Shown here piece after piece: positions 1-64,000 of a DNA stretch of 64,000 bases. The notes below the pieces were generated by a model. That model worked only from the letters and a program-made list of their open reading frames with translations, was not told the DNA's origin and did no database searches. The translations under genes were made by a program, and so were the position numbers. The first letter of the stretch is position 1. The number at the start of each line of letters is the position of its first letter. Source of the DNA: a virus (Duplodnaviria; Heunggongvirae; Uroviricota; Caudoviricetes); the IMG/VR virus record IMGVR_UViG_3300037461_001229, positions 1 through 64,000 of that record; one strand, 5' to 3'.

Positions 1-136
1 CTCATTAAGCCGAGCAAAATAGAGGTATAGATTATGAACGAAATCGAGATATTCAACTTAATAGACAAGGCACTGAGCCGGTACGCTGAGAGCACATCGA
101 CACTTATTGCTACTGAGCTGGATAAATGCAATTAAT

Positions 137-667
137 ATGGCGGAAGAAAGGGATCATACCATACCATGTTCACAGGTGGATAATATAGCACATCTGAAGA
201 ATGATATTGCTGAATTAAAAGAGAGCAATAGAAAGATTTTCAATGTTATTGATGGTAATGGATCAGGCAAGGGGATGAAGACTGACCTGGCATTGGTAGT
301 TCAAAAATTATCCAAGATGGAAGAGTGGGCTTCCTCACAAGGAGAAATAAATATTGAAATTGAAGTACAAAAAAGGGTAAAGGATGAACTGGAGAGGAAG
401 CAGGTAGTGCAGGAAGATAAAAAAATCAAGAAATTTCAGATGCGCAAAGACCTTATTCTTGTTATAGTTGCTATTGCAGGTCTCGGAGTTGCTATTACAG
501 GTCTCGGAGTTTCTGTTTTTCTGGGATTCAGAAATCAGAATAGAAGCCTAACGGAATTTAAAGAAGAAGTAAGGAGTGCAGGAGTGCCAATAAAAGACAG
601 CAGGGGAAATATAGAGGGAGTATGGCCGTGGAGCTATATACAAGACAGTACTTCCATAATTCAATAA
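137..667 (+). CDS. hypothetical protein with coiled-coil N-terminus and one central transmembrane helix
   Basis: ORF 107..667 trimmed to first ATG (MAEERD...); hydrophobic stretch LILVIVAIAGLGVAITGLGVSVFLGF; no recognisable catalytic motif. Confidence 0.35.
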   Translation: MAEERDHTIPCSQVDNIAHLKNDIAELKESNRKIFNVIDGNGSGKGMKTDLALVVQKLSKMEEWASSQGEINIEIEVQKRVKDELERKQVVQEDKKIKKFQMRKDLILVIVAIAGLGVAITGLGVSVFLGFRNQNRSLTEFKEEVRSAGVPIKDSRGNIEGVWPWSYIQDSTSIIQ

Positions 668-831
668 AATGCATAAAGTAGAATACCCATTTAAGGAATG
701 TGAGGATTGTACCAATATCAGCGACTGCCCGCACCCGGATGTAAAGCTGGACGATAGCGGGGTCTGTATCCCATGCCCTCCCGATGGTTGTCCACGCCCG
801 CTAAAGATAGCATTAACAAAAAGAAAACGTA

Positions 832-1188
832 ATGCAGATATGGAACCAAATAATAAAAGAGGTTGAGCACTGGTGGGCTCTAATACTACAGTTAGACCTA
901 TGGACAAGCATTGCTCTTTTCTTAATTTATGGGGTTTTCTTCGAATATCTATACAGCAAATCGTTATATGCATACAGGGATTTTAAGAGATTCTCTGCTG
1001 CAGCCCTTAATACGAGTCTTTTCTTGCTTTCACTATGGGGATTTTCAGAAGCCCTGACAAATAACATCATGTATGCATTGCCAATTTCGATTGGCAGTTT
1101 TTTAGGTACCTTTGTGCAGGTAACAATTGAAAAAAGAAAAGCAGAAAGTGAAACCAAAAGAAGAGCCTCCGGCGAGACCGCGCTATAG
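832..1188 (+). CDS. small multi-TM membrane protein, holin-like candidate
   Basis: 118 aa, 2-3 hydrophobic helices, lies directly upstream of a peptidoglycan-enzyme-like gene. Confidence 0.3.
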   Translation: MQIWNQIIKEVEHWWALILQLDLWTSIALFLIYGVFFEYLYSKSLYAYRDFKRFSAAALNTSLFLLSLWGFSEALTNNIMYALPISIGSFLGTFVQVTIEKRKAESETKRRASGETAL

Positions 1189-1209
1189 ACATTTAAAATA
1201 TTTCAGATA

Positions 1210-1680
1210 ATGGAACTGAATCTTGAATTATACAGGAAATACCTGAAAGAGACTTACACGATAGGTAACCTTACCGATGTGGATGGGGTTCTATACCCGG
1301 GTCGCCATATCTGTAATACCCTGGAGGATGTAGTGCGTGACCTGAGTGACTATAATCATGATGGCGACTTTGATGATCCGGGCGAGGGTAAGATATACGG
1401 AGAGACAGCTATACCTGCAGGACGTTACGAGGTGAGGATGGTATGGTGGCAGAAACATAAGGGCTACTACCCCATGCTGCATGATGTGCCGGGCTTCACG
1501 GGCATACTTATACATAGCGGCACGTCTCAGAAAGACACCCTTGGCTGTATTCTGGTGGGGGAGAATAAGATAAAAGGAGGACTGGTTAATAGTGCCTTCT
1601 GGTCATCGGACCTCAAGATTAAGCTTGGGGAGTTTCTGAAAGACAAGAAAAATAAGTGTTTCATAACAATAAAACAGTAA
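1210..1680 (+). CDS. YkuD-like L,D-transpeptidase-fold protein (putative cell-wall acting enzyme, lysis candidate)
   Basis: motif ILIHSGTSQKDTLGCILVG matches the H..G..S.GC(I/V) catalytic signature of L,D-transpeptidase domains. Confidence 0.45.
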   Translation: MELNLELYRKYLKETYTIGNLTDVDGVLYPGRHICNTLEDVVRDLSDYNHDGDFDDPGEGKIYGETAIPAGRYEVRMVWWQKHKGYYPMLHDVPGFTGILIHSGTSQKDTLGCILVGENKIKGGLVNSAFWSSDLKIKLGEFLKDKKNKCFITIKQ

Positions 1681-1684
1681 TATC

Positions 1685-1900
1685 ATGCTGAGTTTAAGTA
1701 ATATCAACAAGCCTTCCAATAAGAAATGGAAGAAAGTAGCAGATTATTTGCTCTATACCGGGCTTCCGGCTATCAATGCCTTCTTTGTGGCAGTCCAGCC
1801 CGTGAGTCCCGAGTTCACTATCTGGGCTATTGCCGGGTCAAACCTTCTCATAGCCCTGTTTAAGGGGATGACAAAACTAACCGCGGAGGAAGAGCTGTGA
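1685..1900 (+). CDS. small membrane protein (holin/antiholin-like candidate)
   Basis: 71 aa, two hydrophobic segments, translationally coupled (GTGA overlap) to the next gene. Confidence 0.3.
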   Translation: MLSLSNINKPSNKKWKKVADYLLYTGLPAINAFFVAVQPVSPEFTIWAIAGSNLLIALFKGMTKLTAEEEL

Positions 1901-2649
1901 GTATCCAGATTAAGTCAAAATACATAGTACTTGCTATCATGGGAGTGGTTTTGGCAGCCTTCCTCTTTGGTGGGTACGTTGGTCGGCAAAAAGGTATTAA
2001 TTCCCGTAAGCCACTCATAGATGCACTTACGAGCCAAATATCGCATTATACAGCCGTTATTCATGGCGACTCCCTGGAAATAGCACAGACAAGACAGGAA
2101 TTAGTCACCGAGAGACAGGCGAGGCGAGAATTGGAAATCACAAACCGTGATCTCCGGGCGTTAAACGTCAAGCAGGCTAACGAGATATCTAGGTTAAACC
2201 TGCAGATAGATACACTCCTTAAGGATGTGATGCATAACGGTGAGGTAATCTCCATTCTTGACTCCCAAATACAGGGGCTTAAGGAGGCCGGGGAGAGCAT
2301 AAAGAAACAAAAAGCAATCCTCCTGCCGTTCCAGTTCTCAAAGAAAGACAAATATCTTGATCTTGGTGGTAATTTTGATATCAATGGACGGCTGGATATA
2401 TCGCTGAAGATGACTGCCGAGGTTGATGTTATCACCGGGATAGATAAAGAAAAGAAACCGACCATAGTCATAACCTCCGATAACCCGTATCTTAAAACAA
2501 TAGGAGTCAGATCATTCAAGACTGACACACCGAAGCCCAAGAGATATGGACTGGGGGTGCAGATAGGCTATGGCATCCCGGCCAGTAACCCATTAAGTCT
2601 CAAACCTTATGTGGGGGTGGGGATAAGCTATAATTTAATAGTATTCTAA
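1897..2649 (+). CDS. membrane-anchored coiled-coil protein with OMP-like C-terminal beta signature (spanin-like candidate)
   Basis: N-terminal TM (VLAIMGVVLAAFLFGG), long heptad-like central region, C-terminus ...YVGVGISYNLIVF ends in aromatic Phe as in outer-membrane beta-barrel proteins. Confidence 0.35.
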   Translation: MSIQIKSKYIVLAIMGVVLAAFLFGGYVGRQKGINSRKPLIDALTSQISHYTAVIHGDSLEIAQTRQELVTERQARRELEITNRDLRALNVKQANEISRLNLQIDTLLKDVMHNGEVISILDSQIQGLKEAGESIKKQKAILLPFQFSKKDKYLDLGGNFDINGRLDISLKMTAEVDVITGIDKEKKPTIVITSDNPYLKTIGVRSFKTDTPKPKRYGLGVQIGYGIPASNPLSLKPYVGVGISYNLIVF

Positions 2650-2833
2650 TGGCACGTAACCCATCAGCTCACGTCTTTGTCCGCAAGCCGCGTAAGCGCA
2701 GGCCGTATAGGCACTCCAAGAGCCCGAATAAGCATCTTTCTCAGAAAAAATACGTCGGGCAGGGAAAATAATTAAAGGAATACTTGTTTTTCTGAATTAT
2801 TTGTTTCATATTTGTGTTATTATTAACAACAAT

Positions 2834-3736
2834 ATGAAAACATTTGACTCTGTACTGTCGTTATTCCTTCCCTATATCAAGATGCAGGTAGGGGATAAAT
2901 CCTATGCGTCATACGTAGGAAAGAATAAGGTCTTCAGTGAGTGGTTGTCCTCTGCCGGGCTTGACCAGATTTGCATTTCGCAAATCACGAATCAGAATAT
3001 AGCCGATTTCTTTGTTTACCTGGCCACAGAGAAGGGCCTGGATAGGACTACCTGTCAAAAGTACTACCTTAATATCAGGAAAGTTTTCAGTTATGCCCAC
3101 CAAAGAGGGGAGATAGAATCGATACCATTCTCCCTTGTTGTATTCCCACAGAAGAAGGAAGATAAGTCTGCAGGGGTCATACCACAGGATCATATGAGGG
3201 TATTGATGGAGACAATTAAAAAAAAAGATAAGCAGCTATACCTTGCCTGTATGACTGAGTTCTACTGTTTTATTCGCCCCGGGACTGAGCTACGCCTGCT
3301 AAAGGTATCGGATATAGACCTTAATAACGGTACTATCCAGGTAGGATCAGACCATGCTAAGAACGGACATAAAAGGATAGTTACTGTCCCAAATCAGCTT
3401 ATTGAACTATTTAAGGAATACGGTATTGATAAGGCTGAGAAGGGGATGTATGTCTTTGGGCGGAGCAAGAGACCAGATACCGCCCCTTGCAGTGTCAATA
3501 TGCTCAGGTACCGCTTCAATAAGTACCGCAATAAACTAAAAATGGCACGACAATATAAACTATATTCGATGAAGCACAGCGGCGCCACACTTCTCCATAA
3601 CTCTAACCAGGTATCACTAAGGGATATGATGGACCAGTTAGGGCATTCACGTATGGAGGCTACACAGAGGTATATAAAAAAACATGCGGGGATAATCAAC
3701 CCCCGCATAAAAGAGAACTTCCCCAACCCATATTAA
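2834..3736 (+). CDS. int: tyrosine-type site-specific integrase
   Basis: N-terminal SAM-like core-binding domain; C-terminal catalytic region with HSGATLL...R...H..RY-like arrangement (HSRMEATQRYIKKH); typical Bacteroidota phage integrase architecture. Confidence 0.85.
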   Translation: MKTFDSVLSLFLPYIKMQVGDKSYASYVGKNKVFSEWLSSAGLDQICISQITNQNIADFFVYLATEKGLDRTTCQKYYLNIRKVFSYAHQRGEIESIPFSLVVFPQKKEDKSAGVIPQDHMRVLMETIKKKDKQLYLACMTEFYCFIRPGTELRLLKVSDIDLNNGTIQVGSDHAKNGHKRIVTVPNQLIELFKEYGIDKAEKGMYVFGRSKRPDTAPCSVNMLRYRFNKYRNKLKMARQYKLYSMKHSGATLLHNSNQVSLRDMMDQLGHSRMEATQRYIKKHAGIINPRIKENFPNPY

Positions 3737-3758
3737 ATAAACCATTATCTGACTATAT

Positions 3759-4148
3759 TTAGATCAGATCGGCAAAACCATCCATAGTCAGATTAGCGAA
3801 GGAGATAATATAGTCTCCTTCCTTATTATGGCACACCCAGATGCCTCCTGCTCCTGTTCTGACATATATGATATCTCTGGTTGTTAGTGTGAATTCTTTA
3901 AGGTTTATCTCTCTAGGAGGCTTGAGCATTGAAGCAGTCTTGATCTGATCCAGTGATGAGTTAAATTCCATAATACCAGCTCTTATCTCACCATCTTTCT
4001 CTGAGTCTATAAACCAGGTTCTTATGCACGATGATCTCTGAGTGATGTCGGTCATATTATTAACATTAAGGAAAAACTCAGTATCGCGATTAATAACATT
4101 ATGACCCTTTGAGTTCTTCCATCTTATGACAGTAGTCCGTAAAAACAT
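3759..4148 (-). CDS. hypothetical protein
   Basis: 129-aa ORF, no motif recognised. Confidence 0.3.
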   Translation of the reverse strand: MFLRTTVIRWKNSKGHNVINRDTEFFLNVNNMTDITQRSSCIRTWFIDSEKDGEIRAGIMEFNSSLDQIKTASMLKPPREINLKEFTLTTRDIIYVRTGAGGIWVCHNKEGDYIISFANLTMDGFADLI

Positions 4149-4202
4149 ATTACCTTTTCTTACCGCCCTTACCGCATCTCTTTTTTGCCATTGTCTTAAG
4201 TA

Positions 4203-5054
4203 TTAAATTATTCTTATCCAGCGTAGTGTTGCCCCAGCCTTGGCCGTGATAGCGGAAGACAGGACTTCCGAGGCAAACCTTGCTGTAACTGTACCATCTT
4301 GGGACGGCTTAATAATCCCCCACATTGTTGCCACATTACCAGCAGTGAGCGATGTCGCATTGGCCCCCGATGGTGTATCATACGCCGTTACCGAGTTCAC
4401 TGTAGTAGTAGTTGCTGTAAGCGTGTATTCACTCCTCATATTAAGAAGTGTTGGTGCTGCCGGGCCGTTAATAGCCCATCTCGAGCCCGTTGTTGTTGCT
4501 GCTGATGTATAAGGAATGACAAACTCAAACCAATAAGTTTGATCTGCTGTAACAGCAAAACTAAGTCCTGTAACATCAGCTATTGTATTAGCAGTACCAT
4601 TATTATTAACAACATCTCCCGAGAGGACTACCATATTAAGGGTATTAATTACAGGGGGAGCTATATTAGTAGTGGATGATGTCTTTAGCCGGCCATAGAC
4701 ATCATTAGACACAAAACCAGAGTCATCAGTATACTGGACTGACTCTCCTGTAGCAATAGTGCCTTTCCATAGGATATACTCGGTGCCATTAGCATCAAGC
4801 TTAATGGTTATTGTTGCGTTAGCAGTATCGGCATTATAGACCGAGAGAAAATCCACCACCCTCTGTGTGGAAGCCCCGGGGCTGCCAACTATATCCACGT
4901 CGGTAGTGTTATTGGTATTAACCAGCGTCCTCCCTGGTACATAGGTGGTGGTTGTCACGTCTCTCCATGAGGACATGCACTGCAGTTGATTGGCGGTGAC
5001 TGATCCACCAAGAACTACTTGTATTTTGTCTGTTGATTCTGAAAGTACTATCAT
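4203..5054 (-). CDS. Ser/Thr/Asn-rich fibre-like structural protein (tail fibre / receptor-binding candidate)
   Basis: 283 aa, very T/S/N/G/V-rich low-complexity beta-rich composition typical of fibre tips. Confidence 0.4.
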   Translation of the reverse strand: MIVLSESTDKIQVVLGGSVTANQLQCMSSWRDVTTTTYVPGRTLVNTNNTTDVDIVGSPGASTQRVVDFLSVYNADTANATITIKLDANGTEYILWKGTIATGESVQYTDDSGFVSNDVYGRLKTSSTTNIAPPVINTLNMVVLSGDVVNNNGTANTIADVTGLSFAVTADQTYWFEFVIPYTSAATTTGSRWAINGPAAPTLLNMRSEYTLTATTTTVNSVTAYDTPSGANATSLTAGNVATMWGIIKPSQDGTVTARFASEVLSSAITAKAGATLRWIRII

Positions 5055-5335
5055 AATTGTCGTGTTAATATTTGTGCTTGTGTTAATCCACCGCTGCTTG
5101 CATGGGAGTGTGTTGATATTTCCCCGGTAAGAACGGCCTCTACATTAGACTTAGTGACGCTGGCGTCCGACCCATCTTCTCCGTCTGCTCCATGTAGCGA
5201 AATAAGCCATTGCTCTAACGTCCCGCTATATCCCTCCTGTACGGCAAGTTCATATGCAGAGAGCCCATTGCCTCCCGGCAGAGTAGCCACATGATCTTCT
5301 ATAATAGCTTGTATTATCTGCTTTAACTTTGCCAT
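5051..5335 (-). CDS. small tail-fibre-associated protein with short collagen-like segment
   Basis: GADGEDGSDAS Gly-X-Y-like run; overlaps stop/start with flanking fibre-like genes. Confidence 0.3.
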   Translation of the reverse strand: MAKLKQIIQAIIEDHVATLPGGNGLSAYELAVQEGYSGTLEQWLISLHGADGEDGSDASVTKSNVEAVLTGEISTHSHASSGGLTQAQILTRQL

Positions 5336-6399
5336 TATTTACTAGATTTAGTTCGTGAACCACATGTATCCTGCTCGAAATGTATGTCGAACTCGATAAA
5401 AATAGGAAGATTATTACCGGTTCCAACCCACGTATCACTGGCGTCATTCCACCTATATATTTTGCCCCACATCTGGGATGAAATACCTAAGCCTACACCA
5501 GATATAGCCGCCTCAGCGGTCATCTGGTGCTTGTGATTAGTGCCATCACAAGTATCGGCAAGAGGTACGGTGGATGCGGCAGGGAAATTACTACCTATGG
5601 CCGCAAATGAGTAGTCCAACCGCCATTGTACCACATGACCTGATTCAGCCACACCCCTGGGTCCCGGCGTCCAGTGAACATGAGCATACATCGTGGAACC
5701 CTCTTTATATGAGTGTGGCATCTGGATGGTAAAAAAACCCTCATCCCCCTTGGCAAAAGCATAGACCTTAAACGTAGCGCCACTGCCTGCAGGCTGATAG
5801 CTGATAACATCAGGATCGGTACCTCCGGGAATATCAAAGATATTAGGGACTATCCTTATATCATCCCATACGGTGGCATCACCAGCGAAGGTTAGGGTGC
5901 CGTCAGCCTCAAACTCGCTATAGTTACTATCCCCTCCTATCCTCCTGTGGTCGGCGAGCCTTGTGAGGTCAGTATCCAGTGGCTGAAAATCCCCGGTAGA
6001 GGTAGTGTTTATATAAGCTGGGTTAAGAGATACCCTTACCATACCCCTGCCATTCTCCAACGCAGTCCCCACCCTGAGATAAGGCACGTCAGACTCCCTG
6101 GCTATCTTGCATGTCCCCTGCGATGCCCTGTCGGTAGACTTGGCAGCACGGATAACGCTCCCCTTGATCACATTATCATTGACATAGACGAGACATTCCC
6201 CCTCTGTTATGATCTCAGTTGGCTCACGGTAGGCTCGCTGTTGGCTCACCACCCCGAGAAAAGAGGTCTCATTGGCCGATAATAACAGGAATGAATCAGT
6301 CCTTGATGTATCTATCTTAGCCAGAGTGCCTATCTTTGATACCGATCTTGTATTGTTCTTTAGCGTTACCGTTAAAGCCATTAGAGTTATTTTATGCAA
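5335..6399 (-). CDS. putative tail fibre / receptor-binding protein
   Basis: 354 aa beta-rich G/T/S-rich protein co-oriented with the other fibre-like ORFs. Confidence 0.4.
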   Translation of the reverse strand: MHKITLMALTVTLKNNTRSVSKIGTLAKIDTSRTDSFLLLSANETSFLGVVSQQRAYREPTEIITEGECLVYVNDNVIKGSVIRAAKSTDRASQGTCKIARESDVPYLRVGTALENGRGMVRVSLNPAYINTTSTGDFQPLDTDLTRLADHRRIGGDSNYSEFEADGTLTFAGDATVWDDIRIVPNIFDIPGGTDPDVISYQPAGSGATFKVYAFAKGDEGFFTIQMPHSYKEGSTMYAHVHWTPGPRGVAESGHVVQWRLDYSFAAIGSNFPAASTVPLADTCDGTNHKHQMTAEAAISGVGLGISSQMWGKIYRWNDASDTWVGTGNNLPIFIEFDIHFEQDTCGSRTKSSK

Positions 6400-6479
6400 A
6401 GATAGTTATAAAAAAGAAGCCCTCCATAATGCGCTTGAATCAGAGGCGTGGAGGGCATTGTTAATCCAAAGATAGTTAT

Positions 6480-7328
6480 TTATTTGAATAACGGAGGTAA
6501 TACAGAACCATTTCCCATATACGTCGGAGAAGTACCGTTCCATTTCTTGGCTAATTCATAATTAACTAGCGTGGGGGTTATTGAATTGCTTAGAAGCGTA
6601 TTCGCCTTAGCCTGCGCTTCAGCTACTTTTAAGATGGAGATAGCCTCCCCTTCTGCTGTTGCTATCTTTTTCTGTGCATCAGCCCTGGACTGGAATATTT
6701 CCTGTTCCTTTTGGAGCGCTATCTGCGTTGCTGCTATTTTTTCATTAATGGCATCTATAACATTCTGCGGAAATCTTATATCCGATTTATAGGCGATATC
6801 TTCAATTATAATCCCGCTAGGAGCAAACTTTTCCCTCATCTTATCCTTAACGAAACTCAACATAGCCATTTTCTGGGTCGAGTAAATCTCTTCCACATTA
6901 AGGCGAGATGCAAACTCCACAAAGTAATTATTCATATCCTGCTTACCATACATCTTAATTATATCTAGCATCTCCTTTCGGTAGAATTGGAATGCAATAG
7001 CCGCTAATGGGGCATCTACCCTGGCAGATAATGCAACATCCACATTACAGGAAATACCTTCTTTACTCTGGAACCGCATCGCTTCATCGATTTCAGACCC
7101 CTCATCGGAGCTAGCCGTAAACGGGAAAATGGTGACAAATGTCGGATAGGTGTAGAGATCATACTGAACCCCCAACCAAAACCTACCAACAGGCAGTACC
7201 TCCGGCTCTACTCCCTTGTTTTGTCCAAGGGTTTTAACTTTTACCCCAATATATCCGGGGTCGACACGAGCACATGACATAAACACAGTGGCCAAAATGA
7301 CCACGAAGAACAAACTACTTTTTTTCAT
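6480..7328 (-). CDS. SPFH/band-7 (prohibitin/stomatin-like) domain lipoprotein
   Basis: signal peptide with lipobox-like FMSC; SPFH core followed by Ala/Glu/Gln/Lys coiled-coil (IAATQIALQKEQEIFQSRADAQKKIATAEGEA) typical of band-7 proteins. Confidence 0.75.
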   Translation of the reverse strand: MKKSSLFFVVILATVFMSCARVDPGYIGVKVKTLGQNKGVEPEVLPVGRFWLGVQYDLYTYPTFVTIFPFTASSDEGSEIDEAMRFQSKEGISCNVDVALSARVDAPLAAIAFQFYRKEMLDIIKMYGKQDMNNYFVEFASRLNVEEIYSTQKMAMLSFVKDKMREKFAPSGIIIEDIAYKSDIRFPQNVIDAINEKIAATQIALQKEQEIFQSRADAQKKIATAEGEAISILKVAEAQAKANTLLSNSITPTLVNYELAKKWNGTSPTYMGNGSVLPPLFK

Positions 7329-7590
7329 TTTCTTTTGACTTTAGTAAAACATTATTTTTAAAAATAGGTTTGAGTAACCAGTACGGGACGAGCAGGGTAA
7401 GTGGCACCAAGGCTATCCCAAGGAGAACTCCGGCATCAGAGTCGGCATTGCTGACTAACATGGGGCATATTACTCCCCAGGATACGAGCACCACTAGGAA
7501 TGATGCTGTAATTCTTAATACTTTAAATTCCGTCTTCATTGTTTTTTCTGTAAATATAAATTGTATATTTGGATTTACCAAATATTTCAA
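7315..7590 (-). CDS. small two-TM membrane protein, possible NfeD-like partner of the SPFH protein
   Basis: 91 aa, two hydrophobic helices, 14-bp overlap with SPFH gene start. Confidence 0.3.
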   Translation of the reverse strand: MKYLVNPNIQFIFTEKTMKTEFKVLRITASFLVVLVSWGVICPMLVSNADSDAGVLLGIALVPLTLLVPYWLLKPIFKNNVLLKSKENEKK

Positions 7591-8213
7591 CGATTATTTT
7601 TAAAATATTTTTCAGTATGAGGATAAAGCTCTCCCAAACCCCTTGCAGGGCTAGCCAACCCCGGTATGGATCAGAGTGAAATGCCCCTTAACTGTAACTT
7701 TCCACAGAGCAGACTCGCTTCCCTTCAGTTCCTGACTACTGCTTTTATACTCACACCCTTGGTGCTTTGTCTTCTTTTGCAAGGCGTGACGAACACGCAT
7801 GATTCGCACCTCAGATTCCTGTCCACTACATTACTCTTTTATTGGGGAAGAGAACAAGTAATAAGAAACCCCACTTCGAGTTGGTTGATGGAAATAGAAC
7901 CCAATGCAAGTCGAGCGCAACACAACCCTCCGTGGGGCATTTATTTTAATGTTACTATTATCAAGAATCTCTTGCATCGGTTTTCAATTTCCAATGCAAA
8001 GATAAACATTATTTTTTATATATTTTATTAGCTAATTCACTGGTTGAAATCTCCACTTCCACCCCGTTATGAGACAAAGAGCAAGGTATTCCATTTTCGG
8101 CAGAGAATGCGATGCAGCTATTTATGCAATCGAATACATCAGCTCCGGCTTCAGCTATAAATTCAACTTTCTTTATTCTAGTGTGTCTTGTCCTTGTTTC
8201 CATAATTATAAAT

Positions 8214-8783
8214 TTATTTTTGCCTTTCTTTAGCGATCTTCCATAGCTCAGATATCTTATCTTCCCGGAGCTTACATACAGTTTTAAAACCAGTCATGGT
8301 CTTGGAATTATTCCGTTGGAACTCTTGCAGGCGCAGGCTCTCATCCAGTAACTCCAGCCATATTCTGTACTGAAGTTTACTATCACTCTTCCAATAGGCG
8401 TTATAGACACGGTTGAGCATAGCTGAGAAGTCAGCAGCCATTTCCTTGGTAAAGAGCAGCCATACCTCTCCTAGCTTTATACGTTGGCGCAGTATCTCCA
8501 CCGCCTCGTCCTCCCCACTAAAGGTAAGAGTACGCTTATAAAAATACATAGTATCCAAGTCCCATCCCCTGTACTCCTTAAGGTAATATTTATCCTCAGC
8601 CAGATAAAGGTATGTCATTGCCGGGATTACCTCAAGATTCTCAGCTAACATAGCCGTTTTCTTGCCCTGGAGCCTAAAAAAGCACAAAGGTGACGGGCAT
8701 TTGACCGGAGCATACCCGTCCTCCCGGGCATCATCCAGACTCAAATACCAGCTAAAAGTATCGTTTTGGAGTAGTTTTGACAT
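8214..8783 (-). CDS. hypothetical protein
   Basis: 189-aa ORF, aromatic-rich, no motif recognised. Confidence 0.3.
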   Translation of the reverse strand: MSKLLQNDTFSWYLSLDDAREDGYAPVKCPSPLCFFRLQGKKTAMLAENLEVIPAMTYLYLAEDKYYLKEYRGWDLDTMYFYKRTLTFSGEDEAVEILRQRIKLGEVWLLFTKEMAADFSAMLNRVYNAYWKSDSKLQYRIWLELLDESLRLQEFQRNNSKTMTGFKTVCKLREDKISELWKIAKERQK

Positions 8784-8823
8784 ATAAGGGGTCTGGGTGG
8801 TGGTTTATATCATCTGGAGATAA

Positions 8824-9111
8824 TTAATCTTGTAGAACGCTTCCCAGAGCCTCTTCCGGGGCATTTTCCAATACGGATGCTCTCTCCTGCCACTGGATAT
8901 ACCCGCGAAAGCCATAAAGAGGGCAGTCCTTACAGGGACACTCTTTTACTTCTGTTTTCAGCCCCCCAGAGCAGTCAGTACAATAAGCTTTTATTGCTAG
9001 AGATCGGATATTCTTAATCTCGACCTCCTTATCGCAGACTCTTACCTTAATAGTTTTTGGCTTCATATGAATATTCTTATAATTTTGATCTTGGTTCCAC
9101 AGAATGGGCAT
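8824..9111 (-). CDS. Cys-rich zinc-finger protein
   Basis: CTDCSGG...CPCKDCPLYGF cysteine clusters. Confidence 0.3.
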   Translation of the reverse strand: MPILWNQDQNYKNIHMKPKTIKVRVCDKEVEIKNIRSLAIKAYCTDCSGGLKTEVKECPCKDCPLYGFRGYIQWQERASVLENAPEEALGSVLQD

Positions 9112-9596
9112 ACCTTTAGGCGCTCACCCCAAAATCTATCACCAAAGCCTCCATTACCGTACATTATCCCATCGGTAATCTCCTCAAACCGCATCTTTTC
9201 ATAGTTGAATTGATATAGGGGTTGGTTACCGATAACGGCACCATTCTCATCCGTCACTTCTTTATAAAGCTCAGATGCATGCTTAAATTCCTCACAGCAC
9301 CATTGGGTTTTATCAACATCAATACTGCCGCCTATAGCTTCACTAAAAACAACTTTCATAATTCATATGGTGTTAAATGTCTTATCTTCCACTTCCCTAT
9401 ATACAGGTACCGCCTATAGCCCATCCTCTCTGAAAATAATGGATAATATTTATGGGAATCAAGGATTGTTAGTCCATAGCCAAATATCCTGAACCAGAAT
9501 CCCCCGTCATAGATTTCATAGCGAATTACTTTGGTTAGTATCCCCAGCCAGATAAGGTAAATAAGACAGACTATAACTAATACAGTACTCATGGCT

Positions 9597-10550
9597 TCAT
9601 TTATATTGTTTTACGATTTCAGTAAACGATTTTTCAGCGATATTTTTAGATATGCCTTCAAGAAGATTGATCTGTCCTGAAACAATAGTAATAATATCTT
9701 CTCTCTTGTCGGCCTCGATCTTAGCTAGTTCAACCAGGTACGGGAGCTTCTTGATATTTTTACTATCAGTCTGATCCTGCAGGTTATAGGTGGGTACCTT
9801 GCGCCACGCCTTCGGGCTCCAGTTAAACGTGCGCTCTACCGGGGTATCAGGAAAATGAACCTTCCACATCTCAAGGTAAGCCCCAAGCTGTACCTCGTGA
9901 CTTTCATAAAAGCCTTTGCGTCCCGATTTCAGGTCAACCACAGCCCGTATCCTCTTCTTATTGAAGTCCATCTCACAGACCAAGTCCAATGCCCCGGCAT
10001 AGCCATCAGTAGGATGGTAGAGGCATATCTCTATAGCCAGCGGCTTGACATTCCGGTCTATAATAAACTGAGCAAAGGCCAGCACATCTTTCTTAAGCTC
10101 ATCCTCCCATCCTTTCTCTGCAGTGACCTTTTCTTTCGTCAGAAATATAGCAAGTTTTTCTGACAGTTTATCGAGATCATACCGGCCATGGATGAGTAGC
10201 TCCGCACATTGCTCGTGGAGAAAGGTGCCATAGGCTGCCCGCGATAGTGCCTCATCCTTGCCAGCATCACCGCCCTTGCTTATCATCCATTTGATCAGGT
10301 GGGGGCTAGTAGGGAGGGTATTCTTGATCAGTGTCGTGACCGAGGTATAAAACACCGGCTCTCCCTTCTCAAAGCGGTAGTAATACCTGTTTGATGGACT
10401 ATCCATCCGGTAGAGTGGCTCTGGCTGGTGCAGTAGTGACTGCAGGTCAAAAAACATCGGGTTGAGTTTCTCGATAGTAGTATCAGGAGCTACGTCCATA
10501 ACCCCGCCAGAGATCACGTCTGATAATTTATATTGCTTCTTTTTTGCCAT
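9597..10550 (-). CDS. PD-(D/E)XK family exonuclease (YqaJ/lambda-Exo/Cas4-like recombination nuclease)
   Basis: motifs DLVCEMD ... VVDLKSG ... QLGAYLEMW give the D...(D/E)-L-K ... Q..Y arrangement of this nuclease fold. Confidence 0.65.
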   Translation of the reverse strand: MAKKKQYKLSDVISGGVMDVAPDTTIEKLNPMFFDLQSLLHQPEPLYRMDSPSNRYYYRFEKGEPVFYTSVTTLIKNTLPTSPHLIKWMISKGGDAGKDEALSRAAYGTFLHEQCAELLIHGRYDLDKLSEKLAIFLTKEKVTAEKGWEDELKKDVLAFAQFIIDRNVKPLAIEICLYHPTDGYAGALDLVCEMDFNKKRIRAVVDLKSGRKGFYESHEVQLGAYLEMWKVHFPDTPVERTFNWSPKAWRKVPTYNLQDQTDSKNIKKLPYLVELAKIEADKREDIITIVSGQINLLEGISKNIAEKSFTEIVKQYK

Positions 10551-11346
10551 TTCTTTTAAGTATTAGTGAAATTCTTCTTCTCTGAACCACAAAGTATAAT
10601 TTATCGTCATTAAAAACACTGGTAAACTTATTTCTCTCAAGGTAGTAAAGAGGTGATTGGGGATCAAACTGAACCAGATCACCGACCTGGATATCGGCAA
10701 TGTCAGTATATTGCTCACGGATATATCTCTTGACGGGCTCACCGATAAAACGCACTATCCCCCGGCTCTTGTCGATCTTATCCTGTGAAATGACATCGAG
10801 GGCACTGACGTTCTCCAGATAGACAGGCTCGCAAAGGATAAAGCCATTAAGCATGATAACAATAGTCTCCTTTTTCTGAGTCCATTTATCAACCCATATC
10901 TCTCTTTTGGCACAGTAACAATCCTGGTAGGGGATGCTCTTATAGACTTTACTTTCACATTCAATCTCAACGGCATTTTTACTCTCGAGCGCGCTAAAGA
11001 ACACAATATCATCTTCCCCTATTTCCATATCACATTCCCATGGCATACCATTCTCATCATCGGGATTAAAGTAGAGTCTCTCGGGCACCCGTACTACCTT
11101 GCCATATACCTGTGCGGTATCGGCGGCATGTTCCCCGTGTTCAAAGGTCTCGTCCGACCTGAAACCGGTAATAATCCCAGCCCTGGTGCGCTGCTCCTCA
11201 TCAGAACGAAGAGGCATCTCCACAAGGATATGGTTTGCTGGGATGAAAGAACTATCAAGCTCCTTCCTGGTTATCTCCTGTCTGTATCTCTTTGGCATGT
11301 TTATCTCTTCTGAATATTTCAACATCCGGGGTAAAGGCAAATTCAT
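10528..11346 (-). CDS. hypothetical protein (possible recombination partner of the exonuclease)
   Basis: 272-aa ORF immediately upstream of exonuclease; no motif recognised. Confidence 0.3.
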   Translation of the reverse strand: MNLPLPRMLKYSEEINMPKRYRQEITRKELDSSFIPANHILVEMPLRSDEEQRTRAGIITGFRSDETFEHGEHAADTAQVYGKVVRVPERLYFNPDDENGMPWECDMEIGEDDIVFFSALESKNAVEIECESKVYKSIPYQDCYCAKREIWVDKWTQKKETIVIMLNGFILCEPVYLENVSALDVISQDKIDKSRGIVRFIGEPVKRYIREQYTDIADIQVGDLVQFDPQSPLYYLERNKFTSVFNDDKLYFVVQRRRISLILKRNGKKEAI

Positions 11347-11520
11347 GTCTTATACCCAATTCCTTGAATTCTACAATGACCCGCTCATCCTTAATGGTGA
11401 TCTTTTGCGGGGTAAGCATCTCTCCATCAACCCATCCAGGGCAGTCAAGGGTGTACATCGTACCGCTGGGGACGCCCTCGGCAGTGAGGTACTTATTGAA
11501 CTTAACTTTATAAATCTCTT

Positions 11521-12210
11521 TCATATCTTAGCTAATAATTGCTTCTCTTCCTCTCCAAGTATCCCGTAGAATATCTCCGGGTCTACCATAGGACGTGTCT
11601 TCCCTAATGCCGACCAATGGTTAATATTAAGGCTGGTCTTAACATCAACACATACCCCATCTACCACTGCCTTTGTAGTCACATGGGGTTTAATGGCATT
11701 GCTCATAATGGCATCTATTCCCCAGTTCTTGTCTATCGGACTGACATGCCACTTAATAGGATCAAGTGCACTATGATGGATGGCCTTAGCCACGCCAAGT
11801 ATCTGTTTACTCTGCAGCCTGGCCAGCTTTCCCTTATACATGCCTTCCGCACTATAGAAATAGATAGTATTAATCCCAATAAGTGAGACACCTCTCTCCA
11901 TTTGCTCCACTATAGCCCGCAATAGCTCTGTGGAAATAATATCATCCGACCCAAGGATAATCACATAATCCACACCAATACTCCTGAAATACCCAAAGGC
12001 CCTGTTCCATTTACGGCTAATTGGCTTATTAGGTTCGGTGAAATGCTCTATGTAGTATTTATTACACATTGGCTTGTCAGATTCTTCACTTACGCAGGCT
12101 ACCGGTATATAAGTATTGAGGTCATATCTTAGTCTTTTTATTGAGGCACAAAAGAGCTCGAACACTCTTGGCCGGCCATAGTTGATTGTGGCTATGCCAA
12201 AATTTACCAT
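11521..12210 (-). CDS. glycosyltransferase family 2-like protein
   Basis: N-terminal IATINYGRP Rossmann-like start and DYVIILGSDD acidic motif. Confidence 0.55.
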   Translation of the reverse strand: MVNFGIATINYGRPRVFELFCASIKRLRYDLNTYIPVACVSEESDKPMCNKYYIEHFTEPNKPISRKWNRAFGYFRSIGVDYVIILGSDDIISTELLRAIVEQMERGVSLIGINTIYFYSAEGMYKGKLARLQSKQILGVAKAIHHSALDPIKWHVSPIDKNWGIDAIMSNAIKPHVTTKAVVDGVCVDVKTSLNINHWSALGKTRPMVDPEIFYGILGEEEKQLLAKI

Positions 12211-12211
12211 A

Positions 12212-12487
12212 CTATTTCTTTACGACTGGCGGATTGGGATTAGCTACGGGGATACATTCCGCCCTGTAGAAATAATTATTACCAGCGGGATAATCACGGC
12301 TATCTCTTCTTTCAATCACCTTACAGACCTCAAGGATATCGTACCTCTCGTTTACCAAGAAGTTTATGGTATCACCTATCTCAAGTGGCTCCCTGGTCTC
12401 TCCAGAGATTAAAATTCTTCCTCCTTTTTCAAGCTTAGGCCATGTAAGCATATTAAAGGTCTCGTTACGTACATAATTATGTTCCAT
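12212..12487 (-). CDS. hypothetical protein
   Basis: 91-aa ORF. Confidence 0.25.
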   Translation of the reverse strand: MEHNYVRNETFNMLTWPKLEKGGRILISGETREPLEIGDTINFLVNERYDILEVCKVIERRDSRDYPAGNNYFYRAECIPVANPNPPVVKK

Positions 12488-12495
12488 GATATTTA

Positions 12496-12735
12496 CTATT
12501 TACCAAATTTATCAGTATGCCAAATATAATACCCGTGTTCTTTAACCAGGTAGTCTATCTTTCCCCATGAGCCATTACCCAAGTCCCATGATTTATTAGG
12601 GTTCAGGACGGTCTCGCCCTCCTTGGTAAGGACCTTATCCTTTAAAACCGCTACGGTTTTCCCAGAGACTCTCACGTCTCTCTTATATCTGAGTGCTCTC
12701 AGCACTTCTTCCTCTGAATGTCGTTTACGTGCCAT
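12496..12735 (-). CDS. hypothetical protein
   Basis: 79-aa basic ORF. Confidence 0.25.
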   Translation of the reverse strand: MARKRHSEEEVLRALRYKRDVRVSGKTVAVLKDKVLTKEGETVLNPNKSWDLGNGSWGKIDYLVKEHGYYIWHTDKFGK

Positions 12736-12797
12736 GTGATTTATTTAAAGTTAAACTTAACACGTCAAATGTAAAACAAGAAATCGAGATTTCCAAA

Positions 12798-13457
12798 TTA
12801 TTTGATAACTTTTTTTAATAAAAGATTATGAATACTATAATCTCTGGTGGTCTGCCAGATAGTAGAACCCTGTGGATGGGTATAGGTGAGGATATCTTTG
12901 GGGTGCGCCAGAACTGTCATGGGAATACCACGCTGCAGACAGTAGGTACTAAGCAGGATATCTGCCATGTTCTTATATTGACAATCAGAGAACCTGAAGC
13001 CAACTTTATTCGTATCAAAAGCGCACACTCCCGTTCCCACCACATCAACCCGGGTATCGGTCCCATTAGCGTTAAGGCAGTGGATGCTCCTAGACCATGA
13101 CTTATAGCCCATGAAGGGTCTTCTCATAACCTTCCCATGTAGGGAGACCACACCGCCATGGCGCCTAAGCCCATCAACCATAAGCTGTGTATAATTAGGC
13201 GAGTACTGAAGATCGTCATCACAAATAAGAGCAATACCGTCAGCCTTATCAAGAAACATAAACTTATGGGCATCACCAAGGCGGTTGTCGGAGATTACAT
13301 ATTCTACGTTACGTATACCCTGTAACCATCCGGGAACCCCGCTATAGTTGTTAAGCGCTATATAAATACTATCTACCTGGCTTGCCAAGGATTCTACGGT
13401 AGCTCTCAGGCTTCCTTCCCTTTCTGGCAAACTCGCCATATGTGCTGATATTCTCAT
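12798..13457 (-). CDS. glycosyltransferase-like protein
   Basis: LICDDDLQY acidic motif in Rossmann-like context; start overlaps the upstream ORF, so the true start is probably an internal Met. Confidence 0.4.
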   Translation of the reverse strand: MRISAHMASLPEREGSLRATVESLASQVDSIYIALNNYSGVPGWLQGIRNVEYVISDNRLGDAHKFMFLDKADGIALICDDDLQYSPNYTQLMVDGLRRHGGVVSLHGKVMRRPFMGYKSWSRSIHCLNANGTDTRVDVVGTGVCAFDTNKVGFRFSDCQYKNMADILLSTYCLQRGIPMTVLAHPKDILTYTHPQGSTIWQTTRDYSIHNLLLKKVIK

Positions 13458-14073
13458 TATTATGCATCTGACTTATTGCGTGCTCTTCCTGTGGATAGAC
13501 TAAGCTTTCCTTGACCTGGTAAAGGCTGAACTTACTATAGTGGAATCTCCTACTGATTAATGCCCCTACGCCACTCCCGGTAGCGGTAGCTATGGAACCC
13601 CTTGCCGTATGGCGGTTAGAATAGAAGAATATCTTAAAGAACTTTTCCTCGGCTAAGAAACACATATCCACCCATTGTGTCTGCCATATACTACCACAAT
13701 CTGCCGGCTTGAAATTAGTCCAGCATTTCATCCCTATCCTGTCGGCATAGAGGTTAAGACATATCTTTTGCGGGTCATTAATTTCATGCCATAGCCTTAA
13801 ACCCAATCGGGTAGCGTCAGGCATTAACATGAAATCATCCGGTAGCATGAAGTAATAATCAGCCTTGCCACGATTCCCCCATAATGCCTCTACCACCCGC
13901 AAATATCCAGTCCTTCCGTAATGGATGGGGAGATTGATAAACTTACAGCCGGTTATGATATAATCAACCTTATCACCCACAACGACTATATTGCCTAGTC
14001 CCTGAAGTGAGTCTACAAGCCGCTGACAGGATTCCCGTCTATTATAGGTAGTTATCAAGAATGTTATATCCAT
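13369..14073 (-). CDS. glycosyltransferase family 2-like protein
   Basis: FLITTYNRRESCQRLVDSL start and LPDDFML motif. Confidence 0.5.
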   Translation of the reverse strand: MDITFLITTYNRRESCQRLVDSLQGLGNIVVVGDKVDYIITGCKFINLPIHYGRTGYLRVVEALWGNRGKADYYFMLPDDFMLMPDATRLGLRLWHEINDPQKICLNLYADRIGMKCWTNFKPADCGSIWQTQWVDMCFLAEEKFFKIFFYSNRHTARGSIATATGSGVGALISRRFHYSKFSLYQVKESLVYPQEEHAISQMHNNENISTYGEFARKGRKPESYRRILGKPGR

Positions 14074-14702
14074 GTCTTTATATCTATTGACGAGATGCCG
14101 TACTCTCTCATTAATCGTTTTCTCTCAACAGAGGGATATATCCTTTGCGAAGAAAGGGTTTTATACAGCATACCGCCCCCCACTGGACGAGTATGCTTAA
14201 CGGCAATGTTATTTATCACAGCCATCTTCTCTCCAGAGCCAATTTTACTCCATACCAAATCTAGTCCCCATCCCGATACGGACTTATTGAATAACGACAA
14301 GCACTTTCTTAATGCAGAATTAGAGAAACACGGACACATTATCTCCACAAAATTAGTCATAATAATATCCGGGCCATCACTATGAGCCAGTTGTTTCCAT
14401 GACGGGAATGAATCAGGCGTGTCTGCAATAGAGGGCTGCCCCAGCCAGATATTAAATTTATTCATGGATGCAAACAAGTCATCTATCATATCCGGGGTTG
14501 CCCATATGTCTTCATCTGGCATCCAATAATAATCATAATTAAGCAGATGTGGATTATTAGTAATAGTATTAAATATCCCAGGATACTTGAATGTATTAAT
14601 TATTCTGTAATCTATAGGGTAAAGATCATAGCTATGAGTACCTTCAGCCCATAGAGAATAGTGATTATATTCACCAATAGTGGTTATAATCAGGTTTCTC
14701 AT
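14064..14702 (-). CDS. hypothetical glycan-cluster protein
   Basis: 212-aa ORF embedded between glycosyltransferases. Confidence 0.3.
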   Translation of the reverse strand: MRNLIITTIGEYNHYSLWAEGTHSYDLYPIDYRIINTFKYPGIFNTITNNPHLLNYDYYWMPDEDIWATPDMIDDLFASMNKFNIWLGQPSIADTPDSFPSWKQLAHSDGPDIIMTNFVEIMCPCFSNSALRKCLSLFNKSVSGWGLDLVWSKIGSGEKMAVINNIAVKHTRPVGGGMLYKTLSSQRIYPSVERKRLMREYGISSIDIKTWI

Positions 14703-15286
14703 TAATTATGTACAAATAACGGCTTGGGGATATATTCTACTTTTAACTTATGAGTTCTGCAATATTGAGCACACGCACAAGCATAATAACCATCCCCGTT
14801 AAAAGCAAAATTATTAAAGCCTACTTTTTTAGCTACATCTGCCCTTACGGCAAAAGAACCCACATCTATCCGATCTACCTTAACTTCTGTCTTAAGCACA
14901 TTGTATAAGAAATGGCTATGCACTGTATCAAAGTATACCATACCAACATCTGGCTTGCACCTTGTAAGTATCTCTATCGCCAGTATAGGAACATAATAAT
15001 TATCGTCATTAGTAAGTATGATAAACTCCTCTTTACTACCCGATAACTCTGATAAGAATATTTTCCTGTTTGGATGTCCGTACTGGCCATATCGCTCGGG
15101 AGATTCCCTGAATTGAATACGGGGATCATCATATAAAGAAACTGTCTTGAGTACATCTGCACTTGCATTGCCGTCATGGATAATAATTAACTCCCAGTTC
15201 GGCACTGTCTGCATTAAAAAACAATCCAGCAAAATCCTCATTGATATTGGACGCTCATAGGCGACGCTCATTACCTTAATTTTCAT
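14702..15286 (-). CDS. glycosyltransferase family 2
   Basis: VMSVAYERPISMRILLDCFLMQT ... IIIHDGNASADV ... ILTNDDNYY (DXD-type). Confidence 0.65.
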   Translation of the reverse strand: MKIKVMSVAYERPISMRILLDCFLMQTVPNWELIIIHDGNASADVLKTVSLYDDPRIQFRESPERYGQYGHPNRKIFLSELSGSKEEFIILTNDDNYYVPILAIEILTRCKPDVGMVYFDTVHSHFLYNVLKTEVKVDRIDVGSFAVRADVAKKVGFNNFAFNGDGYYACACAQYCRTHKLKVEYIPKPLFVHN

Positions 15287-15300
15287 AAAAAATATTTATA

Positions 15301-15990
15301 TTAACCATCCATTCTTAATCCATAAGTACTTCTCCTGCCGCCGGTATGCATAGCATAATCATCGGTAAGGCTTACCGCCAGTAATCCCAGGGCATGATAC
15401 GCCAGTCCTATCCGGCACTCTCTTATAGTTATAAACTCATCCGGGGTTGAATACTGGGTATATGGTCTCACCAGATCATAGGCGCTCTTACGGATCATCC
15501 CACATTGAAAGCCAAACCCAAACCAGAACTGGTTACCCCATGCATCCTGGTCCATAGAATATACTGCGGGTAATTTATATTTAACATCCCCGGCTATATA
15601 TTCTACCTTTCCAAAGGATTTTCTATGTGTAAAGCCCCTTATACCAACCCTGAATATTTTAGGATCATGCTCCATGACTGAAATACATCTTTCTATAAAT
15701 CCCGGTTTAATATAGTCAAAATCATCTTCTGAATGAAAGATATATGGCGTGGTAACCCTGGTATATGCCTTGTCGATACTCTCCACTAGCCCTATATTCT
15801 TTTCATTAATAATAAGATTATATTTTGAGTATAATCTAACCATGGAATTATGCATCTTCTTACTACCCGAATCATCTATAATGATCGTATCATTCACTGG
15901 ATATGTATTGACCTTATTAAAACTACTTACTGTACGGTGGAGTAAGTCGGGGCGATTAAATGATGTTATGACTAAAGAAACCTCGCTCAT
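15301..15990 (-). CDS. glycosyltransferase family 2
   Basis: VSLVITSFNRPDLLHRTVSSF ... IIIDDSGS ... FHSEDDFD. Confidence 0.65.
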   Translation of the reverse strand: MSEVSLVITSFNRPDLLHRTVSSFNKVNTYPVNDTIIIDDSGSKKMHNSMVRLYSKYNLIINEKNIGLVESIDKAYTRVTTPYIFHSEDDFDYIKPGFIERCISVMEHDPKIFRVGIRGFTHRKSFGKVEYIAGDVKYKLPAVYSMDQDAWGNQFWFGFGFQCGMIRKSAYDLVRPYTQYSTPDEFITIRECRIGLAYHALGLLAVSLTDDYAMHTGGRRSTYGLRMDG

Positions 15991-17270
15991 TTACGTATGA
16001 TAAATAAGACACTATTTGGGTTATTGGATTGATTTCTAAGGTCTACTACCTCGTATGGATGCCCAAATCCCCTGACTTCATTAACAAGATCATCTATCCC
16101 CCCGACACTTTCTATTATCAACATCCCGCCCTCCTTGATAAAAGGATACATGGTGCCTATAAATGCAATCTGATTAGATAAGTTACTGGGGCGGCTATCA
16201 ATAGCTATATCTACAGGGAAATCCTCAAAATAAGCAGGGGTTAATATATTAAAGTCAACAATTTTAAAGCTAACCCTGTCTGAACTAAATCTTACCATAT
16301 CAGTATTACCAGTAGGGATATGCCGGTCTGCTGTATCAATATTTCTTATCTTAGCGTGCATAAAGTAATCTTCCCATAGTTTACAACTCCCGCCCTCCGG
16401 GCAACCAACCTGAAAAACATTTATCTCCCTGTCCTTGTAGGGCAAGAATATCTCATCATAATAACTCAGGTATGATGGGAATTCATCACTGGATGTCGGA
16501 TATATCCTATACTTACCATAATCCCACAACCTTGTCAGTCCCCACCTTACATTAGAAATAACAGGATCATAAATTATTGACCCATTCAGTACCCCATAAA
16601 ACCAGTCCATTGGTCTCTGGGGCACATTAACATAACCTGTTCCCCTGTTTCTTTTAAGCACCCATTCATCATAAGACCTGGTAAAGTAATGATTAATCTT
16701 ACATATCTTTCTGGGAGAGGAGGTTAGAGACCCAAGGAAGGACTCAAAAGCCTCATTAACAACGGGACGTGAGGAATAGACGAAGTGCGGATCATTCATG
16801 TTAGTGAAGTACTGCGTATTGGCTATGGTTTTAACATACTGCTTATCTGGGGTATCTACCGTCCTCCATAGATAATTATCCCTTACCAGTCCCTCGGGCT
16901 TATTGATATGACCTGAACTTCCGTACATAGACCACGGTATGCCAAGGCCGCCAAACTGCTCATAACCCACCAATAAATCTCTTACATCTTTATGATGAAG
17001 CAATACAAGAAACTCATCAACATCACAGGTCATCATCCAGAATGGCTTAAAATCACGGAAGGTAGACAGATGAAGGTATTCCTTAAATGGGAGATCAACA
17101 TCTATTCTTTTAACTATTACCCTATCACCCCATTTTGCCTCAACCGGGATAGTGCTTTTATGATCATAGATAAGCACCCTCTCAAATCCTATAGACATAT
17201 GATAATCCACCCACTCGTCTATATAACTATTGTCATCCCTGACCATAGTTGCTATCATTGTATATGTCAT
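15987..17270 (-). CDS. two-domain glycosyltransferase-like protein (GT-A-like N-terminus plus unassigned C-terminal domain)
   Basis: N-terminal MIATMVRDDNSYIDEWVDYHMSIGFERVLIYDHKS resembles GT92/GT-A nucleotide-sugar binding starts; C-terminal 150 aa unassigned. Confidence 0.35.
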   Translation of the reverse strand: MTYTMIATMVRDDNSYIDEWVDYHMSIGFERVLIYDHKSTIPVEAKWGDRVIVKRIDVDLPFKEYLHLSTFRDFKPFWMMTCDVDEFLVLLHHKDVRDLLVGYEQFGGLGIPWSMYGSSGHINKPEGLVRDNYLWRTVDTPDKQYVKTIANTQYFTNMNDPHFVYSSRPVVNEAFESFLGSLTSSPRKICKINHYFTRSYDEWVLKRNRGTGYVNVPQRPMDWFYGVLNGSIIYDPVISNVRWGLTRLWDYGKYRIYPTSSDEFPSYLSYYDEIFLPYKDREINVFQVGCPEGGSCKLWEDYFMHAKIRNIDTADRHIPTGNTDMVRFSSDRVSFKIVDFNILTPAYFEDFPVDIAIDSRPSNLSNQIAFIGTMYPFIKEGGMLIIESVGGIDDLVNEVRGFGHPYEVVDLRNQSNNPNSVLFIIRK

Positions 17271-17275
17271 ATCCC

Positions 17276-18187
17276 CTATATTTTCCTTACTGCGTGGCCA
17301 AACCCCGTTTTACCAAACTGATTGCCATTATATAACATATGATAATGGCCATTATACTTAAGCACCGATGCATATTCGATCATCTCAGAGTCCCAGCCCT
17401 CGTCCGATGTAGATATATCTATTGGTTCTCTTCTGAAATTCTCTCCATTATTAGATTCGGCATATCCCAGCATATAGTGCTGTCCATTCTTATCCCTATA
17501 ACCCTCCGGGCCTCTTACAGAGTACCACATCTTATACACGCCTCCGTCTTTTATAACCCACGGCCTGGCAAATGACTCCCCTTGATATTTAGATTTAAAA
17601 CAAGGCTTGGCTACCGGAGTCCAGTTTATCCCATCATATGAATAGGCCGTCTTTATTACAAAGGTGGGCTCCATCCTTCCGTTATACATCTCCCAGCTTG
17701 TAAATGAAATAAACCACATGCGGAACGTGTCATAATCATCTCGTATCACCATAGGCGCCGACACGCATATTGGATCATGTATCGACCGCTCCATAATGGG
17801 ACCATCAAACCTTTTCTCTACAACATCCCCATTTACCACGGCCAATCCTATGCTTAACGAATACGGCACCGATCCTCCCTTATTCCATCCGCAATAATAG
17901 AGATACTTGTAATTATCTGTATCTACTATGGATGTCATGGTTATGCCATTATCGTCAAAAGTCCCGGGAGCTCCTGGGGTAAATAATGGTTCCCTGTCTA
18001 CACTAAGAATATTAGATGGATTCCCGGCCTCTACGTCCATACGAAAAGGCAGGCTCACCACCTCCTTAGTCCTGGATGTAAAATATATTCTCCATACCTT
18101 ATCACTTATAATATCTATAAATGCATCCTGAGCATAGCCCGTCCCCAGGATGTCACAGGCGTATATTAATCCTTTTTTTTGCCACAT
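17276..18187 (-). CDS. 5-bladed beta-propeller glycosidase / glycoside phosphorylase-like protein (GH43/GH130-like)
   Basis: repeated W/Y..DG... blade-like segments (GTFDDNGITMTSIVD, IKDGGVYKMWYS, GYAESNNGENF). Confidence 0.45.
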   Translation of the reverse strand: MWQKKGLIYACDILGTGYAQDAFIDIISDKVWRIYFTSRTKEVVSLPFRMDVEAGNPSNILSVDREPLFTPGAPGTFDDNGITMTSIVDTDNYKYLYYCGWNKGGSVPYSLSIGLAVVNGDVVEKRFDGPIMERSIHDPICVSAPMVIRDDYDTFRMWFISFTSWEMYNGRMEPTFVIKTAYSYDGINWTPVAKPCFKSKYQGESFARPWVIKDGGVYKMWYSVRGPEGYRDKNGQHYMLGYAESNNGENFRREPIDISTSDEGWDSEMIEYASVLKYNGHYHMLYNGNQFGKTGFGHAVRKI

Positions 18188-18190
18188 ATA

Positions 18191-19138
18191 TTAAAAAATA
18201 AAGTCCTCCATATATCTTATTGCTTTCCTTCCTGTTAGTATAGACTTATCAGTCATCTGCGGGCGTATAAAATTAATAAAATAATCGATACTCATTTTTG
18301 CCTCATTATACATAAAGAGCGCCCTTATTGATGTTGCTGAAGATATTCGCGGATTTATCTCCAGCAGCTTAGGCATGCCGTCCTGCATCCTGAATTGGAA
18401 GTTGGTGGGACCAATGGGCTTGAATATCTTGGCTAGCTCGATTAAAACATTACCAAAATTCCTGTCCTCTACCTCTGCCTCCTGAGTAAATCCCTCTTTG
18501 GATAGTTTTCTTTTTAGTGGGAAATAATCTACCAAGCTGGATTTCTTATCGAAAAAACCAGATACCGTGTACTCCTCTTCTTCTGTTCCTATAATGGGCT
18601 GTATCATAAGATCGCATCCCCGTATCTTATCCTGATAAAACCCAAAGTCCTTTTCGTCTTTTATTTTTATTATCCCACGGGAACCATAACCATGCCTGGG
18701 TTTTAGGAGAAAGGGGAAGGGATAGGGACTATCTCTGGTTCCGATTACGGTTGGGATAGCGTATTGCGGGCTATTATCCATGAGTTTCTCATAGAAAGCC
18801 CACTTATCATAGCACAGGTCAATAAGCTCACTGTTATTCAAAAGGGGGAATGCTCTTGTAGATAGCAAAACATTTCTTGCTTTATTCCACTTATACATAT
18901 CACATTCTATGCTTGGTATTATCATATCAACATGGTATTTGTCTATGATAGTACATAACTGCTCTATATAACCAGGATGTTCGGTAGGAAGTATCTTCTC
19001 TACATAATCGCAGAATGCCGTAGCTATAGAGTAATCATATATTGTTGTCCCTATGAGAAGATGATCGGTATCAGCAAGAGATTTTAGTATACCATAACCC
19101 ACTACGCCCGACGCACCGGATACCAGAATTGTTCTCAT
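18191..19138 (-). CDS. ATP-grasp domain enzyme
   Basis: LLKPRHGYGSRGIIKIKD ... KLLEINPRISSATSI, the conserved ATP-grasp C-terminal motif (E-x-N-x-R). Confidence 0.65.
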   Translation of the reverse strand: MRTILVSGASGVVGYGILKSLADTDHLLIGTTIYDYSIATAFCDYVEKILPTEHPGYIEQLCTIIDKYHVDMIIPSIECDMYKWNKARNVLLSTRAFPLLNNSELIDLCYDKWAFYEKLMDNSPQYAIPTVIGTRDSPYPFPFLLKPRHGYGSRGIIKIKDEKDFGFYQDKIRGCDLMIQPIIGTEEEEYTVSGFFDKKSSLVDYFPLKRKLSKEGFTQEAEVEDRNFGNVLIELAKIFKPIGPTNFQFRMQDGMPKLLEINPRISSATSIRALFMYNEAKMSIDYFINFIRPQMTDKSILTGRKAIRYMEDFIF

Positions 19139-19662
19139 AATACAACATCTCCTTCCTGATAAAACAAGCTTCTATCGGAAAAATAAATAACCGGGTCATT
19201 GTCACGGATAGCCCCCCTTAACATCCTATAGGCATCCTGCGGAGATGTCGGGGTGACCACCTTTAGGCCGGAGATCATACGAAACATATCGTGGGGTCTA
19301 TCAGAATGCTGAGGACCCATACCTTCCATTTCTGCACACATTATCGTGACAGGCAGATCAATATTATGCATGGATCGCATTTTCGAAGCTACATTTACTA
19401 TCTGGTCCATTGCCATGTACAGGAAGTTAGCAACAGTCAGGTCTACAATGGGGCGTAATCCGGTCATAGACGCACCTATAGCCATGCCTACGATAGTATA
19501 CTCCATCAGGGGAACGTCTATTACCCTGGAGGGAAATTCTTCGTATAAGCCCCCCGTATATCCATAAAGATTATATCTTATGTCTTCCCCAAATAAGACA
19601 ACTGAATCGTCAGATTTTAACTCCTGGTATAATGCCTCTCTTATAGCTTCTCCGTATTTCAT
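19135..19662 (-). CDS. TPP-dependent dehydrogenase E1 beta subunit, N-terminal (pyrimidine-binding) domain only
   Basis: MKYGEAIREALYQELKSDDSVVLFGEDI ... typical E1-beta/transketolase Pyr-domain start; 175 aa, roughly half of a normal E1 beta; ATGA overlap with ATP-grasp gene. Confidence 0.6.
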   Translation of the reverse strand: MKYGEAIREALYQELKSDDSVVLFGEDIRYNLYGYTGGLYEEFPSRVIDVPLMEYTIVGMAIGASMTGLRPIVDLTVANFLYMAMDQIVNVASKMRSMHNIDLPVTIMCAEMEGMGPQHSDRPHDMFRMISGLKVVTPTSPQDAYRMLRGAIRDNDPVIYFSDRSLFYQEGDVVL

Positions 19663-20498
19663 TGTTCTATAGATTTAAACGCATCTTCTACTAGCTCCAT
19701 TTCCTGTTCTATAATATGACCAATGGCATAATAGCCAATAGGGTCTTCGTTTTCCCGAAAATATTGCGCCACGATCTCGTTTCGATAACCTGTCTCCTTC
19801 ATGCGTTCATAGGCCGCCCCTTCTTGATGTTCACGGAACCTGTGTGTATTTACTTCCAGTAGATAGGGCCTATTCTCCCTCACGCGCCCTATCGCCTCTT
19901 TCGCTGCCGTATTCACCTCAACTACATTCTGACCATCAACCTCCCAATAGTCCATCCTATAGGCCGAAGTGAATTCTTCCAGATTAATATGGGTTGTATT
20001 GATAGTAGTCACGGCTACATGATTGTTTTCTAAAACAAAAAGAACTGGCAATCCCCATCTAGATGAAATATTCATACACTCATGGAATGTTCCCTCATTG
20101 ACTGCTCCATCTCCAAAGAAGACACAAACCACCCGATTTTCTTTCTTAAACTTAGAGGCATATGCCATCCCGCAGGCGAGAGAAAGTCCAGACCCGACGA
20201 TTGCGGTAGATAAGATAAACCCAAGAGAGGGGTCATTGACATGCATTGATCCTACACCATGAACTATCTGGCGTACAAGTCTCTTCAGGTCGGTACCGCG
20301 GGCTATGATATGACCATGAGACCGGTGGTTGCCTATAATATAATCATCTTTTCCCAAGGCGGAACAAACTCCGACAGAAACAGCCTCCTGTCCTATACAT
20401 GAATGAACCGGACCTTTTATTAATCCCTTTAATTTATATTCAGAAACCTTTTCTTCAAATAGTCGTATCCGAACCATCATCCTTAATAAATCATTCAT
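19659..20498 (-). CDS. TPP-dependent dehydrogenase E1 alpha subunit (acetoin/pyruvate dehydrogenase E1-like)
   Basis: LLRMMVRIRLFEEKVSEYKLKGLIKGPVHSCIGQEAVSVG ... GDGAVNEG ... NN, a TPP-binding motif (GDG...N). Confidence 0.7.
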   Translation of the reverse strand: MNDLLRMMVRIRLFEEKVSEYKLKGLIKGPVHSCIGQEAVSVGVCSALGKDDYIIGNHRSHGHIIARGTDLKRLVRQIVHGVGSMHVNDPSLGFILSTAIVGSGLSLACGMAYASKFKKENRVVCVFFGDGAVNEGTFHECMNISSRWGLPVLFVLENNHVAVTTINTTHINLEEFTSAYRMDYWEVDGQNVVEVNTAAKEAIGRVRENRPYLLEVNTHRFREHQEGAAYERMKETGYRNEIVAQYFRENEDPIGYYAIGHIIEQEMELVEDAFKSIEQ

Positions 20499-21157
20499 AT
20501 AAGCGTATATTTAGTTAACATAGTTCTGATGTCTCCCGGGCTGTGATTCATAATAACGTCTATGATAGATAAGTTAGGCAGATTTTCATCAGACTTCAAG
20601 AAAAATAAATCTATCCCCTGTTGTTTAAATTCCTCCTTGTCATATAAAGACTGGCCACCTATAGCATTAACATAAGATGTAGCCTTAAGACGCTTACAGA
20701 TATCTATAACCTTATCTTTCCCATGCAGGGAACAGTCCTTTTCTATTTTTGAGGAGATGATAAAGTTAATATCAATACCTAAATATCCGAAAAGAATCTG
20801 GTGTGTCTGAAGTATGTAGTTAAAGAGATTATCGCATTGAGAATGGAATATCTCATAAATAACCCAATGTGCTTGTTCAAAATAAGGATGATTAGAATAT
20901 GCCTGCACAAACGTCTTATACAACTTTTGCCTATTTGCGCCCACCTCTATCTCATTTATCTTCTTAAAAGAGCTTACTCCACGCAACTCAAGAGTAAATC
21001 TATAATTATTCCTATTAAGCTGTATATTATTCCTATTTATCCAACCCTGCTTAATGTAAGTAACATCATCATAATAAACAAAAGTATCTACTGCTTTCAT
21101 TAATTGAAAGTATCCCAGGTAGGGAAGAAAATATGGTTGCATTATACCCAGCCTCAT
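20495..21157 (-). CDS. WbqC-like family protein
   Basis: N-terminus MRLGIMQPYFLPYLGYFQLM is the hallmark WbqC-family start. Confidence 0.65.
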   Translation of the reverse strand: MRLGIMQPYFLPYLGYFQLMKAVDTFVYYDDVTYIKQGWINRNNIQLNRNNYRFTLELRGVSSFKKINEIEVGANRQKLYKTFVQAYSNHPYFEQAHWVIYEIFHSQCDNLFNYILQTHQILFGYLGIDINFIISSKIEKDCSLHGKDKVIDICKRLKATSYVNAIGGQSLYDKEEFKQQGIDLFFLKSDENLPNLSIIDVIMNHSPGDIRTMLTKYTLI

Positions 21158-21780
21158 GTCTTATATACTGGGAATTTAGACAGGTCTGGATATGGTAATT
21201 CTATGTCTTCCATATCTCTCTTAGTTCCATCCTGGTTATAAAACCCAAGCATCTGCTGTAGTCCTATAGCGGCCAGAATATGAGGGAGATAATAATTATG
21301 GCCTAACATATCAAGATTATCATCATGATACGAGCATTCCCTCCTCCCACTATAACGAAATCTCTTAAGCCATAAATAGGCAGTATAATCATCGGTAAGT
21401 ATAGCACCTCCCTTGCCTATCTTAAGGCGCTTCCATTGTCCCGTGAAAGACAAGCACATGAATGTACCAGGGATATACATATCGGCGGTAAATCTAAGCG
21501 CCGAATCCCATACCCGAGTTGGTTTTAATTGATATGCACCTTTTAGTAATCGCGGGGATGGCTCAAAGACAACCTTTCCTCCAGCCCATATTATTTCGCA
21601 GGGCACGGAAGGATATGTATGGGAAGGAATGGTTATTTCCTTGCCCTTTATATCCTCATACATCAATGCCATAAAAAGAGCATTGCTCTGATTATCTACG
21701 GTCACACAATAAGGAGCCCCGGTGTAGTCCGAGATCATCTCCTCAAATGCTTTGGTTATGTCATGTGGATTCATGGGCAA
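21154..21780 (-). CDS. DegT/DnrJ/EryC1/StrS-like aminotransferase, compact form
   Basis: FTGQWKRLKIGKGGAILTDD matches the PLP-lysine region (F..H..K....GEGG...T.D); only 208 aa so possibly truncated. Confidence 0.45.
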   Translation of the reverse strand: MPMNPHDITKAFEEMISDYTGAPYCVTVDNQSNALFMALMYEDIKGKEITIPSHTYPSVPCEIIWAGGKVVFEPSPRLLKGAYQLKPTRVWDSALRFTADMYIPGTFMCLSFTGQWKRLKIGKGGAILTDDYTAYLWLKRFRYSGRRECSYHDDNLDMLGHNYYLPHILAAIGLQQMLGFYNQDGTKRDMEDIELPYPDLSKFPVYKT

Positions 21781-22364
21781 TATTTTTTATAATTCACCAA
21801 AATTGTGCTAACATCCGATCTGGTACAGGTGTCACTTTTATACTGCCTCTGTGAGCATAGGATCGGCCATGTGACAAAGACATTATAATTAGGCATTATC
21901 TTTTCGCTAAGGAACACGTCCCATTTACCTATCTCATCACGATCCTCGGCATTTAGTATGTCATTTATTACTGTACTATGCGGGTTCCACATAATAGCAT
22001 GAGTAGTCCATGCTTTAGACAGCCTATAGAGATGAGGAGAATATCTTTGCTGTGGCCCTTGCGGGCTCGCTCCAAGGTATAGGACATCCCAGTTTTTGGG
22101 CAGTTCCTCCATGGCAAAGAGCAAGAAATCAGTAAACTCCTCCCTATTATAAAGGAATATCACATCGTCTTCATAGACTACGCTTATCTCTTTTGTGATG
22201 TAGATATTCATAAGGCACTTAAGGTGACTCTGACGACAGCCCACCCATCCCGGCTTAGTGACATAAGCGGATATGCGCTTTACAGTTATCCCCATCCTCT
22301 CAAACTCGTTAAGGACATTTATCTGTCTTTCGAGCCTATCGTCCCGATTAATACAATAATTCAT
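21771..22364 (-). CDS. glycosyltransferase family 25 (LPS/LOS-type)
   Basis: MNYCINRDDRLERQ...; VGCRQSHLKCL and VYEDDVIF motifs as in Lic2A/LgtB-type GT25 enzymes. Confidence 0.65.
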   Translation of the reverse strand: MNYCINRDDRLERQINVLNEFERMGITVKRISAYVTKPGWVGCRQSHLKCLMNIYITKEISVVYEDDVIFLYNREEFTDFLLFAMEELPKNWDVLYLGASPQGPQQRYSPHLYRLSKAWTTHAIMWNPHSTVINDILNAEDRDEIGKWDVFLSEKIMPNYNVFVTWPILCSQRQYKSDTCTRSDVSTILVNYKKYCP

Positions 22365-22436
22365 GATCCAAATGTAAAAAACATTTTTAACAAATCCAAA
22401 TATTTCCCTATCTTTGTTGCATAAAAAACAAGAAAA

Positions 22437-22742
22437 ATGTCAGAAAGAATAGGCGCAACAAAATTATTAGTTAAAGAACTGCCAAAGAAAGAAGAAGTAC
22501 GTGCCAGTGGTCTTATTGTCCCCAACCAGGTTAAAGGAGAACCATCTGCCCTTAGTGTTGTGGTGATGACCGGAAAAGGTACTGCCGCACTACCCATGGA
22601 TGTTAATGTTGGTGATAAGGTGCTCCATAGCCCGCATGCCATACTTAAAGTTGTCATCCCAGACCGGGAGGAGACTAAAGACTTACCGTTTTCGGGCGAA
22701 CTAGGTCTTCTGGACTTGAAGGATGCGCTTCTGGTCTTTTAA
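22437..22742 (+). CDS. groES: co-chaperonin GroES homologue
   Basis: KLLVKELPKKEEVRASGLIVPNQVKGEPSALSVVVMTGKG...VNVGDKVLHSP aligns with GroES mobile loop, G-I-V-P, VVAVG-G and VKVGD-VLF blocks. Confidence 0.6.
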   Translation: MSERIGATKLLVKELPKKEEVRASGLIVPNQVKGEPSALSVVVMTGKGTAALPMDVNVGDKVLHSPHAILKVVIPDREETKDLPFSGELGLLDLKDALLVF

Positions 22743-23013
22743 GTGCCCAGTACCTGAAGTTTAATTGGGTTACCCGATCAAACAATCCTTTCATTAATGT
22801 AAAGCGTTCCTGAAGATTCTTATCAGGGTGTTCCCCCTTTGATAAGAGTTCCAGGGTTTCTTTATCTAATGAGGCAAACTCATTACCCTGCATCAGCTTC
22901 CTGAACGGGGTATGCTTATCGATATATTGAAACTCCTTGGTGATGCGCTTCATCTCCCTGCGTCTTTCTGGCCTTGTCATATCTTTGAAACTATTATATT
23001 TATACCGCCCCAT
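22675..23013 (-). CDS. hypothetical protein
   Basis: 112-aa basic ORF. Confidence 0.25.
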   Translation of the reverse strand: MGRYKYNSFKDMTRPERRREMKRITKEFQYIDKHTPFRKLMQGNEFASLDKETLELLSKGEHPDKNLQERFTLMKGLFDRVTQLNFRYWALKRPEAHPSSPEDLVRPKTVSL

Positions 23014-23140
23014 AGAGGAATGGGAGATTCCACTATACGCATAATAAGAGCATCTCTCTTTTGCTTATAGAGCTCCTTGTTTCTAAGGGCATCCTTATGC
23101 TGTGCCTTGGCGATCTTAATTAGTTCTCTTTCTCTTATTG

Positions 23141-23461
23141 TCATTTTAATATGTCTGATAGGTTAAATGATTTCTCTTCTTTTAATGCCCAGCCATAGCG
23201 GTCTGGACGTGGCTCACCATTATTCGGATTATGGAGATTGGGATTCCATTTCTCGTTATAATAAATTTCCACCATATGCTGGTATGTGCCTGATCTTATG
23301 AATTCTGATTTGTAATGACGCTGTAGCAGGCCAAGCATGTCTATAAAAAAGTCAAACTCGCCATAGTACCATGCATCCAGGCAGAACTGATAATACCCTT
23401 CCCTAAGATAATGCCGGAAGGCTGATCTAAGATGAAACTTGCTTTTATAAGGTATCCTCAC
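23141..23461 (-). CDS. hypothetical protein
   Basis: 106-aa ORF. Confidence 0.25.
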   Translation of the reverse strand: MRIPYKSKFHLRSAFRHYLREGYYQFCLDAWYYGEFDFFIDMLGLLQRHYKSEFIRSGTYQHMVEIYYNEKWNPNLHNPNNGEPRPDRYGWALKEEKSFNLSDILK

Positions 23462-23829
23462 ATCTCAAGGTATTGGTCTATTATCTCTCTTGCTTGGTCA
23501 AAGCCTATTGCGAATTGAGCCTCGTAACCGCGCTCACGGAGCATCTTAAGACACTCGGCCTGTTCAGCTATATGTGGAGTAGCCGGACTGCCGTCTTTCT
23601 TGTAGATGCGCTCCCCGTCGCGCTTAAGCTCAATAAACAGGGCATTCCAACCACACCTGGCCTCATAGATAACTATATCCGGGAATCCCTGATTTGACCT
23701 CAATCTCTTTGCCTGGGTAGCCTGCCCAATGGTAAGCCTGATCCCGGACATGTCTGAGTTAAACAGGACCTTGGGATACTGGAGCCGGATATAGTCACAG
23801 ACCGATTTATGCAATGATTTTTCACTCAT
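23458..23829 (-). CDS. VRR-NUC domain nuclease
   Basis: LHKSVCDYIRLQYPKVLFNSDMSG ... GFPDIVIYEARCGWNALFIELKRDGE, with PD..(D/E)xK core matching VRR-NUC. Confidence 0.65.
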   Translation of the reverse strand: MSEKSLHKSVCDYIRLQYPKVLFNSDMSGIRLTIGQATQAKRLRSNQGFPDIVIYEARCGWNALFIELKRDGERIYKKDGSPATPHIAEQAECLKMLRERGYEAQFAIGFDQAREIIDQYLEM

Positions 23830-23991
23830 CTTCTGCCATTAAGACATCACATAAAGCCAGTTCATCTATGACATCAAAGTCATCTAACATCACGACCTCG
23901 AAATTATCCTTGAGATCGTCATTTACGGTCCATGCCTTGCGTGCCTGTTTTCTTTGTTTGGTAACTTGCTTGGTTTTCATAATTTTAAGCA

Positions 23992-24405
23992 TTAAAATCC
24001 ATTATAATTATCTTTAATTCTATTTGTTCCGATCCTGTCCTGAGTAAAATCATAACTCATGAAGCGCCTTTCTTTATTATCCCGAATAAAATGGCTTAGT
24101 TGCCCCCTGGCCACATCATAAACGAAATCTATAAAACAAGCTTTCCCTGATCTCTGCCACGATACATCCTCGCTGATTATTTTCTCCATAACCATCATGG
24201 CAAAATCAGAAGATTCAAGTCCCTGTAGAGATTTAGTCTTGAACCTTAATTTTGTTCTATAGTAATCATTAATTCTTCTGTAGACATGCAGGGCGTTCCA
24301 ATATTCCAGCTCTTCATGGACGGTAGTCTTATTGGGATTAGGCTTTAACGGTATGCCATTCCTCCCAATACTGCCCTGCCTGAAAAATAAACTACGCATT
24401 TTCAT
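23992..24405 (-). CDS. hypothetical protein
   Basis: 137-aa ORF. Confidence 0.25.
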   Translation of the reverse strand: MKMRSLFFRQGSIGRNGIPLKPNPNKTTVHEELEYWNALHVYRRINDYYRTKLRFKTKSLQGLESSDFAMMVMEKIISEDVSWQRSGKACFIDFVYDVARGQLSHFIRDNKERRFMSYDFTQDRIGTNRIKDNYNGF

Positions 24406-24612
24406 TTATTTTGATAGTATCCAATAAATTGCCTTTAATTCCTCAAGTGTAAAACACCCATATTCCTCAGACACGCCATCAGTTCTATGGAGAAACATTC
24501 CAAAGTCTTCTTTCCCTAGTCTGACTATCTCCAGGGTATCTCCTGTCTCGCCAATGCTAGCCTTAGCGTGGTCAAAGTCTTTATTGATAGCGAAGCTCAT
24601 TTTGTCCGTGTA

Positions 24613-24909
24613 TTATCGTTTACTGTCGTATTCTTTTCCATTATCTTCATAGACGAGTATTCCTCCGGCCCAAAGTACCTTACGTCCACGTACCTCTGTG
24701 ATCTCTGGCAGGGGTTCCTTTTCCTCGAATGATTTAATATCTCTTGCCCGCAGGTGGAAAACCTTTCGCATTGTTGATTTGAATGTGATCTCGTCCTTTT
24801 CATCGTCTATACACTTTATCTTCCCGTGGAGCTGTTTGAGTTCTGATGTTTTGCCAAATGTTATCAAACCAAACTTCCCCTCTAATTGTACCAGTTCTTT
24901 TAATTTCAT
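24613..24909 (-). CDS. hypothetical protein
   Basis: 98-aa ORF; overlapping 24597..24803 alternative frame judged less likely. Confidence 0.25.
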   Translation of the reverse strand: MKLKELVQLEGKFGLITFGKTSELKQLHGKIKCIDDEKDEITFKSTMRKVFHLRARDIKSFEEKEPLPEITEVRGRKVLWAGGILVYEDNGKEYDSKR

Positions 24910-24913
24910 CTAT

Positions 24914-25225
24914 TTATAAAAATTCCCAACATTCTGAAAGGGGCATTGAATCAATGTTTTCCGGCATAGCCCCGCTAGTCCTTAAGAATATACCCAACTC
25001 GCTGGCATACCAAGCCACGATTGTAAAAATAAACTCAGACACATACTCATAAGGTCTCCCGGATATTGACTCGGTATCGTATATTTTCTTATGAGCTTCA
25101 TGTAATCTGAGTTTATTTTCTTTTGTAGGTGCCAGGCCAGTCTTTTCGCAAGCATCATTAAGGATCAGTCCCCAATATACTTTTAATAAAAAATAAGTAT
25201 CCCGGTTATCTGCTTGCGAGCTCAT
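24914..25225 (-). CDS. hypothetical protein
   Basis: 103-aa ORF. Confidence 0.25.
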   Translation of the reverse strand: MSSQADNRDTYFLLKVYWGLILNDACEKTGLAPTKENKLRLHEAHKKIYDTESISGRPYEYVSEFIFTIVAWYASELGIFLRTSGAMPENIDSMPLSECWEFL

Positions 25226-25661
25226 CGATTACTCCCTCCAGAACGGTTCTCCATTCCTTATGCCTCTCAATAGCTTTCAGGGTGTCAATCTTGTCATTAA
25301 AGAAAGCCTCAAGGATAACCTCGGCGAGCCTGATGCTTGCTTCCACCTTGAGCTCAAAGACCTTATCTTTCGGAACCTCTTTCTCTGTATTAACAGGAAA
25401 TTGCTGGAGCGGGACAGGGGTAAATGTTGGCACAGATTGACTAACGGGAGTCTTCGCTACCTTCTGGAGCGTGACCAGGTTCGAATGCCTTCCTTTACCT
25501 TTACTCACATAATCTACCACTTGGGAGGATACTTCATCCCCGACCTGTAGGCCGGGTGTAGATTCTTTTTGTAAATACCCACTAACGCCATTATCAAGTT
25601 CAACCGTAGTGCTTGGGTTCCCATCAAACATCTTTGTTTCTAATTTAATAATCTTTGCCAT
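25206..25661 (-). CDS. hypothetical protein
   Basis: 151-aa ORF. Confidence 0.25.
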   Translation of the reverse strand: MAKIIKLETKMFDGNPSTTVELDNGVSGYLQKESTPGLQVGDEVSSQVVDYVSKGKGRHSNLVTLQKVAKTPVSQSVPTFTPVPLQQFPVNTEKEVPKDKVFELKVEASIRLAEVILEAFFNDKIDTLKAIERHKEWRTVLEGVIDELASR

Positions 25662-25731
25662 TTCTTCTTATTTTTAGTTTATGATTTAAAAGTCAAATAT
25701 AAAATATGTTTTTGACATTACCAAATTTATT

Positions 25732-26286
25732 TTAAAGTATTTCGTCATCATCCCATAATTTTGGGTGTAGTGGTTTACTCTTGTCGGCCATCCTCATTAC
25801 CTTATTATAACTAGCCTCGTCCTTAGCCTTTAATCTTACGAGAAAGTCCGGCCACCAGGGCTGAACCCTTAACTGGTCGTAGGTCATGCGCCCATGGAAT
25901 ACCTTACCATGATTGCCCTGTCTGGTCAAAATCCAGAATTCCTTATCTAGATAATAATCCCCGGTTCTCCCCCTGAGATGATGAATAGTCCAATGACCGT
26001 CTATAGTATCATCAAAGGGCTCCTTCGTTATAAAACAATAGAACGTGCCATTATCCTTGCATTCTTGGACAAACATCTTAATCTGATCCAGATATCGGAT
26101 GTGTTCTTTCTTACGCTTATCTGACTCCGGTTTAATCTTGCGAGGTCTTGCCTTATAGAGATCACCTCCGCGGCGATGCCTTTGGTATTGATGATACCGA
26201 CAATATGAGTGTGAGAAAACAGGCCGATCACACTCAGGAAAGCTACAGGTCTTCATCTCGATAGAATATCTATTATCTGCCCACAA
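25732..26286 (-). CDS. HNH-type endonuclease-like protein with N-terminal zinc finger
   Basis: CSFPECDRPVFSHSYCRYHQYQRH plus WTIHHLRGRTG...NHGKVFHG (H-H...N...H). Confidence 0.45.
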   Translation of the reverse strand: MWADNRYSIEMKTCSFPECDRPVFSHSYCRYHQYQRHRRGGDLYKARPRKIKPESDKRKKEHIRYLDQIKMFVQECKDNGTFYCFITKEPFDDTIDGHWTIHHLRGRTGDYYLDKEFWILTRQGNHGKVFHGRMTYDQLRVQPWWPDFLVRLKAKDEASYNKVMRMADKSKPLHPKLWDDDEIL

Positions 26287-26451
26287 AGATAGACCCCCGC
26301 TAAAGATATCATACCTATAACCGTTAACAGGCAGATCGCATTTATTATTATTCTTTTTTTCATGATGTTTTACTTATATCTGCTCAAATAGAGTGATTAA
26401 AGTAGGATTGTTACTTATACCCGGTAGTTAGGCGCAAAACCGAAATAAAAA

Positions 26452-26742
26452 TTAGCTTGCGCTTTCGTTTAATATAGACAGTGCTTGGTCAATCGCTTTC
26501 TCAATATCATAATGATAAACTCGATAAAATCCAACGGGAGTATTGGGATAGAACTGAATCTCAATAATAGTATCTGTCTCTACCATCTTATTAAACACAT
26601 CCTCGTCAATTTCTTCTCTAAAATCAGCATCTGGGCCACTATTGAATTTTTCCCTTACTGTCTCATAACAGTTCCGGTGTTCATTAACACTAATTGTTAC
26701 AGACGCCTTACATTTCGTTATTAATTCTTTCATCTTTTCCAT
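26452..26742 (-). CDS. hypothetical protein
   Basis: 96-aa acidic ORF. Confidence 0.25.
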   Translation of the reverse strand: MEKMKELITKCKASVTISVNEHRNCYETVREKFNSGPDADFREEIDEDVFNKMVETDTIIEIQFYPNTPVGFYRVYHYDIEKAIDQALSILNESAS

Positions 26743-26763
26743 TGTCCGTTAGCAACAATGCCA

Positions 26764-27003
26764 CTAACCCTGTATCTTATGTTCTGTAGGGATTATGTGC
26801 ATAGGTATTATCATTGCCCCACCGCACAAATTACAGGTTTGTAGTCCGCTACTAATCGAAGTAGGTGAGCCATTCCAATTTTGGACCATTACTGTACCAT
26901 CTCCACCGCACTTTGGACATAGTTGATAAGGCACAGTTGCTAACACAGTATAACCGCAATTGGCGGGTTTCTGCGTTTTTGATACTTTTGTTTTCTTTTC
27001 CAT
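26764..27003 (-). CDS. small zinc-ribbon protein
   Basis: CPKCGGDG...CNLCGG. Confidence 0.3.
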   Translation of the reverse strand: MEKKTKVSKTQKPANCGYTVLATVPYQLCPKCGGDGTVMVQNWNGSPTSISSGLQTCNLCGGAMIIPMHIIPTEHKIQG

Positions 27004-27057
27004 CTCTACCTGTATTTTGAAAGTTATTACTATTTAATCGCCAACTGGCGGTTATAC

Positions 27058-27429
27058 TCAGCCGTTAGGTTGCATACTCGCCCTCGCTATTTTTTGCAGA
27101 TTTACCTTGCTCTCTTGCCCCTGAGTGAGTTCATCGGCAATCTTATCAAAACGTCTTATTTGCGCTGCTATTTCATAAGTTGTATAATGAGCAGTAGAAT
27201 AACCAAGATGTTTATTTAATACCTTAATTATTCTCTCCCTATTGAGTTGTGTCTCGGAAATAGGCTGAAGATACCAGTCGTAAACACCATTACCAATAAT
27301 TAAATCATTTAATGTGCATTGTATTAAACTAATTTTACTCATTACTGAATGTGCAAAATATACCCCTTCTTCTTTTGGCAAATCCGCTTCTGAGCGGATG
27401 TAAACCTTTTTAAATAATTCTGTTTTCAT
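27058..27429 (-). CDS. hypothetical protein
   Basis: 123-aa ORF. Confidence 0.25.
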   Translation of the reverse strand: MKTELFKKVYIRSEADLPKEEGVYFAHSVMSKISLIQCTLNDLIIGNGVYDWYLQPISETQLNRERIIKVLNKHLGYSTAHYTTYEIAAQIRRFDKIADELTQGQESKVNLQKIARASMQPNG

Positions 27430-27750
27430 ATCTTTTTAGCTTAATAAACAAACCATTAAAAACAACAGCAAGCCAATTAACTCAAGTATGTAATAGAGCT
27501 TTTTCATGGCTTAATTGAATTTTATTTGTCCTTTGCTCCATGCTTCAAATTCACTTTTTAATGGGTCTTCCCCGCTAAAGAGATGATCAATAATACTCTG
27601 GGAGGCATCCACTACATATGGATTTTTAATATCCTCCCCATAGGCTGATAATAGCTTCAGGAATATCTCCAAGTCTTTTGTATTGACCCCTATTGTGTCG
27701 TTTATTAGTTTCATAATGCGAATATAAATTAAATGTTTGACAATTCCAAA

Positions 27751-28197
27751 TTATTTGACAATATTTTTAAGTTTTGTGATATAGCCCTTATCCTCAGCAT
27801 ACCCTATCTGGTGCAGGAAGGCGTAATAATCACCCCCGCTATAGTACAAGTCCTGCCATAATTTATAATCCCTTATACAGTCCTCATAAGAACTATAGAG
27901 GGCATGATTGTTTTGTGATCCTATGGCAGTAGTCTCCCTTAGCGGGGCATAGCGCATGCCAAAGAGGTTTTTATTGAGCCTGTAGAGATCGCTTTTTAAC
28001 CATCCTGTTTCTAAGATGATCTGTGACCGGACAATAGCCGGATGCATTATCTGGTATTTATGCATCAGAATCTCAATATCCTGCCAATCCAAATACAGGA
28101 TCGCACCTGATTCTTTAATAGGGATAGTCCTGAATTCTGGTGCGAATCCCGCTATAGGGGTCAGGCTAAAAATAAGTAGTAGTAATAGCTTTTTCAT
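27751..28197 (-). CDS. secreted glucosaminidase-family peptidoglycan hydrolase (endolysin)
   Basis: signal peptide MKKLLLLLIFSLTPIAG; AIVRSQIILETGWLKSDLYRLNKNLFGM matches the mannosyl-glycoprotein endo-beta-N-acetylglucosaminidase/FlgJ-type catalytic block (Q..LE(S/T)GW....N.FG). Confidence 0.7.
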   Translation of the reverse strand: MKKLLLLLIFSLTPIAGFAPEFRTIPIKESGAILYLDWQDIEILMHKYQIMHPAIVRSQIILETGWLKSDLYRLNKNLFGMRYAPLRETTAIGSQNNHALYSSYEDCIRDYKLWQDLYYSGGDYYAFLHQIGYAEDKGYITKLKNIVK

Positions 28198-28597
28198 GGT
28201 TTTTAGTGATTTCTGATTGATTTAAGCCTATCTATAGGCAGGGAGGTATTTATCTCCCCCAGTTGCACCCATAGATTCAACTACCCGATAATAAACACTC
28301 CTTTTTGCTTATCATAGGTGACATTTTCGCTCATTAGATACTCAGCTACTTTAGCTATTGTCTCCGGTGAGGCATTGCAGATTAATTCAGTCAGGCAGAT
28401 TAATTCAGTCAGGTTATAGGTCATTTGTTCAATGTCCATCTGATCCGGTGAGTTGTCTGGCTCTGTTGATTGCGGACTCATACGATAACCGCCCATAGTA
28501 CCACCAGTTTTGGTGGTGATCTTAGTTTTGATGTTATTAGATACTGTTCTCATTGCTTTGTGTATTTATGTGATTTGACAAATATAGTTATTTAATG

Positions 28598-29620
28598 CTA
28601 TTCAGCAACAATAAACTTACCGCCCTGTAGTTTATACCATGTATCAGCTTTGAGTTTTTTACCGTCTATTTTAGCGGTTTTGACGGTTTTTAAAATCCAC
28701 TCATTATCACAATATTCCAATTCAGATAGGGTGATATAAGAATTTAGGGATGCTCTCGCCTTACTATCTACGCCAAAAGCCACAGCAAGAGAGTCCCTGC
28801 CTGATGTCTCGGCCAGACCCCCGTACCCTGAGTTAGAGGCCAGACCCCTGTCCCCTGAGTTAGAGGCCAGACCATAGTTCCCTGAGTTAGAGGCCAGACC
28901 ACTGTACCCTGAGTTAGAGGCCAGACCATAGTTCCCTGAGTTAGAGGCCAGACCACTGTCCCCTGAGTTAGAGGCCAGACCATAGTCCCCTGAGTTAGAG
29001 GCCAGACCACTGTACCCTGAGTTAGAGGCCAGACCATAGTCCCCTGAGTTAGAGGCCAGACCATTGTACCCTGAGTTAGAGGCCAGACCCCTGTCCCCTG
29101 AGTTAGAGGCCAGACCATAGTCCCCTGAGTTAGAGGCCAGACCATAGTTCCCTGAGTTAGAGGCCAAACCCCTGTACCCTAAGTTAGAGGCCAAACCCCT
29201 GTACCCTGAGTTAGAGGCCAAACCCCTGTACCCTGAGTTAGAGGCCAGACCCCTGTCCCCTGAGTTAGAAACCCTCTTAACACCCCTTCTCTTAAAAACA
29301 GCCTCAATGGCTAGTTTACAGAATTCTCCTATCCCGACCCTTGCACCTATCTTAATTTTAGAGACAGCAATCTTACTGTCTTTGTTATCAGTATCAGCCT
29401 CGCCAAAGCCTTCTACTAGATGAAATACACTATCGGACGGATAGTAGTATCTTAAAACATCTAATGGCTCGGTACAGAAGTGAAAGCCATTTTTCGTACA
29501 TCTTACTGGTTTTTCATCGGTCTCGTATGTCTTACCTTCCTCATACTGAAACCCCTTACAGGTCATACCCTTATTAAAGGCCTTTACGCCTGTGATTACT
29601 TTTTCTGTTGATTTTTTCAT
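28598..29620 (-). CDS. tandem 9-aa repeat protein, 18 x S-G-[DYN]-[RYNSG]-G-L-A-S-N
   Basis: translation shows 18 consecutive near-identical nonapeptides between a Cys-containing N-terminal domain (KGMTCKGFQYEEGKTYETDEKPVRCTKNGFHFC) and a C-terminal domain; start trimmed to internal MKKSTEKV. Confidence 0.55.
   Translation of the reverse strand: MKKSTEKVITGVKAFNKGMTCKGFQYEEGKTYETDEKPVRCTKNGFHFCTEPLDVLRYYYPSDSVFHLVEGFGEADTDNKDSKIAVSKIKIGARVGIGEFCKLAIEAVFKRRGVKRVSNSGDRGLASNSGYRGLASNSGYRGLASNLGYRGLASNSGNYGLASNSGDYGLASNSGDRGLASNSGYNGLASNSGDYGLASNSGYSGLASNSGDYGLASNSGDSGLASNSGNYGLASNSGYSGLASNSGNYGLASNSGDRGLASNSGYGGLAETSGRDSLAVAFGVDSKARASLNSYITLSELEYCDNEWILKTVKTAKIDGKKLKADTWYKLQGGKFIVAE
28795..29270. 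repeat. 27-bp tandem direct repeat array (~18 copies, consensus cctgagttagaggccagaccNNNgtNc)
   Basis: direct reading of sequence; period 27, variation confined to about 4-5 nt per unit. Confidence 0.9.
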
Positions 29621-29639
29621 AATGATAATATTTAAGTGA

Positions 29640-30032
29640 TTAATTAATCTCTCTATAGAATGCCTCGCCATTAGAGGCCACACCAATGCACCCAACCTCA
29701 GTCAGTCCATAGCCATCCCTGAGTATATCCAGAAACTCATTCATTATGGTAGTCTCTTTTTCAAGGAGAGCCTGATATTCATCTTCGGTCAGACCGTCCT
29801 CCTGATAATCATAGTCTGCCTCAATATAGTCTATACATGCCCCGCTATAGTAAGCAAAAGTCATAATAGCTATAAGAGTCTTAACATCTGGCTGTTCCCT
29901 TAGTTCATAGGAAGGATAATTTCTGTTGTACTCTCTTGTCATCCGGTCTATTACCGGATAATTACCGCCTTCGTAGTCCTCATCTGTGACCACTATACAG
30001 CGATTTTTGTAGCAGAAATTTGGCGTGCTCAT
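29640..30032 (-). CDS. hypothetical protein
   Basis: 130-aa acidic ORF. Confidence 0.25.
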   Translation of the reverse strand: MSTPNFCYKNRCIVVTDEDYEGGNYPVIDRMTREYNRNYPSYELREQPDVKTLIAIMTFAYYSGACIDYIEADYDYQEDGLTEDEYQALLEKETTIMNEFLDILRDGYGLTEVGCIGVASNGEAFYREIN

Positions 30033-30681
30033 AATTAATTGAATTTAAGGTTTATACATTGTTTTGCTATTTGTTTGTCGCCCTCTATAGTTATAAGGTC
30101 AAACATAATCTTACCAGTATTATATTTCTCCCCTAGATCAGTTAATAGAATCCTCTGTTTTAAGGCATATATAGCCCTATCCTGAGAACTATAGGGGGTT
30201 TTGCGTATTGGATGACTGCCCCAGATTGAGGTAATCAGTACATTGAATTTGATTGCTGTATTCATATCTTTATTGGTGTTAATTTGCTCCCTGATTGCAC
30301 ATTGAAGGCCACAGCCTAGCTGTATCAGGGATTGTGATTACTGATTACGATAAACAATGATTATGTTATCGTCAGTCCTGTGGTCTCTGTTGGAATGCAT
30401 GGTCAATGCCTGCCCTACTTTTAAATCTAGAATAGCATCCAGACTCTCTTGCATCGCATAAGCTATCTCGAAATTATTTCCCTCGTCCAGAAACTCACCT
30501 AAAAAATAGGTAAAATGCACAGGGATGCCCCTGTCTAGTCCGGTGATATAAAACCTCCGTTTACTGTTAATTGTTTTCATTGCCCGCTAGAGTTAAAAAA
30601 TGGTTACTACTAAAATAAAGATCATCACAATGGCATAATACAGCCATAAGCCTACTGATAATGTTCTTTGTGTTCTCATAA

Positions 30682-30972
30682 TTACTGAATATTAAGTTTA
30701 TTTAAGAATATTCTGAATCCCTTCCTGATATCAGCCTTATAGTTCTGACTCATATGGCTAAAGGTAGCCGGATTGCTGAGTATAATAGAGGTTATGGAGC
30801 AATACCTGATCTCAATCTCTTCATATAATATTCTAATGGTCTCGCCCCTCAATAGAGCCTCTTTAATGCCTGCCCAACTGCCGTCCAAGGCAGGATCAGA
30901 AAACTTACCCTCTGATTTAGCCTTAAGGTGTGCATTCACAATGCTTGTCTGTAATTTGGTTAGTCTATTCAT
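30682..30972 (-). CDS. hypothetical protein
   Basis: 96-aa ORF. Confidence 0.25.
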   Translation of the reverse strand: MNRLTKLQTSIVNAHLKAKSEGKFSDPALDGSWAGIKEALLRGETIRILYEEIEIRYCSITSIILSNPATFSHMSQNYKADIRKGFRIFLNKLNIQ

Positions 30973-31071
30973 CTCTTTGTGTATTAGTTAAACATAATCA
31001 CATTAATAATTAGCTATGAGCGACCCCCCGAAGGGAGGGGCGGCCTTTCACCGCCCAGACCTTGCGCTACG

Positions 31072-31371
31072 TTATTTTTCATCGGCCTCAACAATCTTAT
31101 ACTTTTTGAGAAGCAAATTATTCCACGTGTCTACGGTGAAACCATCGCCATACCTAACCACCCAATCCCTTGTAATTTTCCTCTCAGTCTCAGACTCCAC
31201 GAGGTCTATAATATCATTCTCATCCCCGTCAAAGCTTGCATCAATAACAATATTCCTATTAGCAACATGACCTATTGCCAATATAGAGTTACAAACTCTC
31301 TTTTCTCTCCGTTCATCAGAATAGATAATAAAATTCTCAAGATTAATCCACATAAAGGTTAAAGTTTCCAT
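31072..31371 (-). CDS. hypothetical protein
   Basis: 99-aa acidic ORF. Confidence 0.25.
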   Translation of the reverse strand: METLTFMWINLENFIIYSDERREKRVCNSILAIGHVANRNIVIDASFDGDENDIIDLVESETERKITRDWVVRYGDGFTVDTWNNLLLKKYKIVEADEK

Positions 31372-31742
31372 TGTCTTAATTATTAGTTAAACATAATATT
31401 AATTAAACTTGCGCCGTGTGCAGTATCGGACTGCATTAACTACGAGACACGGCAAAATATCACATCTATTTGATGATTTAATCACTTGACACTATCCCGA
31501 TAAGTTTTAAATCTGGGGTGTATACGTCACCTGCGTTGGCGTTTATACTCTCTCGAAACGCTCAGTTAATCTAATCGGTATCATCACGACACGAACCAAT
31601 AACAAAGCAATATTAAACCAATTAATTTAATTGGCAATACAAAAAACAAATTATTTTTAAGAAAAATGAATTTTTAACATATCGATTGATATATATCAAC
31701 TTTGGGATAGCTGTATATCAATCACAGGGCTGACATCGCCCG

Positions 31743-32192
31743 CTATAAGTCTATCTTATGATCAGATAAAAACTTACTCAACTGAGCCTGATATGTACTA
31801 TTAAAGTAATTAATAACTTCTATGCCCGCTATAGTTATCCTATAATACCTAATATCCTTTATAATATCACTATTCTCTATATACCCTAAACCTAATAACA
31901 ATCCAATATAATACTTTATCCTTCCCTTATCATAATACCCAGTTAACAAATATATCTGCCTCTCTGTAAACATCGATCCCTTGTAACAATGATATAAATA
32001 ACAGTTATTCAATACAACTATGGCATTGACAGGTAGCTTATACTTACTGCGTGTTGGCTTGATCAACCGGAACAGGTTGCTGAATAGTATGTATACTGCA
32101 TCCGGCCTACTGTTGAGTAATTGTAATGTATTGATAGATTGTGTGCTATTCACTTGTGTAACGCCCTCTTGTTTGTCTACCTTTGTAGTCAT
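31743..32192 (-). CDS. hypothetical protein
   Basis: 149-aa ORF; its 3' flank has operator-like palindromes. Confidence 0.25.
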   Translation of the reverse strand: MTTKVDKQEGVTQVNSTQSINTLQLLNSRPDAVYILFSNLFRLIKPTRSKYKLPVNAIVVLNNCYLYHCYKGSMFTERQIYLLTGYYDKGRIKYYIGLLLGLGYIENSDIIKDIRYYRITIAGIEVINYFNSTYQAQLSKFLSDHKIDL

Positions 32193-33352
32193 GTGACCAT
32201 AAATATAGTCGTTATTACTTAATCCCTCTCCCTATGTGGCTCTGAGTCATTAACCCTGCCCCTAAACAGCCTATAAATTGCTCTTTTTTAGTGGAGTCTA
32301 TGTTATGCTCAACTATTTTTAATGCATCTGGGTATAAAAAGAATTCTTTTCTGAAGCCGGTGGGATCGATAAATCGGTTTGCCTGAGCGATCCATGCCCC
32401 CTTATATTGATGGGTGACTCCCATCATACAAATATGTTTCATTTCAGCCAGGTATATATTATGATATTCTATTTTATCAGTCATTTGGGCTTATTTGCTT
32501 ACAGTTTCTTGTCTCCGTTCGGGGGGTAATTTACGAATTGTAACCAAATAGGGATATTTTCATGGTTATTTATTAATATTTTCTATATTTCTCTCCTTAA
32601 ACCACTGAATAAAGTCAATATCGGCCTTATTGGCTGGTATATTTGCGCATGTCTCCATGAATTCGAGTATTATACCTGCTAATTCGGCAGCCATAAGGGG
32701 TTGGTATTTCCTGTATGGAGGGTATGATTGGATTATATCAAGGAGTATTTTATTCATTTAGTAAGGGGTTAGGGTGTTTATGTGCTATAGCGGGTTTGAG
32801 GGGTGACTTTTCAACATCCCAGTAGTGGTCACAGGACTTGGTATTCTTGTCATATTGGAATGAGCCATAGGATTGCCAGTATTTGCTGGCTGGTGCCAGG
32901 AAGCGATAGCAGGACCTCTTTTTAGGGCACTTAACCCCTGAGCATTTTGATATATCAGTCATTATTTAATAATTTGCCTGATTTCTTTAATAACTCAAGG
33001 TCAAGAATTATATCATTCGCATCCTTTAATTTACGGGCCCTGCCAATGAACCAGATAAACGCATTGACTATTAACACAATTAAGGCGGAATACATCAGTA
33101 GTTTTATCATCGTGGTAGCTCGTTAATGTTTATATTGTAGTCATCACAAACCTCAACAATCCTGTTGAATATATATTCAATTGCCTGATTGACCGTCTTA
33201 GGCTTTCTCCTGTCCTCAGTTTCTTGTCTTAGGTTGTGTGTTATATAAAACAACACGATACCTATATCCAGCGACTTAACGCATCTCATGTGCGCCATAC
33301 TGTCATCAGGATCATCCAGGTTAAATTCAAGTGTTGCTTTCATGGTTTCTTA

Positions 33353-33811
33353 TTAAAATGGTAAATCTCCTTCCTCTTCATCGGGATCAGGCATGGGCTC
33401 TAACATGCTCTTTTCTGCTTTCTCTAGCCGGCGTTTCTCTGCCGGGGTGTAATTCCCCACGCTTTTGGAATCATCAGTGGTAATATCTGAATGTCTGATA
33501 TACATTGCCTTATTTTTGGATATATGCTTGGATACCCTATTCCCCTGCTTGTCAGTCCACGATATATCCTCCCCCTCGGCAAAGAAGGTTATCTCCACGT
33601 TATCCCCAACCTCAAAATCATCTATCCCAAGCCCCTTGGAGCCAAGCTCAAACTCCGGGAAGGTCTTGGACTTACGCATGGGATGATCAGTCTCTAGGAT
33701 TATTGAGGTAAAAACATAGTCCTGGCCGCCATTCTTACCCTTCTTATCTGGTGCGGTGCGGGTGGGCTTAGAATAGATCACCCCTGTTATCTTATTCTGG
33801 TTATTCGGCAT
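33353..33811 (-). CDS. ssb: single-stranded DNA-binding protein (SSB)
   Basis: OB-fold-like N-terminus; C-terminus ...PDPDEEEGDLPF is the canonical acidic SSB tail (DDDIPF-type). Confidence 0.6.
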   Translation of the reverse strand: MPNNQNKITGVIYSKPTRTAPDKKGKNGGQDYVFTSIILETDHPMRKSKTFPEFELGSKGLGIDDFEVGDNVEITFFAEGEDISWTDKQGNRVSKHISKNKAMYIRHSDITTDDSKSVGNYTPAEKRRLEKAEKSMLEPMPDPDEEEGDLPF

Positions 33812-34121
33812 CTAGAGCGTCTTTAAAGTATTCCTCTATTACATTAACCAGTTTGTCTTCTGGGGCATCAAGATAACTTCCCCCGGTATTAAGGTTTGTT
33901 ATTATGTGCCTTGCCAGGCGTTGAGCTCTTACAGACATATCTGAGAGACAGGACTTATAGCCGAGGTTAAACTTATTTTCGTCATAACTATCAAGGAGAT
34001 ACTCTATGGCATCCATCAAATCATCAAAATGACCTTTCTTGATGCCCTTGATTGCTTTCTTTGTTATTTTTCTCATAATAATATTTTCAGCAAATATAAA
34101 AGGAATAAATGAGAAAAGCAA
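33801..34121 (-). CDS. hypothetical protein
   Basis: 106-aa ORF. Confidence 0.25.
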   Translation of the reverse strand: MLFSFIPFIFAENIIMRKITKKAIKGIKKGHFDDLMDAIEYLLDSYDENKFNLGYKSCLSDMSVRAQRLARHIITNLNTGGSYLDAPEDKLVNVIEEYFKDALDAE

Positions 34122-34658
34122 GAAAAATCTCAGAAAAATGCATAGTATGGGAATACCGTTCAGAAAATCAGCATGTTCAAGTTACGTGAATATAAGTTAA
34201 ATTTGAACACCTTAGCCGGTCATAAAGAAAAAGGTTCTCTTCAAATCGCTTTCTCAGCTCTGGGTGAGTAGCTACACTCCCCCCACCCCCTCATTTCTGA
34301 AGGTCTACTCACCCGTCGCCTCGTCGCTTCATCTCATCAAACCACGGCCTATATCGTCAGACTATCCACGATAACATACCCACCTTGGATCGGCTATGCC
34401 ATTACCCCTACCTTGGCGGCGTAGGGTTGATAATAAATTACTATGGGGGGCTATAAAATAACGTGGGGGTGCATTTGGTAGTTCCGATAATTGGAAACGA
34501 AGGTTGGAAACCTTCTCTTGAGCACCCCCCGCTATTATATTCTTCGACAAATCTAATCATAAATTTCCAATTATCAAAGCAAATCTACCAGAATTTCTGC
34601 AAAGATAAACATTATTTTTTAATATCCAAATTTATTTGGATAATTTACAAATTGTAAT

Positions 34659-34666
34659 TAACTTTG
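34659..34666 (+). promoter_or_regulatory. Bacteroidota -7 element upstream of pdxH
   Basis: taactttg. Confidence 0.4.
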
Positions 34667-34672
34667 ACGCAA

Positions 34673-35257
34673 ATGATAAAGAATCCATTTACAAGATTTA
34701 AGGTCTGGTATAACTTAAGAACTAAGACCTATAGCGGGGATGCATCATATATGATCCTATCCACTGCTGATTCTTCCGGCGATGTGTCATCCAGGGTGGT
34801 ACTACTGAAATCATTTGACGAGGATGGTTTTGTCTTCTACACCAACTATAATAGTAAGAAAGGAAGGCATCTTGATGATAACCCAAGGGCAGCGCTGCTG
34901 TTCTATTGGCCCGAGCTGGATAAGCAGATACGTATAGAAGGGGATGTTGAGCGGGTACCGGAGGATGTCTCTAATGATTATTTTACCACCAGACCCAGGA
35001 TAAGTAAGGTTGGTGCTCATGCCTCAAGACAAAGCAAGGTATTAAGCAGCAGAATCAGGCTTATTTTCAGGGTGGCAAGATATATATTTAAATACCCCAG
35101 GGAGGTTCCGAGGCCGTTACACTGGGGTGGCTACCGGCTAAAGCCCAATATGTTTGAGTTCTGGGATAACGGCAAATATAGACTACATGACAGAACCCGC
35201 TATAGGCTCAAGGTTGGCTCAGTGGGATCGTGGGTTATTGAAAAACTTTATCCTTAA
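34673..35257 (+). CDS. pdxH: pyridoxamine 5'-phosphate oxidase
   Basis: RVVLLKSFDEDGFVFYTNYNSKKG...NPRAALLFYWPELDKQIRIEG...FEFWDNGKYRLHDRTRYR...WVIEKLYP aligns along the full length with bacterial PdxH including the C-terminal FW..G...RLHDR block; start moved from TTG 34664 to ATG 34673. Confidence 0.85.
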   Translation: MIKNPFTRFKVWYNLRTKTYSGDASYMILSTADSSGDVSSRVVLLKSFDEDGFVFYTNYNSKKGRHLDDNPRAALLFYWPELDKQIRIEGDVERVPEDVSNDYFTTRPRISKVGAHASRQSKVLSSRIRLIFRVARYIFKYPREVPRPLHWGGYRLKPNMFEFWDNGKYRLHDRTRYRLKVGSVGSWVIEKLYP

Positions 35258-35315
35258 ACATTTGGAAATATCAAAAACAATTCTTATCTTTGTTTTTGAA
35301 TTGAATTATTAATAT

Positions 35316-35540
35316 TTTGCCCCCGCCACGGGAGATTTTGCCAACGAGTGTGGCCTGGATAAGTCGATATCAACGCTTCTGGCGGGGGTTTGAAAGTTCT
35401 TCGAAATGATGATATTGTCTCTAAAACCCCCAAGAGGGCGACCTGTCGTGGGCCGATAAGTAATGTAGGAGACCCCCGGGAGGGTATTGCCAGGTTCAGT
35501 TTCGGTAACGGGGCTGTTTTTCGGATACCCGCCCATCACC
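35316..35540 (+). ncRNA. GC-rich structured RNA-like region of unknown identity
   Basis: GC content far above flanks; competing helices cccccgcca(35320-28)/tggcggggg(35380-88) and gggggttt(35384-91)/aaaccccc(35424-31); spurious antisense ORF 35309..35539 is typical of an RNA gene. Confidence 0.25.
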
Positions 35541-35612
35541 GTGGCAGAGTGAAACGGATAATCATCAAAGACTCATAATCTTTGGATAGTGGGTTCGACT
35601 CCCATTGCCGCA
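35541..35612 (+). tRNA. tRNA-like element with CAT anticodon (Met/Ile2-like); imperfect, possibly pseudo-tRNA or att remnant
   Basis: manual cloverleaf: acceptor gtggcag/ttgccgc (2 GU), D stem gtga/tcat, perfect anticodon stem aaaga/tcttt with loop CTCATAA, T loop TTCGACT but only 4-bp T stem. Confidence 0.3.
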
Positions 35613-36247
35613 ACAAGGGCTAGCGTCCGTCAGAGTCGCATAGCGTCTCGAGGGCCGGAAGGTACAATGGTCGTGCGCCCTTTTTAAAATGTCACGTTTT
35701 CGCCGGCAAAAACGTGACAAATTGATAATAATTAATAATTAAATATAAAATGGCATTTATCCCATTATTGGTATTGTACTACATGGATAGTGAGGAGGAG
35801 ATAGAAAGAAAATCCAATCTTGGCCAGGAGCCCAGAATGGAAGAGGGGGAGATACGTATAAACACCATGCATATATGTTCTTATAATGAGACCGATAAGA
35901 GTCATGTGATATGCCGCATGACTAATGGAGATATACTTGAGCTCCCAATGCCGGTAGAGACATTCGAGGCGTTATTAGCCCAGTCTGAGGTGATATTGAA
36001 TTTTTCGGAGTTAAGCGATAATTAGTTCTTTATAGGTTGCCCGTAGGCGGGCAGACAGAACAATAACGGTTTGGATTACCGATTCATACTGTTTCTCACG
36101 GGTTTTATTGTTTGACGTGAGGGAATTCGTGAGCCTGCAAGAGAGAGTAAATGCAGTATCCCTACAATACGCGAGACCTTGTAAAGAATAGAAAAGGGGC
36201 AATTAAGCCCCTTTTCTTATTTACAAATTGTAAATTGCATCTATGAA

Positions 36248-37162
36248 TCACCTTGCTGTTGGTGCCATTATTCCCCCCTTGCACTTTAGTGGAGTATCTA
36301 TTTTTCTGGATCGGCATATAGCTCCACAATCCTTACACCTAAATGCAAGATACCTATTGACAGACGTGGTATAATAACCACATTCCTCTATCTCAGTGGA
36401 GCCGCACGTTGGACAACTAGGTTCAATTGCTTCTTGGTATATCGCCATGTTTGGATGTGATTTGATGTACGGTCTTAAAAACACATACGCCTCTTCCGCC
36501 AGAAATACATCCTTCTGGTTATAAACAGACATCTCTTCTAAGGACTTCTGATCACCAGCCATACACCTAAGCCATAAGGCATACTCGGTGTGTATCTTGC
36601 GGTCATTAAGCATAAGTTCCCCTATATAGTCAAGCCTGTTAGATGAGAACCTGAAGTTCTTCTGTGCTACTATAAGGGTATCTATCATCTGGAATGGCGA
36701 TGGAGGGGCTAGCTTATTCATTATAAACCTTGTCTGGGCTTTTGGTACGTCAAATTTGATGATGTTATGGCCTATTAGGATATCCGCCTGGTCAAATAGT
36801 TTCCAAAGCTCCCGGGTGATCCGGCTATCATCTTTAGCTATGGCTTCCTTGGGAGTCAGAACCCCGGAATAGATATTAGGACCAAACAGCCACTTGGCAG
36901 CATAGGACAGCATGTGCCATTCATTTATTATCTGTTCATAGCCTATTCGCTGTTTCCCGGTGTGCCAGGTGTGGGCTTGTAGTGGGGTGACCTCAATATC
37001 TATGATCAGGGCTTTAGGCTGCTTTGTTTCCCAGAACCTCTTACGCCTCTTATATCTTTCCAGGGAATCTTGTCGCAGGTTGAAGTGTTCAAGGGTAGCT
37101 GGCTCGCCGTACTCCTGCAGGTAGGCAAGTACCCGTTCAATGTGTTCAATGGATACTGCCAT
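36248..37162 (-). CDS. DEDD-family 3'-5' exonuclease with C-terminal zinc finger
   Basis: ALIIDIEVTP (Exo I D-x-E), HNIIKFDVP (Exo II), YIGELM (Exo III region), C-terminal CPTCGS...CKDCGAIC. Confidence 0.6.
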   Translation of the reverse strand: MAVSIEHIERVLAYLQEYGEPATLEHFNLRQDSLERYKRRKRFWETKQPKALIIDIEVTPLQAHTWHTGKQRIGYEQIINEWHMLSYAAKWLFGPNIYSGVLTPKEAIAKDDSRITRELWKLFDQADILIGHNIIKFDVPKAQTRFIMNKLAPPSPFQMIDTLIVAQKNFRFSSNRLDYIGELMLNDRKIHTEYALWLRCMAGDQKSLEEMSVYNQKDVFLAEEAYVFLRPYIKSHPNMAIYQEAIEPSCPTCGSTEIEECGYYTTSVNRYLAFRCKDCGAICRSRKIDTPLKCKGGIMAPTAR

Positions 37163-37476
37163 TACTTATCGGATTTATTATTAATGTAATCATCAATCTT
37201 TGTTCTTTCTGCATCCCAGTCATTCTTAAAGGCTTTTGCCTGCTTGTCCCTGAAGAACTTGGCATCCGATAACCGCCAGAAGTATCCCTTGGCCAGGAGC
37301 TCCTCTGCGAAGCTCACCAAGGTATTCTTGATTATCTGCTTTGTTGGCTGCTCCTGGTGTATGCGGGTAGCCAATGCTTCTATGTATGCCATGGGCAGCT
37401 TCCGTGTCCTGTTGGCACGCTTGCGGGTGAAGATGTTACCAAACCAGCTATCACCTTTCTTTTTCTTTTTCGACAT
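37162..37476 (-). CDS. hypothetical basic protein
   Basis: 104-aa K/R-rich ORF. Confidence 0.25.
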   Translation of the reverse strand: MSKKKKKGDSWFGNIFTRKRANRTRKLPMAYIEALATRIHQEQPTKQIIKNTLVSFAEELLAKGYFWRLSDAKFFRDKQAKAFKNDWDAERTKIDDYINNKSDK

Positions 37477-37738
37477 AGTTTTTAAGATTTTCGTTTATAT
37501 AATCAGCAATGTACTTAGCATTTGTGTGATCTAATATTATCTTATTAAAAGTTATCGTTCCAAAGAATAAAAATTTCAGCCTCCGCTTAAAGTTATAGAA
37601 ATGGGGAAGGTACTTAAACTGTGTAAAGCAGAAAGACTTCTCTTCTTTCCAGTATTCCACTTCCATAATTTCAGCTCCACATTCACACTTAGCCGAGGCT
37701 TGAATAAGCTGTTTTTCCATTATCTCAATTTTCGACAA
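37451..37738 (-). CDS. small zinc-finger protein
   Basis: CECGAEIMEVEY... Confidence 0.25.
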   Translation of the reverse strand: MSKIEIMEKQLIQASAKCECGAEIMEVEYWKEEKSFCFTQFKYLPHFYNFKRRLKFLFFGTITFNKIILDHTNAKYIADYINENLKNYVEKEKER

Positions 37739-37853
37739 ATGTATAAACTATATTCGACATTTCCAAACGATTAAGATAAAAAGTGAAAAAATATTGTAAA
37801 ATATTTGGATTTGTCAAAAGTATGGTTTATCTTTGTGGAAATTTACGGATAAT

Positions 37854-38163
37854 GAACCCGCAAGAGAAAGAATTAGATTTTATAGATTATACCAACATTA
37901 ATAATAGCTGGCTTTTAAGGTTTAATGAAAAACTGACCTTAATTCTACTCAAGCTCAGGGATAAGACAGACCTTATTGAGGATGATTATGAATGCATAGA
38001 GGTGCTGTATCGGATACACAGGGATCAGGAATACCCATTATACCGACCAGTTGGTGATTTACATGACGATGTGGCAGTACAAGTAGGGCTTTTTGCGGAG
38101 AATCTGTCAGGTAATGACGCAAAACCCGCGGTGATTAATCCGAATGACGATTTAGCATTATGA
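37854..38163 (+). CDS. hypothetical protein
   Basis: ORF 37783..38163 trimmed to ATG downstream of the -7 box at 37828-37835. Confidence 0.3.
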
Positions 38164-38184
38164 ATTAATATTAAATAATAAATT

Positions 38185-39078
38185 ATGATTTGTATTTATC
38201 ATTCAAGAGACCTTGATGGATGGATGTCGGCAGCCATTGTTAAACTTAAATATCCTGACGTTGAATTAATCGGATGGGACTACGGTGTCCCCATTCCCGA
38301 CCTTTCTAGACATGATCAGATTGTCATGTGTGATGTTAGCTTTCCCCTTGCTGAAATGGACTTGATAGCATCAAGAGTAAAATCAATCCAGAGAGATTTT
38401 ATTTGGATTGATCATCACCTGTCGGCTATAAAAGCAAATTCTTTTGAGGTGGACGGTAACTTCATGTGTGGCTATGGGGGAATAAGAGATTCAAGATTTG
38501 CTGCCTGTGAACTTACATGGAAATTTTTTTTCCCAGATGAAACCATGCCGGAGATTGTTCGTCTCCTTGGCCGTTATGATTGTTTTGGGCACAAAGGAAC
38601 AGATGAGGAGTTGAAGGTGTTGGAGTTTCAGTATGGAGCAAGGGCGAATTTTTTTGATCCTGAAACGTGTCTGCAAGCGTTAAAGGACTGGGATGATAAT
38701 TTGGAGCATTCCATTCAGGTAGCAGGATATAACATATACAACTACCTTTGTACCGAGGCGCAACAGATATATGCAAGACGGTTTACCGTAAGACTCGATG
38801 GTAAATTATTTGCCTGTGTAAATCAGGAACGATTCAATCCTGTGAATTTCGGTATTGATTATCATAAGGACGGATATGATGGGTTCGCTTGTTTTCATTA
38901 TCAGAACGGCCAATTCACTTATTCTCTTTATAGTGATAACGGGAATGTAGATTGTTCGGTATTATGTAAGCGGCGTGGTGGCGGTGGTCATAAGGGCGCC
39001 GCAGGGTTCCGTACCGACAAAATGCTTCAGGAAATAGAGAAAATAAGCCAAGATGGCATGATATGTGAGTCGGCATAA
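38185..39078 (+). CDS. DHH-family phosphoesterase (nanoRNase/RecJ-like catalytic domain)
   Basis: N-terminal CIYHSRDLDG (motif I/II Asp) and WIDHH (DHH motif III); glycine-rich GGGGHKGAAG near C-terminus as in DHHA1. Confidence 0.55.
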   Translation: MICIYHSRDLDGWMSAAIVKLKYPDVELIGWDYGVPIPDLSRHDQIVMCDVSFPLAEMDLIASRVKSIQRDFIWIDHHLSAIKANSFEVDGNFMCGYGGIRDSRFAACELTWKFFFPDETMPEIVRLLGRYDCFGHKGTDEELKVLEFQYGARANFFDPETCLQALKDWDDNLEHSIQVAGYNIYNYLCTEAQQIYARRFTVRLDGKLFACVNQERFNPVNFGIDYHKDGYDGFACFHYQNGQFTYSLYSDNGNVDCSVLCKRRGGGGHKGAAGFRTDKMLQEIEKISQDGMICESA

Positions 39079-39120
39079 CTTTTGATTATGGTTTAGCATA
39101 ACCATAAAATTATTAAAACG

Positions 39121-39357
39121 ATGATAAGGAGATTTTGGGAATACATGTGGTGGGAAGGCCCATGGAGAACAAGCTGGACATTCGGGGAGATAGTTGATAC
39201 CAGTAAATTTGACATAATTAACGGAGAGAAGGTTCCCCGGAAAGATTACCGTAAGCGCCTGCTAGAGGAAAAAGATCAGGAGCTTAAACAACTTGAAGAA
39301 TACTACGAGAAAAGAAAAAATGAGATTGCTATTAAAAAGAAAGCTCTGCTAGAGTAG
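39121..39357 (+). CDS. hypothetical coiled-coil protein
   Basis: 78-aa ORF. Confidence 0.25.
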   Translation: MIRRFWEYMWWEGPWRTSWTFGEIVDTSKFDIINGEKVPRKDYRKRLLEEKDQELKQLEEYYEKRKNEIAIKKKALLE

Positions 39358-39606
39358 ACATTAAAAACAGGAAGGTTCAGTAGCAGGAAGAGGGAGGAAG
39401 AGATTCCTCCTTTTTTTATGCGGTAAGGAATGTTGTAAATATCCAACACTATAGGCAAAATAAGGCTATAATGATGGTTCTTTGCTACAAAAAAAGTGAC
39501 CACGGGGCGGCAGAAAACTGAATATTTATTTGGAAATCTCAAGTATCTTTTCTATATTTGCTGCGTTAAGTGATACTTTAATAGAAAATTTACTAAAAAC
39601 AAGCAG

Positions 39607-40152
39607 ATGTTAAAGAAACAAAGAATTTTATTGGACATGGATGGTGTCCTGGTTGATTTCCTTGGCGGGGCGCTCAAGGCGCTCAATAGGGTTCATAAGC
39701 AGAACATTACCATTGAGGAGTATGCTACTAAGTTTGGCAAGTGGGAAACCTATGATTATTATGGCATCTCCATAAGTGATTTTTGGATGTCAATAGGTCT
39801 TGTCCCTGATTTTTGGTACGAGCTTGAACCTATACCATGGTTCCGGGAACTATATGATTTTCTTAAGGAATTTGGGGAAGTAACCATTCTTACCTCTCCT
39901 AATTACGATCCATCATGTGCCGAGCAGAAGCTAAGGTGGCTTAACTCAAGGATGAACATAAGATCAGACTCGGTGTTTATAGGGTCACGTAAGTATCTTA
40001 TGGCCGGCAATGGTATCCTTATTGATGATTATTCCAAGAATATTGAAGCCTTCAGAGAGGCGGGAGGTGAAGCCATTCTCGTCCCCTCTACATGGAACAC
40101 GGCAGGTCTTACTTTCGAAGATGTTAAGAACGCAATACTTGGAAGAAAATGA
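39607..40152 (+). CDS. HAD-superfamily 5'(3')-deoxyribonucleotidase
   Basis: ILLDMDGVLVDF (HAD motif I DxDGxL) and overall NT5C-like size and arrangement. Confidence 0.65.
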   Translation: MLKKQRILLDMDGVLVDFLGGALKALNRVHKQNITIEEYATKFGKWETYDYYGISISDFWMSIGLVPDFWYELEPIPWFRELYDFLKEFGEVTILTSPNYDPSCAEQKLRWLNSRMNIRSDSVFIGSRKYLMAGNGILIDDYSKNIEAFREAGGEAILVPSTWNTAGLTFEDVKNAILGRK

Positions 40153-40511
40153 ACGAATTCATTATAAAAGATTCCGGCGAGAGGAAAGAATTTGCATCCG
40201 GCATGCAGAGAGATACCAATATTGGTAAGGCAAGACCCGACCTCTGTTATCCATTAGGTATTCCTTATGAAGAGCAGATGCTTATCAGGTTTGCAAAGCA
40301 TATGGCTGCGGGCGCTCAAAAATACTCCAGTCGTAACTGGGAGAAGGCGTCCGGGCAGGAGGAGCTAGACAGGTTCCGGGAGTCGGCGCTTAGGCACTGC
40401 CTGCAGTGGTTCCTGGGAGAGCGCGACGAGGATCATGCGTCTGCAACATGGTTTAATATGATGGCCTATGAGACCACTAAGTATAAGATAGATCATGATA
40501 ACGTTAAATAG
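40149..40511 (+). CDS. dATP/dGTP diphosphohydrolase N-terminal-domain-like protein
   Basis: ARPDLCYPLGIPYEEQMLIRFAKHMAAGAQKYSSRNWEKA...ALRHCLQWFLGERDEDHASATWFNMMAY resembles the phage dGTP_diPhyd_N family pattern (KYG..NW.KG ... RH...W..GE..D.SG..H..H...N..F). Confidence 0.45.
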   Translation: MNEFIIKDSGERKEFASGMQRDTNIGKARPDLCYPLGIPYEEQMLIRFAKHMAAGAQKYSSRNWEKASGQEELDRFRESALRHCLQWFLGERDEDHASATWFNMMAYETTKYKIDHDNVK

Positions 40512-40560
40512 AATTTACAATTATATGGATTTTTATCAAATGTATTTAACATTATGAATT

Positions 40561-40809
40561 ATGGCGACAATATACAGAAGTAAAACTGCAAAATATCGTA
40601 TCAGTAAGGAGACCCGGGGTGATGGAACTGAATGGTTTTACCCAGAGAAATGTCGTGGTTTTCTTTTATTTCGATATGAGTGGGCTGCAATTGGAGCCCA
40701 CCGTGATTATGTCACGGCACTTAGGCAAATATCCGAACAAATAATAGCGGATGACGAGGATTATAGGGCTTATTTAAGGTGTTATGTTGTTAAAAGAGAA
40801 ATACTTTAA
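40561..40809 (+). CDS. hypothetical protein
   Basis: 82-aa ORF. Confidence 0.25.
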   Translation: MATIYRSKTAKYRISKETRGDGTEWFYPEKCRGFLLFRYEWAAIGAHRDYVTALRQISEQIIADDEDYRAYLRCYVVKREIL

Positions 40810-40812
40810 GGA

Positions 40813-41172
40813 ATGGAGGGGCAATACGTTTTAGACGGCTGTGAATATGAGGATTTAGAATCCTATGTGTGTACTGGAATATTTGGCTTTTGCGGATGTG
40901 TTGGCGAGTCGGCGTTACGTATTATAGATAAGGCTCTAGATCATTTTTCTACCTGCAGAGATAAGGGCACTTATTGGGACGACTTAGTAAAGGAGGTATT
41001 TAATGGCGACGAAGGTTCGGCCTATATCGTATCAAGCCTTCTTGATAATACTGAGCTAATAGAGCACGGCATGGCTATAAGGGGATCATGGCTCACGGAT
41101 AAGGGGACAGAAGTCCATTCTGACATTAAAAAAATAATTTCTCTATGGGATAATCAATCTCAGGTTACATGA
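40813..41172 (+). CDS. hypothetical protein
   Basis: 119-aa ORF with Cys pair CTGIFGFCGC. Confidence 0.25.
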   Translation: MEGQYVLDGCEYEDLESYVCTGIFGFCGCVGESALRIIDKALDHFSTCRDKGTYWDDLVKEVFNGDEGSAYIVSSLLDNTELIEHGMAIRGSWLTDKGTEVHSDIKKIISLWDNQSQVT

Positions 41173-42206
41173 TATCAGTAATAATACCATTTAAGAATGA
41201 TTTCAGCACTATAGAGGGCGTCCTGCATAATGTCTACCTGGGCATACAGCAAGATGACCTGGAGATTATCCTTGTGAACGACGGGAGCAAGCATACCAAT
41301 ACCAGGTTCCGCCCCATAGAACCCGCTAAAGACTTCTCCTTAAGAACCCAGAGATACGTTAAGGTAATCAATAACCCCATGGGCTATGGTGTGGGATACT
41401 CGTTCGATAGAGGTGCAGAGATAGCGCGTGGGGACATACTAGTACTCATGGGAGCCGACGTTTTCCCCAGGAGTGGTTGGGATAGTAAAGTAAAGGATGC
41501 CGTCCAAAGCAACCCTAATACACTTGGTTGTGCTACCTGCATAGGCTTGAATCCAGACAGGAAGAACCTGGATGATCCTAAAAATAAGATGAGGTATGGA
41601 GCAGACCTGTTATTTACCTATGGGCCGGAAGACACGCCGAAGGGGAGCGGGCTAAGGGACATCCATAATTTCTCTAACCTCTTCCGTGGCAGGTGGAGGA
41701 CAGATAAGGTAAGTGATTCGCCATGCGATATACCGTGCCTCATGGGTGCTTTCTATTTTACAAGCAGGGAGTACTATAGGTTGCTTGCCGGTTGGGACAC
41801 GAGGAGTGGAAATCATTGGAGGGGGCACCGTGCCTGGGGGCACCTGGAGCCATATATTAGCCTTAAGTCATGGTTAGTGGGCGGTGGCTGTACACTATAC
41901 CCGGATATCCAGGCCGGGCATGTTTTTGCTCGCATAACAGACAGGACTAAGAAATGGGACGGGGGTGTCCGTAACGAGAGTGATAGGTACTGGAATCAAC
42001 TCTTTATGCTTGAGACTATGATTATGGATACTGATCTCCAGCTAAAGCTCAATAACTTCCTTAAACCAAGAAAGAACCTTGGTATTGCTCGCAAGTGGAT
42101 AAAACAACACTATGATACTATTGAGCAGGTTAGGGCCGCCAATAGTCTTCTATTTAAGAACACTCCAGAGATATTCACAGAGAAATTTGGGTATAAACTA
42201 GACTAA
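41169..42206 (+). CDS. glycosyltransferase family 2
   Basis: MISVIIPFKNDFSTIEGVLHNV...EIILVNDGSKH ... LMGADVF (DXD-like). Confidence 0.65.
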   Translation: MISVIIPFKNDFSTIEGVLHNVYLGIQQDDLEIILVNDGSKHTNTRFRPIEPAKDFSLRTQRYVKVINNPMGYGVGYSFDRGAEIARGDILVLMGADVFPRSGWDSKVKDAVQSNPNTLGCATCIGLNPDRKNLDDPKNKMRYGADLLFTYGPEDTPKGSGLRDIHNFSNLFRGRWRTDKVSDSPCDIPCLMGAFYFTSREYYRLLAGWDTRSGNHWRGHRAWGHLEPYISLKSWLVGGGCTLYPDIQAGHVFARITDRTKKWDGGVRNESDRYWNQLFMLETMIMDTDLQLKLNNFLKPRKNLGIARKWIKQHYDTIEQVRAANSLLFKNTPEIFTEKFGYKLD

Positions 42207-42207
42207 G

Positions 42208-42453
42208 ATGAATAATAACTTTATACAAGTATTAGAGACCGCTGATAAGGAGAAGAGAAAAATGTATTCTCGTTGCACCAAAAAAGAGCTTATTAGTATG
42301 CTAATAGAGTGCAATAAGATAATTGATCGCATAGATAGCCCCGAATATATTGTGTTTTATGGCGATGCTTTTAAGGCGGCCCAGGAGGGTGGTTTTACCT
42401 GTAAATATGTTAATGACGAGATAATCCCTGATTTAAAGCAAGAAAACCATTAA
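42208..42453 (+). CDS. hypothetical protein
   Basis: 81-aa ORF. Confidence 0.25.
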   Translation: MNNNFIQVLETADKEKRKMYSRCTKKELISMLIECNKIIDRIDSPEYIVFYGDAFKAAQEGGFTCKYVNDEIIPDLKQENH

Positions 42454-42533
42454 ATTTTAAATTATTATCTTTGCGCTGCCAAATGAAACATGTTGGCTGA
42501 AATAGCGGAGTAATAATTAAATTTTAAAAAGAA

Positions 42534-43067
42534 ATGGCACTTTTTTTGACCCAAGTTACGCTCTGGAGGGACAATAGAGATTCTAGTAATCGTGTCGCCG
42601 CCCATGACGAAAACCAGGTAGGGTATAAACTCTATCTGATGAACCCTAATCGAATCAGCGATATGGTTGACCTTAGCACACTGGCTATTGCCAAGAGTAG
42701 ATTCTTATTTTCCGATAACCATCGGGATAGGAGAGAAAATAACTCTTTGGTAGAATGTCTGCTCTCGCCGGCCCAGATTCAAACCGCTCACGACACAGAC
42801 TTTGCTTCTAAGTTTGTAACGCTACCATTTTTCCCCAAAAACGATCCAACGAAAACGCCTGTAGACACGACCATTGACGTTGAGGATATTGCGTATTTTG
42901 AGGAATACAATCCAGACCCGGACAATTATTGTTATTTAATATACAATCGTAAGGCATTTCGCCGGGTAGAGCAGCTTGTTAATCTTAATATATACCAGGC
43001 AGAAGACCAGGTTAATGACGGAGCAACTACGACTACTACGACTACTACAGAAGAACGTGAGCAGTAG
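42534..43067 (+). CDS. hypothetical protein, paralogue of N-terminal domain of downstream FISUMP protein
   Basis: shares block ...AQIQTAHDTDFASKFVTLPFFP with 43093..44232 (LITAHDTAPPSKFMTLPIFP); ends in poly-Thr linker. Confidence 0.4.
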   Translation: MALFLTQVTLWRDNRDSSNRVAAHDENQVGYKLYLMNPNRISDMVDLSTLAIAKSRFLFSDNHRDRRENNSLVECLLSPAQIQTAHDTDFASKFVTLPFFPKNDPTKTPVDTTIDVEDIAYFEEYNPDPDNYCYLIYNRKAFRRVEQLVNLNIYQAEDQVNDGATTTTTTTTEEREQ

Positions 43068-43092
43068 TCTTTAACCATTAAAACTTAAAGAC

Positions 43093-44232
43093 ATGAGTTT
43101 AGTTTTTCTTCAAGTAGATAGCTGGCACAGCGTCCGTCCCGGGAAATACGTCAGGGACAGGGCTAATGGCTCGTATGTTGCGGTAGGCGACTACTACCTC
43201 CTGAACACAAACAGGATGGTGGATATCGTCTCGCTGGACATGGCGCATGTGCAGTTCAAATATAACCAGGCGCCGGATGACGCCAGATGCTCTCCCGATA
43301 CCATAACTGCTAATATTACGTTAGCTAGTTTGATAACGGCGCATGATACCGCACCTCCGTCTAAGTTTATGACACTACCTATCTTCCCCACCTGCGATAT
43401 TACCAGGATAGGGTTGGATACGCCGGTCTTTACTCAGATAGAGGGTGATGATATAGCTATGATCTATGCCACCCCAAAGGATTTCCTTCATGGGGTATGC
43501 CATATGGTCTATTACAGGAATTCATTCGAGAGGGTAACGTGCATCATTAATCTCGGACTGATGGATGTTTATTATCTCGTTGGATGGCCGTTAGAGGACT
43601 ATGACGGCAATGTCTATCGTACAGTAGCTATTGGTTCACAGGAGTGGATTTGTAGTGATCTTAAGGTTACTCATTATAGTAACGGTGTTGCAATACCCTA
43701 CATTACTCTTGGCGTGGACTGGATGGCGGATATAAGTGGGTGTTATTGTTTCTACAATAACGATCCCACTAATAAGGATGCTCTTGGGGCACTATACAAT
43801 TGGTATGCCGTTAATAATGCTAATGGGCTTGCTTACTTCAAGAGAGCAGGTGTGGCGGAGGCTGGATGGAGGATTCCTACCGTGGCTGACTGGACGACAC
43901 TAAGCACTACTGCTGGTGGAAATACTATTTCCGGGGGTAGGTTAAAAGAGAAGGGATTGGCTTATTGGGAGTCTCCCAATCTTGGAGCTACCGATCTCTA
44001 TGGATTTAGTTCTGTGGGTGCCGGCAATAGATATGTGGATTCAGATGACGGGGAGGGATGGGCTAGTATTAAGATATGGAATGATATTTGGTCTGCTGAT
44101 GCAGTTCCAGCCCCAGATGATGATGAGGCTTATTCTATATATCTTGGTTATCTTTCAGCAGCGTTTTTCCCATGGAATCACGAAAAATTTGGTGGTATGT
44201 CTGTACGTTGCGTAAGGGATATAGTTATTTAA
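43093..44232 (+). CDS. FISUMP (Fibrobacter succinogenes major paralogous) domain protein, receptor-binding/adhesin candidate
   Basis: GNVYRTVAIGSQEWICSDLKV...GALYNWYAV...AGWRIPTVADWTTL matches TIGR02145-type FISUMP blocks (G..Y.TV.IG.Q.WM.ENL ... G.LYNW.A ... GW.LP...EW..L). Confidence 0.6.
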   Translation: MSLVFLQVDSWHSVRPGKYVRDRANGSYVAVGDYYLLNTNRMVDIVSLDMAHVQFKYNQAPDDARCSPDTITANITLASLITAHDTAPPSKFMTLPIFPTCDITRIGLDTPVFTQIEGDDIAMIYATPKDFLHGVCHMVYYRNSFERVTCIINLGLMDVYYLVGWPLEDYDGNVYRTVAIGSQEWICSDLKVTHYSNGVAIPYITLGVDWMADISGCYCFYNNDPTNKDALGALYNWYAVNNANGLAYFKRAGVAEAGWRIPTVADWTTLSTTAGGNTISGGRLKEKGLAYWESPNLGATDLYGFSSVGAGNRYVDSDDGEGWASIKIWNDIWSADAVPAPDDDEAYSIYLGYLSAAFFPWNHEKFGGMSVRCVRDIVI

Positions 44233-44262
44233 CATCTTGTTTGATAGTTATCATACAACCGA

Positions 44263-44290
44263 CCCGCTAGAATTCTGGCGGGTTTCTTTA
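44263..44290 (+). terminator. Rho-independent terminator
   Basis: cccgc-tagaattctg-gcggg followed by TTTCTTTATTT. Confidence 0.5.
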
Positions 44291-44335
44291 TTTCCATAAT
44301 GCACTAAATATGTATCTTTGCAGAAACAAGAAGAC

Positions 44336-46894
44336 ATGGCTCAGAAGAAGAAAGAGACCAAATTATCATTTGAGAAAGATTTACAGGTAGAAGAGGCGAG
44401 CAAGCTTGGCATACGCCCGGAAGAGATCATACGCAACTTTGAGGACGTTGGCCGGCTGCCGGATGATTTTAACCCCTATGGAGGCGGCTATACTATAGCC
44501 AGGTCTAAGTTCTTGGGCGATGAGCCTCCCCATGGCCAGTACTGTGGGGGAGACTTTAAGCTGTGGGAAGTTATTAACGACGGAGACCCGTCACTAACCC
44601 CGGTTTACTTTAGCATGCCCGAGCCGCCGACAGATAGGACATTGATCGATGGCTATGGGCTAGACCCTGATGAGCAGTACTTCCGCCGGATCGAACTACC
44701 GAGGAAATTTCGGTTGATCGAAACCAAGGCCCTACAAGACCTGGCAGAGATCGAGAAGAAGAACCGGCAAGAGACCATACAGGGTTATAAGTTCTATCTT
44801 AAGTTCTGGGAGATAGTAGAACAGGAGAGAGATAACCTGGAGGAGGAGCTTATATGGCTTAAAAGGGTATGGTGGTGGAGAACTTATGGTTATTGGTACT
44901 ATAATGACGGGGAGCCGGTATTCCTACCTCCCGACTATTACGACTTCCTTAATTTCTACTTTATAGAGGAAGCGGTCAGGTACCCGGAGTACCGTGATGA
45001 CGTCAGGCGTAAGTACTGTTACTCACGTTATCTAGAAAGCTGTACTGAGACATTCAAAGATTTCGATGCTAACGGTATGGCCAAGAAGAATGCCGATGGT
45101 AAGTACGAGATGGTTGACCTTGGCCGACGGTTATTCTTCGGGGATGTGGAGCCCAAGACTCGTAGGACGGGGGCCACACACGAGGCCGTCCATAAGATAT
45201 TAAAGGGAGCCATGACCCATCTCTCTTATTTCAGTACCATCATCTCTTTTGAGGGTAATAACGCTGAAGTCCACTATAAAAAGAAGCTCTTGCCGGCTTT
45301 CGATGCTTATCCTATGGTTCTGAAGCCTATATGGGAGGGGAATCGCAGGCCCAATATACTAAGGCTTGATGCGCCGCCCAATGTCTACCACACAAGAGGT
45401 CTTAAAAGTGCCATAGCTTACTCGGACTCAGGGGGGCTGTTCGCTAATGAGGGGGATAGGCTTAATGGGGTGTTAAATGATGAGCAAGGCAAAAGTCTCG
45501 GATCAACAGCAGACATCTTTGAGAGGTGGCACATCAACAAATTCACCATGTCTACGGGTATGGGTATCAACATCCTTAAGGGAGTATATGTCAAGAACCC
45601 AAGTACGGTGGAGGATATGGAATCAACAAGTACGCCGTACCATAAGCTCTGTGAGTTATCTAATTTCTATAGACGGGTACCGGTTAAGGGTCAGACCATG
45701 GAGGGCTTTGCCAGGATATTTTTGCCGGCCTATCTCAGGCTTGAGGGGTATATTGACCGATTTGGTAAGTCAGTGGTGGAGACGCCTACAGAGAGACAGA
45801 TAAGGCTGTCGCCGGATGCGATCTTTGCAGTAAGTAAGAAGGGAGCCAGGGAGACGATGCAGGCAGAGAGAGACGCACTACTTGCACTCAACACGCCTGA
45901 GTCTCTTGAGCTCTACCGTAGTATCCGCAGAAAATCCCCGTTTACCTGGGATGAATGCTGGTTGGGGTCTGCAGGTAATGCCGGCTATAATCTTGAGATT
46001 ATAGATAAGCGCATGGGGGAACTTAACCAGCTTAAGTCCTTTGGTAAGATGCCTTATCGTGTGGGTTATTTTTATCGGGACACCTATCCTGATGGGACAG
46101 TGCTCTGGAAAGACGATCCTAATGACATACGGTTCAGGATATCGATGATTCTCCCGCCGGAACTATCTAATCAGAGGGAGATGATCGAGGTATGGGATGG
46201 TCTTAACCAGAAGTTTATCCCGGGATGGCGCCCAAGGAATGGGCAGCGGTTCACTCTCGGGTGCGACCCCTTCCGAAACCTTAAGGCTATAGAGGTTAAA
46301 TCAATGAGCAAGGCGGGTATGAGGTCGAGCACGTCACGGCAGTCCGATGGTGGTATCGCTGTACTATGGGAGTATGACCCCGCTATAGATGGCAACAAAC
46401 CTAAAAAAGACTGGGATAGCTTTAAATTCGTTTGTACATACAGGCATAGGCCATTAACACAAGAAGCGTATTTCGATGATGTACTGATGTGTGCCCAGTA
46501 TTTCGGAGCTATGATCTATCCTGAGCAGAACGTGGAAGCATTCCTCGTGCACCTCTATAAGAGAGGTTATGGAGGCTATGGTCTGCATGACTTTGATATT
46601 ATGACCGGTAGGCCCAAGGCGCTTCCCGGGAGGTATAACGCTACTGAGACTAATCAGGATATGGTTCGTGAGATCAAGGATTATATTGAGTTTAGGGGGC
46701 ATGTCGAAGATCACGATGACCTGCTAGCAGAAATTAAGTCGTTCAGGGGCGTTGAGGACTTTACCAGGCTTGACCTTAAGACTGCTGCCGGTATGGCACT
46801 ACTTGGCTCTAAGTCCCGCCATAGGGAGATATTAGGAGATAATAAAAGTATTGGGCTAGATTTGGACGATATCTTCCCGGTGAGATATTATTGA
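44336..46894 (+). CDS. terL: putative terminase large subunit
   Basis: position immediately upstream of portal-scaffold-capsid block; deviant P-loop-like PKTRRTGAT; nuclease-like LGCDPF / EYDPA Asp motifs in C-terminal half; start moved to ATG 44336 downstream of -7 box 44313-44320. Confidence 0.5.
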   Translation: MAQKKKETKLSFEKDLQVEEASKLGIRPEEIIRNFEDVGRLPDDFNPYGGGYTIARSKFLGDEPPHGQYCGGDFKLWEVINDGDPSLTPVYFSMPEPPTDRTLIDGYGLDPDEQYFRRIELPRKFRLIETKALQDLAEIEKKNRQETIQGYKFYLKFWEIVEQERDNLEEELIWLKRVWWWRTYGYWYYNDGEPVFLPPDYYDFLNFYFIEEAVRYPEYRDDVRRKYCYSRYLESCTETFKDFDANGMAKKNADGKYEMVDLGRRLFFGDVEPKTRRTGATHEAVHKILKGAMTHLSYFSTIISFEGNNAEVHYKKKLLPAFDAYPMVLKPIWEGNRRPNILRLDAPPNVYHTRGLKSAIAYSDSGGLFANEGDRLNGVLNDEQGKSLGSTADIFERWHINKFTMSTGMGINILKGVYVKNPSTVEDMESTSTPYHKLCELSNFYRRVPVKGQTMEGFARIFLPAYLRLEGYIDRFGKSVVETPTERQIRLSPDAIFAVSKKGARETMQAERDALLALNTPESLELYRSIRRKSPFTWDECWLGSAGNAGYNLEIIDKRMGELNQLKSFGKMPYRVGYFYRDTYPDGTVLWKDDPNDIRFRISMILPPELSNQREMIEVWDGLNQKFIPGWRPRNGQRFTLGCDPFRNLKAIEVKSMSKAGMRSSTSRQSDGGIAVLWEYDPAIDGNKPKKDWDSFKFVCTYRHRPLTQEAYFDDVLMCAQYFGAMIYPEQNVEAFLVHLYKRGYGGYGLHDFDIMTGRPKALPGRYNATETNQDMVREIKDYIEFRGHVEDHDDLLAEIKSFRGVEDFTRLDLKTAAGMALLGSKSRHREILGDNKSIGLDLDDIFPVRYY

Positions 46895-46923
46895 AAATAT
46901 TTTGTAATATTAAATATTATATT

Positions 46924-46931
46924 TATCTTTG
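46924..46931 (+). promoter_or_regulatory. Bacteroidota sigma-A -7 element TAnnTTTG (tRNA sub-operon 1)
   Basis: tatctttg. Confidence 0.5.
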
Positions 46932-46979
46932 CGTTATGATTAGAATCCAACATATAGAGCAGCCTATAGACTTACTTAC

Positions 46980-47036
46980 GGGGTGAGACAACTCTCTATT
47001 TGAGTATATACCCACCCCATAAGGTGGGTTTTTTAT
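46980..47036 (+). promoter_or_regulatory. attenuator-like leader: antiterminator ggggtg/cacccc versus terminator cccacc-ccataa-ggtggg + T7
   Basis: mutually exclusive helices share segment 47013-47018; terminator T-run abuts first tRNA. Confidence 0.4.
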
Positions 47037-47038
47037 TT

Positions 47039-47113
47039 CTGGGTGTTCCGCAGATGGCTATACGGGCCTCCCCTGGAAGGAGGTGTTCGGGGGTTCGAAT
47101 CCCTCTACCCAGA
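47039..47113 (+). tRNA. tRNA-Pro (TGG)
   Basis: manual fold: acceptor ctgggtg/tacccag, anticodon stem cctcc/ggagg loop CCTGGAA, T arm ggggg-TTCGAAT-ccctc. Confidence 0.55.
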
Positions 47114-47119
47114 CAATAT

Positions 47120-47191
47120 TGGCATATAGTTCAATGGTAAGAACGCACGGCTTATACCCCTGTAATTCTGGTTCGAGTCCAGGTATGCCAA
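47120..47191 (+). tRNA. tRNA with TAT anticodon (Ile2-like)
   Basis: acceptor tggcata/tatgcca perfect; D stem gttc/gaac; loop CTTATAC; T arm tctgg-TTCGAGT-ccagg. Confidence 0.5.
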
Positions 47192-47193
47192 CT

Positions 47194-47266
47194 GTGTACG
47201 ATGCTCGTATGGAAGAGTACCGGATTGTGACCCCGGTTAAAGGGAGTTCGAATCTCCTCGTACACC
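47194..47266 (+). tRNA. tRNA-His (GTG)
   Basis: acceptor gtgtacg/cgtacac; loop TTGTGAC; T arm gggag-TTCGAAT-ctcct. Confidence 0.6.
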
Positions 47267-47269
47267 TAT

Positions 47270-47343
47270 GCTCGGTTGGTGAAGTTGGCTAACACGCAGG
47301 ACTTTCAATCCTGTATTCAGGAGTTCGAGACTCCTACCGAGCA
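47270..47343 (+). tRNA. tRNA-Glu (TTC)
   Basis: acceptor gctcggt/accgagc; anticodon stem cagga/tcctg loop CTTTCAA; T arm aggag-TTCGAGA-ctcct. Confidence 0.65.
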
Positions 47344-47346
47344 CAT

Positions 47347-47417
47347 TGCCTAGTCGTATAAAGGCAGTACATCTGGCTTTGAACCAGGCGGAATTGGATC
47401 GTTACCAGTCTAGGCAT
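47347..47417 (+). tRNA. tRNA-Gln (TTG)
   Basis: acceptor tgcctag/ctaggca; anticodon stem tctgg/ccagg loop CTTTGAA; T arm attgg-ATCGTTA-ccagt (A54). Confidence 0.5.
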
Positions 47418-47448
47418 CAAATAAATTTGGAAATTAAAAATAAAGTAT

Positions 47449-47456
47449 TATCTTTG
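47449..47456 (+). promoter_or_regulatory. Bacteroidota -7 element (tRNA sub-operon 2)
   Basis: tatctttg. Confidence 0.5.
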
Positions 47457-47533
47457 CAGTGTAAAATAAAGTTAATGCAGAGCATAAAGAGAAATATGGT
47501 GAATATTGATCGTACAGGCGCAACCTTACGGAA

Positions 47534-47603
47534 GGGCATTCCCATATGATCTTTTAAGAGATTAGAAGTGGAATGCCCTCAGAGATGGGGGCATTCTTAT
47601 TTT
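47534..47603 (+). promoter_or_regulatory. attenuator-like leader: antiterminator gggcattcc/ggaatgccc versus terminator gaatgccc/gggcattc + TTATTTT
   Basis: 9-bp and 8-bp alternative helices sharing 47571-47578. Confidence 0.45.
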
Positions 47604-47673
47604 GGCGCATAGTCTAAAGGTACGACGCTTCTCTGATACGGAAGTAGTGATAGTTCGAGTCTGTCTGTGCCAA
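47603..47673 (+). tRNA. tRNA-Ile (GAT)
   Basis: acceptor tggcgca/tgtgcca; loop CTGATAC; T arm gatag-TTCGAGT-ctgtc. Confidence 0.55.
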
Positions 47674-47676
47674 CAT

Positions 47677-47755
47677 AGCGGGTTAGGCTGAAGGTGGTTA
47701 CAGCGCGGTCTCATAAGCCGTAACGTCGGGAGTTCGATTCTCTCACCCGCTACCA
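47677..47755 (+). tRNA. tRNA-Met (CAT), CCA encoded
   Basis: acceptor agcgggt/acccgct; loop CTCATAA; T arm gggag-TTCGATT-ctctc; 3' ACCA present. Confidence 0.55.
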
Positions 47756-47756
47756 T

Positions 47757-47831
47757 GGGGGATTAGCTCAGAGGCAGAGCGGCATCCTGTTAAGATGAGG
47801 GTCGGGTTTTCAATATACTCATCCCCCGCCA
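47757..47831 (+). tRNA. tRNA-Asn (GTT), CCA encoded
   Basis: acceptor gggggat/atccccc; D stem gctc/gagc; loop CTGTTAA; T loop TTCAATA. Confidence 0.55.
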
Positions 47832-47834
47832 AAG

Positions 47835-47906
47835 GTCCTTATGGTGTAATGGAGAGCACACGGGTCTTCTAAGCCCTTAGTCAGGGTTCGACTCCTTGTA
47901 GGGACG
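47835..47906 (+). tRNA. tRNA-Arg (TCT)
   Basis: acceptor gtcctta/tagggac; loop CTTCTAA; T arm caggg-TTCGACT-ccttg. Confidence 0.55.
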
Positions 47907-47911
47907 CACAT

Positions 47912-47984
47912 AGCTCGTAGGTCAAACGGTTAAGATGTCACCCTGTCACGGTGTACGGAACGGGTTCAACTCCCGCACGAGCTG
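47912..47984 (+). tRNA. tRNA-Asp (GTC)
   Basis: acceptor agctcgt/acgagct; loop CTGTCAC; T loop TTCAACT. Confidence 0.6.
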
Positions 47985-47989
47985 CAAAT

Positions 47990-48061
47990 GGGACGTTAGT
48001 ATAATGGCTATTATTTCTGATTTGCACTCAGAAGATGAGGTTTCGATTACCTCACGCTCCA
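47990..48061 (+). tRNA. tRNA-Ala (TGC)
   Basis: G3:U70 Ala identity pair present; anticodon stem tctga/tcaga loop TTTGCAC; T arm gaggt-TTCGATT-acctc. Confidence 0.65.
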
Positions 48062-48066
48062 CTAAT

Positions 48067-48138
48067 GCGTCGTAGGTGTTGATGGTTGCATGTCAGTCTT
48101 CCAAACTGAGGGAGTGAATTCGAATTTCACACGATGCT
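48067..48138 (+). tRNA. tRNA-Gly (TCC)
   Basis: acceptor gcgtcgt/acgatgc; stem tcagt/actga loop CTTCCAA; T arm gtgaa-TTCGAAT-ttcac. Confidence 0.65.
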
Positions 48139-48142
48139 CTAA

Positions 48143-48215
48143 GTCCTCTTAGCAAAGCGGCGTATAGCTCCACCCTTTTAAGGTGGCGAGGATGGTTCGA
48201 CTCCATCAGGGGACA
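48143..48215 (+). tRNA. tRNA-Lys (TTT)
   Basis: acceptor gtcctct/aggggac; stem ccacc/ggtgg loop CTTTTAA; T arm gatgg-TTCGACT-ccatc. Confidence 0.65.
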
Positions 48216-48216
48216 C

Positions 48217-48291
48217 ACGCTCGTAGCATAATGGAAAGTGCACTTGGCAACGAACCAAGGTTATGTGAGGGTTCGATTCCTTCCGGGCGTA
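48217..48291 (+). tRNA. tRNA-Arg (ACG) with A33
   Basis: acceptor acgctcg/cgggcgt; stem cttgg/ccaag loop CAACGAA; 7-nt variable loop; T arm gaggg-TTCGATT-ccttc. Confidence 0.5.
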
Positions 48292-48296
48292 CATAT

Positions 48297-48368
48297 GCTC
48301 CACAAGCATTGTTGGCGATGCTCTCGCCTTGTAAGCCTGAGAGCGGGGTTCGATTCCTCGGTGGAGCT
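48297..48368 (+). tRNA. tRNA-Thr (TGT)-like with irregular anticodon arm
   Basis: perfect acceptor gctccac/gtggagc, D stem gcat/atgc, T arm cgggg-TTCGATT-cctcg; anticodon region ctctc-gccTTGTAAgcct-gagag folds either as 5-bp stem with 13-nt loop or as a mismatched canonical stem. Confidence 0.4.
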
Positions 48369-48371
48369 CAT

Positions 48372-48444
48372 AGCCTGATAGTGTAGTGGTTAAGCACGGC
48401 ACCCTTACAAGATGTTAGCTACAGTTCGACTCTGTATCGGGCTA
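48372..48444 (+). tRNA. tRNA-Val (TAC)
   Basis: acceptor agcctga/tcgggct; loop CTTACAA; T arm tacag-TTCGACT-ctgta. Confidence 0.6.
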
Positions 48445-48487
48445 CAAAAATAAATCCATAAAAGTTTGCATATTAAAAAATAATTAT

Positions 48488-48495
48488 TATCTTTG
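48488..48495 (+). promoter_or_regulatory. Bacteroidota -7 element (tRNA sub-operon 3)
   Basis: tatctttg. Confidence 0.5.
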
Positions 48496-48548
48496 TGGTA
48501 TGAAAAAACTATGGTGTTCATATAGTTCGTTTTTACTCTTGCTCTCGG

Positions 48549-48620
48549 GGCGAGGTAGTTGAGCTATATCCACTGCAGATATACAAGGAGCCTCGCCTAT
48601 AAAGCGGGGCTTTTTGTTTT
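48549..48620 (+). promoter_or_regulatory. attenuator-like leader: antiterminator ggcgagg/cctcgcc versus terminator gcctcgc-ctataaa-gcggggc + T-run
   Basis: alternative helices share 48590-48597; T-run ends one nt before tRNA. Confidence 0.45.
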
Positions 48621-48696
48621 GCTCTGGTAGTCCAATTGGCAGAATGACAACAGACTTAAACCCTGTCCAGTGTCGGTTCGAATCCGACTCAGAGCA
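48621..48696 (+). tRNA. tRNA with TAA anticodon (Leu-type anticodon, class I architecture)
   Basis: acceptor gctctgg/tcagagc; loop CTTAAAC; T arm gtcgg-TTCGAAT-ccgac; only 76 nt, no long variable arm. Confidence 0.45.
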
Positions 48697-48699
48697 CAC

Positions 48700-48772
48700 G
48701 CTACGGTAGCGAATTGGTATAGCACGGTGACTTAGAATCATCGGATTGTGGATTCGAATTCCACCCGTAGCA
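48700..48772 (+). tRNA. tRNA with TAG anticodon (Leu-type anticodon, class I architecture)
   Basis: acceptor gctacgg/ccgtagc perfect; stem ggtga/tcatc loop CTTAGAA; T arm gtgga-TTCGAAT-tccac; 73 nt. Confidence 0.5.
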
Positions 48773-48776
48773 CAAT

Positions 48777-48860
48777 GGAGGGTTCGCCAGCGGCCTGGCA
48801 ACTGGTCTTGAAAACCAGGATGCATCTGAAAGGACGGGGGATCGACACCTCAACCCTCCG
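48777..48860 (+). tRNA. tRNA-Ser (TGA), class II
   Basis: acceptor ggagggt/accctcc; stem ctggt/accag loop CTTGAAA; long variable arm; T loop ATCGACA. Confidence 0.6.
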
Positions 48861-48866
48861 CAATAT

Positions 48867-48947
48867 GGAAGTACTCCCAAGATGGTGAATGGGGCATGAC
48901 TGTAAATCATGTGCTTCGGCTGAGAGGTTCGAATCCTTATACTTCCA
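48867..48947 (+). tRNA. tRNA-Tyr (GTA), class II
   Basis: acceptor ggaagta/tacttcc; stem catga/tcatg loop CTGTAAA; variable arm gcttcggc; T loop TTCGAAT. Confidence 0.6.
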
Positions 48948-48990
48948 CGGGGGTTTATTAAACTTTTGTTATCTTTGTAAGAAAAAAAAT

Positions 48991-49386
48991 ATGTTTAATA
49001 ATGTAAAGAACACAAAGAAGCAGGGGGATATTGGAATGGGCATGGCAATAGGTTATTTTACTGCCCAGGGATATACGGTATTGATTCCTTTAACCGATAG
49101 TCAGGATTATGATTTGGTTATAGAGAAAAATGGTCTTTTAAAGAAGGTACAGGTAAAGACAACTTCGTATAAGACTCCTAATGGGATATTTAATATCAAT
49201 CTTAGCGTGAAAGGTGGGAATAGGTCTTATAATACCATAAAGAAGTTTAACCCTGATCTTGTTGATTATTTATTTATTTTTACATCTAATGGAGATATGT
49301 ATTTTATCCCATCTCCCCAAAATATTACGAGTCACCTGAATCTCGGTAAAAAATATCAGGACTTTAAAGTATTCATGGATGGTTGA
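48991..49386 (+). CDS. small PD-(D/E)XK-like nuclease candidate embedded in the tRNA array
   Basis: ORF 48889..49386 trimmed to ATG after -7 box 48970-48977; DYDLVIEKNGLLKKVQVKT gives D...E.K-like motif; 3' end overlaps tRNA-Ser by 10 nt. Confidence 0.35.
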   Translation: MFNNVKNTKKQGDIGMGMAIGYFTAQGYTVLIPLTDSQDYDLVIEKNGLLKKVQVKTTSYKTPNGIFNINLSVKGGNRSYNTIKKFNPDLVDYLFIFTSNGDMYFIPSPQNITSHLNLGKKYQDFKVFMDG

Positions 49387-49461
49387 CCGAGAGGTAAGGT
49401 ACAAGTTTGCTAAACTTAGGTTGGGATAAAACCCAGGGGGGATCGTTACCCTCACCCTCCG
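49377..49461 (+). tRNA. tRNA-Ser (GCT), class II
   Basis: acceptor ggatggt/accctcc (one mismatch); loop TTGCTAA; variable-arm stem tggg/ccca; T loop ATCGTTA. Confidence 0.5.
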
Positions 49462-49464
49462 CAT

Positions 49465-49535
49465 GGGCAATTAGTGTAATGGTAGCACGACAGCCTCCAA
49501 AACTGTTTGTAACTGTTCGAGTCGGTTATCGCCCG
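49465..49535 (+). tRNA. tRNA-Trp (CCA)
   Basis: acceptor gggcaat/atcgccc (one mismatch); D stem gtgt/gcac; loop CTCCAAA; T arm aactg-TTCGAGT-cggtt. Confidence 0.55.
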
Positions 49536-49539
49536 CAAT

Positions 49540-49612
49540 GGAGATTAAGCAAATCTGGTGATCGCAGATGCCTGAAGAGCATAAGAGCGTGGATCGTAAC
49601 CACAAATCTCCA
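49540..49612 (+). tRNA. tRNA-Phe (GAA)
   Basis: acceptor ggagatt/aatctcc perfect; loop CTGAAGA; T loop ATCGTAA. Confidence 0.5.
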
Positions 49613-49616
49613 CTAC

Positions 49617-49683
49617 GGCCATATAAGAGCACAGAATTATGTTTGCAAAACATAAGAGGAGGGTGCGTCTCCCTCTATGGCCT
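49617..49683 (+). tRNA. tRNA-Cys (GCA)-like, short D arm and non-canonical T loop (possible pseudo-tRNA)
   Basis: acceptor ggccata/tatggcc perfect; anticodon stem tatgt/acata loop TTGCAAA; T-position helix gaggg-tgcgtct-ccctc lacks TTC; 67 nt. Confidence 0.3.
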
Positions 49684-49707
49684 CAAAGCAGTTATAATAA
49701 AATGAAT

Positions 49708-49715
49708 TATCTTTG
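49708..49715 (+). promoter_or_regulatory. Bacteroidota -7 element upstream of portal gene
   Basis: tatctttg 19 nt before ATG 49734. Confidence 0.5.
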
Positions 49716-49733
49716 CATTATAATTTATAGTGC

Positions 49734-52100
49734 ATGATACCTATCATTGACGATTCTTACAAGAATAAGGAGTGGGCGTTTCCCCCACGTGATCAGAATC
49801 CAGCTAATAAAGGAGCGGAATATTGCAGGCAGAATAACCAGGCTATATACAGCCTTTTCTGTCGTAATAAAATGGCGTGGGGAGCGGGTGATCTTCGAAC
49901 ATTCGGGACACTAAGGGATTATTCTAATGGCCGCCAAAGCACAGATCAGTATAAATCGTTTCTATTAAATGATATAAACGACAACGGCACTTCTGTATCT
50001 TTCGACTCATTCGATCAACTACCGCTTTCCCGTGTTGCAAAACGCCAGGGCTGGTACAATATGATTTGGGATAACATTTCCCCGGCTCCGATGATTATGA
50101 ATGCCTTACATGGGCAATTCGATAAGCTTGACTTTGATCTTAACGTAAGTGTTGTTGACCCTGATTCCCGGGCCCTGGAAGAAGAGCAAGCATTCCTTAA
50201 ACTTATAGAGGCACAGAACGCCGAATGGCAGAATAAGATCAAGATGGAGATGGGTATTCCTATTGATGAAGATGTTATGATGCCAAGGTCTAAGGAAGAG
50301 TTAGATATGCTCAAGGCCAAGGATGGGTTTAAGCTTAACGTAGCCCGGGCAATGCAGAAGATACTCAGGCATTCATTTGAGGTCAGCCGGTGGGATAATG
50401 TAGTAAGAAAGAAGCTTATTGATGATCTTATATGTCTTGGCTATTGCGTGGTCAGGGATTTCTATAATGCTGAGACCGGCATGTGGGAATGCGAATATGT
50501 TGATCCAGCCACCTATGTCACACAGGTTTCTAATGAGACGGATTATTCTGACGCCGAGTATGGTGGTCAGTTTATCCTTATGACGATATCAAACCTGAGA
50601 AATAAATTACCTGATGTACCGGAAGAAGAGTTAAAGGCCATGGCCGGTACTATGCTTGGTAATTACGGCAACCCCAAGGAAGACTGGCCCAATCATTACT
50701 CACTACTTGACCCAAGTACCGGTATCTGCAATTATGATGGGTTTAAGGTGCCGGTATTCAAGGCGTGGTGGGTGGATACTGATACTAAGAAAAGGTTATG
50801 GGTTAAGTCCCGCTATGGCAGGGAAAAGATACTTGACATCCCTTATGATTCCGATGAGAAGACTATGGATAAGCTCGCCGGTGGGAGACAGGAGGTACGT
50901 CCGGTATTCATAAGGAATATCCGTGAGTGCTCGTGGGTTATAGGGAAGGATTGGGTGTTCGACTACGGTGTTATAAAGATGGCGTCAAGGGATGGTTACA
51001 AGAAGCCACAGGCTCCCTATCACGTTGAGCAGTTACTTCAGCCGTCCATAATTGAGAGGATACGTTCTATCTTAGACCAGATAGAGATCACCTTCCTCAG
51101 ATACCAGAACTCGCTCGCACAGATGTTTGAGAATGGTATTGCAGTTAACGTCTCGATGTTGGGGAATGTCAACCTCGGTGGTGGGATGCTTAAGCCCGCC
51201 CAGGTTATTAAACTGTACAAACAGACAGGGGTCTTACCGTATCAATATGGTGCCAGCACGGGTCATTATACAGGTGGAGCAGCACTGCCGATCACTCCTA
51301 TCCCCGGGGGTATGCAAACCAGAGTGGAGGAGACCATACGTATGATGGATATGTGGATGCAGCAGATAGAGAGGCATACCGGTATTAACCCGGTGACCCT
51401 TGGGGCTACTCCTGATCCTAATGCGCCCGTTGGTACTACCGAAGCAGCCATGCAGGCAACCGCCAATGTTATTAAACCAATAGCAGATGCATGCTTTGAG
51501 GTTAAGGAAAGCGTGGGTACTTCTATGATGAGAAGAATTCAGATAGGGATACGGAATAGTGAACAGGTACGCAAGAGCTATGGCGGAATAGTCAGCCCTA
51601 TGGATATAGATGCATTAAGGCTTATGGAGTCGGATGGTGTGCAATATGGGCTATCACTTAAGGCCAAGCCGGATACCAGGGCTAAGATGCGGTTCGAGAA
51701 GTGGATCGACATTGCCCTGCAGAATACTCGTGAGAAGAGGCCGGGTATTGATCTTAATGATGCTATATACTTCATGTCAAGACTTGAGGCTGGTGATGAC
51801 CTTAATGACCTTGAAAAACAGCTTGAGTACGCGATAGAGAAGAACAAGCAGGAAGCTGCCGCCCAGAGTGAGAGAATGATTCAGGCACAGGGAGAACAGA
51901 ACACACAGCTTGAACAGGCTAAGATGCAATCGGAGATGGCAAGGATCAAGGCAGAAGCAGAAGCCAGTATGGCCGAAGAGGCTCTGCGCGGTCAGATAAA
52001 GGCACAGCAGTCAAGTAAAGAGATAGTAGCACAACTATGGTCTGATTTAAGGCAGACTGCCGATGCTGAAGACGGTATCTTAACACAGACAGGAAGATGA
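49734..52100 (+). CDS. putative portal protein
   Basis: 788 aa, position between terminase and scaffold/capsid, C-terminal Ala/Glu/Gln-rich coiled-coil tail. Confidence 0.5.
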   Translation: MIPIIDDSYKNKEWAFPPRDQNPANKGAEYCRQNNQAIYSLFCRNKMAWGAGDLRTFGTLRDYSNGRQSTDQYKSFLLNDINDNGTSVSFDSFDQLPLSRVAKRQGWYNMIWDNISPAPMIMNALHGQFDKLDFDLNVSVVDPDSRALEEEQAFLKLIEAQNAEWQNKIKMEMGIPIDEDVMMPRSKEELDMLKAKDGFKLNVARAMQKILRHSFEVSRWDNVVRKKLIDDLICLGYCVVRDFYNAETGMWECEYVDPATYVTQVSNETDYSDAEYGGQFILMTISNLRNKLPDVPEEELKAMAGTMLGNYGNPKEDWPNHYSLLDPSTGICNYDGFKVPVFKAWWVDTDTKKRLWVKSRYGREKILDIPYDSDEKTMDKLAGGRQEVRPVFIRNIRECSWVIGKDWVFDYGVIKMASRDGYKKPQAPYHVEQLLQPSIIERIRSILDQIEITFLRYQNSLAQMFENGIAVNVSMLGNVNLGGGMLKPAQVIKLYKQTGVLPYQYGASTGHYTGGAALPITPIPGGMQTRVEETIRMMDMWMQQIERHTGINPVTLGATPDPNAPVGTTEAAMQATANVIKPIADACFEVKESVGTSMMRRIQIGIRNSEQVRKSYGGIVSPMDIDALRLMESDGVQYGLSLKAKPDTRAKMRFEKWIDIALQNTREKRPGIDLNDAIYFMSRLEAGDDLNDLEKQLEYAIEKNKQEAAAQSERMIQAQGEQNTQLEQAKMQSEMARIKAEAEASMAEEALRGQIKAQQSSKEIVAQLWSDLRQTADAEDGILTQTGR

Positions 52101-52342
52101 AAGCTAAAGATAGATTAACAATTTTAGAGAATGTTATTGCCAGGGTTGGTCTTGACGGACCGGTACTGGAGGAGTATACCAAAGCGTTGGCTACGCATAA
52201 CGGGATAAGTAGTATGCAAGTTATGCAGCCGATAATCCCTCCACAGGCGCCAGTACAGCCCGGAATGCCCCCAATGGGGGTAAATACTACCCCGGGAGAG
52301 ATGCCTCCACAAGAAGCCCCCATGGGGTCTACTATGGCCTAA
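52097..52342 (+). CDS. small Pro/Gly/Met-rich protein
   Basis: 81 aa; ATGA-coupled to portal. Confidence 0.3.
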   Translation: MKAKDRLTILENVIARVGLDGPVLEEYTKALATHNGISSMQVMQPIIPPQAPVQPGMPPMGVNTTPGEMPPQEAPMGSTMA

Positions 52343-52365
52343 AAAACCATATTAAAATAATATAT

Positions 52366-52373
52366 TATCTTTG
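52366..52373 (+). promoter_or_regulatory. Bacteroidota -7 element upstream of scaffold gene
   Basis: tatctttg. Confidence 0.45.
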
Positions 52374-52396
52374 CAAAAACAAAGAAGTACGGAATT

Positions 52397-53518
52397 ATGG
52401 CAGAATTTGAACACATGTCAACGACACCGCCCGAAGAGGTAACTCAGCCGGCGGCAGAAGATAATCAGGCTGCGGCAGCTCCGGTGGAACAGCCAGGTGC
52501 ACAGGCTCCCACTACTGATCCTGCCGAAGCAGAACAGGACACGTTCATTGAAACATTTAATAAAAGGTACGGCACTGCGTACAAGAATGACGAAGAAATT
52601 AAACCAATCTTTGAGTCACCGAAGAAGGTAGCTGAACTCTCAGAGAAGTATAAGGACTACGACACGCTAAAGCAGAGTGCCGAATCATATAAAAAGGAAT
52701 TGGAAGACTTAAGGAATGCCGGTTACTCGGAGTTCCTTTCCAAACCATTGATCCGTAACGCTTATGTAGCGGACAAACTGTTAGAGAAATATCCAGACAG
52801 AGACCCATTTGTATTGCAGGAGATTGCTATGAGTGATGTCGATAAAATGGATGATCTTGATGCAGTTGCCAAGGAGCAGAAGATACGCCTGCCAAAGTTA
52901 GCTTTGTCAGACATAAAAGCTGCTATACTTAGCGAGCTTAATATAGATGCCGAACAGAAACCCGAAGAATGGGATAGCGTGGCAAAGACAAAGTTAGCTA
53001 TAAAGGCTGCAGATGCAAGGGAGAAAATCAAGGACCTTACTAAAGGTATCGAAGTTCCTAAGTTCAAAACTAAGGAGGAGAGACAGCAGGAACAGGCTCA
53101 GTTACTTGCCGAGAGGGAGAAGCTGATAGCCCCTGTAAAAGATAAGTTTGTGGCCTTTGATGAGTATACCAACGGTGATTTTAAGTTTGGAGTCCCGCCA
53201 GAGTTCAAGGAAGAAGCCAAGGCAATGTTCGATGGTATCTTCAAGGACGCTGGGCTCGAAGTTAATGCAGAGAATCTAGCAATAGCTGAAGCACTTAAAA
53301 AGGGGTTATTTTTAGAGAAATACCTCCCGAAGATACTTGAGACAAAGGAGTCCCAGGTAAGAACAGCGCTCCAGCAAAAGACTGATAAGGAATTAAGCAA
53401 CACTGAGTTGCCCAACACCGCAACAGCGACAGATAATCCGGCACAGGAACAAGGGTTACCGGGACTTAGTAAGTTCTTTCAAGACCAAACACAAGGACAA
53501 AGAGCTACTAAACTTTAA
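52397..53518 (+). CDS. putative scaffolding protein
   Basis: 373 aa, highly acidic E/K/A-rich predicted helical protein placed between portal and capsid genes. Confidence 0.5.
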   Translation: MAEFEHMSTTPPEEVTQPAAEDNQAAAAPVEQPGAQAPTTDPAEAEQDTFIETFNKRYGTAYKNDEEIKPIFESPKKVAELSEKYKDYDTLKQSAESYKKELEDLRNAGYSEFLSKPLIRNAYVADKLLEKYPDRDPFVLQEIAMSDVDKMDDLDAVAKEQKIRLPKLALSDIKAAILSELNIDAEQKPEEWDSVAKTKLAIKAADAREKIKDLTKGIEVPKFKTKEERQQEQAQLLAEREKLIAPVKDKFVAFDEYTNGDFKFGVPPEFKEEAKAMFDGIFKDAGLEVNAENLAIAEALKKGLFLEKYLPKILETKESQVRTALQQKTDKELSNTELPNTATATDNPAQEQGLPGLSKFFQDQTQGQRATKL

Positions 53519-53534
53519 AAACGATTTTTAACCA

Positions 53535-54989
53535 ATGTCAACAATAACAAAAGGTACCGTCACATCGGTTACCAACAATGCCCGCTATGGGTATTCTTTT
53601 GATAGTATCTATAACACGATGCTTAAACCCCAGATTTATGGGGACTATGTAAAATACTACGGTAAGGGGATTGGACTCCTGGAGTTCATCTATCTTACTG
53701 GTGCAACCGTCAATGTCGCAGGATCAAGCAAGACACTGTGGGCTGAGGGTTCGCTGACCAAGCTTGTCAAGCTGAACGGGCAGATAGCTACCGCTCTCAT
53801 GGGCGCAGATATCACCTTCTCGCTGGACGCCGCCGAGTTTGATGCAAACCATAACTGCTACCTGAGTGTTAATGACCAGATTATCATCCCGGCATTCTAC
53901 ATGCAGGACACCGCAACACAGTCGATCATGCCTCACAGGTATCAGGTCATAAGTGTTGATGATGTTACTCTTGACGAGAACGCAACATTCACAGCAAGAC
54001 CACTTCTTGCTACATCCACGCTCGCTATAGCTGTTCCTGACGATACCGAACTGATGGTAACCGGAGGTAACTACGCTCTTGAAAGCAATAGTGGAAGTCC
54101 TAAATCAAGCGGATGGCTTTCTGCTACCTTCTATAACTCAATCAAAAAAGCTGACTGGGGTATCGGTGGAGGAACACAGTCCAACCAGAGGTATTATGAG
54201 GAACTGCGTGGTGGAGGTACAGGTATCCTTACCAAAAACACCATGGAGGCCGACTACTGGCTTGATAAGTATATCAACGACGAAATCTGGCTATCACAGG
54301 GTGTTACCAACACAGCTCTCGTTCAGGCCAACAGGAATGCCGAAAATATAAAGGTTGACGGAACAGTGGGCGTGCTAAAACACCTGGTAGATAGTGGTAT
54401 GAAACAGTACTACACTACAGCCTACCAGCTCTCCGACTTCGACGATATCAAGGAACTTCTGCTCTCACAGGGTGTGATGGACAGGAGTATGACCTTCTTC
54501 ATGGGAAGCAACCTCTACAAGCAGATCGAGAACAGCACTCTTGACTTCGTTAAGGAATTCTCCGGTGGAACAGATTTCGCTAAAACACTGACAGCAATCG
54601 ACGTTGCCTTCAAGATGATCCATAAGAATGGCGTAACAACCGTCTTCAAGGAGCTGCCTTCACTGAGCGACCCGACCAACTACGGTGCCGAAGCTTTTGA
54701 CGACTACTTCAAAGACCTTGGATTTATACTGCCAGATGTCGATGTTACTGTTAAAGGTAGTATCGAAGACCCGGCTAGTGCTAAGATCAGGTCGCTGACT
54801 ATTGGCTTCAAGAATTACAACGGGGAGAACCGTACCAGGGTTGTTAAAAATCTTCCCAGTATGGCTGGTCAGGGCGATATAGCAATATCAACATGGGACG
54901 ACTCTTATGGGTCAATGTTGAGTGAATTCAGCCTGATTTACCCAAAACCAAATCAAAGTATTCTAGTGCTCAATGACAACATACTCTGA
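53535..54989 (+). CDS. putative major capsid protein
   Basis: 484 aa, directly after scaffold, strong own promoter/RBS context, composition typical of HK97-fold capsid proteins; not verifiable without search. Confidence 0.5.
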   Translation: MSTITKGTVTSVTNNARYGYSFDSIYNTMLKPQIYGDYVKYYGKGIGLLEFIYLTGATVNVAGSSKTLWAEGSLTKLVKLNGQIATALMGADITFSLDAAEFDANHNCYLSVNDQIIIPAFYMQDTATQSIMPHRYQVISVDDVTLDENATFTARPLLATSTLAIAVPDDTELMVTGGNYALESNSGSPKSSGWLSATFYNSIKKADWGIGGGTQSNQRYYEELRGGGTGILTKNTMEADYWLDKYINDEIWLSQGVTNTALVQANRNAENIKVDGTVGVLKHLVDSGMKQYYTTAYQLSDFDDIKELLLSQGVMDRSMTFFMGSNLYKQIENSTLDFVKEFSGGTDFAKTLTAIDVAFKMIHKNGVTTVFKELPSLSDPTNYGAEAFDDYFKDLGFILPDVDVTVKGSIEDPASAKIRSLTIGFKNYNGENRTRVVKNLPSMAGQGDIAISTWDDSYGSMLSEFSLIYPKPNQSILVLNDNIL

Positions 54990-55062
54990 TCTTTAGGTGT
55001 ATAATCTAAGAGGGGAAGTGAAAATTTCCCCTTTTTTATTTGGATAATTGTAAATAATCACG

Positions 55063-55070
55063 TATCTTTG
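55063..55070 (+). promoter_or_regulatory. Bacteroidota -7 element
   Basis: tatctttg upstream of 55110 ORF. Confidence 0.45.
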
Positions 55071-55109
55071 TTGATGATTACTTAATATAAATTGTAATAG
55101 AGTTAAGTT

Positions 55110-55946
55110 ATGACAACAAAGATTTGTACAAAATGTGGCTGCGAGAAGTCGATAGACTTGTTCGTGGTAAAGTCCTCTTATCCTGATGGGCATGCAAGTG
55201 AATGTAAGGAGTGCCATAGGATTAGGAATAGGGAGGCTTATCATAGGGACTTAGAAAAGAATAGAGCTAAGTCTAGAATACATGCCAAGCGATCTTATCA
55301 AAGGCATAAAGAGAAGCGGAAGGAATATTCTCGTAGATACGCTAAAGAACACCCCAAGCCTTCCAATAAGCCCATCCCATTAAGCCCCGAAGAACGGATG
55401 TTACGTAAGAAACAGTATTATGAAAATAATAAGGATCGGATTGCTCAATATAAGAAAGCATATGCTAAGAAAAATAGAGAGAGAATACGGGCTTATAGGA
55501 GAGACTACTATAATGAAAAAAAGGATATTCTGAAGGAAAAGGCGTCTGTGTATTATGATAAGAATAGGGAAAGGTCTAATGCTCGACAAAGGGCGAGGAT
55601 GAAAAATATCCCTCAATTAAGAATAGCCCACAATTTAAGAACCAGGATAAGTGCTGTTTTAAAGGGGAGAAGTAAGGGTGGTCGTTTAAATAGACTTGTT
55701 GGCTGTAGTATGGACTTTTTAAAAGAATATCTTGAATCTTATTTTAAGCAGGGGATGACCTGGGATAATTATGGAAGGGGTATAGGGAAATGGAGCTTGG
55801 ATCATACAACCCCCTTAGATCACTTCAATCTTGAGGACGAAAACGAACAGAGGAAGGCTTTCCATTATACTAATCTTCGTCCAATGTGGTATTCTCATAA
55901 CGCCTCTAAGGGCAATAGATATGTAGGCGATTATAAACCATATTAA
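55110..55946 (+). CDS. HNH homing-endonuclease-like protein with Cys4 finger and Lys/Arg-rich repeat linker
   Basis: CTKCGCEK...CKECH zinc knuckle; C-terminal KWSLDHTTPLDHFNLEDENEQ...N...H (HNH); long KR-rich RxxKxYxxxN repeats. Confidence 0.65.
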   Translation: MTTKICTKCGCEKSIDLFVVKSSYPDGHASECKECHRIRNREAYHRDLEKNRAKSRIHAKRSYQRHKEKRKEYSRRYAKEHPKPSNKPIPLSPEERMLRKKQYYENNKDRIAQYKKAYAKKNRERIRAYRRDYYNEKKDILKEKASVYYDKNRERSNARQRARMKNIPQLRIAHNLRTRISAVLKGRSKGGRLNRLVGCSMDFLKEYLESYFKQGMTWDNYGRGIGKWSLDHTTPLDHFNLEDENEQRKAFHYTNLRPMWYSHNASKGNRYVGDYKPY

Positions 55947-55987
55947 AAAATAATGCTTATCTTTGTCAAAACAAAAAACAAGAAGAA

Positions 55988-57043
55988 ATGATTTTAATCA
56001 ACCAGGAGAGGCTTTTGCCGGATGCGCTTAAAAACGAAGATGATAAGCTGCATGCATTTGCGAAGCTATATGATAGCACGCTAAATGAATTAAAGAAGAA
56101 GTTTGGCAAGACTGTTCATTTCATAAGACCAGACAGGCCAAGGAAAACCAAGGGAGCTACTGCCAGGGGGAAAGAGGTCCCCGGCATGTCAATTCCCGTT
56201 GAGCCCATTGTGATCCCGCTCAGTGCTACCGTAGTGCTGGATGAGATACCTATGGGCAGTAATACATGGACATGCAGTATGCGTGCCCCGAGACCTATTG
56301 ACGGGGGGTTATGGGAGCCAGGAGGGCGCAGGAGTTTAATAATAAAGAGCGCCGAGCTTTCGGTGAGCATAGAAAATGATCCTGATTTAGCTGTGTTCAT
56401 GTATAAAATATGTCCTTTTGTCAAGAAGGGGATACTCAAGCTTAAGGATGCACAGGCTGAGGCTGAGGCATTGGCTAAGAGAGAACATCTTATTACCGAG
56501 CGTAAGATGGCGGTATGGAAGGTGCTTCCCGCCGATAAAGTGCCTACGATGGCCAGGGCTTATGGTCTTAATAATGTCGATGGTAAGTCCGAGGCTATAC
56601 TCAGGGCTGAACTTGAGAGACAGCTTGAGATTAATGACTCGCTGAAGTTGCGCAACCCGGCTGTTAAGGGTACGCTGGACTTTATTGAGGAGATGAAGAT
56701 CAATGATAATGTGCTGATCCGTGCTTTTGTGCGGAGGATGCAGGATGAGAAGAGGCTTACTCTTGCCTTTGATAAGTTCAAGATAGGGGACAAGGTAGTC
56801 TACCACGTACCCGCTATGGAGATAAAAAGAGCTAATGATGCCCTATGCCAGTACCTTAATGCCAGTAATAACACAGAGAAGCTGGCTGAGTTTATAAGAG
56901 ACCTTATCTACAAGGAGTATCTTGCAGGGATCACAGACAAGAAAGAACTGCAGTGGCTTGCACGGATCGCGGGGATCAATCCCGAGTTTAAAAAGCTTGA
57001 CGATCTGAAGGTGCAGGTAGCAAATGTTTTCTGCCCGGCGTAA
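55988..57043 (+). CDS. hypothetical structural protein
   Basis: 351 aa, own -7 box 55958-55965, located in head/tail module. Confidence 0.3.
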   Translation: MILINQERLLPDALKNEDDKLHAFAKLYDSTLNELKKKFGKTVHFIRPDRPRKTKGATARGKEVPGMSIPVEPIVIPLSATVVLDEIPMGSNTWTCSMRAPRPIDGGLWEPGGRRSLIIKSAELSVSIENDPDLAVFMYKICPFVKKGILKLKDAQAEAEALAKREHLITERKMAVWKVLPADKVPTMARAYGLNNVDGKSEAILRAELERQLEINDSLKLRNPAVKGTLDFIEEMKINDNVLIRAFVRRMQDEKRLTLAFDKFKIGDKVVYHVPAMEIKRANDALCQYLNASNNTEKLAEFIRDLIYKEYLAGITDKKELQWLARIAGINPEFKKLDDLKVQVANVFCPA

Positions 57044-57055
57044 GCCGGTTCTGTA

Positions 57056-57083
57056 GTCCCCATGCGGGACACCTTCTTGTTTT
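57056..57083 (+). terminator. Rho-independent terminator
   Basis: gtccc-catgc-gggac followed by accttcttgtttt. Confidence 0.45.
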
Positions 57084-57519
57084 CCCCCGGGGTTTTCCCT
57101 GGGGGTTTGTGCTTTAAGGGTTTTGTCGCATAAATTTGCTTAATTTGGGACAAATATTATCCGCCAATTATCATTCAGTGGGCAATAGAGCGATAATAAA
57201 TAGCCAAGGGGGGTTCGCAAACATTGGACACTAAACGCTACTTACTGTCTTTTGTTTGGAAAATAATCTTTAAAATATTTGGAATTGTCAATTATCTGTT
57301 TTATCTTTGATGCAGTTCTGTGAAAAGTTGTGCGCACAATGGTGAGAAAGAAAGGTGTATACAGGCGATTTGTCTGGAGATTCCAGACAGAGGCAAATGA
57401 AGGCACTTGTTATTTCCTCGGTTTAGAGTATCCGTTAAACCCACAGAACTTTTAACTTAAATATTTAGATTATGAGTAAATTACAAGAGTATTTATATGA
57501 CCAATAAAATAGAAAACCC

Positions 57520-57702
57520 ATGAGTGATAAATGTAAGATATGCGGGGAAGAAACAGATGTTATTTTTAATATTGACTTTGTAGCTACTCCTATATGTGAG
57601 TTTTGTGCTAGGGCAATAACTATTCAACAAGTAGCGTGGTATGTGGATAAAGAATACAAGTTCTTTCCGCCAAAGAACCCTGAAAAACCTAAAATAAAAT
57701 AA
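57520..57702 (+). CDS. small zinc-ribbon protein
   Basis: CKICGEE...CEFC. Confidence 0.3.
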   Translation: MSDKCKICGEETDVIFNIDFVATPICEFCARAITIQQVAWYVDKEYKFFPPKNPEKPKIK

Positions 57703-57705
57703 AAG

Positions 57706-58008
57706 ATGGGAGAAAAGAGAACGAGCGCCGAGTGGTATAAAAACCTACAAAAGTATTACGACATTACCATCATGGATTACGATGGATGGGATAGGGATAA
57801 TTTTCACTACTCTTTCTATGAGGAGTTGATATATAGTGAGGAGTTTGATAAAAGGCTTGAAAGAAGTACCTTGTTGGTTAAGGATTGCCCTTATGGTGTT
57901 AAGTGGGATAATGGTACTTATCGTGCTATTATGGAGGAAAAATATTTTGATGAACAGAGTAACCTTGATGGGTATTATAAGGACAGATATGAAAAGGGAC
58001 AGGTATGA
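57706..58008 (+). CDS. hypothetical protein
   Basis: 100-aa aromatic-rich ORF. Confidence 0.25.
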   Translation: MGEKRTSAEWYKNLQKYYDITIMDYDGWDRDNFHYSFYEELIYSEEFDKRLERSTLLVKDCPYGVKWDNGTYRAIMEEKYFDEQSNLDGYYKDRYEKGQV

Positions 58009-58196
58009 GTAGATTAGGTAGTCATAAGGATGAAGTTGACAGAGAACTCTATGTTCTTGCGTCTATTCTAAAGGATTTAGCGATGTCTAAGGCCGAGGTA
58101 CATCATTCATATTGGGATTCAAAGATAAGAGATATTGAAAATGTAATGAATCACATTCAAAACAGGAGATTTGGTTCACCCACGGAAGGACATTGA
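58005..58196 (+). CDS. hypothetical protein
   Basis: 63-aa ORF, ATGA-coupled. Confidence 0.25.
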   Translation: MSRLGSHKDEVDRELYVLASILKDLAMSKAEVHHSYWDSKIRDIENVMNHIQNRRFGSPTEGH

Positions 58197-58313
58197 AGAT
58201 AAGGGCAATGCCGACAAGTGAGCAAGAAGCCCCTTTCAGCACGTGCGACCCGGTAGAAATACCGGGTTTTTTGTTGTCGCTGATTATTCCTATCTTTGTA
58301 AAAATATTCAAAG

Positions 58314-59063
58314 ATGATTTATTCGTATGTCGTTTACGATACGCTGATTGACCTAATAAGGACGGATAAAAGGGGATTATCCCTTAGTATAGAGGAATTT
58401 AATCGGCTGGCAAGGGTAGTTAATGAGCGCGTTTATTCCAAATATTACGAGGAATTTGAGGGGGATACCAGCAGTATTGATTCTATGGGCGGATTTAAGC
58501 AGCTCAGGCAGTCAGTGTCCCTGGCTTCCGGGATAGGCATACTCCCTTCTGATTACTGGGAGATGATAGGGAAGGGGAGGTATGTGGACTCCAGTGCCGT
58601 GACTAGATATATTGATCTGGTGACTACTCTGGAGCGTGCCGAAAGAGAAGATGATTATCTTACCATGCCCACGACTACTCATCCGGTGATGGAGATAGGA
58701 GACCTGGATGGCAGTGATAATCTGCAGATAAGAGTTTACCCGTCTACGCTAACGACAGTGCCCGCTAATACTATCTATATCGATTACCTGAGGACTGCAG
58801 ACATACCGTTTCTTGATTTCTATACCAATGACACTACGCTGGTTCATACCTATATGGCTGCAGGGGTTAATGTTAACGTGCCAGTAGGGTATACATACAG
58901 GGATGGCAGTGCGGGTGCGGCAGTAAAAGCCAGTCAGACAGTGAACTGGGAATGGTCGGATAGTGATTTTAACCTCATACTGGCTATATTCTGCCAATTG
59001 ATAGGAATCACATTGCCAGATCAGTTACTCGTAGAGACGGGGACTATTAACGAAAAAAAATAA
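58314..59063 (+). CDS. hypothetical structural protein
   Basis: 249 aa, -7 box 58291-58298. Confidence 0.3.
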   Translation: MIYSYVVYDTLIDLIRTDKRGLSLSIEEFNRLARVVNERVYSKYYEEFEGDTSSIDSMGGFKQLRQSVSLASGIGILPSDYWEMIGKGRYVDSSAVTRYIDLVTTLERAEREDDYLTMPTTTHPVMEIGDLDGSDNLQIRVYPSTLTTVPANTIYIDYLRTADIPFLDFYTNDTTLVHTYMAAGVNVNVPVGYTYRDGSAGAAVKASQTVNWEWSDSDFNLILAIFCQLIGITLPDQLLVETGTINEKK

Positions 59064-59069
59064 TAAGAT

Positions 59070-59711
59070 ATGGATAAACGTGCGCTGCGGTCTCTTGTAA
59101 AGAATTTACTCCCTAAGTATGGTTATGAGAGTGAGTTTCATCCCAGGTTTATTGATGCAGTAATTGAGAAGGCTATTGCGAGGCTCTATAATATAGTCTA
59201 TGAAAGGAATCCTTTATCCCTGCAGAGGTTCTGCAAGCGCTTTGGAGGGTCTGGGACACCGATCACTGTATCCAAGGATATTAATACCAATATTTACTAT
59301 TCTAATTACCCAACCGGCTATACTATCATAAATTTCCCAGATAAGGCCTCTGGGGTGCGTAGAGTATCACCTAAGGTACAGTCAGGGGTAGTTTACTATC
59401 CTATGGATGAGAGGGAGGTGGAGTTGGCCTCTGCGGGGTCCTACTTCGATACTGTAACGGCAAAGATAGGGTATATAGTAACGCCGGAAAGGATAGAGTA
59501 CTACGGGATGGATGCGGTGACTGCGGCTGCCGGTGTGAGGCTTGATCTCATTATTCCCTTTAGCCAGTATGCAGATACTGACGAGGTGACCGTGCCTGAG
59601 ATAACCGATGAAGAGGGGAAGGCTTTTACTGATGTGGTGATGGAGGTTATGAGCATAATCAAGCCCTCCGATTTTATTGATGACAATACTAAACAAGATA
59701 ATAAAGAATAA
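59070..59711 (+). CDS. hypothetical structural protein
   Basis: 213-aa ORF. Confidence 0.3.
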   Translation: MDKRALRSLVKNLLPKYGYESEFHPRFIDAVIEKAIARLYNIVYERNPLSLQRFCKRFGGSGTPITVSKDINTNIYYSNYPTGYTIINFPDKASGVRRVSPKVQSGVVYYPMDEREVELASAGSYFDTVTAKIGYIVTPERIEYYGMDAVTAAAGVRLDLIIPFSQYADTDEVTVPEITDEEGKAFTDVVMEVMSIIKPSDFIDDNTKQDNKE

Positions 59712-59713
59712 GC

Positions 59714-60424
59714 ATGGCAACTAATGCGCTGTTGAGTATAGAGGAGGTGGTAACCAGGTTCTGTCTTAAGTATGAGCTGAGCCTCGACCATGCGGTATCT
59801 TTCACCGAGCATGCATGTAACTGTGTCAGGGATTTCAGGGTTTATGATTCTAACCAGGTGGAGTCTTCTAAGGTCACCGTTAGCGCCCTGGGGATAATTG
59901 AGATGCCTGATGATATGCTATCCTTTGTTGATCTCTGCAAGCCTTATAATGGTCAATGGGTAAGTCTTACCGAGATAGATACTATAGTCAATACTACTAC
60001 TATGGCGGGGTTGGTGGAAACAAGAGATTCTGATTTTGGGGAGGGAGAGGTTATTCTTCATCCCGAGGATACCGGCTATGGTGCAAGAGGAGCTGTAAAT
60101 AGTTATAATTACACTATAGACTGGGAGGCTAGAAGGATATTCTGCGAGGGGATTACCAGCGACACATTGCTATTGAGGTATGTAAGCAGCGGTATAGAGA
60201 CATCCGGGACTACCACGGTGCCCGATATTCTCACGCCGGTCATAGATGCCTACCTGTTATGGAAAGGTTCTTATTACATACAGGTATGGGAGAGAAAAAC
60301 AGCATTATATAAAGAGGATTACAAGGAAGAGAAACAAAAGATTCGCAATCTTATTAATTCCATGTCTTACAGTCAGTGGTCCGATCTGCTTCTTGGATTG
60401 ACTACACAGGCGCCTATAAGGTAA
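59714..60424 (+). CDS. hypothetical structural protein
   Basis: 236-aa ORF. Confidence 0.3.
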   Translation: MATNALLSIEEVVTRFCLKYELSLDHAVSFTEHACNCVRDFRVYDSNQVESSKVTVSALGIIEMPDDMLSFVDLCKPYNGQWVSLTEIDTIVNTTTMAGLVETRDSDFGEGEVILHPEDTGYGARGAVNSYNYTIDWEARRIFCEGITSDTLLLRYVSSGIETSGTTTVPDILTPVIDAYLLWKGSYYIQVWERKTALYKEDYKEEKQKIRNLINSMSYSQWSDLLLGLTTQAPIR

Positions 60425-60428
60425 AAGT

Positions 60429-63400
60429 ATGAGTGATTTAAAGAGCGAGATTATATTTGAAGGTACGGGACTGAATTGGGATGACAGCCAGAGGGTGATG
60501 AACGCTGGCGATGCTCCCTATAAGCTTAATATACTCATGGGAGAAGATTATTCCCAGGGGGAGGTGACAAATATGCAGGGTAATTCAGTAGTCACGTATA
60601 ATCTATTTGCCGAGGGGTGTAATACTCATTTTGTATTAGGGAGCCATTATGATCAACTAAACAGGTGTGTATATTATTGGGTTTTCAGTCAGCCGTATGA
60701 CACTACCGGCAGTGGTGATTATGAGTACGACAATAGGCTGTTAAGATATAATGAGGACACCAATACCATCGATACTATTTTCATAGACACCAAGAACTAT
60801 TTTGGTCTGCATCCTAATTACCTCATGAAGGACCCGTTCATTATTGGTAGCTGGCTGTACTTTAATCCAAGGGTTAGTGAGCCTAGGATGATAGATGTGG
60901 TGATGGCTTATAACTACACTAATTATGATGCTTATGATGAATATCGTACGTATGTATTAGGAGATAAGTGTACGTACTTTGGCGGGTTGTTTCTTGCTAA
61001 TCAGGCCGTAGGATTAGGTGAGACGCCGGTCAGTGATCAGGATAAGTGGGACAGGATCGGTGATAGCTACCAGAACTTTACCGGGATAAATGAGGATTCG
61101 GAATTCAGGTATGCCTTTAATGTTCTGAAGATGCCTCCCGTGACAAGGCCGGTATGCGTGTACGATTCAGATACTACATTTACTTCTAATAACGTAAGGG
61201 GTATCATAGGTAGATTTTCATACAGGTACAAATATTTCGACGGTACACATTCCAGGTATTCGGCTTTTTCTGATGTGACACTCCCTGATTATGATGAGTA
61301 CTATAATGGAGAGGTACCTAATGACATTACTTATAAGAACTTTATTAATGTTGTACTTCCATTACACTCAGCCGCGCTGGTAGACGAGATAGAGGTAGTA
61401 TACCAGGTGGTTGGTGAGGATTGGAAGCGGGTAAAGGTAATAAACAGGAAAGATATAGAACTTCTGGCCGAGCAGACCTATTTCTACAGGTTTTACAATA
61501 ACGAGACCTATCCATCGGTTCCTAATGAGGATGTGGGAGTGCCTTACGACGCCGTGCCAAGGACTGCTGAATGCCAGGAGGTCATAAATAAGAATATCCT
61601 ATGCTATGGTCACTGCAAGGAGGGATTTGATAATATAGATAAGAACGACATAGCGGTGACGTTACTTCCGGTTCTGCAGGACATAAGTATCTCTGAAGAC
61701 GTTGATGTAGTGCTGAGAGATAATATCGCAGAGCGCGATTTCAGGATGAGGGAAGGGACTCCTTATGAGGCTTTACCAGTATGGTCTTTTTACCTTTTTA
61801 TAGATAACTGGTACGCTGGGGCTGCGCTTCAGGCTGGGGATATCTACATATTAAACATTAATGAGGTCAATGTAGAATACACGATACAGGCTGCAGATGT
61901 TGCTGCTGGTGCTATAAATTTTGCTATTGCGTTAGCCGCACAGCTAAAGGTACTATATCCTACTATGGAATTTAGTGCGTTAACAGACCCATCTAATGGT
62001 TACTTTGTTATAGCCATGTATTCTGAGACATCCGGGGGCCTTACCAGTATAGGTAAATCATTATTTTACAGGCCGAGTGGCGCTCCTACATCATCTCTTA
62101 CCAAATATCGCGATTTTAAGTCAGGGGCACATCACCCGTTCTGTTTATACTATTACGATGGATCGTTACGCAGATGGGACGCCCAAGTGTCAAAGACCAG
62201 TGTTAATGCCGGGATACCAAATATGGTTGATGGAACTACGGTATATGTTCCGATGCTTAACGAATATGCTCCACTCCCGGTAGATACGGCAAATAAATGG
62301 GTGATAGACTGGGAGATTAATCACACTCCTCCCGAAGGAGCTAAATACTGGAGGTGGGGATATGCCGGGAATAGTCTATGTTCATGGTTTGTTCAGTATG
62401 TTATCAGTAGTATTGCGGCTTCCGCTCCCGGGGCGGGAGAGCCGGCCAATACTATAAAAATAGACATAACACCACTACAGGAGATAGCTACCACTACCAA
62501 TGGTGCATGGAACCAGCTTCCGCAGAGTAATATCTCTCCTTATGAATGGCAAAGAGGTGATAGGGTGAGGTTTATCACCGAGGATATAGATAGCGGTAAT
62601 ATGGGGGCTATCATAGACGGTATGTATGATTACGAAATTCTTAAATTTGATAGTGATAATAATCTTATATTTATCACTGATGAGTTTAATTTTGCTGCAG
62701 TGGTGGGCGGGACGGGAGATAGGGCTCTTATAGAAATATACAGGCCGCGTAAAGCAGACTCCCAGATAGAATATTACGAGTTCGGACCGCTATATCCAGT
62801 AATTAAGGATATAAATGGATTACTTCTTCACGGTGGACAATCCCAGGATCAGGATTTATTGTTATCGCTACCAGCCACAGGGAGGTTCGAGTATGGAGAT
62901 ATTTATAGGATAATACGAACACCCAGCTATCCTATAAGTACTATAGTGGGTTATTTCCATGAGTCATTATGGTATTCCGATTTCTATGATAGTGATGACT
63001 ACGATAGGGGAAAGGTGGGATACGAGCTTAACTTCGGGGAGAGATATCTTAATATAATCCGCTATTCCAACCAGTATCTTCAGGATACTGAGATCAATGG
63101 GCTATCTACCTTTGATGGTAATAACTATAAAGAGCTCAATGATGTCTATGGCAAGCTACTGAGGATAATAGAGATAGGTGATACTCTTAAGTTCTACCAG
63201 CGCAAGAAACCGGGATCGATCATGATAGGGAGAACCGAATATGTAGATGCCGAGGGTAATGCTAATATTGTTCAGACAAGCACGAGAGTACTGGGAGCCA
63301 TAAGATACTCCGGGACTAATTACGGGACAGAATTCCCGGAGAGCATAAGTCGCAATAACCGGTATGTCTATGGTTTTGATGTCTATAATGGTGTCTTCTG

Positions 63401-64000
63401 GCGTGACTCGGCTAATGGTATATTTCCTATCAGTGGTAAGTATACTGGTTCGGAGGGAGCTGGTGATTACAAGATGGATTCTTATTTCAAACAGAAAGCT
63501 AAGGCGCTACTGACATCAGGCGTAGGGTATTGTGATGTAATGACCGTATGGGATGAGCGATACAAGAACCTCTTTGTTACATTCAGGGACCTGGTTAATG
63601 ATGATAATGACGAGACTATAGTCTTCCACGAGCCCAGTAACAGGTGGATATGCTTTACCGAGTTTGATCAGACACCTATTGGGGGATGGAACCAGATGCT
63701 TGAACTGACATACGAGGTGATCCAGGGCTTTGATGCCGGGATAGGCTTTTATTTTGACGAGGATACCAGGTTTGCGGTGTTTGATATAGGTCTCGGGCTA
63801 GGAACTACTGATAATTATAGTAGGAACCCAGGAACTTCTGCTCTTACCTATGCCGCGCCTAATCCCACAGTCCAGGTGGATAATGAAGTAACGGGATTGA
63901 CAGCCGCACTGACATATTCCGCTCCTGACCCTTCGGCGGTGCATACATATGTCACCCTATCCGAAACTCTTATGGAATGGGACCAGTTATTCGGACAGTC
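60429..64000 (+). CDS. giant structural (tail/tail-fibre) protein, 5' partial within window (>1190 aa, runs past window end)
   Basis: manual codon walk from ATG 60429 finds no in-frame stop to nt 64000; consistent with absence of annotated complete ORFs in this span. Confidence 0.55.
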   Translation, partial: MSDLKSEIIFEGTGLNWDDSQRVMNAGDAPYKLNILMGEDYSQGEVTNMQGNSVVTYNLFAEGCNTHFVLGSHYDQLNRCVYYWVFSQPYDTTGSGDYEYDNRLLRYNEDTNTIDTIFIDTKNYFGLHPNYLMKDPFIIGSWLYFNPRVSEPRMIDVVMAYNYTNYDAYDEYRTYVLGDKCTYFGGLFLANQAVGLGETPVSDQDKWDRIGDSYQNFTGINEDSEFRYAFNVLKMPPVTRPVCVYDSDTTFTSNNVRGIIGRFSYRYKYFDGTHSRYSAFSDVTLPDYDEYYNGEVPNDITYKNFINVVLPLHSAALVDEIEVVYQVVGEDWKRVKVINRKDIELLAEQTYFYRFYNNETYPSVPNEDVGVPYDAVPRTAECQEVINKNILCYGHCKEGFDNIDKNDIAVTLLPVLQDISISEDVDVVLRDNIAERDFRMREGTPYEALPVWSFYLFIDNWYAGAALQAGDIYILNINEVNVEYTIQAADVAAGAINFAIALAAQLKVLYPTMEFSALTDPSNGYFVIAMYSETSGGLTSIGKSLFYRPSGAPTSSLTKYRDFKSGAHHPFCLYYYDGSLRRWDAQVSKTSVNAGIPNMVDGTTVYVPMLNEYAPLPVDTANKWVIDWEINHTPPEGAKYWRWGYAGNSLCSWFVQYVISSIAASAPGAGEPANTIKIDITPLQEIATTTNGAWNQLPQSNISPYEWQRGDRVRFITEDIDSGNMGAIIDGMYDYEILKFDSDNNLIFITDEFNFAAVVGGTGDRALIEIYRPRKADSQIEYYEFGPLYPVIKDINGLLLHGGQSQDQDLLLSLPATGRFEYGDIYRIIRTPSYPISTIVGYFHESLWYSDFYDSDDYDRGKVGYELNFGERYLNIIRYSNQYLQDTEINGLSTFDGNNYKELNDVYGKLLRIIEIGDTLKFYQRKKPGSIMIGRTEYVDAEGNANIVQTSTRVLGAIRYSGTNYGTEFPESISRNNRYVYGFDVYNGVFWRDSANGIFPISGKYTGSEGAGDYKMDSYFKQKAKALLTSGVGYCDVMTVWDERYKNLFVTFRDLVNDDNDETIVFHEPSNRWICFTEFDQTPIGGWNQMLELTYEVIQGFDAGIGFYFDEDTRFAVFDIGLGLGTTDNYSRNPGTSALTYAAPNPTVQVDNEVTGLTAALTYSAPDPSAVHTYVTLSETLMEWDQLFGQ

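Follow-up and report, generated by a model that had tools for sequence, protein, structure and literature searches.

Three tRNA operons of a phage, each preceded by a putative leader-peptide attenuator

Why phages carry tRNA genes, and how those genes are controlled, is an open question, and it is the question addressed here for the tRNA array of an uncultured Caudoviricetes phage genome, of which a stretch of 64,000 nucleotides (the window) was analysed. T4 and T5 carry arrays in which numerous tRNA genes are mixed with genes for homing endonucleases. An original prediction on this DNA had divided the array into three tRNA sub-operons, each behind its own promoter and a leader able to form either a terminator or an alternative helix. 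The three promoter-leader units were recovered, but the array has a fourth tRNA group, positioned behind an inserted endonuclease gene. The tRNA genes are arranged as follows, with the first tRNAs of blocks 1, 2 and 3 starting at 47039, 47603 and 48621.

47039-47418, plus strand: tRNA block 1 (Pro-TGG, Ile-TAT, His-GTG, Glu-TTC, Gln-TTG)
47603-48445, plus strand: tRNA block 2 (Ile-GAT, Met-CAT, Asn, Arg-TCT, Asp, Ala, Gly-TCC, Lys, Arg-ACG, Thr, Val)
48621-48948, plus strand: tRNA block 3 (Leu-TAA, Leu-TAG, Ser-TGA, Tyr-GTA)
48970-49386, plus strand: insertion (-7 box, 48970; PD-(D/E)XK endonuclease gene, 48991-49386)
49377-49686, plus strand: fourth tRNA group (Ser-GCT 49377-49461, Trp-CCA 49465-49536, Phe-GAA 49540-49612, Cys-GCA-like ~49616-49686)

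The endonuclease insertion is found in this genome only and cuts the last four tRNAs off from block 3, to which they are directly joined in relatives (L035 and L002, for example). In the window, the Cys gene is atypical, and neither ARAGORN nor Rfam called it.

Promoters and leaders of the tRNA array

A promoter was indeed found before each tRNA block. The box TATCTTTG occurs at exactly 46924, 47449 and 48488, and all three boxes are part of a full consensus bipartite motif of Bacteroidota type (-33 TTTG, 19 nt, TAnnTTTG). Across the window there are 14 occurrences of TTATCTTTG compared to 1.0 expected, and 16 matches to the bipartite motif TTTG-N19-TAnnTTTG compared to 0.84 expected. Each promoter has one leader, of 100-140 nt.

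46901-46931, plus strand: promoter of unit 1 (-33 TTTG, 19 nt, -7 box TATCTTTG at 46924-46931), predicted transcription start 46936
47426-47456, plus strand: promoter of unit 2 (TTTG, 19 nt, TATCTTTG at 47449-47456)
48465-48495, plus strand: promoter of unit 3 (TTTG, 19 nt, TATCTTTG at 48488-48495), predicted transcription start 48500

More TATCTTTG boxes lie at 48970 and 49708.

No host has been identified for this phage; most likely it is a member of the Bacteroidota. In Flavobacterium the sigma-A box occupies -12 to -5 (PMC9723704); a 4-nt spacing therefore puts +1 on the A of the unit 1 ATG. From the flavobacterial -7 box position, the ATGs of leader ORFs 1 and 3 are both predicted to be at +1; given the predicted starts, these ORFs begin at the transcript 5' end or no more than 3 nt from it, and ORF 2 has a short A-rich 5' UTR. 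Flavobacteria have leaderless mRNAs as well as suspected leader-peptide attenuators (PMC9723704). That the phage host translates mRNAs with no leader or one of 1-3 nt is our assumption.

Leader ORFs and their codons

Each leader contains a short ORF that the original prediction had missed and that, judging from the sequence, would be the input signal of the leader. In all three units the ORF lies wholly inside the leader, upstream of the first regulated tRNA and behind a full promoter.

46936-46986, plus strand: leader ORF 1, MIRIQHIEQPIDLLTG and stop, 16 aa, predicted leaderless
46951-46965: ORF 1 sensor codons, CAT ATA GAG CAG CCT (HIEQP), one per block 1 tRNA (n=5)
47475-47549, plus strand: leader ORF 2, MQSIKRNMVNIDRTGATLRKGIPI and stop, 24 aa
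47487-47522: ORF 2 sensor codons, KRNMVNIDRTGA, 12 codons for all 11 block 2 tRNAs
48500-48562, plus strand: leader ORF 3, MKKLWCSYSSFLLLLSGRGS and stop, 20 aa, predicted leaderless
48509-48535: ORF 3 sensor codons, LWCSYSSFL, 9 codons for 8 tRNAs (Leu/Leu/Ser/Tyr plus Ser/Trp/Phe/Cys)

The regulatory codons of an attenuator should correspond to the regulated product, and here they do so with one codon per downstream tRNA. Minimal windows sample all own-block tRNAs (HIEQP 5/5, KRNMVNIDRTGA 11/11, LWCSYSSFL 8/8), with chance probabilities of 1.1e-4, 6e-6 and 1.8e-6 for ORFs 1, 2 and 3 and a joint probability of ~1e-15; the same match was seen in 0 of ~10,000 windows from the phage's own genes. 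It is confined to the ATG frame, the best of the other five frames reaching 3/5, 7/11 and 5/8. Every core codon can be assigned to its own block and none to another, except the ATG of core 2, which under a U34 A/G wobble rule counts also for Ile-TAT of block 1. Both Arg, both Ser and both Leu isoacceptors are sampled separately, as are ATA and ATT, and the tRNAs of the fourth group have their counterparts in the W, C, F and AGT codons of leader 3. Full coverage requires U34 tRNAs that read whole four-codon boxes (Pro CCT, Gly GGC); strict wobble lowers it to 4/5, 10/11 and 8/8.

The ORFs, their cores, the helices described below and the three-unit layout, which the original prediction had proposed seeking in related phages, are kept in relatives whose TerL is 48-77% identical. 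Among distinct sequences, ORF length is unchanged in 6/7, 8/8 and 7/8 for ORFs 1, 2 and 3, the start is conserved, the stop position is constant while the stop codon varies (TGA/TAA/TAG), and variation at codon positions 1/2/3 is 20/22/38 (p=0.026). The QHIEQP core has only synonymous changes, and core replacements are mostly within the block's set (V to M, N to K, T to R, swaps among S, L and F, and WC to CW). In 24 of the 26 leader/block combinations, every called block tRNA has a codon in its leader. L035 has no Val codon in leader 2 despite the presence of Val-TAC, and in the L001/L011/L013 lineage most of the block is lost but leader 1 remains, so that only 1/4 tRNAs is sampled there. The tRNA content is nearly constant among relatives, which leaves no true test of covariation between leader and block.

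A promoter, a short ORF and a terminator are also the anatomy of a small gene, and the units could be independent genes for micropeptides or short RNAs with ordinary terminators, or leaky insulators that fix a low tRNA level by constitutive read-through, the alternative helices being non-regulatory. The hydrophobic peptide of leader 3 and the survival of leader 1 without most of its tRNAs in the L001 lineage are in keeping with this. It does not account for the codon-to-tRNA match, and the core replacements mostly respect the block's set and do not conserve a peptide sequence; the rarity of the switching pattern in shuffled leaders and the position of the terminators, both given below, also speak against it, and we regard it as unlikely.

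Competing helices and ribosome position

In a terminator scan of 44-52 kb, 15 terminator-like sites were found compared to 5.7 expected, and the leader hairpins were the first, second and fourth entries (stems 47010-47029, 47570-47597 and 48583-48617, each followed by a T-run), in agreement with the predicted GC-rich stem and T-run just before each block. All terminator stems and alternative helices quoted in the original prediction pair fully.

46980-47035, plus strand: unit 1 switch
46980-46985 with 47013-47018: unit 1 antiterminator, GGGGTG with CACCCC, lengthened by CUUA/UAAG
47011-47016 with 47023-47028: unit 1 terminator, CCCACC with GGTGGG; T-run from 47029
46951-46959 with 46994-47002: unit 1 sensor pairing, codons CATATAGAG with CTCTAT(TTG)
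47488-47602, plus strand: unit 2 switch
47488-47507 with 47535-47554: unit 2 helix 1:2, sensor codons with ORF end
47534-47542 with 47570-47578: unit 2 antiterminator 2:3, GGGCATTCC with GGAATGCCC
47571-47578 with 47589-47596: unit 2 terminator 3:4, GAATGCCC with GGGCATTC, then T-run
48520-48620, plus strand: unit 3 switch
48520-48532 with 48557-48569: unit 3 helix 1:2
48536-48543 with 48549-48555: unit 3 inner hairpin, which holds the antiterminator 5' arm
48549-48555 with 48591-48597: unit 3 antiterminator, GGCGAGG with CCTCGCC
48590-48596 with 48604-48610: unit 3 terminator, GCCTCGC with GCGGGGC, then T-run

Each unit thus has an intrinsic terminator between the ORF and the first tRNA, termination itself being inferred, and this terminator directly abuts the first tRNA in all relatives. 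Hairpins that stop a few nucleotides short of the mature 5' end of a tRNA might instead be processing or stability elements of tRNA precursors (5' leader structures that serve RNase P or RNase E) with a fortuitous likeness to terminators and antiterminators. We consider this very improbable, as a hairpin is present only before the first tRNA of each block and is absent before the other ~20 tRNAs, has a canonical U-run, and belongs to a unit whose promoter, ORF and competing helices are shared by the relatives.

Negligible folding energies of the antiterminators would have counted against the original prediction; instead, the two conformers are near-isoenergetic in all three leaders (terminator/antiterminator, local segment: -20.7/-19.7, -27.0/-25.3 and -20.6/-21.3 kcal/mol for leaders 1, 2 and 3). 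Before the terminator 3' arm exists, the antiterminator fold has -14.2, -23.7 and -20.5 kcal/mol. The antiterminator shares the terminator 5' arm, and its own 5' arm would lie under a ribosome at the stop codon: in all leaders it falls within the last 2-5 ORF codons, extending into the stop codon in leader 1 only, where the arrangement is partly conserved. In the free RNA, RNAalifold pairs the sensor codons with a downstream segment (ORF end or post-stop) and forms the terminator; the helix 1:2 that sequesters the antiterminator arm is supported by an RNAalifold consensus with compensatory pairs in leaders 2 and 3 and more weakly in leader 1.

The alternative helices held up in relatives for two of the three leaders. 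The antiterminator is paired in 100% of cells for leader 2 (8 distinct relatives) and leader 3 (10 distinct relatives), but that of leader 1, as defined in the window, is poorly conserved (60% of cells paired). Compensatory substitutions, suggested originally as a check, were found both in the RNAalifold fold (A4 columns 44:77, UA5/CG4; A3 columns 44:104, 63:85 and 66:81) and in the leader 1 terminator stem, which covaries in relatives (CCCACC/GGTGGG, CCCTCC/GGAGGG, CCCGCC/GGCGGG).

To follow the switch, the leaders were folded in an equilibrium model with a ribosome footprint moved along them, and P(terminator) was computed per position. The modelled state is terminator without a ribosome, antiterminator with the ribosome on the sensor codons and terminator again with it at the stop codon, clearly in leaders 2 and 3 and partially in leader 1. 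P(terminator) without a ribosome is 0.99 in leaders 2 and 3; it drops to 0.06-0.5 when a codon of MVNIDR in leader 2 occupies the A site and to 0.07-0.65 over CSYSSFLL of leader 3 (<0.5 at 5/8 codons), and returns to 0.99-1.0 further downstream, up to the stop codon. The dip in these leaders is stable for a 3' mask of +9 to +15 nt, and most relatives share the dip. The switching pattern arose in 3, 0 and 8 of 200 dinucleotide shuffles for leaders 1, 2 and 3 (0-4%).

Several limits of the equilibrium model were apparent. First, it gave no switching for Q and P in leader 1, for K/R/N and T/G/A in leader 2, or for L and W in leader 3. Second, in leader 1 of the window the antiterminator was favoured even without a ribosome, and in L016, L018 and L044 the leader 1 terminator never opened. 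Third, the leader 3 terminator won at all ribosome positions once pairing between the U-run and the A-rich stretch upstream of it was permitted.

Together, the near-equal energies, the conservation in relatives and the rarity of switching in shuffles support the attenuation-type control originally proposed. The existence and conservation of the alternative helices do not depend on ORF translation, and ORFs 1 and 3 lack a 5' UTR on which a ribosome could load, so the leaders may be attenuators or RNA switches with untranslated ORFs that answer a signal other than translation (a phage or host RNA-binding protein, direct T-box-like binding of uncharged tRNA, NTP levels or infection timing). We give this little credence: it offers no account of a one-codon-per-downstream-tRNA list in the ATG frame alone, of the fixed ORF length, the constant stop position with varying stop codons and the third-position excess, or of the constant coincidence of the antiterminator arm with the ORF end, and the leaders have no T-box or riboswitch family match at E<=1 and only a weak Thr_leader-like one.

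A proposed feedback loop and known attenuation systems

The ORF codons match the downstream tRNAs and the last codons form the antiterminator 5' arm; we therefore infer ribosome-mediated attenuation. With parts, conservation, codon-to-tRNA match and thermodynamic switching established by sequence and comparison, it is probable that the units are three leader-peptide transcription attenuators, each controlling one tRNA operon and sensing decoding capacity, although all evidence is computational. Host sigma-A RNA polymerase would initiate at each promoter and a ribosome would translate the short ORF, whose core would serve as a checklist of about one codon per downstream tRNA species; both this translation and its coupling to transcription are inferred. 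If all listed codons were decoded fast, the ribosome would reach the stop codon and cover the last codons, the antiterminator 5' arm, so that the G+C hairpin with its U-run would form and transcription would end before the first tRNA. If any sensed tRNA were scarce, the ribosome would stall on the sensor codons, the helix between these and the downstream segment would melt, and the freed antiterminator arm would pair with the terminator 5' arm, letting polymerase enter the tRNA block. The tRNA products may then relieve the stall, closing a feedback loop on decoding capacity. Ribosomes have been shown to stall at the codons of a single lost tRNA (PMC13096801). The dependence of read-through on leader translation and on the supply of cognate charged tRNA is likewise an inference, as is the trigger (loss of host tRNAs in infection or tRNA-cleaving defences).

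We lean, with less assurance, towards a closed-loop tRNA homeostat in which the three leader ORFs are codon-by-codon test strips that jointly cover tRNAs for all 20 amino acids, each block being on only when the infected cell cannot decode one of the block's codons and off once its products restore decoding. The decoding failure could come from host tRNA decay or from cleavage by anticodon-nuclease defences. Compared with the his or leu leaders, which have runs of regulatory codons, a sensor that offers each tRNA a single codon is far weaker.

The closest known counterparts are enterobacterial amino-acid leaders (trp, his, leu, pheA, thr, ilvGMEDA/ilvBN), which share the promoter, the short ORF with regulatory codons, helix 1:2, the antiterminator 2:3 and the intrinsic terminator 3:4. 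In these, transcription continues when the ribosome stalls at hungry codons and terminates when the ribosome has reached the stop codon, the same logic as proposed here; the topology of leader 2 is exactly their four-segment topology, and the thr and ilv leaders, the closest in being multivalent, likewise sense several amino acids at once. The phage leaders differ in that the regulated genes are tRNAs instead of enzymes, so that the product acts directly on the sensor; that the sensor is a mixed, isoacceptor-resolved list of about one codon per tRNA species (5, 11 and 8) and not a run of a single codon; and that two of the three ORFs are predicted leaderless, in a phage of a Bacteroidota-type host, with no sequence similarity.

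The E. coli pheST leader-peptide attenuator likewise provides ribosome-mediated control of a component of the translation apparatus through decoding of cognate codons, but it is a cellular system acting on a synthetase and sensing one amino acid (a Phe run). T-box riboswitches (RF00230) also regulate translation-related genes according to tRNA status, through a leader whose terminator and antiterminator compete, whereas each binds one uncharged tRNA through a specifier codon and T-box bulge without translation and the phage units would each sense 5-11 tRNAs. Drug-responsive leader peptides (ermC, cat, mef/msr) similarly rely on ribosome stalling within a short ORF of the leader to remodel downstream RNA structure, but there an antibiotic and the nascent peptide cause the stall and the output is mostly translational, whereas the phage leaders conserve codon content and not peptide.

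In searches of 44000-52000, RF00230 had no match at E<=1, nor any at gathering score in the whole window, and no curated Rfam leader or riboswitch family reached its gathering threshold. Two hits fell short of it: Thr_leader at 48516-48620, whose weak 23.1 bits are far below the threshold of 55, and Trp_leader at 44184-44291, where a different gene ends and has its terminator (25.2 bits, threshold 41). The tRNA clusters of crAss001 and Lak megaphages are likewise many-tRNA arrays interspersed with homing-endonuclease genes; no comparable unit of promoter, checklist ORF and terminator was found upstream of tRNA blocks in crAss001 or in a 40-kb Lak phage segment.

We found no earlier description in the literature of leader-peptide attenuators gating phage tRNA operons. 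Should the proposal be correct, this would be the first known case of tRNA genes under leader-peptide attenuation and also the first regulatory logic described for the tRNA array of a phage. Such attenuation would reach beyond amino-acid metabolism to tRNA genes, its sensor would be a designed list with a single codon for each tRNA species in place of a run of one codon, and its range would grow from Proteobacteria and Firmicutes to include a phage with Bacteroidota-type signals; the units would also be compact natural parts (~100-140 nt) for reporters of specific tRNA availability. The regulated product, tRNA, would be the very molecule sensed, the most direct feedback conceivable for translation capacity, and phage tRNA arrays would gain a direct and testable link to tRNA-targeting host defences or host tRNA turnover.

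Layout of the tRNA array and its leaders

The tRNA region of the window lies between two structural landmarks:
44318-46894, large terminase (TerL) gene, 5' flank of the tRNA region
49734-52100, portal gene, 3' flank of the tRNA region

ARAGORN and Rfam placed 20 tRNA genes in 47039-48948 and another three in 49377-49612, and three spacers of 115-175 nt divide the array into blocks. The original prediction had placed a promoter and a pair of alternative hairpins in each of these leaders, and both were recovered. A TATCTTTG box opens each spacer at exactly the predicted positions (46924, 47449 and 48488), a G+C hairpin with a T-run closes each spacer directly 5' of the first tRNA of the block, and all six predicted helices are present. 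Each box belongs to a full Bacteroidota sigma-A motif as described in PMC7366714 (-33 TTTG, 19 nt, -7 TAnnTTTG), and this bipartite motif has 16 matches in the window compared to 0.84 expected. The three leader hairpins are entries 1, 2 and 4 in a terminator scan of 44-52 kb. Energies of the terminator and antiterminator conformers, computed on the local segment, are near-isoenergetic at -20.7/-19.7 kcal/mol for leader 1, -27.0/-25.3 for leader 2 and -20.6/-21.3 for leader 3, and the antiterminator fold already reaches -14 to -24 kcal/mol while the terminator still lacks its 3' arm. Antiterminators negligible relative to terminators would have refuted the prediction; the energies gave no such refutation, and the observation was confirmed.

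Two features of the third block were observed in addition. A PD-(D/E)XK endonuclease gene with its own -7 box (48970-49386; Pfam PF11645, E=4e-22) is inserted in the block, and relatives lack it at that position. In a Lak megaphage (LR756501; locus L181, 18640-18890), a similar protein ends directly 5' of a tRNA block, which suggests a mobile endonuclease travelling with phage tRNA arrays. At ~49616-49686, a tRNA-Cys(GCA)-like gene has intact acceptor, anticodon and T stems and a T-loop reading TGCGTCT, not TTCGATT. It was called neither by ARAGORN, even at 60% thresholds, nor by Rfam; it aligns with homologous tRNA-Cys genes that are called in relatives and may be a degenerate or atypical tRNA.

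Elsewhere in the window, a match to the twister-sister self-cleaving ribozyme (Rfam RF02681) lies on the minus strand at 31006-31072 (44.7 bits, E=1e-6, with the gathering score at 34). A full bipartite promoter at 35261-35292 is followed by ~250 nt of G+C-rich, strongly self-complementary sequence (e.g., GCCCCCGCCA...TGGCGGGGGT) and then by a lone tRNA-CAT (tRNA-Met) at 35541-35612. This region (35261-35613) contains a short ORF, MMILSLKPPRGRPVVGR, has no Rfam match, and has only a 33-nt stretch in common with one relative (L015). It was considered as a fourth leader unit and rejected, as it is hardly conserved and no ORF in it is convincing as a sensor.

Short leader ORFs and the codons they contain

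Each leader also has a single short ORF, which begins with the first ATG 3' of the promoter and was not part of the original prediction:
46936-46986, leader ORF 1, MIRIQHIEQPIDLLTG
47475-47549, leader ORF 2, MQSIKRNMVNIDRTGATLRKGIPI
48500-48562, leader ORF 3, MKKLWCSYSSFLLLLSGRGS

The codons in each ORF match the tRNAs encoded in the block that follows. In ORF 1, the five consecutive codons HIEQP sample each block 1 tRNA once (Pro, Ile-TAT, His, Glu, Gln). In ORF 2, the twelve codons KRNMVNIDRTGA sample 11 of 11 block 2 tRNAs, with AGA for Arg-TCT and CGT for Arg-ACG. The nine codons LWCSYSSFL of ORF 3 sample eight tRNAs, those of block 3 and the four behind the inserted gene, with CTA and TTA for two Leu species and TCA and AGT for two Ser species. 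All 20 amino acids are represented among the tRNAs that the three checklists jointly cover. Given the codon usage of the phage itself, such a stretch would occur by chance anywhere in an ORF of the same length with probability 1.1e-4, 6e-6 and 1.8e-6, and none of ~10,000 stretches in the phage's long genes matched. The correspondence is restricted to the ATG frame, the other five frames reaching at most 3/5, 7/11 and 5/8. No core codon belongs to another block, except the ATG of core 2, which under the U34 wobble rule would also be read by Ile-TAT of block 1. The matches of Pro CCT and Gly GGC presuppose that U34 tRNAs decode an entire codon box; under strict wobble, coverage is 4/5, 10/11 and 8/8.

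The blocks were further observed to split the genetic code almost by codon family (47039-49686): block 1 holds CCN, CAN, GAR and ATA, block 2 most A- and G-first codons and CGN, and block 3 all T-first codons together with CTN and AGY. Because of this partition, point mutations in a leader core tend to remain in their own block.

Translation of the leader ORFs is inferred, not shown. In Flavobacterium psychrophilum, where the sigma-A box occupies -12 to -5, leaderless transcripts make up 5.5% of mRNAs, and amino-acid operons are suspected of having leader-peptide attenuators upstream (PMC9723704). The spacing from box to ATG is 4 nt in ORFs 1 and 3 (4-7 nt in relatives), which places the A of the ATG at +1 to +4, so little or no 5' leader is predicted for either ORF. 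In ORF 2 it is 17-19 nt, similar to the phage's ordinary genes (13-18 nt).

Conservation of the leaders in related phages

TerL searches of IMG/VR and JGI metagenomes gave 71 loci. The same array is present in about a dozen of them, with TerL 48-77% identical, mostly upstream of TerL as opposed to downstream in the window. A leader-core pattern scan of IMG/VR added one relative (L075) and otherwise returned only known loci or chance coding matches. The same scan of a 185,579-species genome collection found only chance matches inside genes and so gave no clue to a host or prophage. A query with the upstream gene (43093-44232) found no relatives in IMG/VR, and a portal query found two loci, neither of which added an array. 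Among GenBank phages, no DNA-level relatives were detected apart from single tRNAs, and a crAss-like identity was rejected, the best TerL matches being 23-25% identical (Cellulophaga phi46:3-like and Flavobacterium phages).

All array-bearing relatives retain the three leaders and the order of the three blocks. ORF lengths of 17, 25 and 21 codons including the stop are kept in 6/7, 8/8 and 7/8 distinct sequences, and the position of the stop is constant while the codon itself varies between TGA, TAA and TAG. Variable sites fall at codon positions 1, 2 and 3 in the proportion 20/22/38 (p=0.026). The QHIEQP core shows synonymous changes only (CAA/CAG, CAT/CAC, CCT/CCC/CCA/CCG), and most replacements in the other cores stay within the set of their block (V to M, N to K, T to R, exchanges among S, L and F, WC to CW). 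For 24 of 26 combinations of leader and block, the leader has a codon for every tRNA called in the block. The exceptions are leader 2 of one relative (L035), without a Val codon, and a lineage of three loci that lost most of the array and retained leader 1. Because tRNA content is otherwise invariant, there is no true test of covariation between leader and block.

Several observations concern individual relatives. In the reduced lineage (L001 300-760, L011 4170-4680, and L013), the array consists of leader 1, a Pro/Trp hybrid remnant, a small hairpin, Phe and Cys, and retains the leader ORF, terminator and predicted switch; it may be recently decayed, or the leader may now control unmatched tRNAs. 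Two other relatives (L018 3222-3369, L038 87-234) carry a CAT-anticodon tRNA between Pro and His, the slot of Ile-TAT in the window. An Ile2/lysidine-type tRNA that reads the same ATA sensor codon is one possibility; in the 75 nt 5' of it no tool calls a tRNA. An extra ATG in leader 1 (MIM...) that seemed to covary with this tRNA was rejected as a signal, as L016 has the same leader yet encodes Ile-TAT. In L006 (789-3353), the TerL homologue has one in-frame stop codon, for which stop-codon recoding, an intron or a sequencing error are possible explanations.

The design of promoter, ORF and terminator was not seen upstream of tRNA blocks in crAss001 or the Lak megaphage segment. In crAss001 (L074, 1650-1690), a 4-codon ORF, ATG ATT AGA AGA TAA, lies 4 nt 3' of the promoter TTATCTTTG that precedes the first tRNA block, and its first nine bases are those of leader 1 here; no terminator follows, and the resemblance may be chance or a vestige.

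Predicted switching and probable ribosome-mediated attenuation

The last codons of the ORF contain the 5' antiterminator arm in each of the three leaders (ACG GGG TGA; GGC ATT CC; GG CGA GG). In the ribosome-free fold given by RNAalifold, the sensor codons pair with the end of the ORF in leader 2 and with the segment just 3' of the stop codon in leaders 1 and 3, followed in each case by the terminator. This upstream pairing (helix 1:2) encloses or includes the antiterminator arm and carries compensatory changes (A4 columns 44:77, UA5/CG4; A3 columns 44:104, 63:85 and 66:81). The leader 1 terminator stem covaries fully (A-T, T-A and G-C at one position). The antiterminators of leaders 2 and 3 are pairable in 100% of cells (8 and 10 distinct sequences) and show no double-sided covariation, their arms being near-invariant or changed only one-sidedly via G-U pairs.

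To model switching, a ribosome footprint was forced unpaired at every A-site position of each leader. For the window, the hand-defined hairpins are the ones to rely on; an automated finder picked the wrong hairpin or drew in the U-run for leaders 2 and 3. Without a ribosome, P(terminator) is 0.99 in leaders 2 and 3. It falls to 0.06-0.5 with the A site on MVNIDR in leader 2 and to 0.07-0.65 over CSYSSFLL in leader 3 (below 0.5 at five of eight codons), then returns to 0.99-1.0 through the stop codon. This switching is unchanged with a 3' mask of +9, +12 or +15 nt, and most relatives show the same dip. When the upstream part was dinucleotide-shuffled 200 times, only 3, 0 and 8 of the shuffles reproduced it.

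At equilibrium, the model reacts to only some of the codons in each checklist. In the window, leader 1 prefers the antiterminator even without a ribosome; its terminator never opens in the models of three relatives (L016, L018, L044), and its antiterminator is only 60% paired across relatives. In leader 3 the terminator always wins if the U-run may pair, an objection countered by the U-run being inside the polymerase at the moment of decision. The smaller share of our confidence is divided among a switch independent of translation, small separate genes or leaky insulators, and processing signals. Attenuation-type control of the three tRNA sub-operons, as originally predicted, is supported by the confirmed helices, their conservation and the modelled switching, and we regard leader-peptide attenuation, with the codon checklist as sensor, as the probable reading. 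Every testable feature that defines a ribosome-mediated attenuator is present in the anatomy. The leaders do not match the T-box in Rfam or any Rfam leader family above threshold.

The three-state logic is that of the trp attenuator, with no translation or complete translation leading to termination and a stall on the regulatory codons to read-through. Unlike all attenuators known to us, the controlled genes here are tRNA genes, the sensor has one codon per tRNA species, resolved to isoacceptors, for 5-11 species per unit, and the owner is a phage. A plausible trigger, by inference, would be a loss of host tRNAs, either in the course of infection or by the action of tRNA-cleaving defences; when a single tRNA is cleaved, ribosomes stall at its codons (PMC13096801), and immune effectors that cleave tRNAs exist (PMC13462974). 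A full-text literature search, which left subscription journals mostly outside its coverage, turned up no account of tRNA genes under leader-peptide attenuation, and a 2024 opinion piece on phage tRNAs mentions no attenuation, leaders, terminators or promoters. Leader-peptide control of tRNA genes by a codon checklist would be a variant of a known attenuator type for which we found no prior description, and it is directly testable.

Follow-up and report, generated by a model that had tools for sequence, protein, structure and literature searches.

Classical transcription attenuators present tandem codons to the ribosome, whereas the leaders described here hold one or two codons per tRNA, so that scarcity of any one tRNA may be sensed only weakly. 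Lambda PR'/tR' resembles the present locus in placing a promoter, a short transcript and a terminator before late-region genes, and rnTrpL/peTrpL, an attenuator-derived sRNA and its leader peptide, reportedly have functions in trans. The locus lies in a 64,000-nucleotide stretch (the window) of the IMG/VR record IMGVR_UViG_3300037461_001229, from a phage of Bacteroidota. Its tRNA array forms three operons, each with a Bacteroidota-type promoter, a leader ORF of 16–24 codons and an intrinsic terminator that ends directly before the first tRNA. These three units are the notable feature of the locus; the first-pass annotation had taken the gaps that hold them for plain spacers. Their best reading, to which we assign a probability of roughly 0.75, is that they would act as leader-peptide transcription attenuators sensing tRNA supply. 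The analysis itself shows the gene content, the codon/anticodon correspondence, the terminators, the alternative pairings and conservation.

The array (47039–49683; this and all features below are on the + strand) contains 24 tRNA genes, flanked by the large terminase (phrog_6681) and the portal (phrog_6547). The tRNA units sit among late genes. ARAGORN reports 21 tRNAs across 47039–49536, and Rfam RF00005 adds, at gathering score, Ser(GCT) at 49377–49461 and Phe(GAA) at 49540–49612, such that the two together recover 23 of the 24. Tyr(GTA) is an RF00005 match at the E-value threshold (38.7 bits), while Rfam reports Ser(TGA) only as a sub-threshold match to tRNA-Sec of the same clan (40.5 bits; gathering 47). 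The total of 24 follows from these 23 and a tRNA-Cys confirmed by covariation in an orthologue alignment, in agreement with the early count of about 24 between terminase and portal. The early figure of at least 18 anticodons also holds, as 24 different anticodons were counted, covering all 20 amino acids. All four-codon boxes have U34 apart from CGN, for which the tRNA is Arg(ACG). The array is thus a complete, minimal phage set, in which each codon box or half-box has one of the 24 elongator tRNAs.

Operon 1 begins with the promoter-like site P1 (46901–46931; motif search), TTTG-N19-TATCTTTG of the Bacteroidota -33/-7 type, located 4 nt upstream of the ATG of leader ORF L1 (MIRIQHIEQPIDLLTG*, 46936–46986), which, like L2 and L3, is supported by codon/anticodon match and conservation. 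L1 codons 5–11 (CAA CAT ATA GAG CAG CCT ATA) are read by the five tRNAs of the operon, and L1 is kept in related contigs L013, L028, L045, L081, L094 and L003. In folding, an antiterminator 5' arm, GGGGTGAG (46980–46987), overlaps the stop codon and pairs with 47011–47018. The intrinsic terminator, ACCCACC/GGTGGGT plus T-run (47010–47038; terminator search), shows compensatory arm changes among relatives and ends at the first base of tRNA-Pro. The tRNAs, all found by ARAGORN and Rfam, are Pro(TGG) with C33 (47039–47113), Ile(TAT) (47120–47191), His(GTG) with C73 (47194–47265), Glu(TTC) (47270–47343) and Gln(TTG) with T loop ATCGTTA (47347–47417).

In operon 2, P2 (47426–47456; motif search) is followed by L2 (MQSIKRNMVNIDRTGATLRKGIPI*, 47475–47549), whose codons 5–16 correspond to all 11 tRNAs of the operon and which is kept in eight relatives with mostly third-position changes. 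The antiterminator 5' arm AAGGGCATTCC (47533–47543) pairs with 47568–47579 in folding, and the intrinsic terminator (47570–47602; terminator search), a 12-bp stem plus T-run, ends at tRNA-Ile(GAT) (47603–47673). Then come Met(CAT) (47677–47755) and Asn(GTT) (47757–47831), each with an encoded CCA, Arg(TCT) (47835–47906), Asp(GTC) (47912–47984), Ala(TGC) (47990–48061), Gly(TCC) (48067–48138), Lys(TTT) (48143–48215), Arg(ACG) (48217–48291), Thr(TGT) (48297–48368) and Val(TAC) (48372–48444), all from ARAGORN and Rfam, with orthologues also used for Arg(ACG) and Thr(TGT).

Operon 3 is headed by P3 (48465–48495; motif search) and L3 (MKKLWCSYSSFLLLLSGRGS*, 48500–48562), in which codons 4–12 (CTA TGG TGT TCA TAT AGT TCG TTT TTA) account for all eight tRNAs of the operon. 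L1 and L3 are probably leaderless, because the ATG lies 4 nt past the -7 box. In folding, the L3 antiterminator 5' arm GGGGCGAGG (48548–48556) pairs with 48590–48598, and the codon run at 48509–48529 also pairs with 48559–48578 in a 1:2 hairpin. The terminator (48583–48620; terminator search), a 14-bp stem plus T-run, ends at tRNA-Leu(TAA) (48621–48696), which is followed by Leu(TAG) (48700–48772), both from ARAGORN and Rfam. Next are the class II tRNAs Ser(TGA) (T loop ATCGACA; ARAGORN; 48777–48860), Tyr(GTA) (ARAGORN; 48867–48947) and Ser(GCT) (T loop ATCGTTA; Rfam; 49377–49461), then Trp(CCA) (ARAGORN, Rfam; 49465–49535), Phe(GAA) (T loop ATCGTAA; Rfam; 49540–49612) and Cys(GCA) (orthologue alignment; 49617–49683).

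The bipartite promoter motif occurs nine times in the window, compared with 0.09 expected, and no promoter for the tRNA clusters was found besides P1, P2 and P3. Within 46700–49800 the + strand has just three strong terminators, and each of them lies downstream of a promoter-like site and directly upstream of a tRNA cluster. Each leader carries a continuous codon run matching its own downstream tRNAs (5/5, 11/11 and 8/8 for L1, L2 and L3). With standard wobble, a codon cognate to the tRNA is present in the leader of its operon for 22 of the 24; when the assignment of tRNAs to operons was shuffled, just 3 of 10^6 trials did as well. Four-way U34 reading raises the count to 24/24, which 0 of 10^6 shuffles reached. 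As an empirical null, ~11,000 codon windows of equal length were taken from genes of the phage itself, and not one equalled any leader in coverage and cognate-run length jointly.

Ribosome-position folding scans gave an antiterminator pairing of 0.7–0.9 with the A site on the cognate run. In all three leaders, and for several footprint sizes, this pairing collapses within ~1 codon of the run end. For L3, the antiterminator forms only with a ribosome on the codon run, and its pairing rises only at the run start. In L1 and L2 it also forms in ribosome-free RNA, so that these units would be ON unless efficiently translated. At equilibrium, the L3 terminator wins in all modelled states, whatever the ribosome position, and thus an attenuation model needs co-transcriptional (kinetic) competition.

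We propose that each leader would be translated and would serve as a codon sampler for the tRNAs encoded downstream, with ribosome stalling deciding between termination and read-through. If an aminoacyl-tRNA were scarce, the presumed physiological trigger, the ribosome would stall within the run and leave the antiterminator arm by the stop codon free to pair with the terminator 5' arm, and RNA polymerase would enter the tRNA genes. With plentiful tRNAs, the ribosome would reach the last codons and the stop and cover the antiterminator arm; the terminator would then form and the tRNA genes would be off. Such a negative-feedback loop would provide phage tRNAs as demand arises. If true, the virus makes tRNAs only on cellular shortage, an arrangement that looks undescribed.

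The three-operon leader design is conserved in ~10 related metagenomic phages, and 24 homologous leaders show the same ribosome-position behaviour in folding. In LEAD1 of L013 the terminator and antiterminator are unrelated in sequence and the run is longer, at 10 codons; the permissive window follows this run. Among L3 peptides (LWCSYSSFL, LWCSYSLFS, ICWSYSSFL, CWSYSSFL) the residue order is permuted and the composition kept, while changes in the L2 run (GAT/GAC, CGT/CGC, GGC/GGT) are mostly third-position and keep the same tRNA. These comparisons suggest selection on leader codon content. Mismatches also occur: in L003-type contigs LEAD1 precedes a decayed Pro tRNA together with Phe and Cys tRNAs, in L026 LEAD2 precedes Ile only, LEAD2 of L045 is without Val codons and has no Gly codon inside the run, and LEAD3 of L081/L085 is without CTA.

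In the unrelated megaphage LR745206, units of short ORF plus terminator involve other tRNA and leader sets, and ORF composition again mirrors the tRNAs that lie downstream. Thus, MTTTQQIQQQQINQTD* lies upstream of tRNA-Gln, SSSRSSS upstream of Arg and Ser tRNAs, YESYYEE upstream of Tyr and Glu tRNAs, and 21 consecutive T/M/N/L/V/I codons upstream of an Asn-Arg-Leu-Val-Ile-Thr array. In the long leader of this megaphage, the switch behaves less cleanly in the models. Combined by Fisher's method, these units give a P of 7e-16, where units were chosen as the best ORF per cluster and several are weakly significant singly (P 0.01–0.07). The leader design therefore appears, from sequence comparison, to recur independently in LR745206. 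Such leaders were not found in the tRNA arrays of crAss001, LP65, Alone3 and LR756501.

That array spacers of crAss001, LP65 and LR756501 are without such ORFs, and that the L3 terminator dominates at equilibrium for any ribosome position, would suit a simpler view that takes the hairpins for leaky terminators of the usual kind, or for processing signals that separate constitutively transcribed tRNA units, and the ORFs for untranslated sequences without regulatory role. We consider this very unlikely. It leaves unexplained why leader codons correspond exactly to the downstream tRNAs, why codon composition is retained while residue order and terminator sequences change, and why the pattern recurs with different sets in an unrelated megaphage; moreover, promoters upstream of terminators would be senseless if these were plain terminators.

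Read-through could instead depend on a Q/N-like or put-like phage factor or RNA that brings about antitermination, as in lambda PR'-6S-tR', with the ORF incidental. Both the resemblance of the layout to PR'/tR' and the position of the units among late genes fit this idea, to which we nevertheless give a smaller chance still: Rfam finds no put-like or other known element, no common sequence recognizable by a single factor was found among the three leaders, and neither the codon/anticodon match nor the coincidence of the antiterminator window with the cognate run is explained. Least probable among these readings is that the leader transcripts represent stand-alone genes for trans-acting small RNAs or micropeptides, each ending in a terminator of its own, the tRNAs being reached by occasional read-through. 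Terminated leader RNAs would be stable and hairpin-ended, and rnTrpL/peTrpL reportedly offers a precedent, yet it is codon composition that is conserved and not peptide residue order, and in two phage lineages this composition goes with the tRNAs downstream. A trans role could also coexist with attenuation without replacing it.

The first-pass annotation had drawn attention to several unusual tRNAs. The predictors gave canonical isotype calls and mostly normal scores, an outcome that it had equated with manual folding errors; the flagged features are not such errors. Most are real, although they are not exceptional; class I tRNA-Leu, the most prominent of them, is common in phages. As described, both tRNA-Leu lack a long variable arm: Leu(TAA) has 76 nt, a 5-nt variable loop and a Leu-type D arm, and Leu(TAG) has 73 nt and a 4-nt variable loop, with normal Rfam scores (49.6 and 52.5 bits). 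tRNA-Leu of 73–76 nt also occur in crAss001, Lactobacillus phage LP65, Streptomyces phage Alone3 and megaphage LR745206. In alignment, the short forms are collinear with 80–92-nt versions, with a gap only at the variable arm, and short and long forms share A14, A15, G18/G19 and A73. Known LeuRS identity rules are compatible with class I tRNA-Leu (PMC9976931). The short forms thus appear to be ordinary Leu tRNAs that have lost a variable arm not needed by bacterial LeuRS.

For Thr(TGT), the anticodon region is indeed odd, with two internal stem mismatches and a low Rfam score (37.9 bits), but the expanded loop once proposed does not stand: ARAGORN draws a 7-nt anticodon loop, and all orthologues have canonical arms, which points to a weak stem peculiar to this lineage and not to a loop expanded by design. 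Arg(ACG) does carry A at position 33 (loop CAACGAA). T loops starting with A54 were likewise recovered, in Gln, Ser(TGA), Ser(GCT) and Phe, three of the four also having T58. The 67-nt Cys-like element has the atypical T loop reported (TGCGTCT) and a D region of just 12 nt, and was not detected by ARAGORN or Rfam, relaxed settings included. Across 10 orthologues, its acceptor, anticodon and T stems are 100% paired (17/17 pairs), with compensatory changes in 14/17, a GCA anticodon and U73; the alignment indicates a real tRNA-Cys.

It is scarcely credible that pseudogene decay or a change of identity accounts for the flagged tRNAs (short Leu, weak-stem Thr, A33 Arg, reduced Cys), with TTA/CTA perhaps not Leu. 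The two Thr mismatches are unique to this genome, A33 in Arg(ACG) is unique among nine orthologues, and the Cys element is invisible to both predictors. Against this, the flagged tRNAs are conserved with covariation in relatives, as the compensatory Cys pairs illustrate, and are therefore not pseudogenes. The short Leu tRNAs are kept in the clade and in other phages, discriminator bases are canonical for every isotype (A73 in each tRNA-Leu), and each flagged tRNA has its own codon in a leader. At TTA/CTA sites the aligned residue is Leu, and these codons interchange with CTT, CTC and CTG in the same way as the control Leu codons. Leu without a long arm, A33/C33, A54/U58 T loops and a reduced-D-arm Cys are variants of a kind that is typical of tRNAs in phages and is tolerated; Thr and Arg(ACG), each present as one copy in the window, may have reduced function.

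The small PD-(D/E)XK-like ORF noted earlier inside the array (48991–49386) proved to be an I-Ssp6803I-like match to PDDEXK_5 (PF11645, E 3.9e-22), preceded by a -7-box-like motif, TTATCTTTG (48969–48977). Its end overlaps the first 10 nt of tRNA-Ser(GCT) (49377–49386), as stated then. The ORF is not at the corresponding position in L004, L006 and L013, and is probably a free-standing homing-endonuclease-like insertion that divides operon 3.

The tRNA array at 47039–49683 (+), which the first-pass annotation had presented as a plain array, is interrupted by three gaps of about 110–185 nt. Each gap contains, in order, a promoter-like site, a short ORF and a GC-rich hairpin followed by a T-run whose end coincides with the first base of the following tRNA; these three units, overlooked in that annotation, precede operons 1, 2 and 3, which carry 5, 11 and 8 tRNA genes. 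The promoter-like site is bipartite, TTTG-N17-21-TATCTTTG, and of the Bacteroidota −33/−7 type, occurring nine times in the window against an expectation of 0.09. The terminator-like sites at 47010–47029, 47570–47597 and 48583–48617 are the only three strong ones on the + strand of the region. As in an attenuator, a short ORF enriched in codons related to the genes that follow is placed between promoter and terminator, and an intrinsic terminator-like site is found upstream of the tRNA genes.

The leader ORFs, here termed L1, L2 and L3, encode the peptides MIRIQHIEQPIDLLTG, MQSIKRNMVNIDRTGATLRKGIPI and MKKLWCSYSSFLLLLSGRGS, respectively, and each contains a continuous run of codons read by the tRNAs encoded downstream (the cognate run or sampler). 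The L1 run is CAA CAT ATA GAG CAG CCT ATA, and the tRNAs of operon 1 are Pro, Ile(TAT), His, Glu and Gln. L2 contains AAG AGA AAT ATG GTG AAT ATT GAT CGT ACA GGC GCA ahead of Ile(GAT), Met, Asn, Arg(TCT), Asp, Ala, Gly, Lys, Arg(ACG), Thr and Val, while the L3 run, CTA TGG TGT TCA TAT AGT TCG TTT TTA, precedes Leu(TAA), Leu(TAG), Ser(TGA), Tyr, Ser(GCT), Trp, Phe and Cys. Under standard wobble rules, 22 of the 24 tRNAs find a cognate codon in the leader of their own operon, a value matched by 3 of 10^6 shuffles of operon assignment; allowing four-way reading by U34, all 24 are covered and none of 10^6 shuffles does as well. Among ~11,000 codon windows of the same length drawn from the phage's own genes, none equals any leader in coverage and run length together.

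The tRNA set itself proved to be as large as had been claimed. ARAGORN detects 21 + strand tRNA genes at 47039–49536 by default. The Rfam model RF00005 (gathering score 29 bits) likewise gives 21 matches in the array at threshold, including Ser(GCT) (49377–49461) and Phe(GAA) (49540–49612), which are absent from the default ARAGORN output and recovered by that program once its thresholds are lowered. Overall, RF00005 scores 22 of the 24 array tRNAs at 29.5–63.7 bits, the 21 at gathering plus Tyr(GTA), found at 38.7 bits by E-value search. Rfam reports Ser(TGA) only as tRNA-Sec, a family in the same clan, at 40.5 bits and below the gathering score of 47; ARAGORN calls this gene tRNA-Ser. Together with the Cys-like element these genes bring the count to the 24 originally reported, with 24 different anticodons, where at least 18 had been noted, serving all 20 amino acids. 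The location between terminase and portal was also borne out (large terminase, TerL, 44318–46894; portal, 49734–52100). Since every codon box or half-box is served by a single tRNA, with U34 in all four-codon boxes except CGN (read by Arg(ACG)), the set is a complete minimal decoding set. Discriminators are canonical for every isotype: C73 in His; U73 in Gln, Gly, Thr and Cys; G73 in Asn, Asp, Ser and Trp; A73 in Leu, Tyr and Phe. A search for suppressor tRNAs or a recoded genome found neither, and ORFs are long under the standard code.

The last element (49617–49683, 67 nt) is detected neither by ARAGORN nor by the Rfam tRNA model. Its D region is just 12 nt and its T loop, UGCGUCU, lacks TTC, as the first-pass annotation had described. 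A counterpart closes the array in every relative, and across ten aligned orthologues every cell (100%) of the acceptor, anticodon and T stems is paired, with compensatory changes in 14 of 17 pairs. Because of this stem conservation and covariation, combined with a GCA anticodon and a U73 discriminator, the sequence identifies the element as a genuine tRNA-Cys(GCA), and the covariation excludes a pseudogene.

In each leader, a segment at or beside the stop codon can pair alternatively with the 5′ arm of the terminator. We modeled folding with a 30-nt ribosome footprint and a transcript ending just before the terminator 3′ arm. In all three leaders the predicted antiterminator pairing probability is 0.7–0.9 as long as the A site lies within the cognate run and collapses within about one codon past its end (L1 codon 11, L2 codon ~16, L3 codons 12–13); other footprint sizes are predicted to shift this boundary by no more than one codon. 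In silico, antiterminator and terminator are thus mutually exclusive, and the choice depends on ribosome position. The L3 run is, in addition, sequestered in a 1:2 hairpin in the model, such that the antiterminator is free only with a ribosome on the run; as modeled, L3 follows classical trp-type logic. At equilibrium, folding invariably favours the terminator of L3, and kinetics must therefore play a part in this leader. The L1 and L2 antiterminators are predicted to form in naked RNA as well, and each tRNA is sampled by one or two codons only. Under the proposed mechanism, scarcity of any sampled aminoacyl-tRNA would stall the ribosome and cause antitermination and transcription of the corresponding tRNA operon; with tRNAs plentiful, the ribosome would reach the stop codon and transcription would terminate. 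We place the probability that the three units act by ribosome-mediated attenuation controlling the tRNA operons at roughly 75%. Codon demand, host shut-off and tRNA-cleaving defences are speculative candidates for the physiological trigger.

TerL-based searches returned ~70 related metagenomic and viral contigs with TerL identities of 50–79%. About a dozen of these carry the array, with the same three-unit organization, usually upstream of TerL rather than downstream. Across 24 homologous leaders, the antiterminator-permissive window predicted by the model again matches the cognate run. The most informative example is the operon 1 leader of one relative (L013), which has an unrelated terminator/antiterminator and a longer, ten-codon run; its modeled permissive window comprises exactly those ten codons. 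L3 peptides are permuted in residue order and keep their composition, while changes in the L2 run (GAT/GAC, CGT/CGC, GGC/GGT) are mostly at third positions and leave the tRNA unchanged. Compensatory changes occur in the arms of the operon 1 leader terminators (CCCACC/GGTGGG, GCCCGCC/GGCGGG, CCCTCC/GGAGGG); these were taken directly from the sequences, the MAFFT alignment being out of register in the terminator. Alignments of L2 and L3 show hardly any variation in the terminator and antiterminator arms. Exceptions are deletion derivatives with a leader before a reduced array (the L003 type and L026) and leaders with a few codons missing (L045, L081, L085).

No close relatives were found among GenBank phages: TerL is ~24% identical to its counterparts in Cellulophaga and Flavobacterium phages, and GenBank DNA matches are to single tRNAs only. 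A portal-based search of viral contigs gave two loci, both lacking tRNAs, and leader-pattern scans of viral contigs produced mainly chance matches and one new array (L085/L094). A genome scan returned a single contig, an 85-kb member of the metagenome-assembled genome Bacteroidales bacterium fen_983 (PLLX01000048.1), with a TerL 71% identical to that of the window and no tRNA array in the part inspected. Its binning and the promoter type are the only hint of a host. The TerL homologue of another relative (L060, 2924–6490) is ~1200 aa in length versus the usual ~850, which suggests an intein or other in-frame insertion.

The tRNA-Leu search led to an apparently independent recurrence in an unrelated 634-kb megaphage, LR745206, in which short ORFs and strong terminators also precede tRNA clusters, and in which the composition of the leader ORFs tracks the downstream tRNAs. 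The leader MTTTQQIQQQQINQTD (six CAA, one CAG) precedes Gln(TTG); ..PVNPQPQDQDP.. precedes Pro and four Asp; ..THKNFSKSHKWF.. precedes His, Phe, His and Phe; ..SKSSSRSSSMS.. precedes Arg and Ser; ..SYESYYEE.. precedes Tyr and Glu; and ..ISIAVIGNGAGAI.. precedes Ile, Gly, Met and Gly. A 38-codon leader whose first 21 codons are all T, M, N, L, V or I lies ahead of an Asn-Arg-Leu-Val-Ile-Thr array. Individual enrichment P values range from 0.07 to 2e-7, with a Fisher combined P of 7e-16, values that are somewhat optimistic because the best ORF was picked per cluster. The same scan of LP65, Alone3, LR756501 and crAss001 revealed no comparable leaders. In crAss001, TTATCTTTGCATC-ATGATTAGAAGATAA is present directly before the first tRNA of the array (L124, 1640–1682), comprising the promoter box and first codons (ATG ATT AGA) of the operon 1 leader of the window; the ORF ends after four codons and there is no terminator, which may represent either a vestige of a leader of this kind or its minimal form. 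In the Streptomyces phage Alone3, a short ORF, MTPTTTTCQ..., that includes a run of four Thr codons (P about 5e-4 for the run) is found just upstream of three tRNA-Thr and two tRNA-Leu genes (L130, 5519–5641) and is a possible, weak actinophage instance of the leader principle.

The cases of ribosome-mediated attenuation known so far concern amino-acid biosynthesis, resistance genes and a small number of synthetase genes. Like the enterobacterial trp, his, leu, thr, ilv and pheA attenuators, the phage units combine a leader ORF with regulatory codons and an intrinsic terminator, and in our model the 5′ arm of the antiterminator is masked once the ribosome is at the end of the ORF; L3 also shares the 1:2, 2:3 and 3:4 arrangement. 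The differences are that the proposed targets are tRNA genes, not biosynthetic enzymes, so that the tRNA itself rather than the amino acid would be restored, that L1 and L3 are apparently leaderless mRNAs, and that the owner is a phage. Moreover, classical attenuators contain tandem codons of one amino acid, whereas the phage leaders sample 5, 11 or 8 different tRNAs with roughly one codon apiece. In the proposed setting of a translation component by charged-tRNA supply through a choice of terminator or antiterminator, the units also resemble pheST, with its pheM leader, and T-box systems, both of which adjust aminoacyl-tRNA synthetase genes to tRNA charging. However, the T-box binds one uncharged tRNA directly and does not need the ribosome, and the pheM leader responds to a single amino acid and has a synthetase as its target; the phage sensor would read many codons and its output would be a whole tRNA set. 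A covariance model search of 46850–49750 gave no T-box match at E ≤ 10, and known Rfam leaders (the Thr, Trp and Phe leaders, and RprA) yielded only sub-threshold chance matches, which were due to the terminator hairpins.

The array, the armless tRNA-Leu and the endonuclease discussed below belong to kinds already known, and the proposed action is like that of trp-, his- and leu-type attenuators; what differs is the tRNA genes as target, the multi-codon sampler design and the ownership by a phage. A full-text literature search, incomplete in coverage, turned up no account of tRNA genes controlled by leader peptides. Phages have been suggested to carry tRNAs to compensate for codon usage, to survive host shut-off or to evade tRNA-cleaving defences, among other reasons. 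If our reading is correct, a phage gauges tRNA supply and reacts to it, and the reason for and timing of phage tRNA expression become a directly testable circuit. Attenuation would then extend to tRNA genes, to viruses and to a many-input (OR-gate) sensor, a design of possible use in synthetic biology.

Cellular bacterial tRNA-Leu is class II. The two Leu genes of the array had been flagged as class I in length, and this was upheld: Leu(TAA) and Leu(TAG) are 76 and 73 nt, with normal model scores, and where a class II tRNA has a stem-loop of >10 nt between the anticodon and T arms, they have variable loops of 5 and 4 nt. The short genes align collinearly with 80–92-nt Leu relatives, with the gap exactly at the variable arm. 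Both forms, of 73–77 nt and 81–83 nt, coexist in the clade; in one comparison L027 and L028 have 80-nt versions and the other members 73–76 nt, and thus arm loss can be watched in progress. A14, A15 and G19 are invariant in the Leu alignment and G18G19 is common to short and long forms. A73 is present in all clade Leu genes called at the default ARAGORN threshold, and one Leu(CAA) call at relaxed threshold has C73. For E. coli LeuRS, A73 and the D/T-loop hinge (A14, A15, G18G19) are required and the long arm is not (PMC9976931), and this identity set is present, at the sequence level, in the Leu genes of the window.

An alternative is that armless Leu tRNAs mark a reassignment of TTA and CTA. 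Across 36 TerL homologues, Leu is the aligned residue in 51% of cells for TTA and 69% for CTA, compared to 36–72% for control Leu codons, and both codons interchange freely with CTT, CTC and CTG. They behave like other Leu codons, and reassignment was rejected on this ground. Alignment, identity elements and codon behavior together indicate, from sequence, that the armless genes are Leu tRNAs that have shed a dispensable arm. Nor is the short tRNA-Leu peculiar to this locus. The Bacteroides phage crAss001 tRNA-Leu(TAA) has a 6-nt variable loop, GenBank-annotated tRNA-Leu genes of 73–75 nt are found in Lactobacillus phage LP65 and Streptomyces phage Alone3, and LR745206 contains both forms. The window genes align end to end with the 73–76-nt phage tRNAs (crAss001, LP65, Alone3) and share with them and with animal mitochondrial tRNA-Leu a Leu anticodon, A73 and the lack of a long arm.

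The remaining structural oddities fared variously. Thr(TGT) had been thought to have an expanded anticodon loop; its anticodon stem is indeed weak, with two internal mismatches, but the arms are canonical in all orthologues, and the weak stem is thus specific to the window genome. The A at position 33 of Arg(ACG) was seen again (loop CAACGAA), and no other of the nine orthologues compared shares it; the corresponding base of Pro(TGG) is C33, which recurs in relatives. The reported A54 is present in Gln, Ser(TGA), Ser(GCT) and Phe, accompanied by U58 in three of the four, which looks like a swap of the 54–58 pair. In some relatives and in the megaphage, tRNA-Tyr is ~68–70 nt and armless (L004, 310–379; L132, about 32090–32160), while an extra arm has been gained by an 83-nt tRNA-Thr (L045, 2682–2764) and an 85-nt tRNA-Pro (L094, 668–752). 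Unlike Tyr, tRNA-Ser is never armless among the relatives, which fits the requirement of SerRS for the long variable arm. The Alone3 annotation contains a 74-nt tRNA-Ser(GCT). The clade, having lost Leu and Tyr variable arms and gained Thr and Pro arms, is a natural experiment on tRNA identity rules.

The small PD-(D/E)XK-like ORF noted inside the array (48991–49386, +) matches PF11645 (PDDEXK_5; E 3.9e-22, 79.2 bits versus a cut-off of 26.1) and the homing endonuclease structure 2OST (E 1.1e-6), with a conserved YDLV...VQVK motif, and overlaps Ser(GCT) by 10 nt as described. Tyr and Ser(GCT) are adjacent in three relatives (L004, L006, L013) and 428 nt apart in the window; the ORF is present or absent at an otherwise conserved site, as for a mobile element. 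I-Ssp6803I (PDB 2OST), a PD-(D/E)XK homing endonuclease of a tRNA-fMet group I intron, shares PF11645 and the tRNA-gene association. Unlike it, the predicted endonuclease ORF of the window is free-standing between two tRNA genes rather than intronic, and has its own −7-like promoter box. The T4 tRNA region has segB and T5-like arrays have HNH genes; the window resembles these phages and crAss001 (Gp8 HNH) in having a dense tRNA array in a lytic-cycle region, broken by free-standing endonuclease ORFs. In the crAss001 array a promoter is present and the leader ORF and terminator unit is lacking, and we know of no attenuator for T4 or T5 tRNA arrays. HNH-type ORFs are located at differing array positions in L034 (1334–1915), L066 (571–1020) and L085 (613–1023), that of L066 passing the Pfam HNH cut-off and the other two recognized by motif only. 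The arrays apparently act as hot spots at which free-standing endonucleases insert. In L048, an RtcB RNA ligase gene (519–1685; PF01139, E 6e-115) is located inside the array, between operon 1 and leader 2, a hint that these phages meet tRNA damage.

A more ambitious reading, which we regard as rather unlikely, is that the leaders perform codon-by-codon surveillance of the host tRNA pool, as part of a general, previously unrecognised phage counter-defence circuit with nuclease-evading tRNAs. Depletion of certain tRNAs by a host defence, for instance an anticodon nuclease, or by phage-induced shut-off would stall the ribosome on the matching sampler codon, and the phage would respond by turning on a complete replacement set. 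The unusual features of these tRNAs, namely an A or C at position 33, atypical T loops and arms that have been lost or gained, would make them poor substrates for host tRNA-targeting enzymes. The circuit would be present in at least two unrelated lineages, and the tRNA array of one relative contains the RtcB gene.

Outside of the array, an isolated tRNA-Met(CAT) (35541–35612, +) lies within a ~400-nt GC-rich, apparently non-coding stretch (35261–35700) that begins just past a promoter-like site (35261–35292), ends in a hairpin and T-run, and contains no leader ORF of the array type. As it has G1–C72 and an AT-rich anticodon stem, the tRNA is not an obvious initiator. A Twister-sister ribozyme match (RF02681) over the full model length is found at 31006–31072 (−), with 44.7 bits versus a gathering score of 34 (E 1e-6). 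The presence of a tyrosine integrase (PF00589; 2834–3733, +) suggests that the phage may be temperate. A sugar-modification cluster at about 14000–21200 (−) encodes glycosyltransferases, a WbqC-like protein, the E1 component of a TPP dehydrogenase and an ATP-grasp protein, and a further glycosyltransferase (41169–42206) and a Fib_succ_major domain protein (43093–44232) are also encoded in the window.
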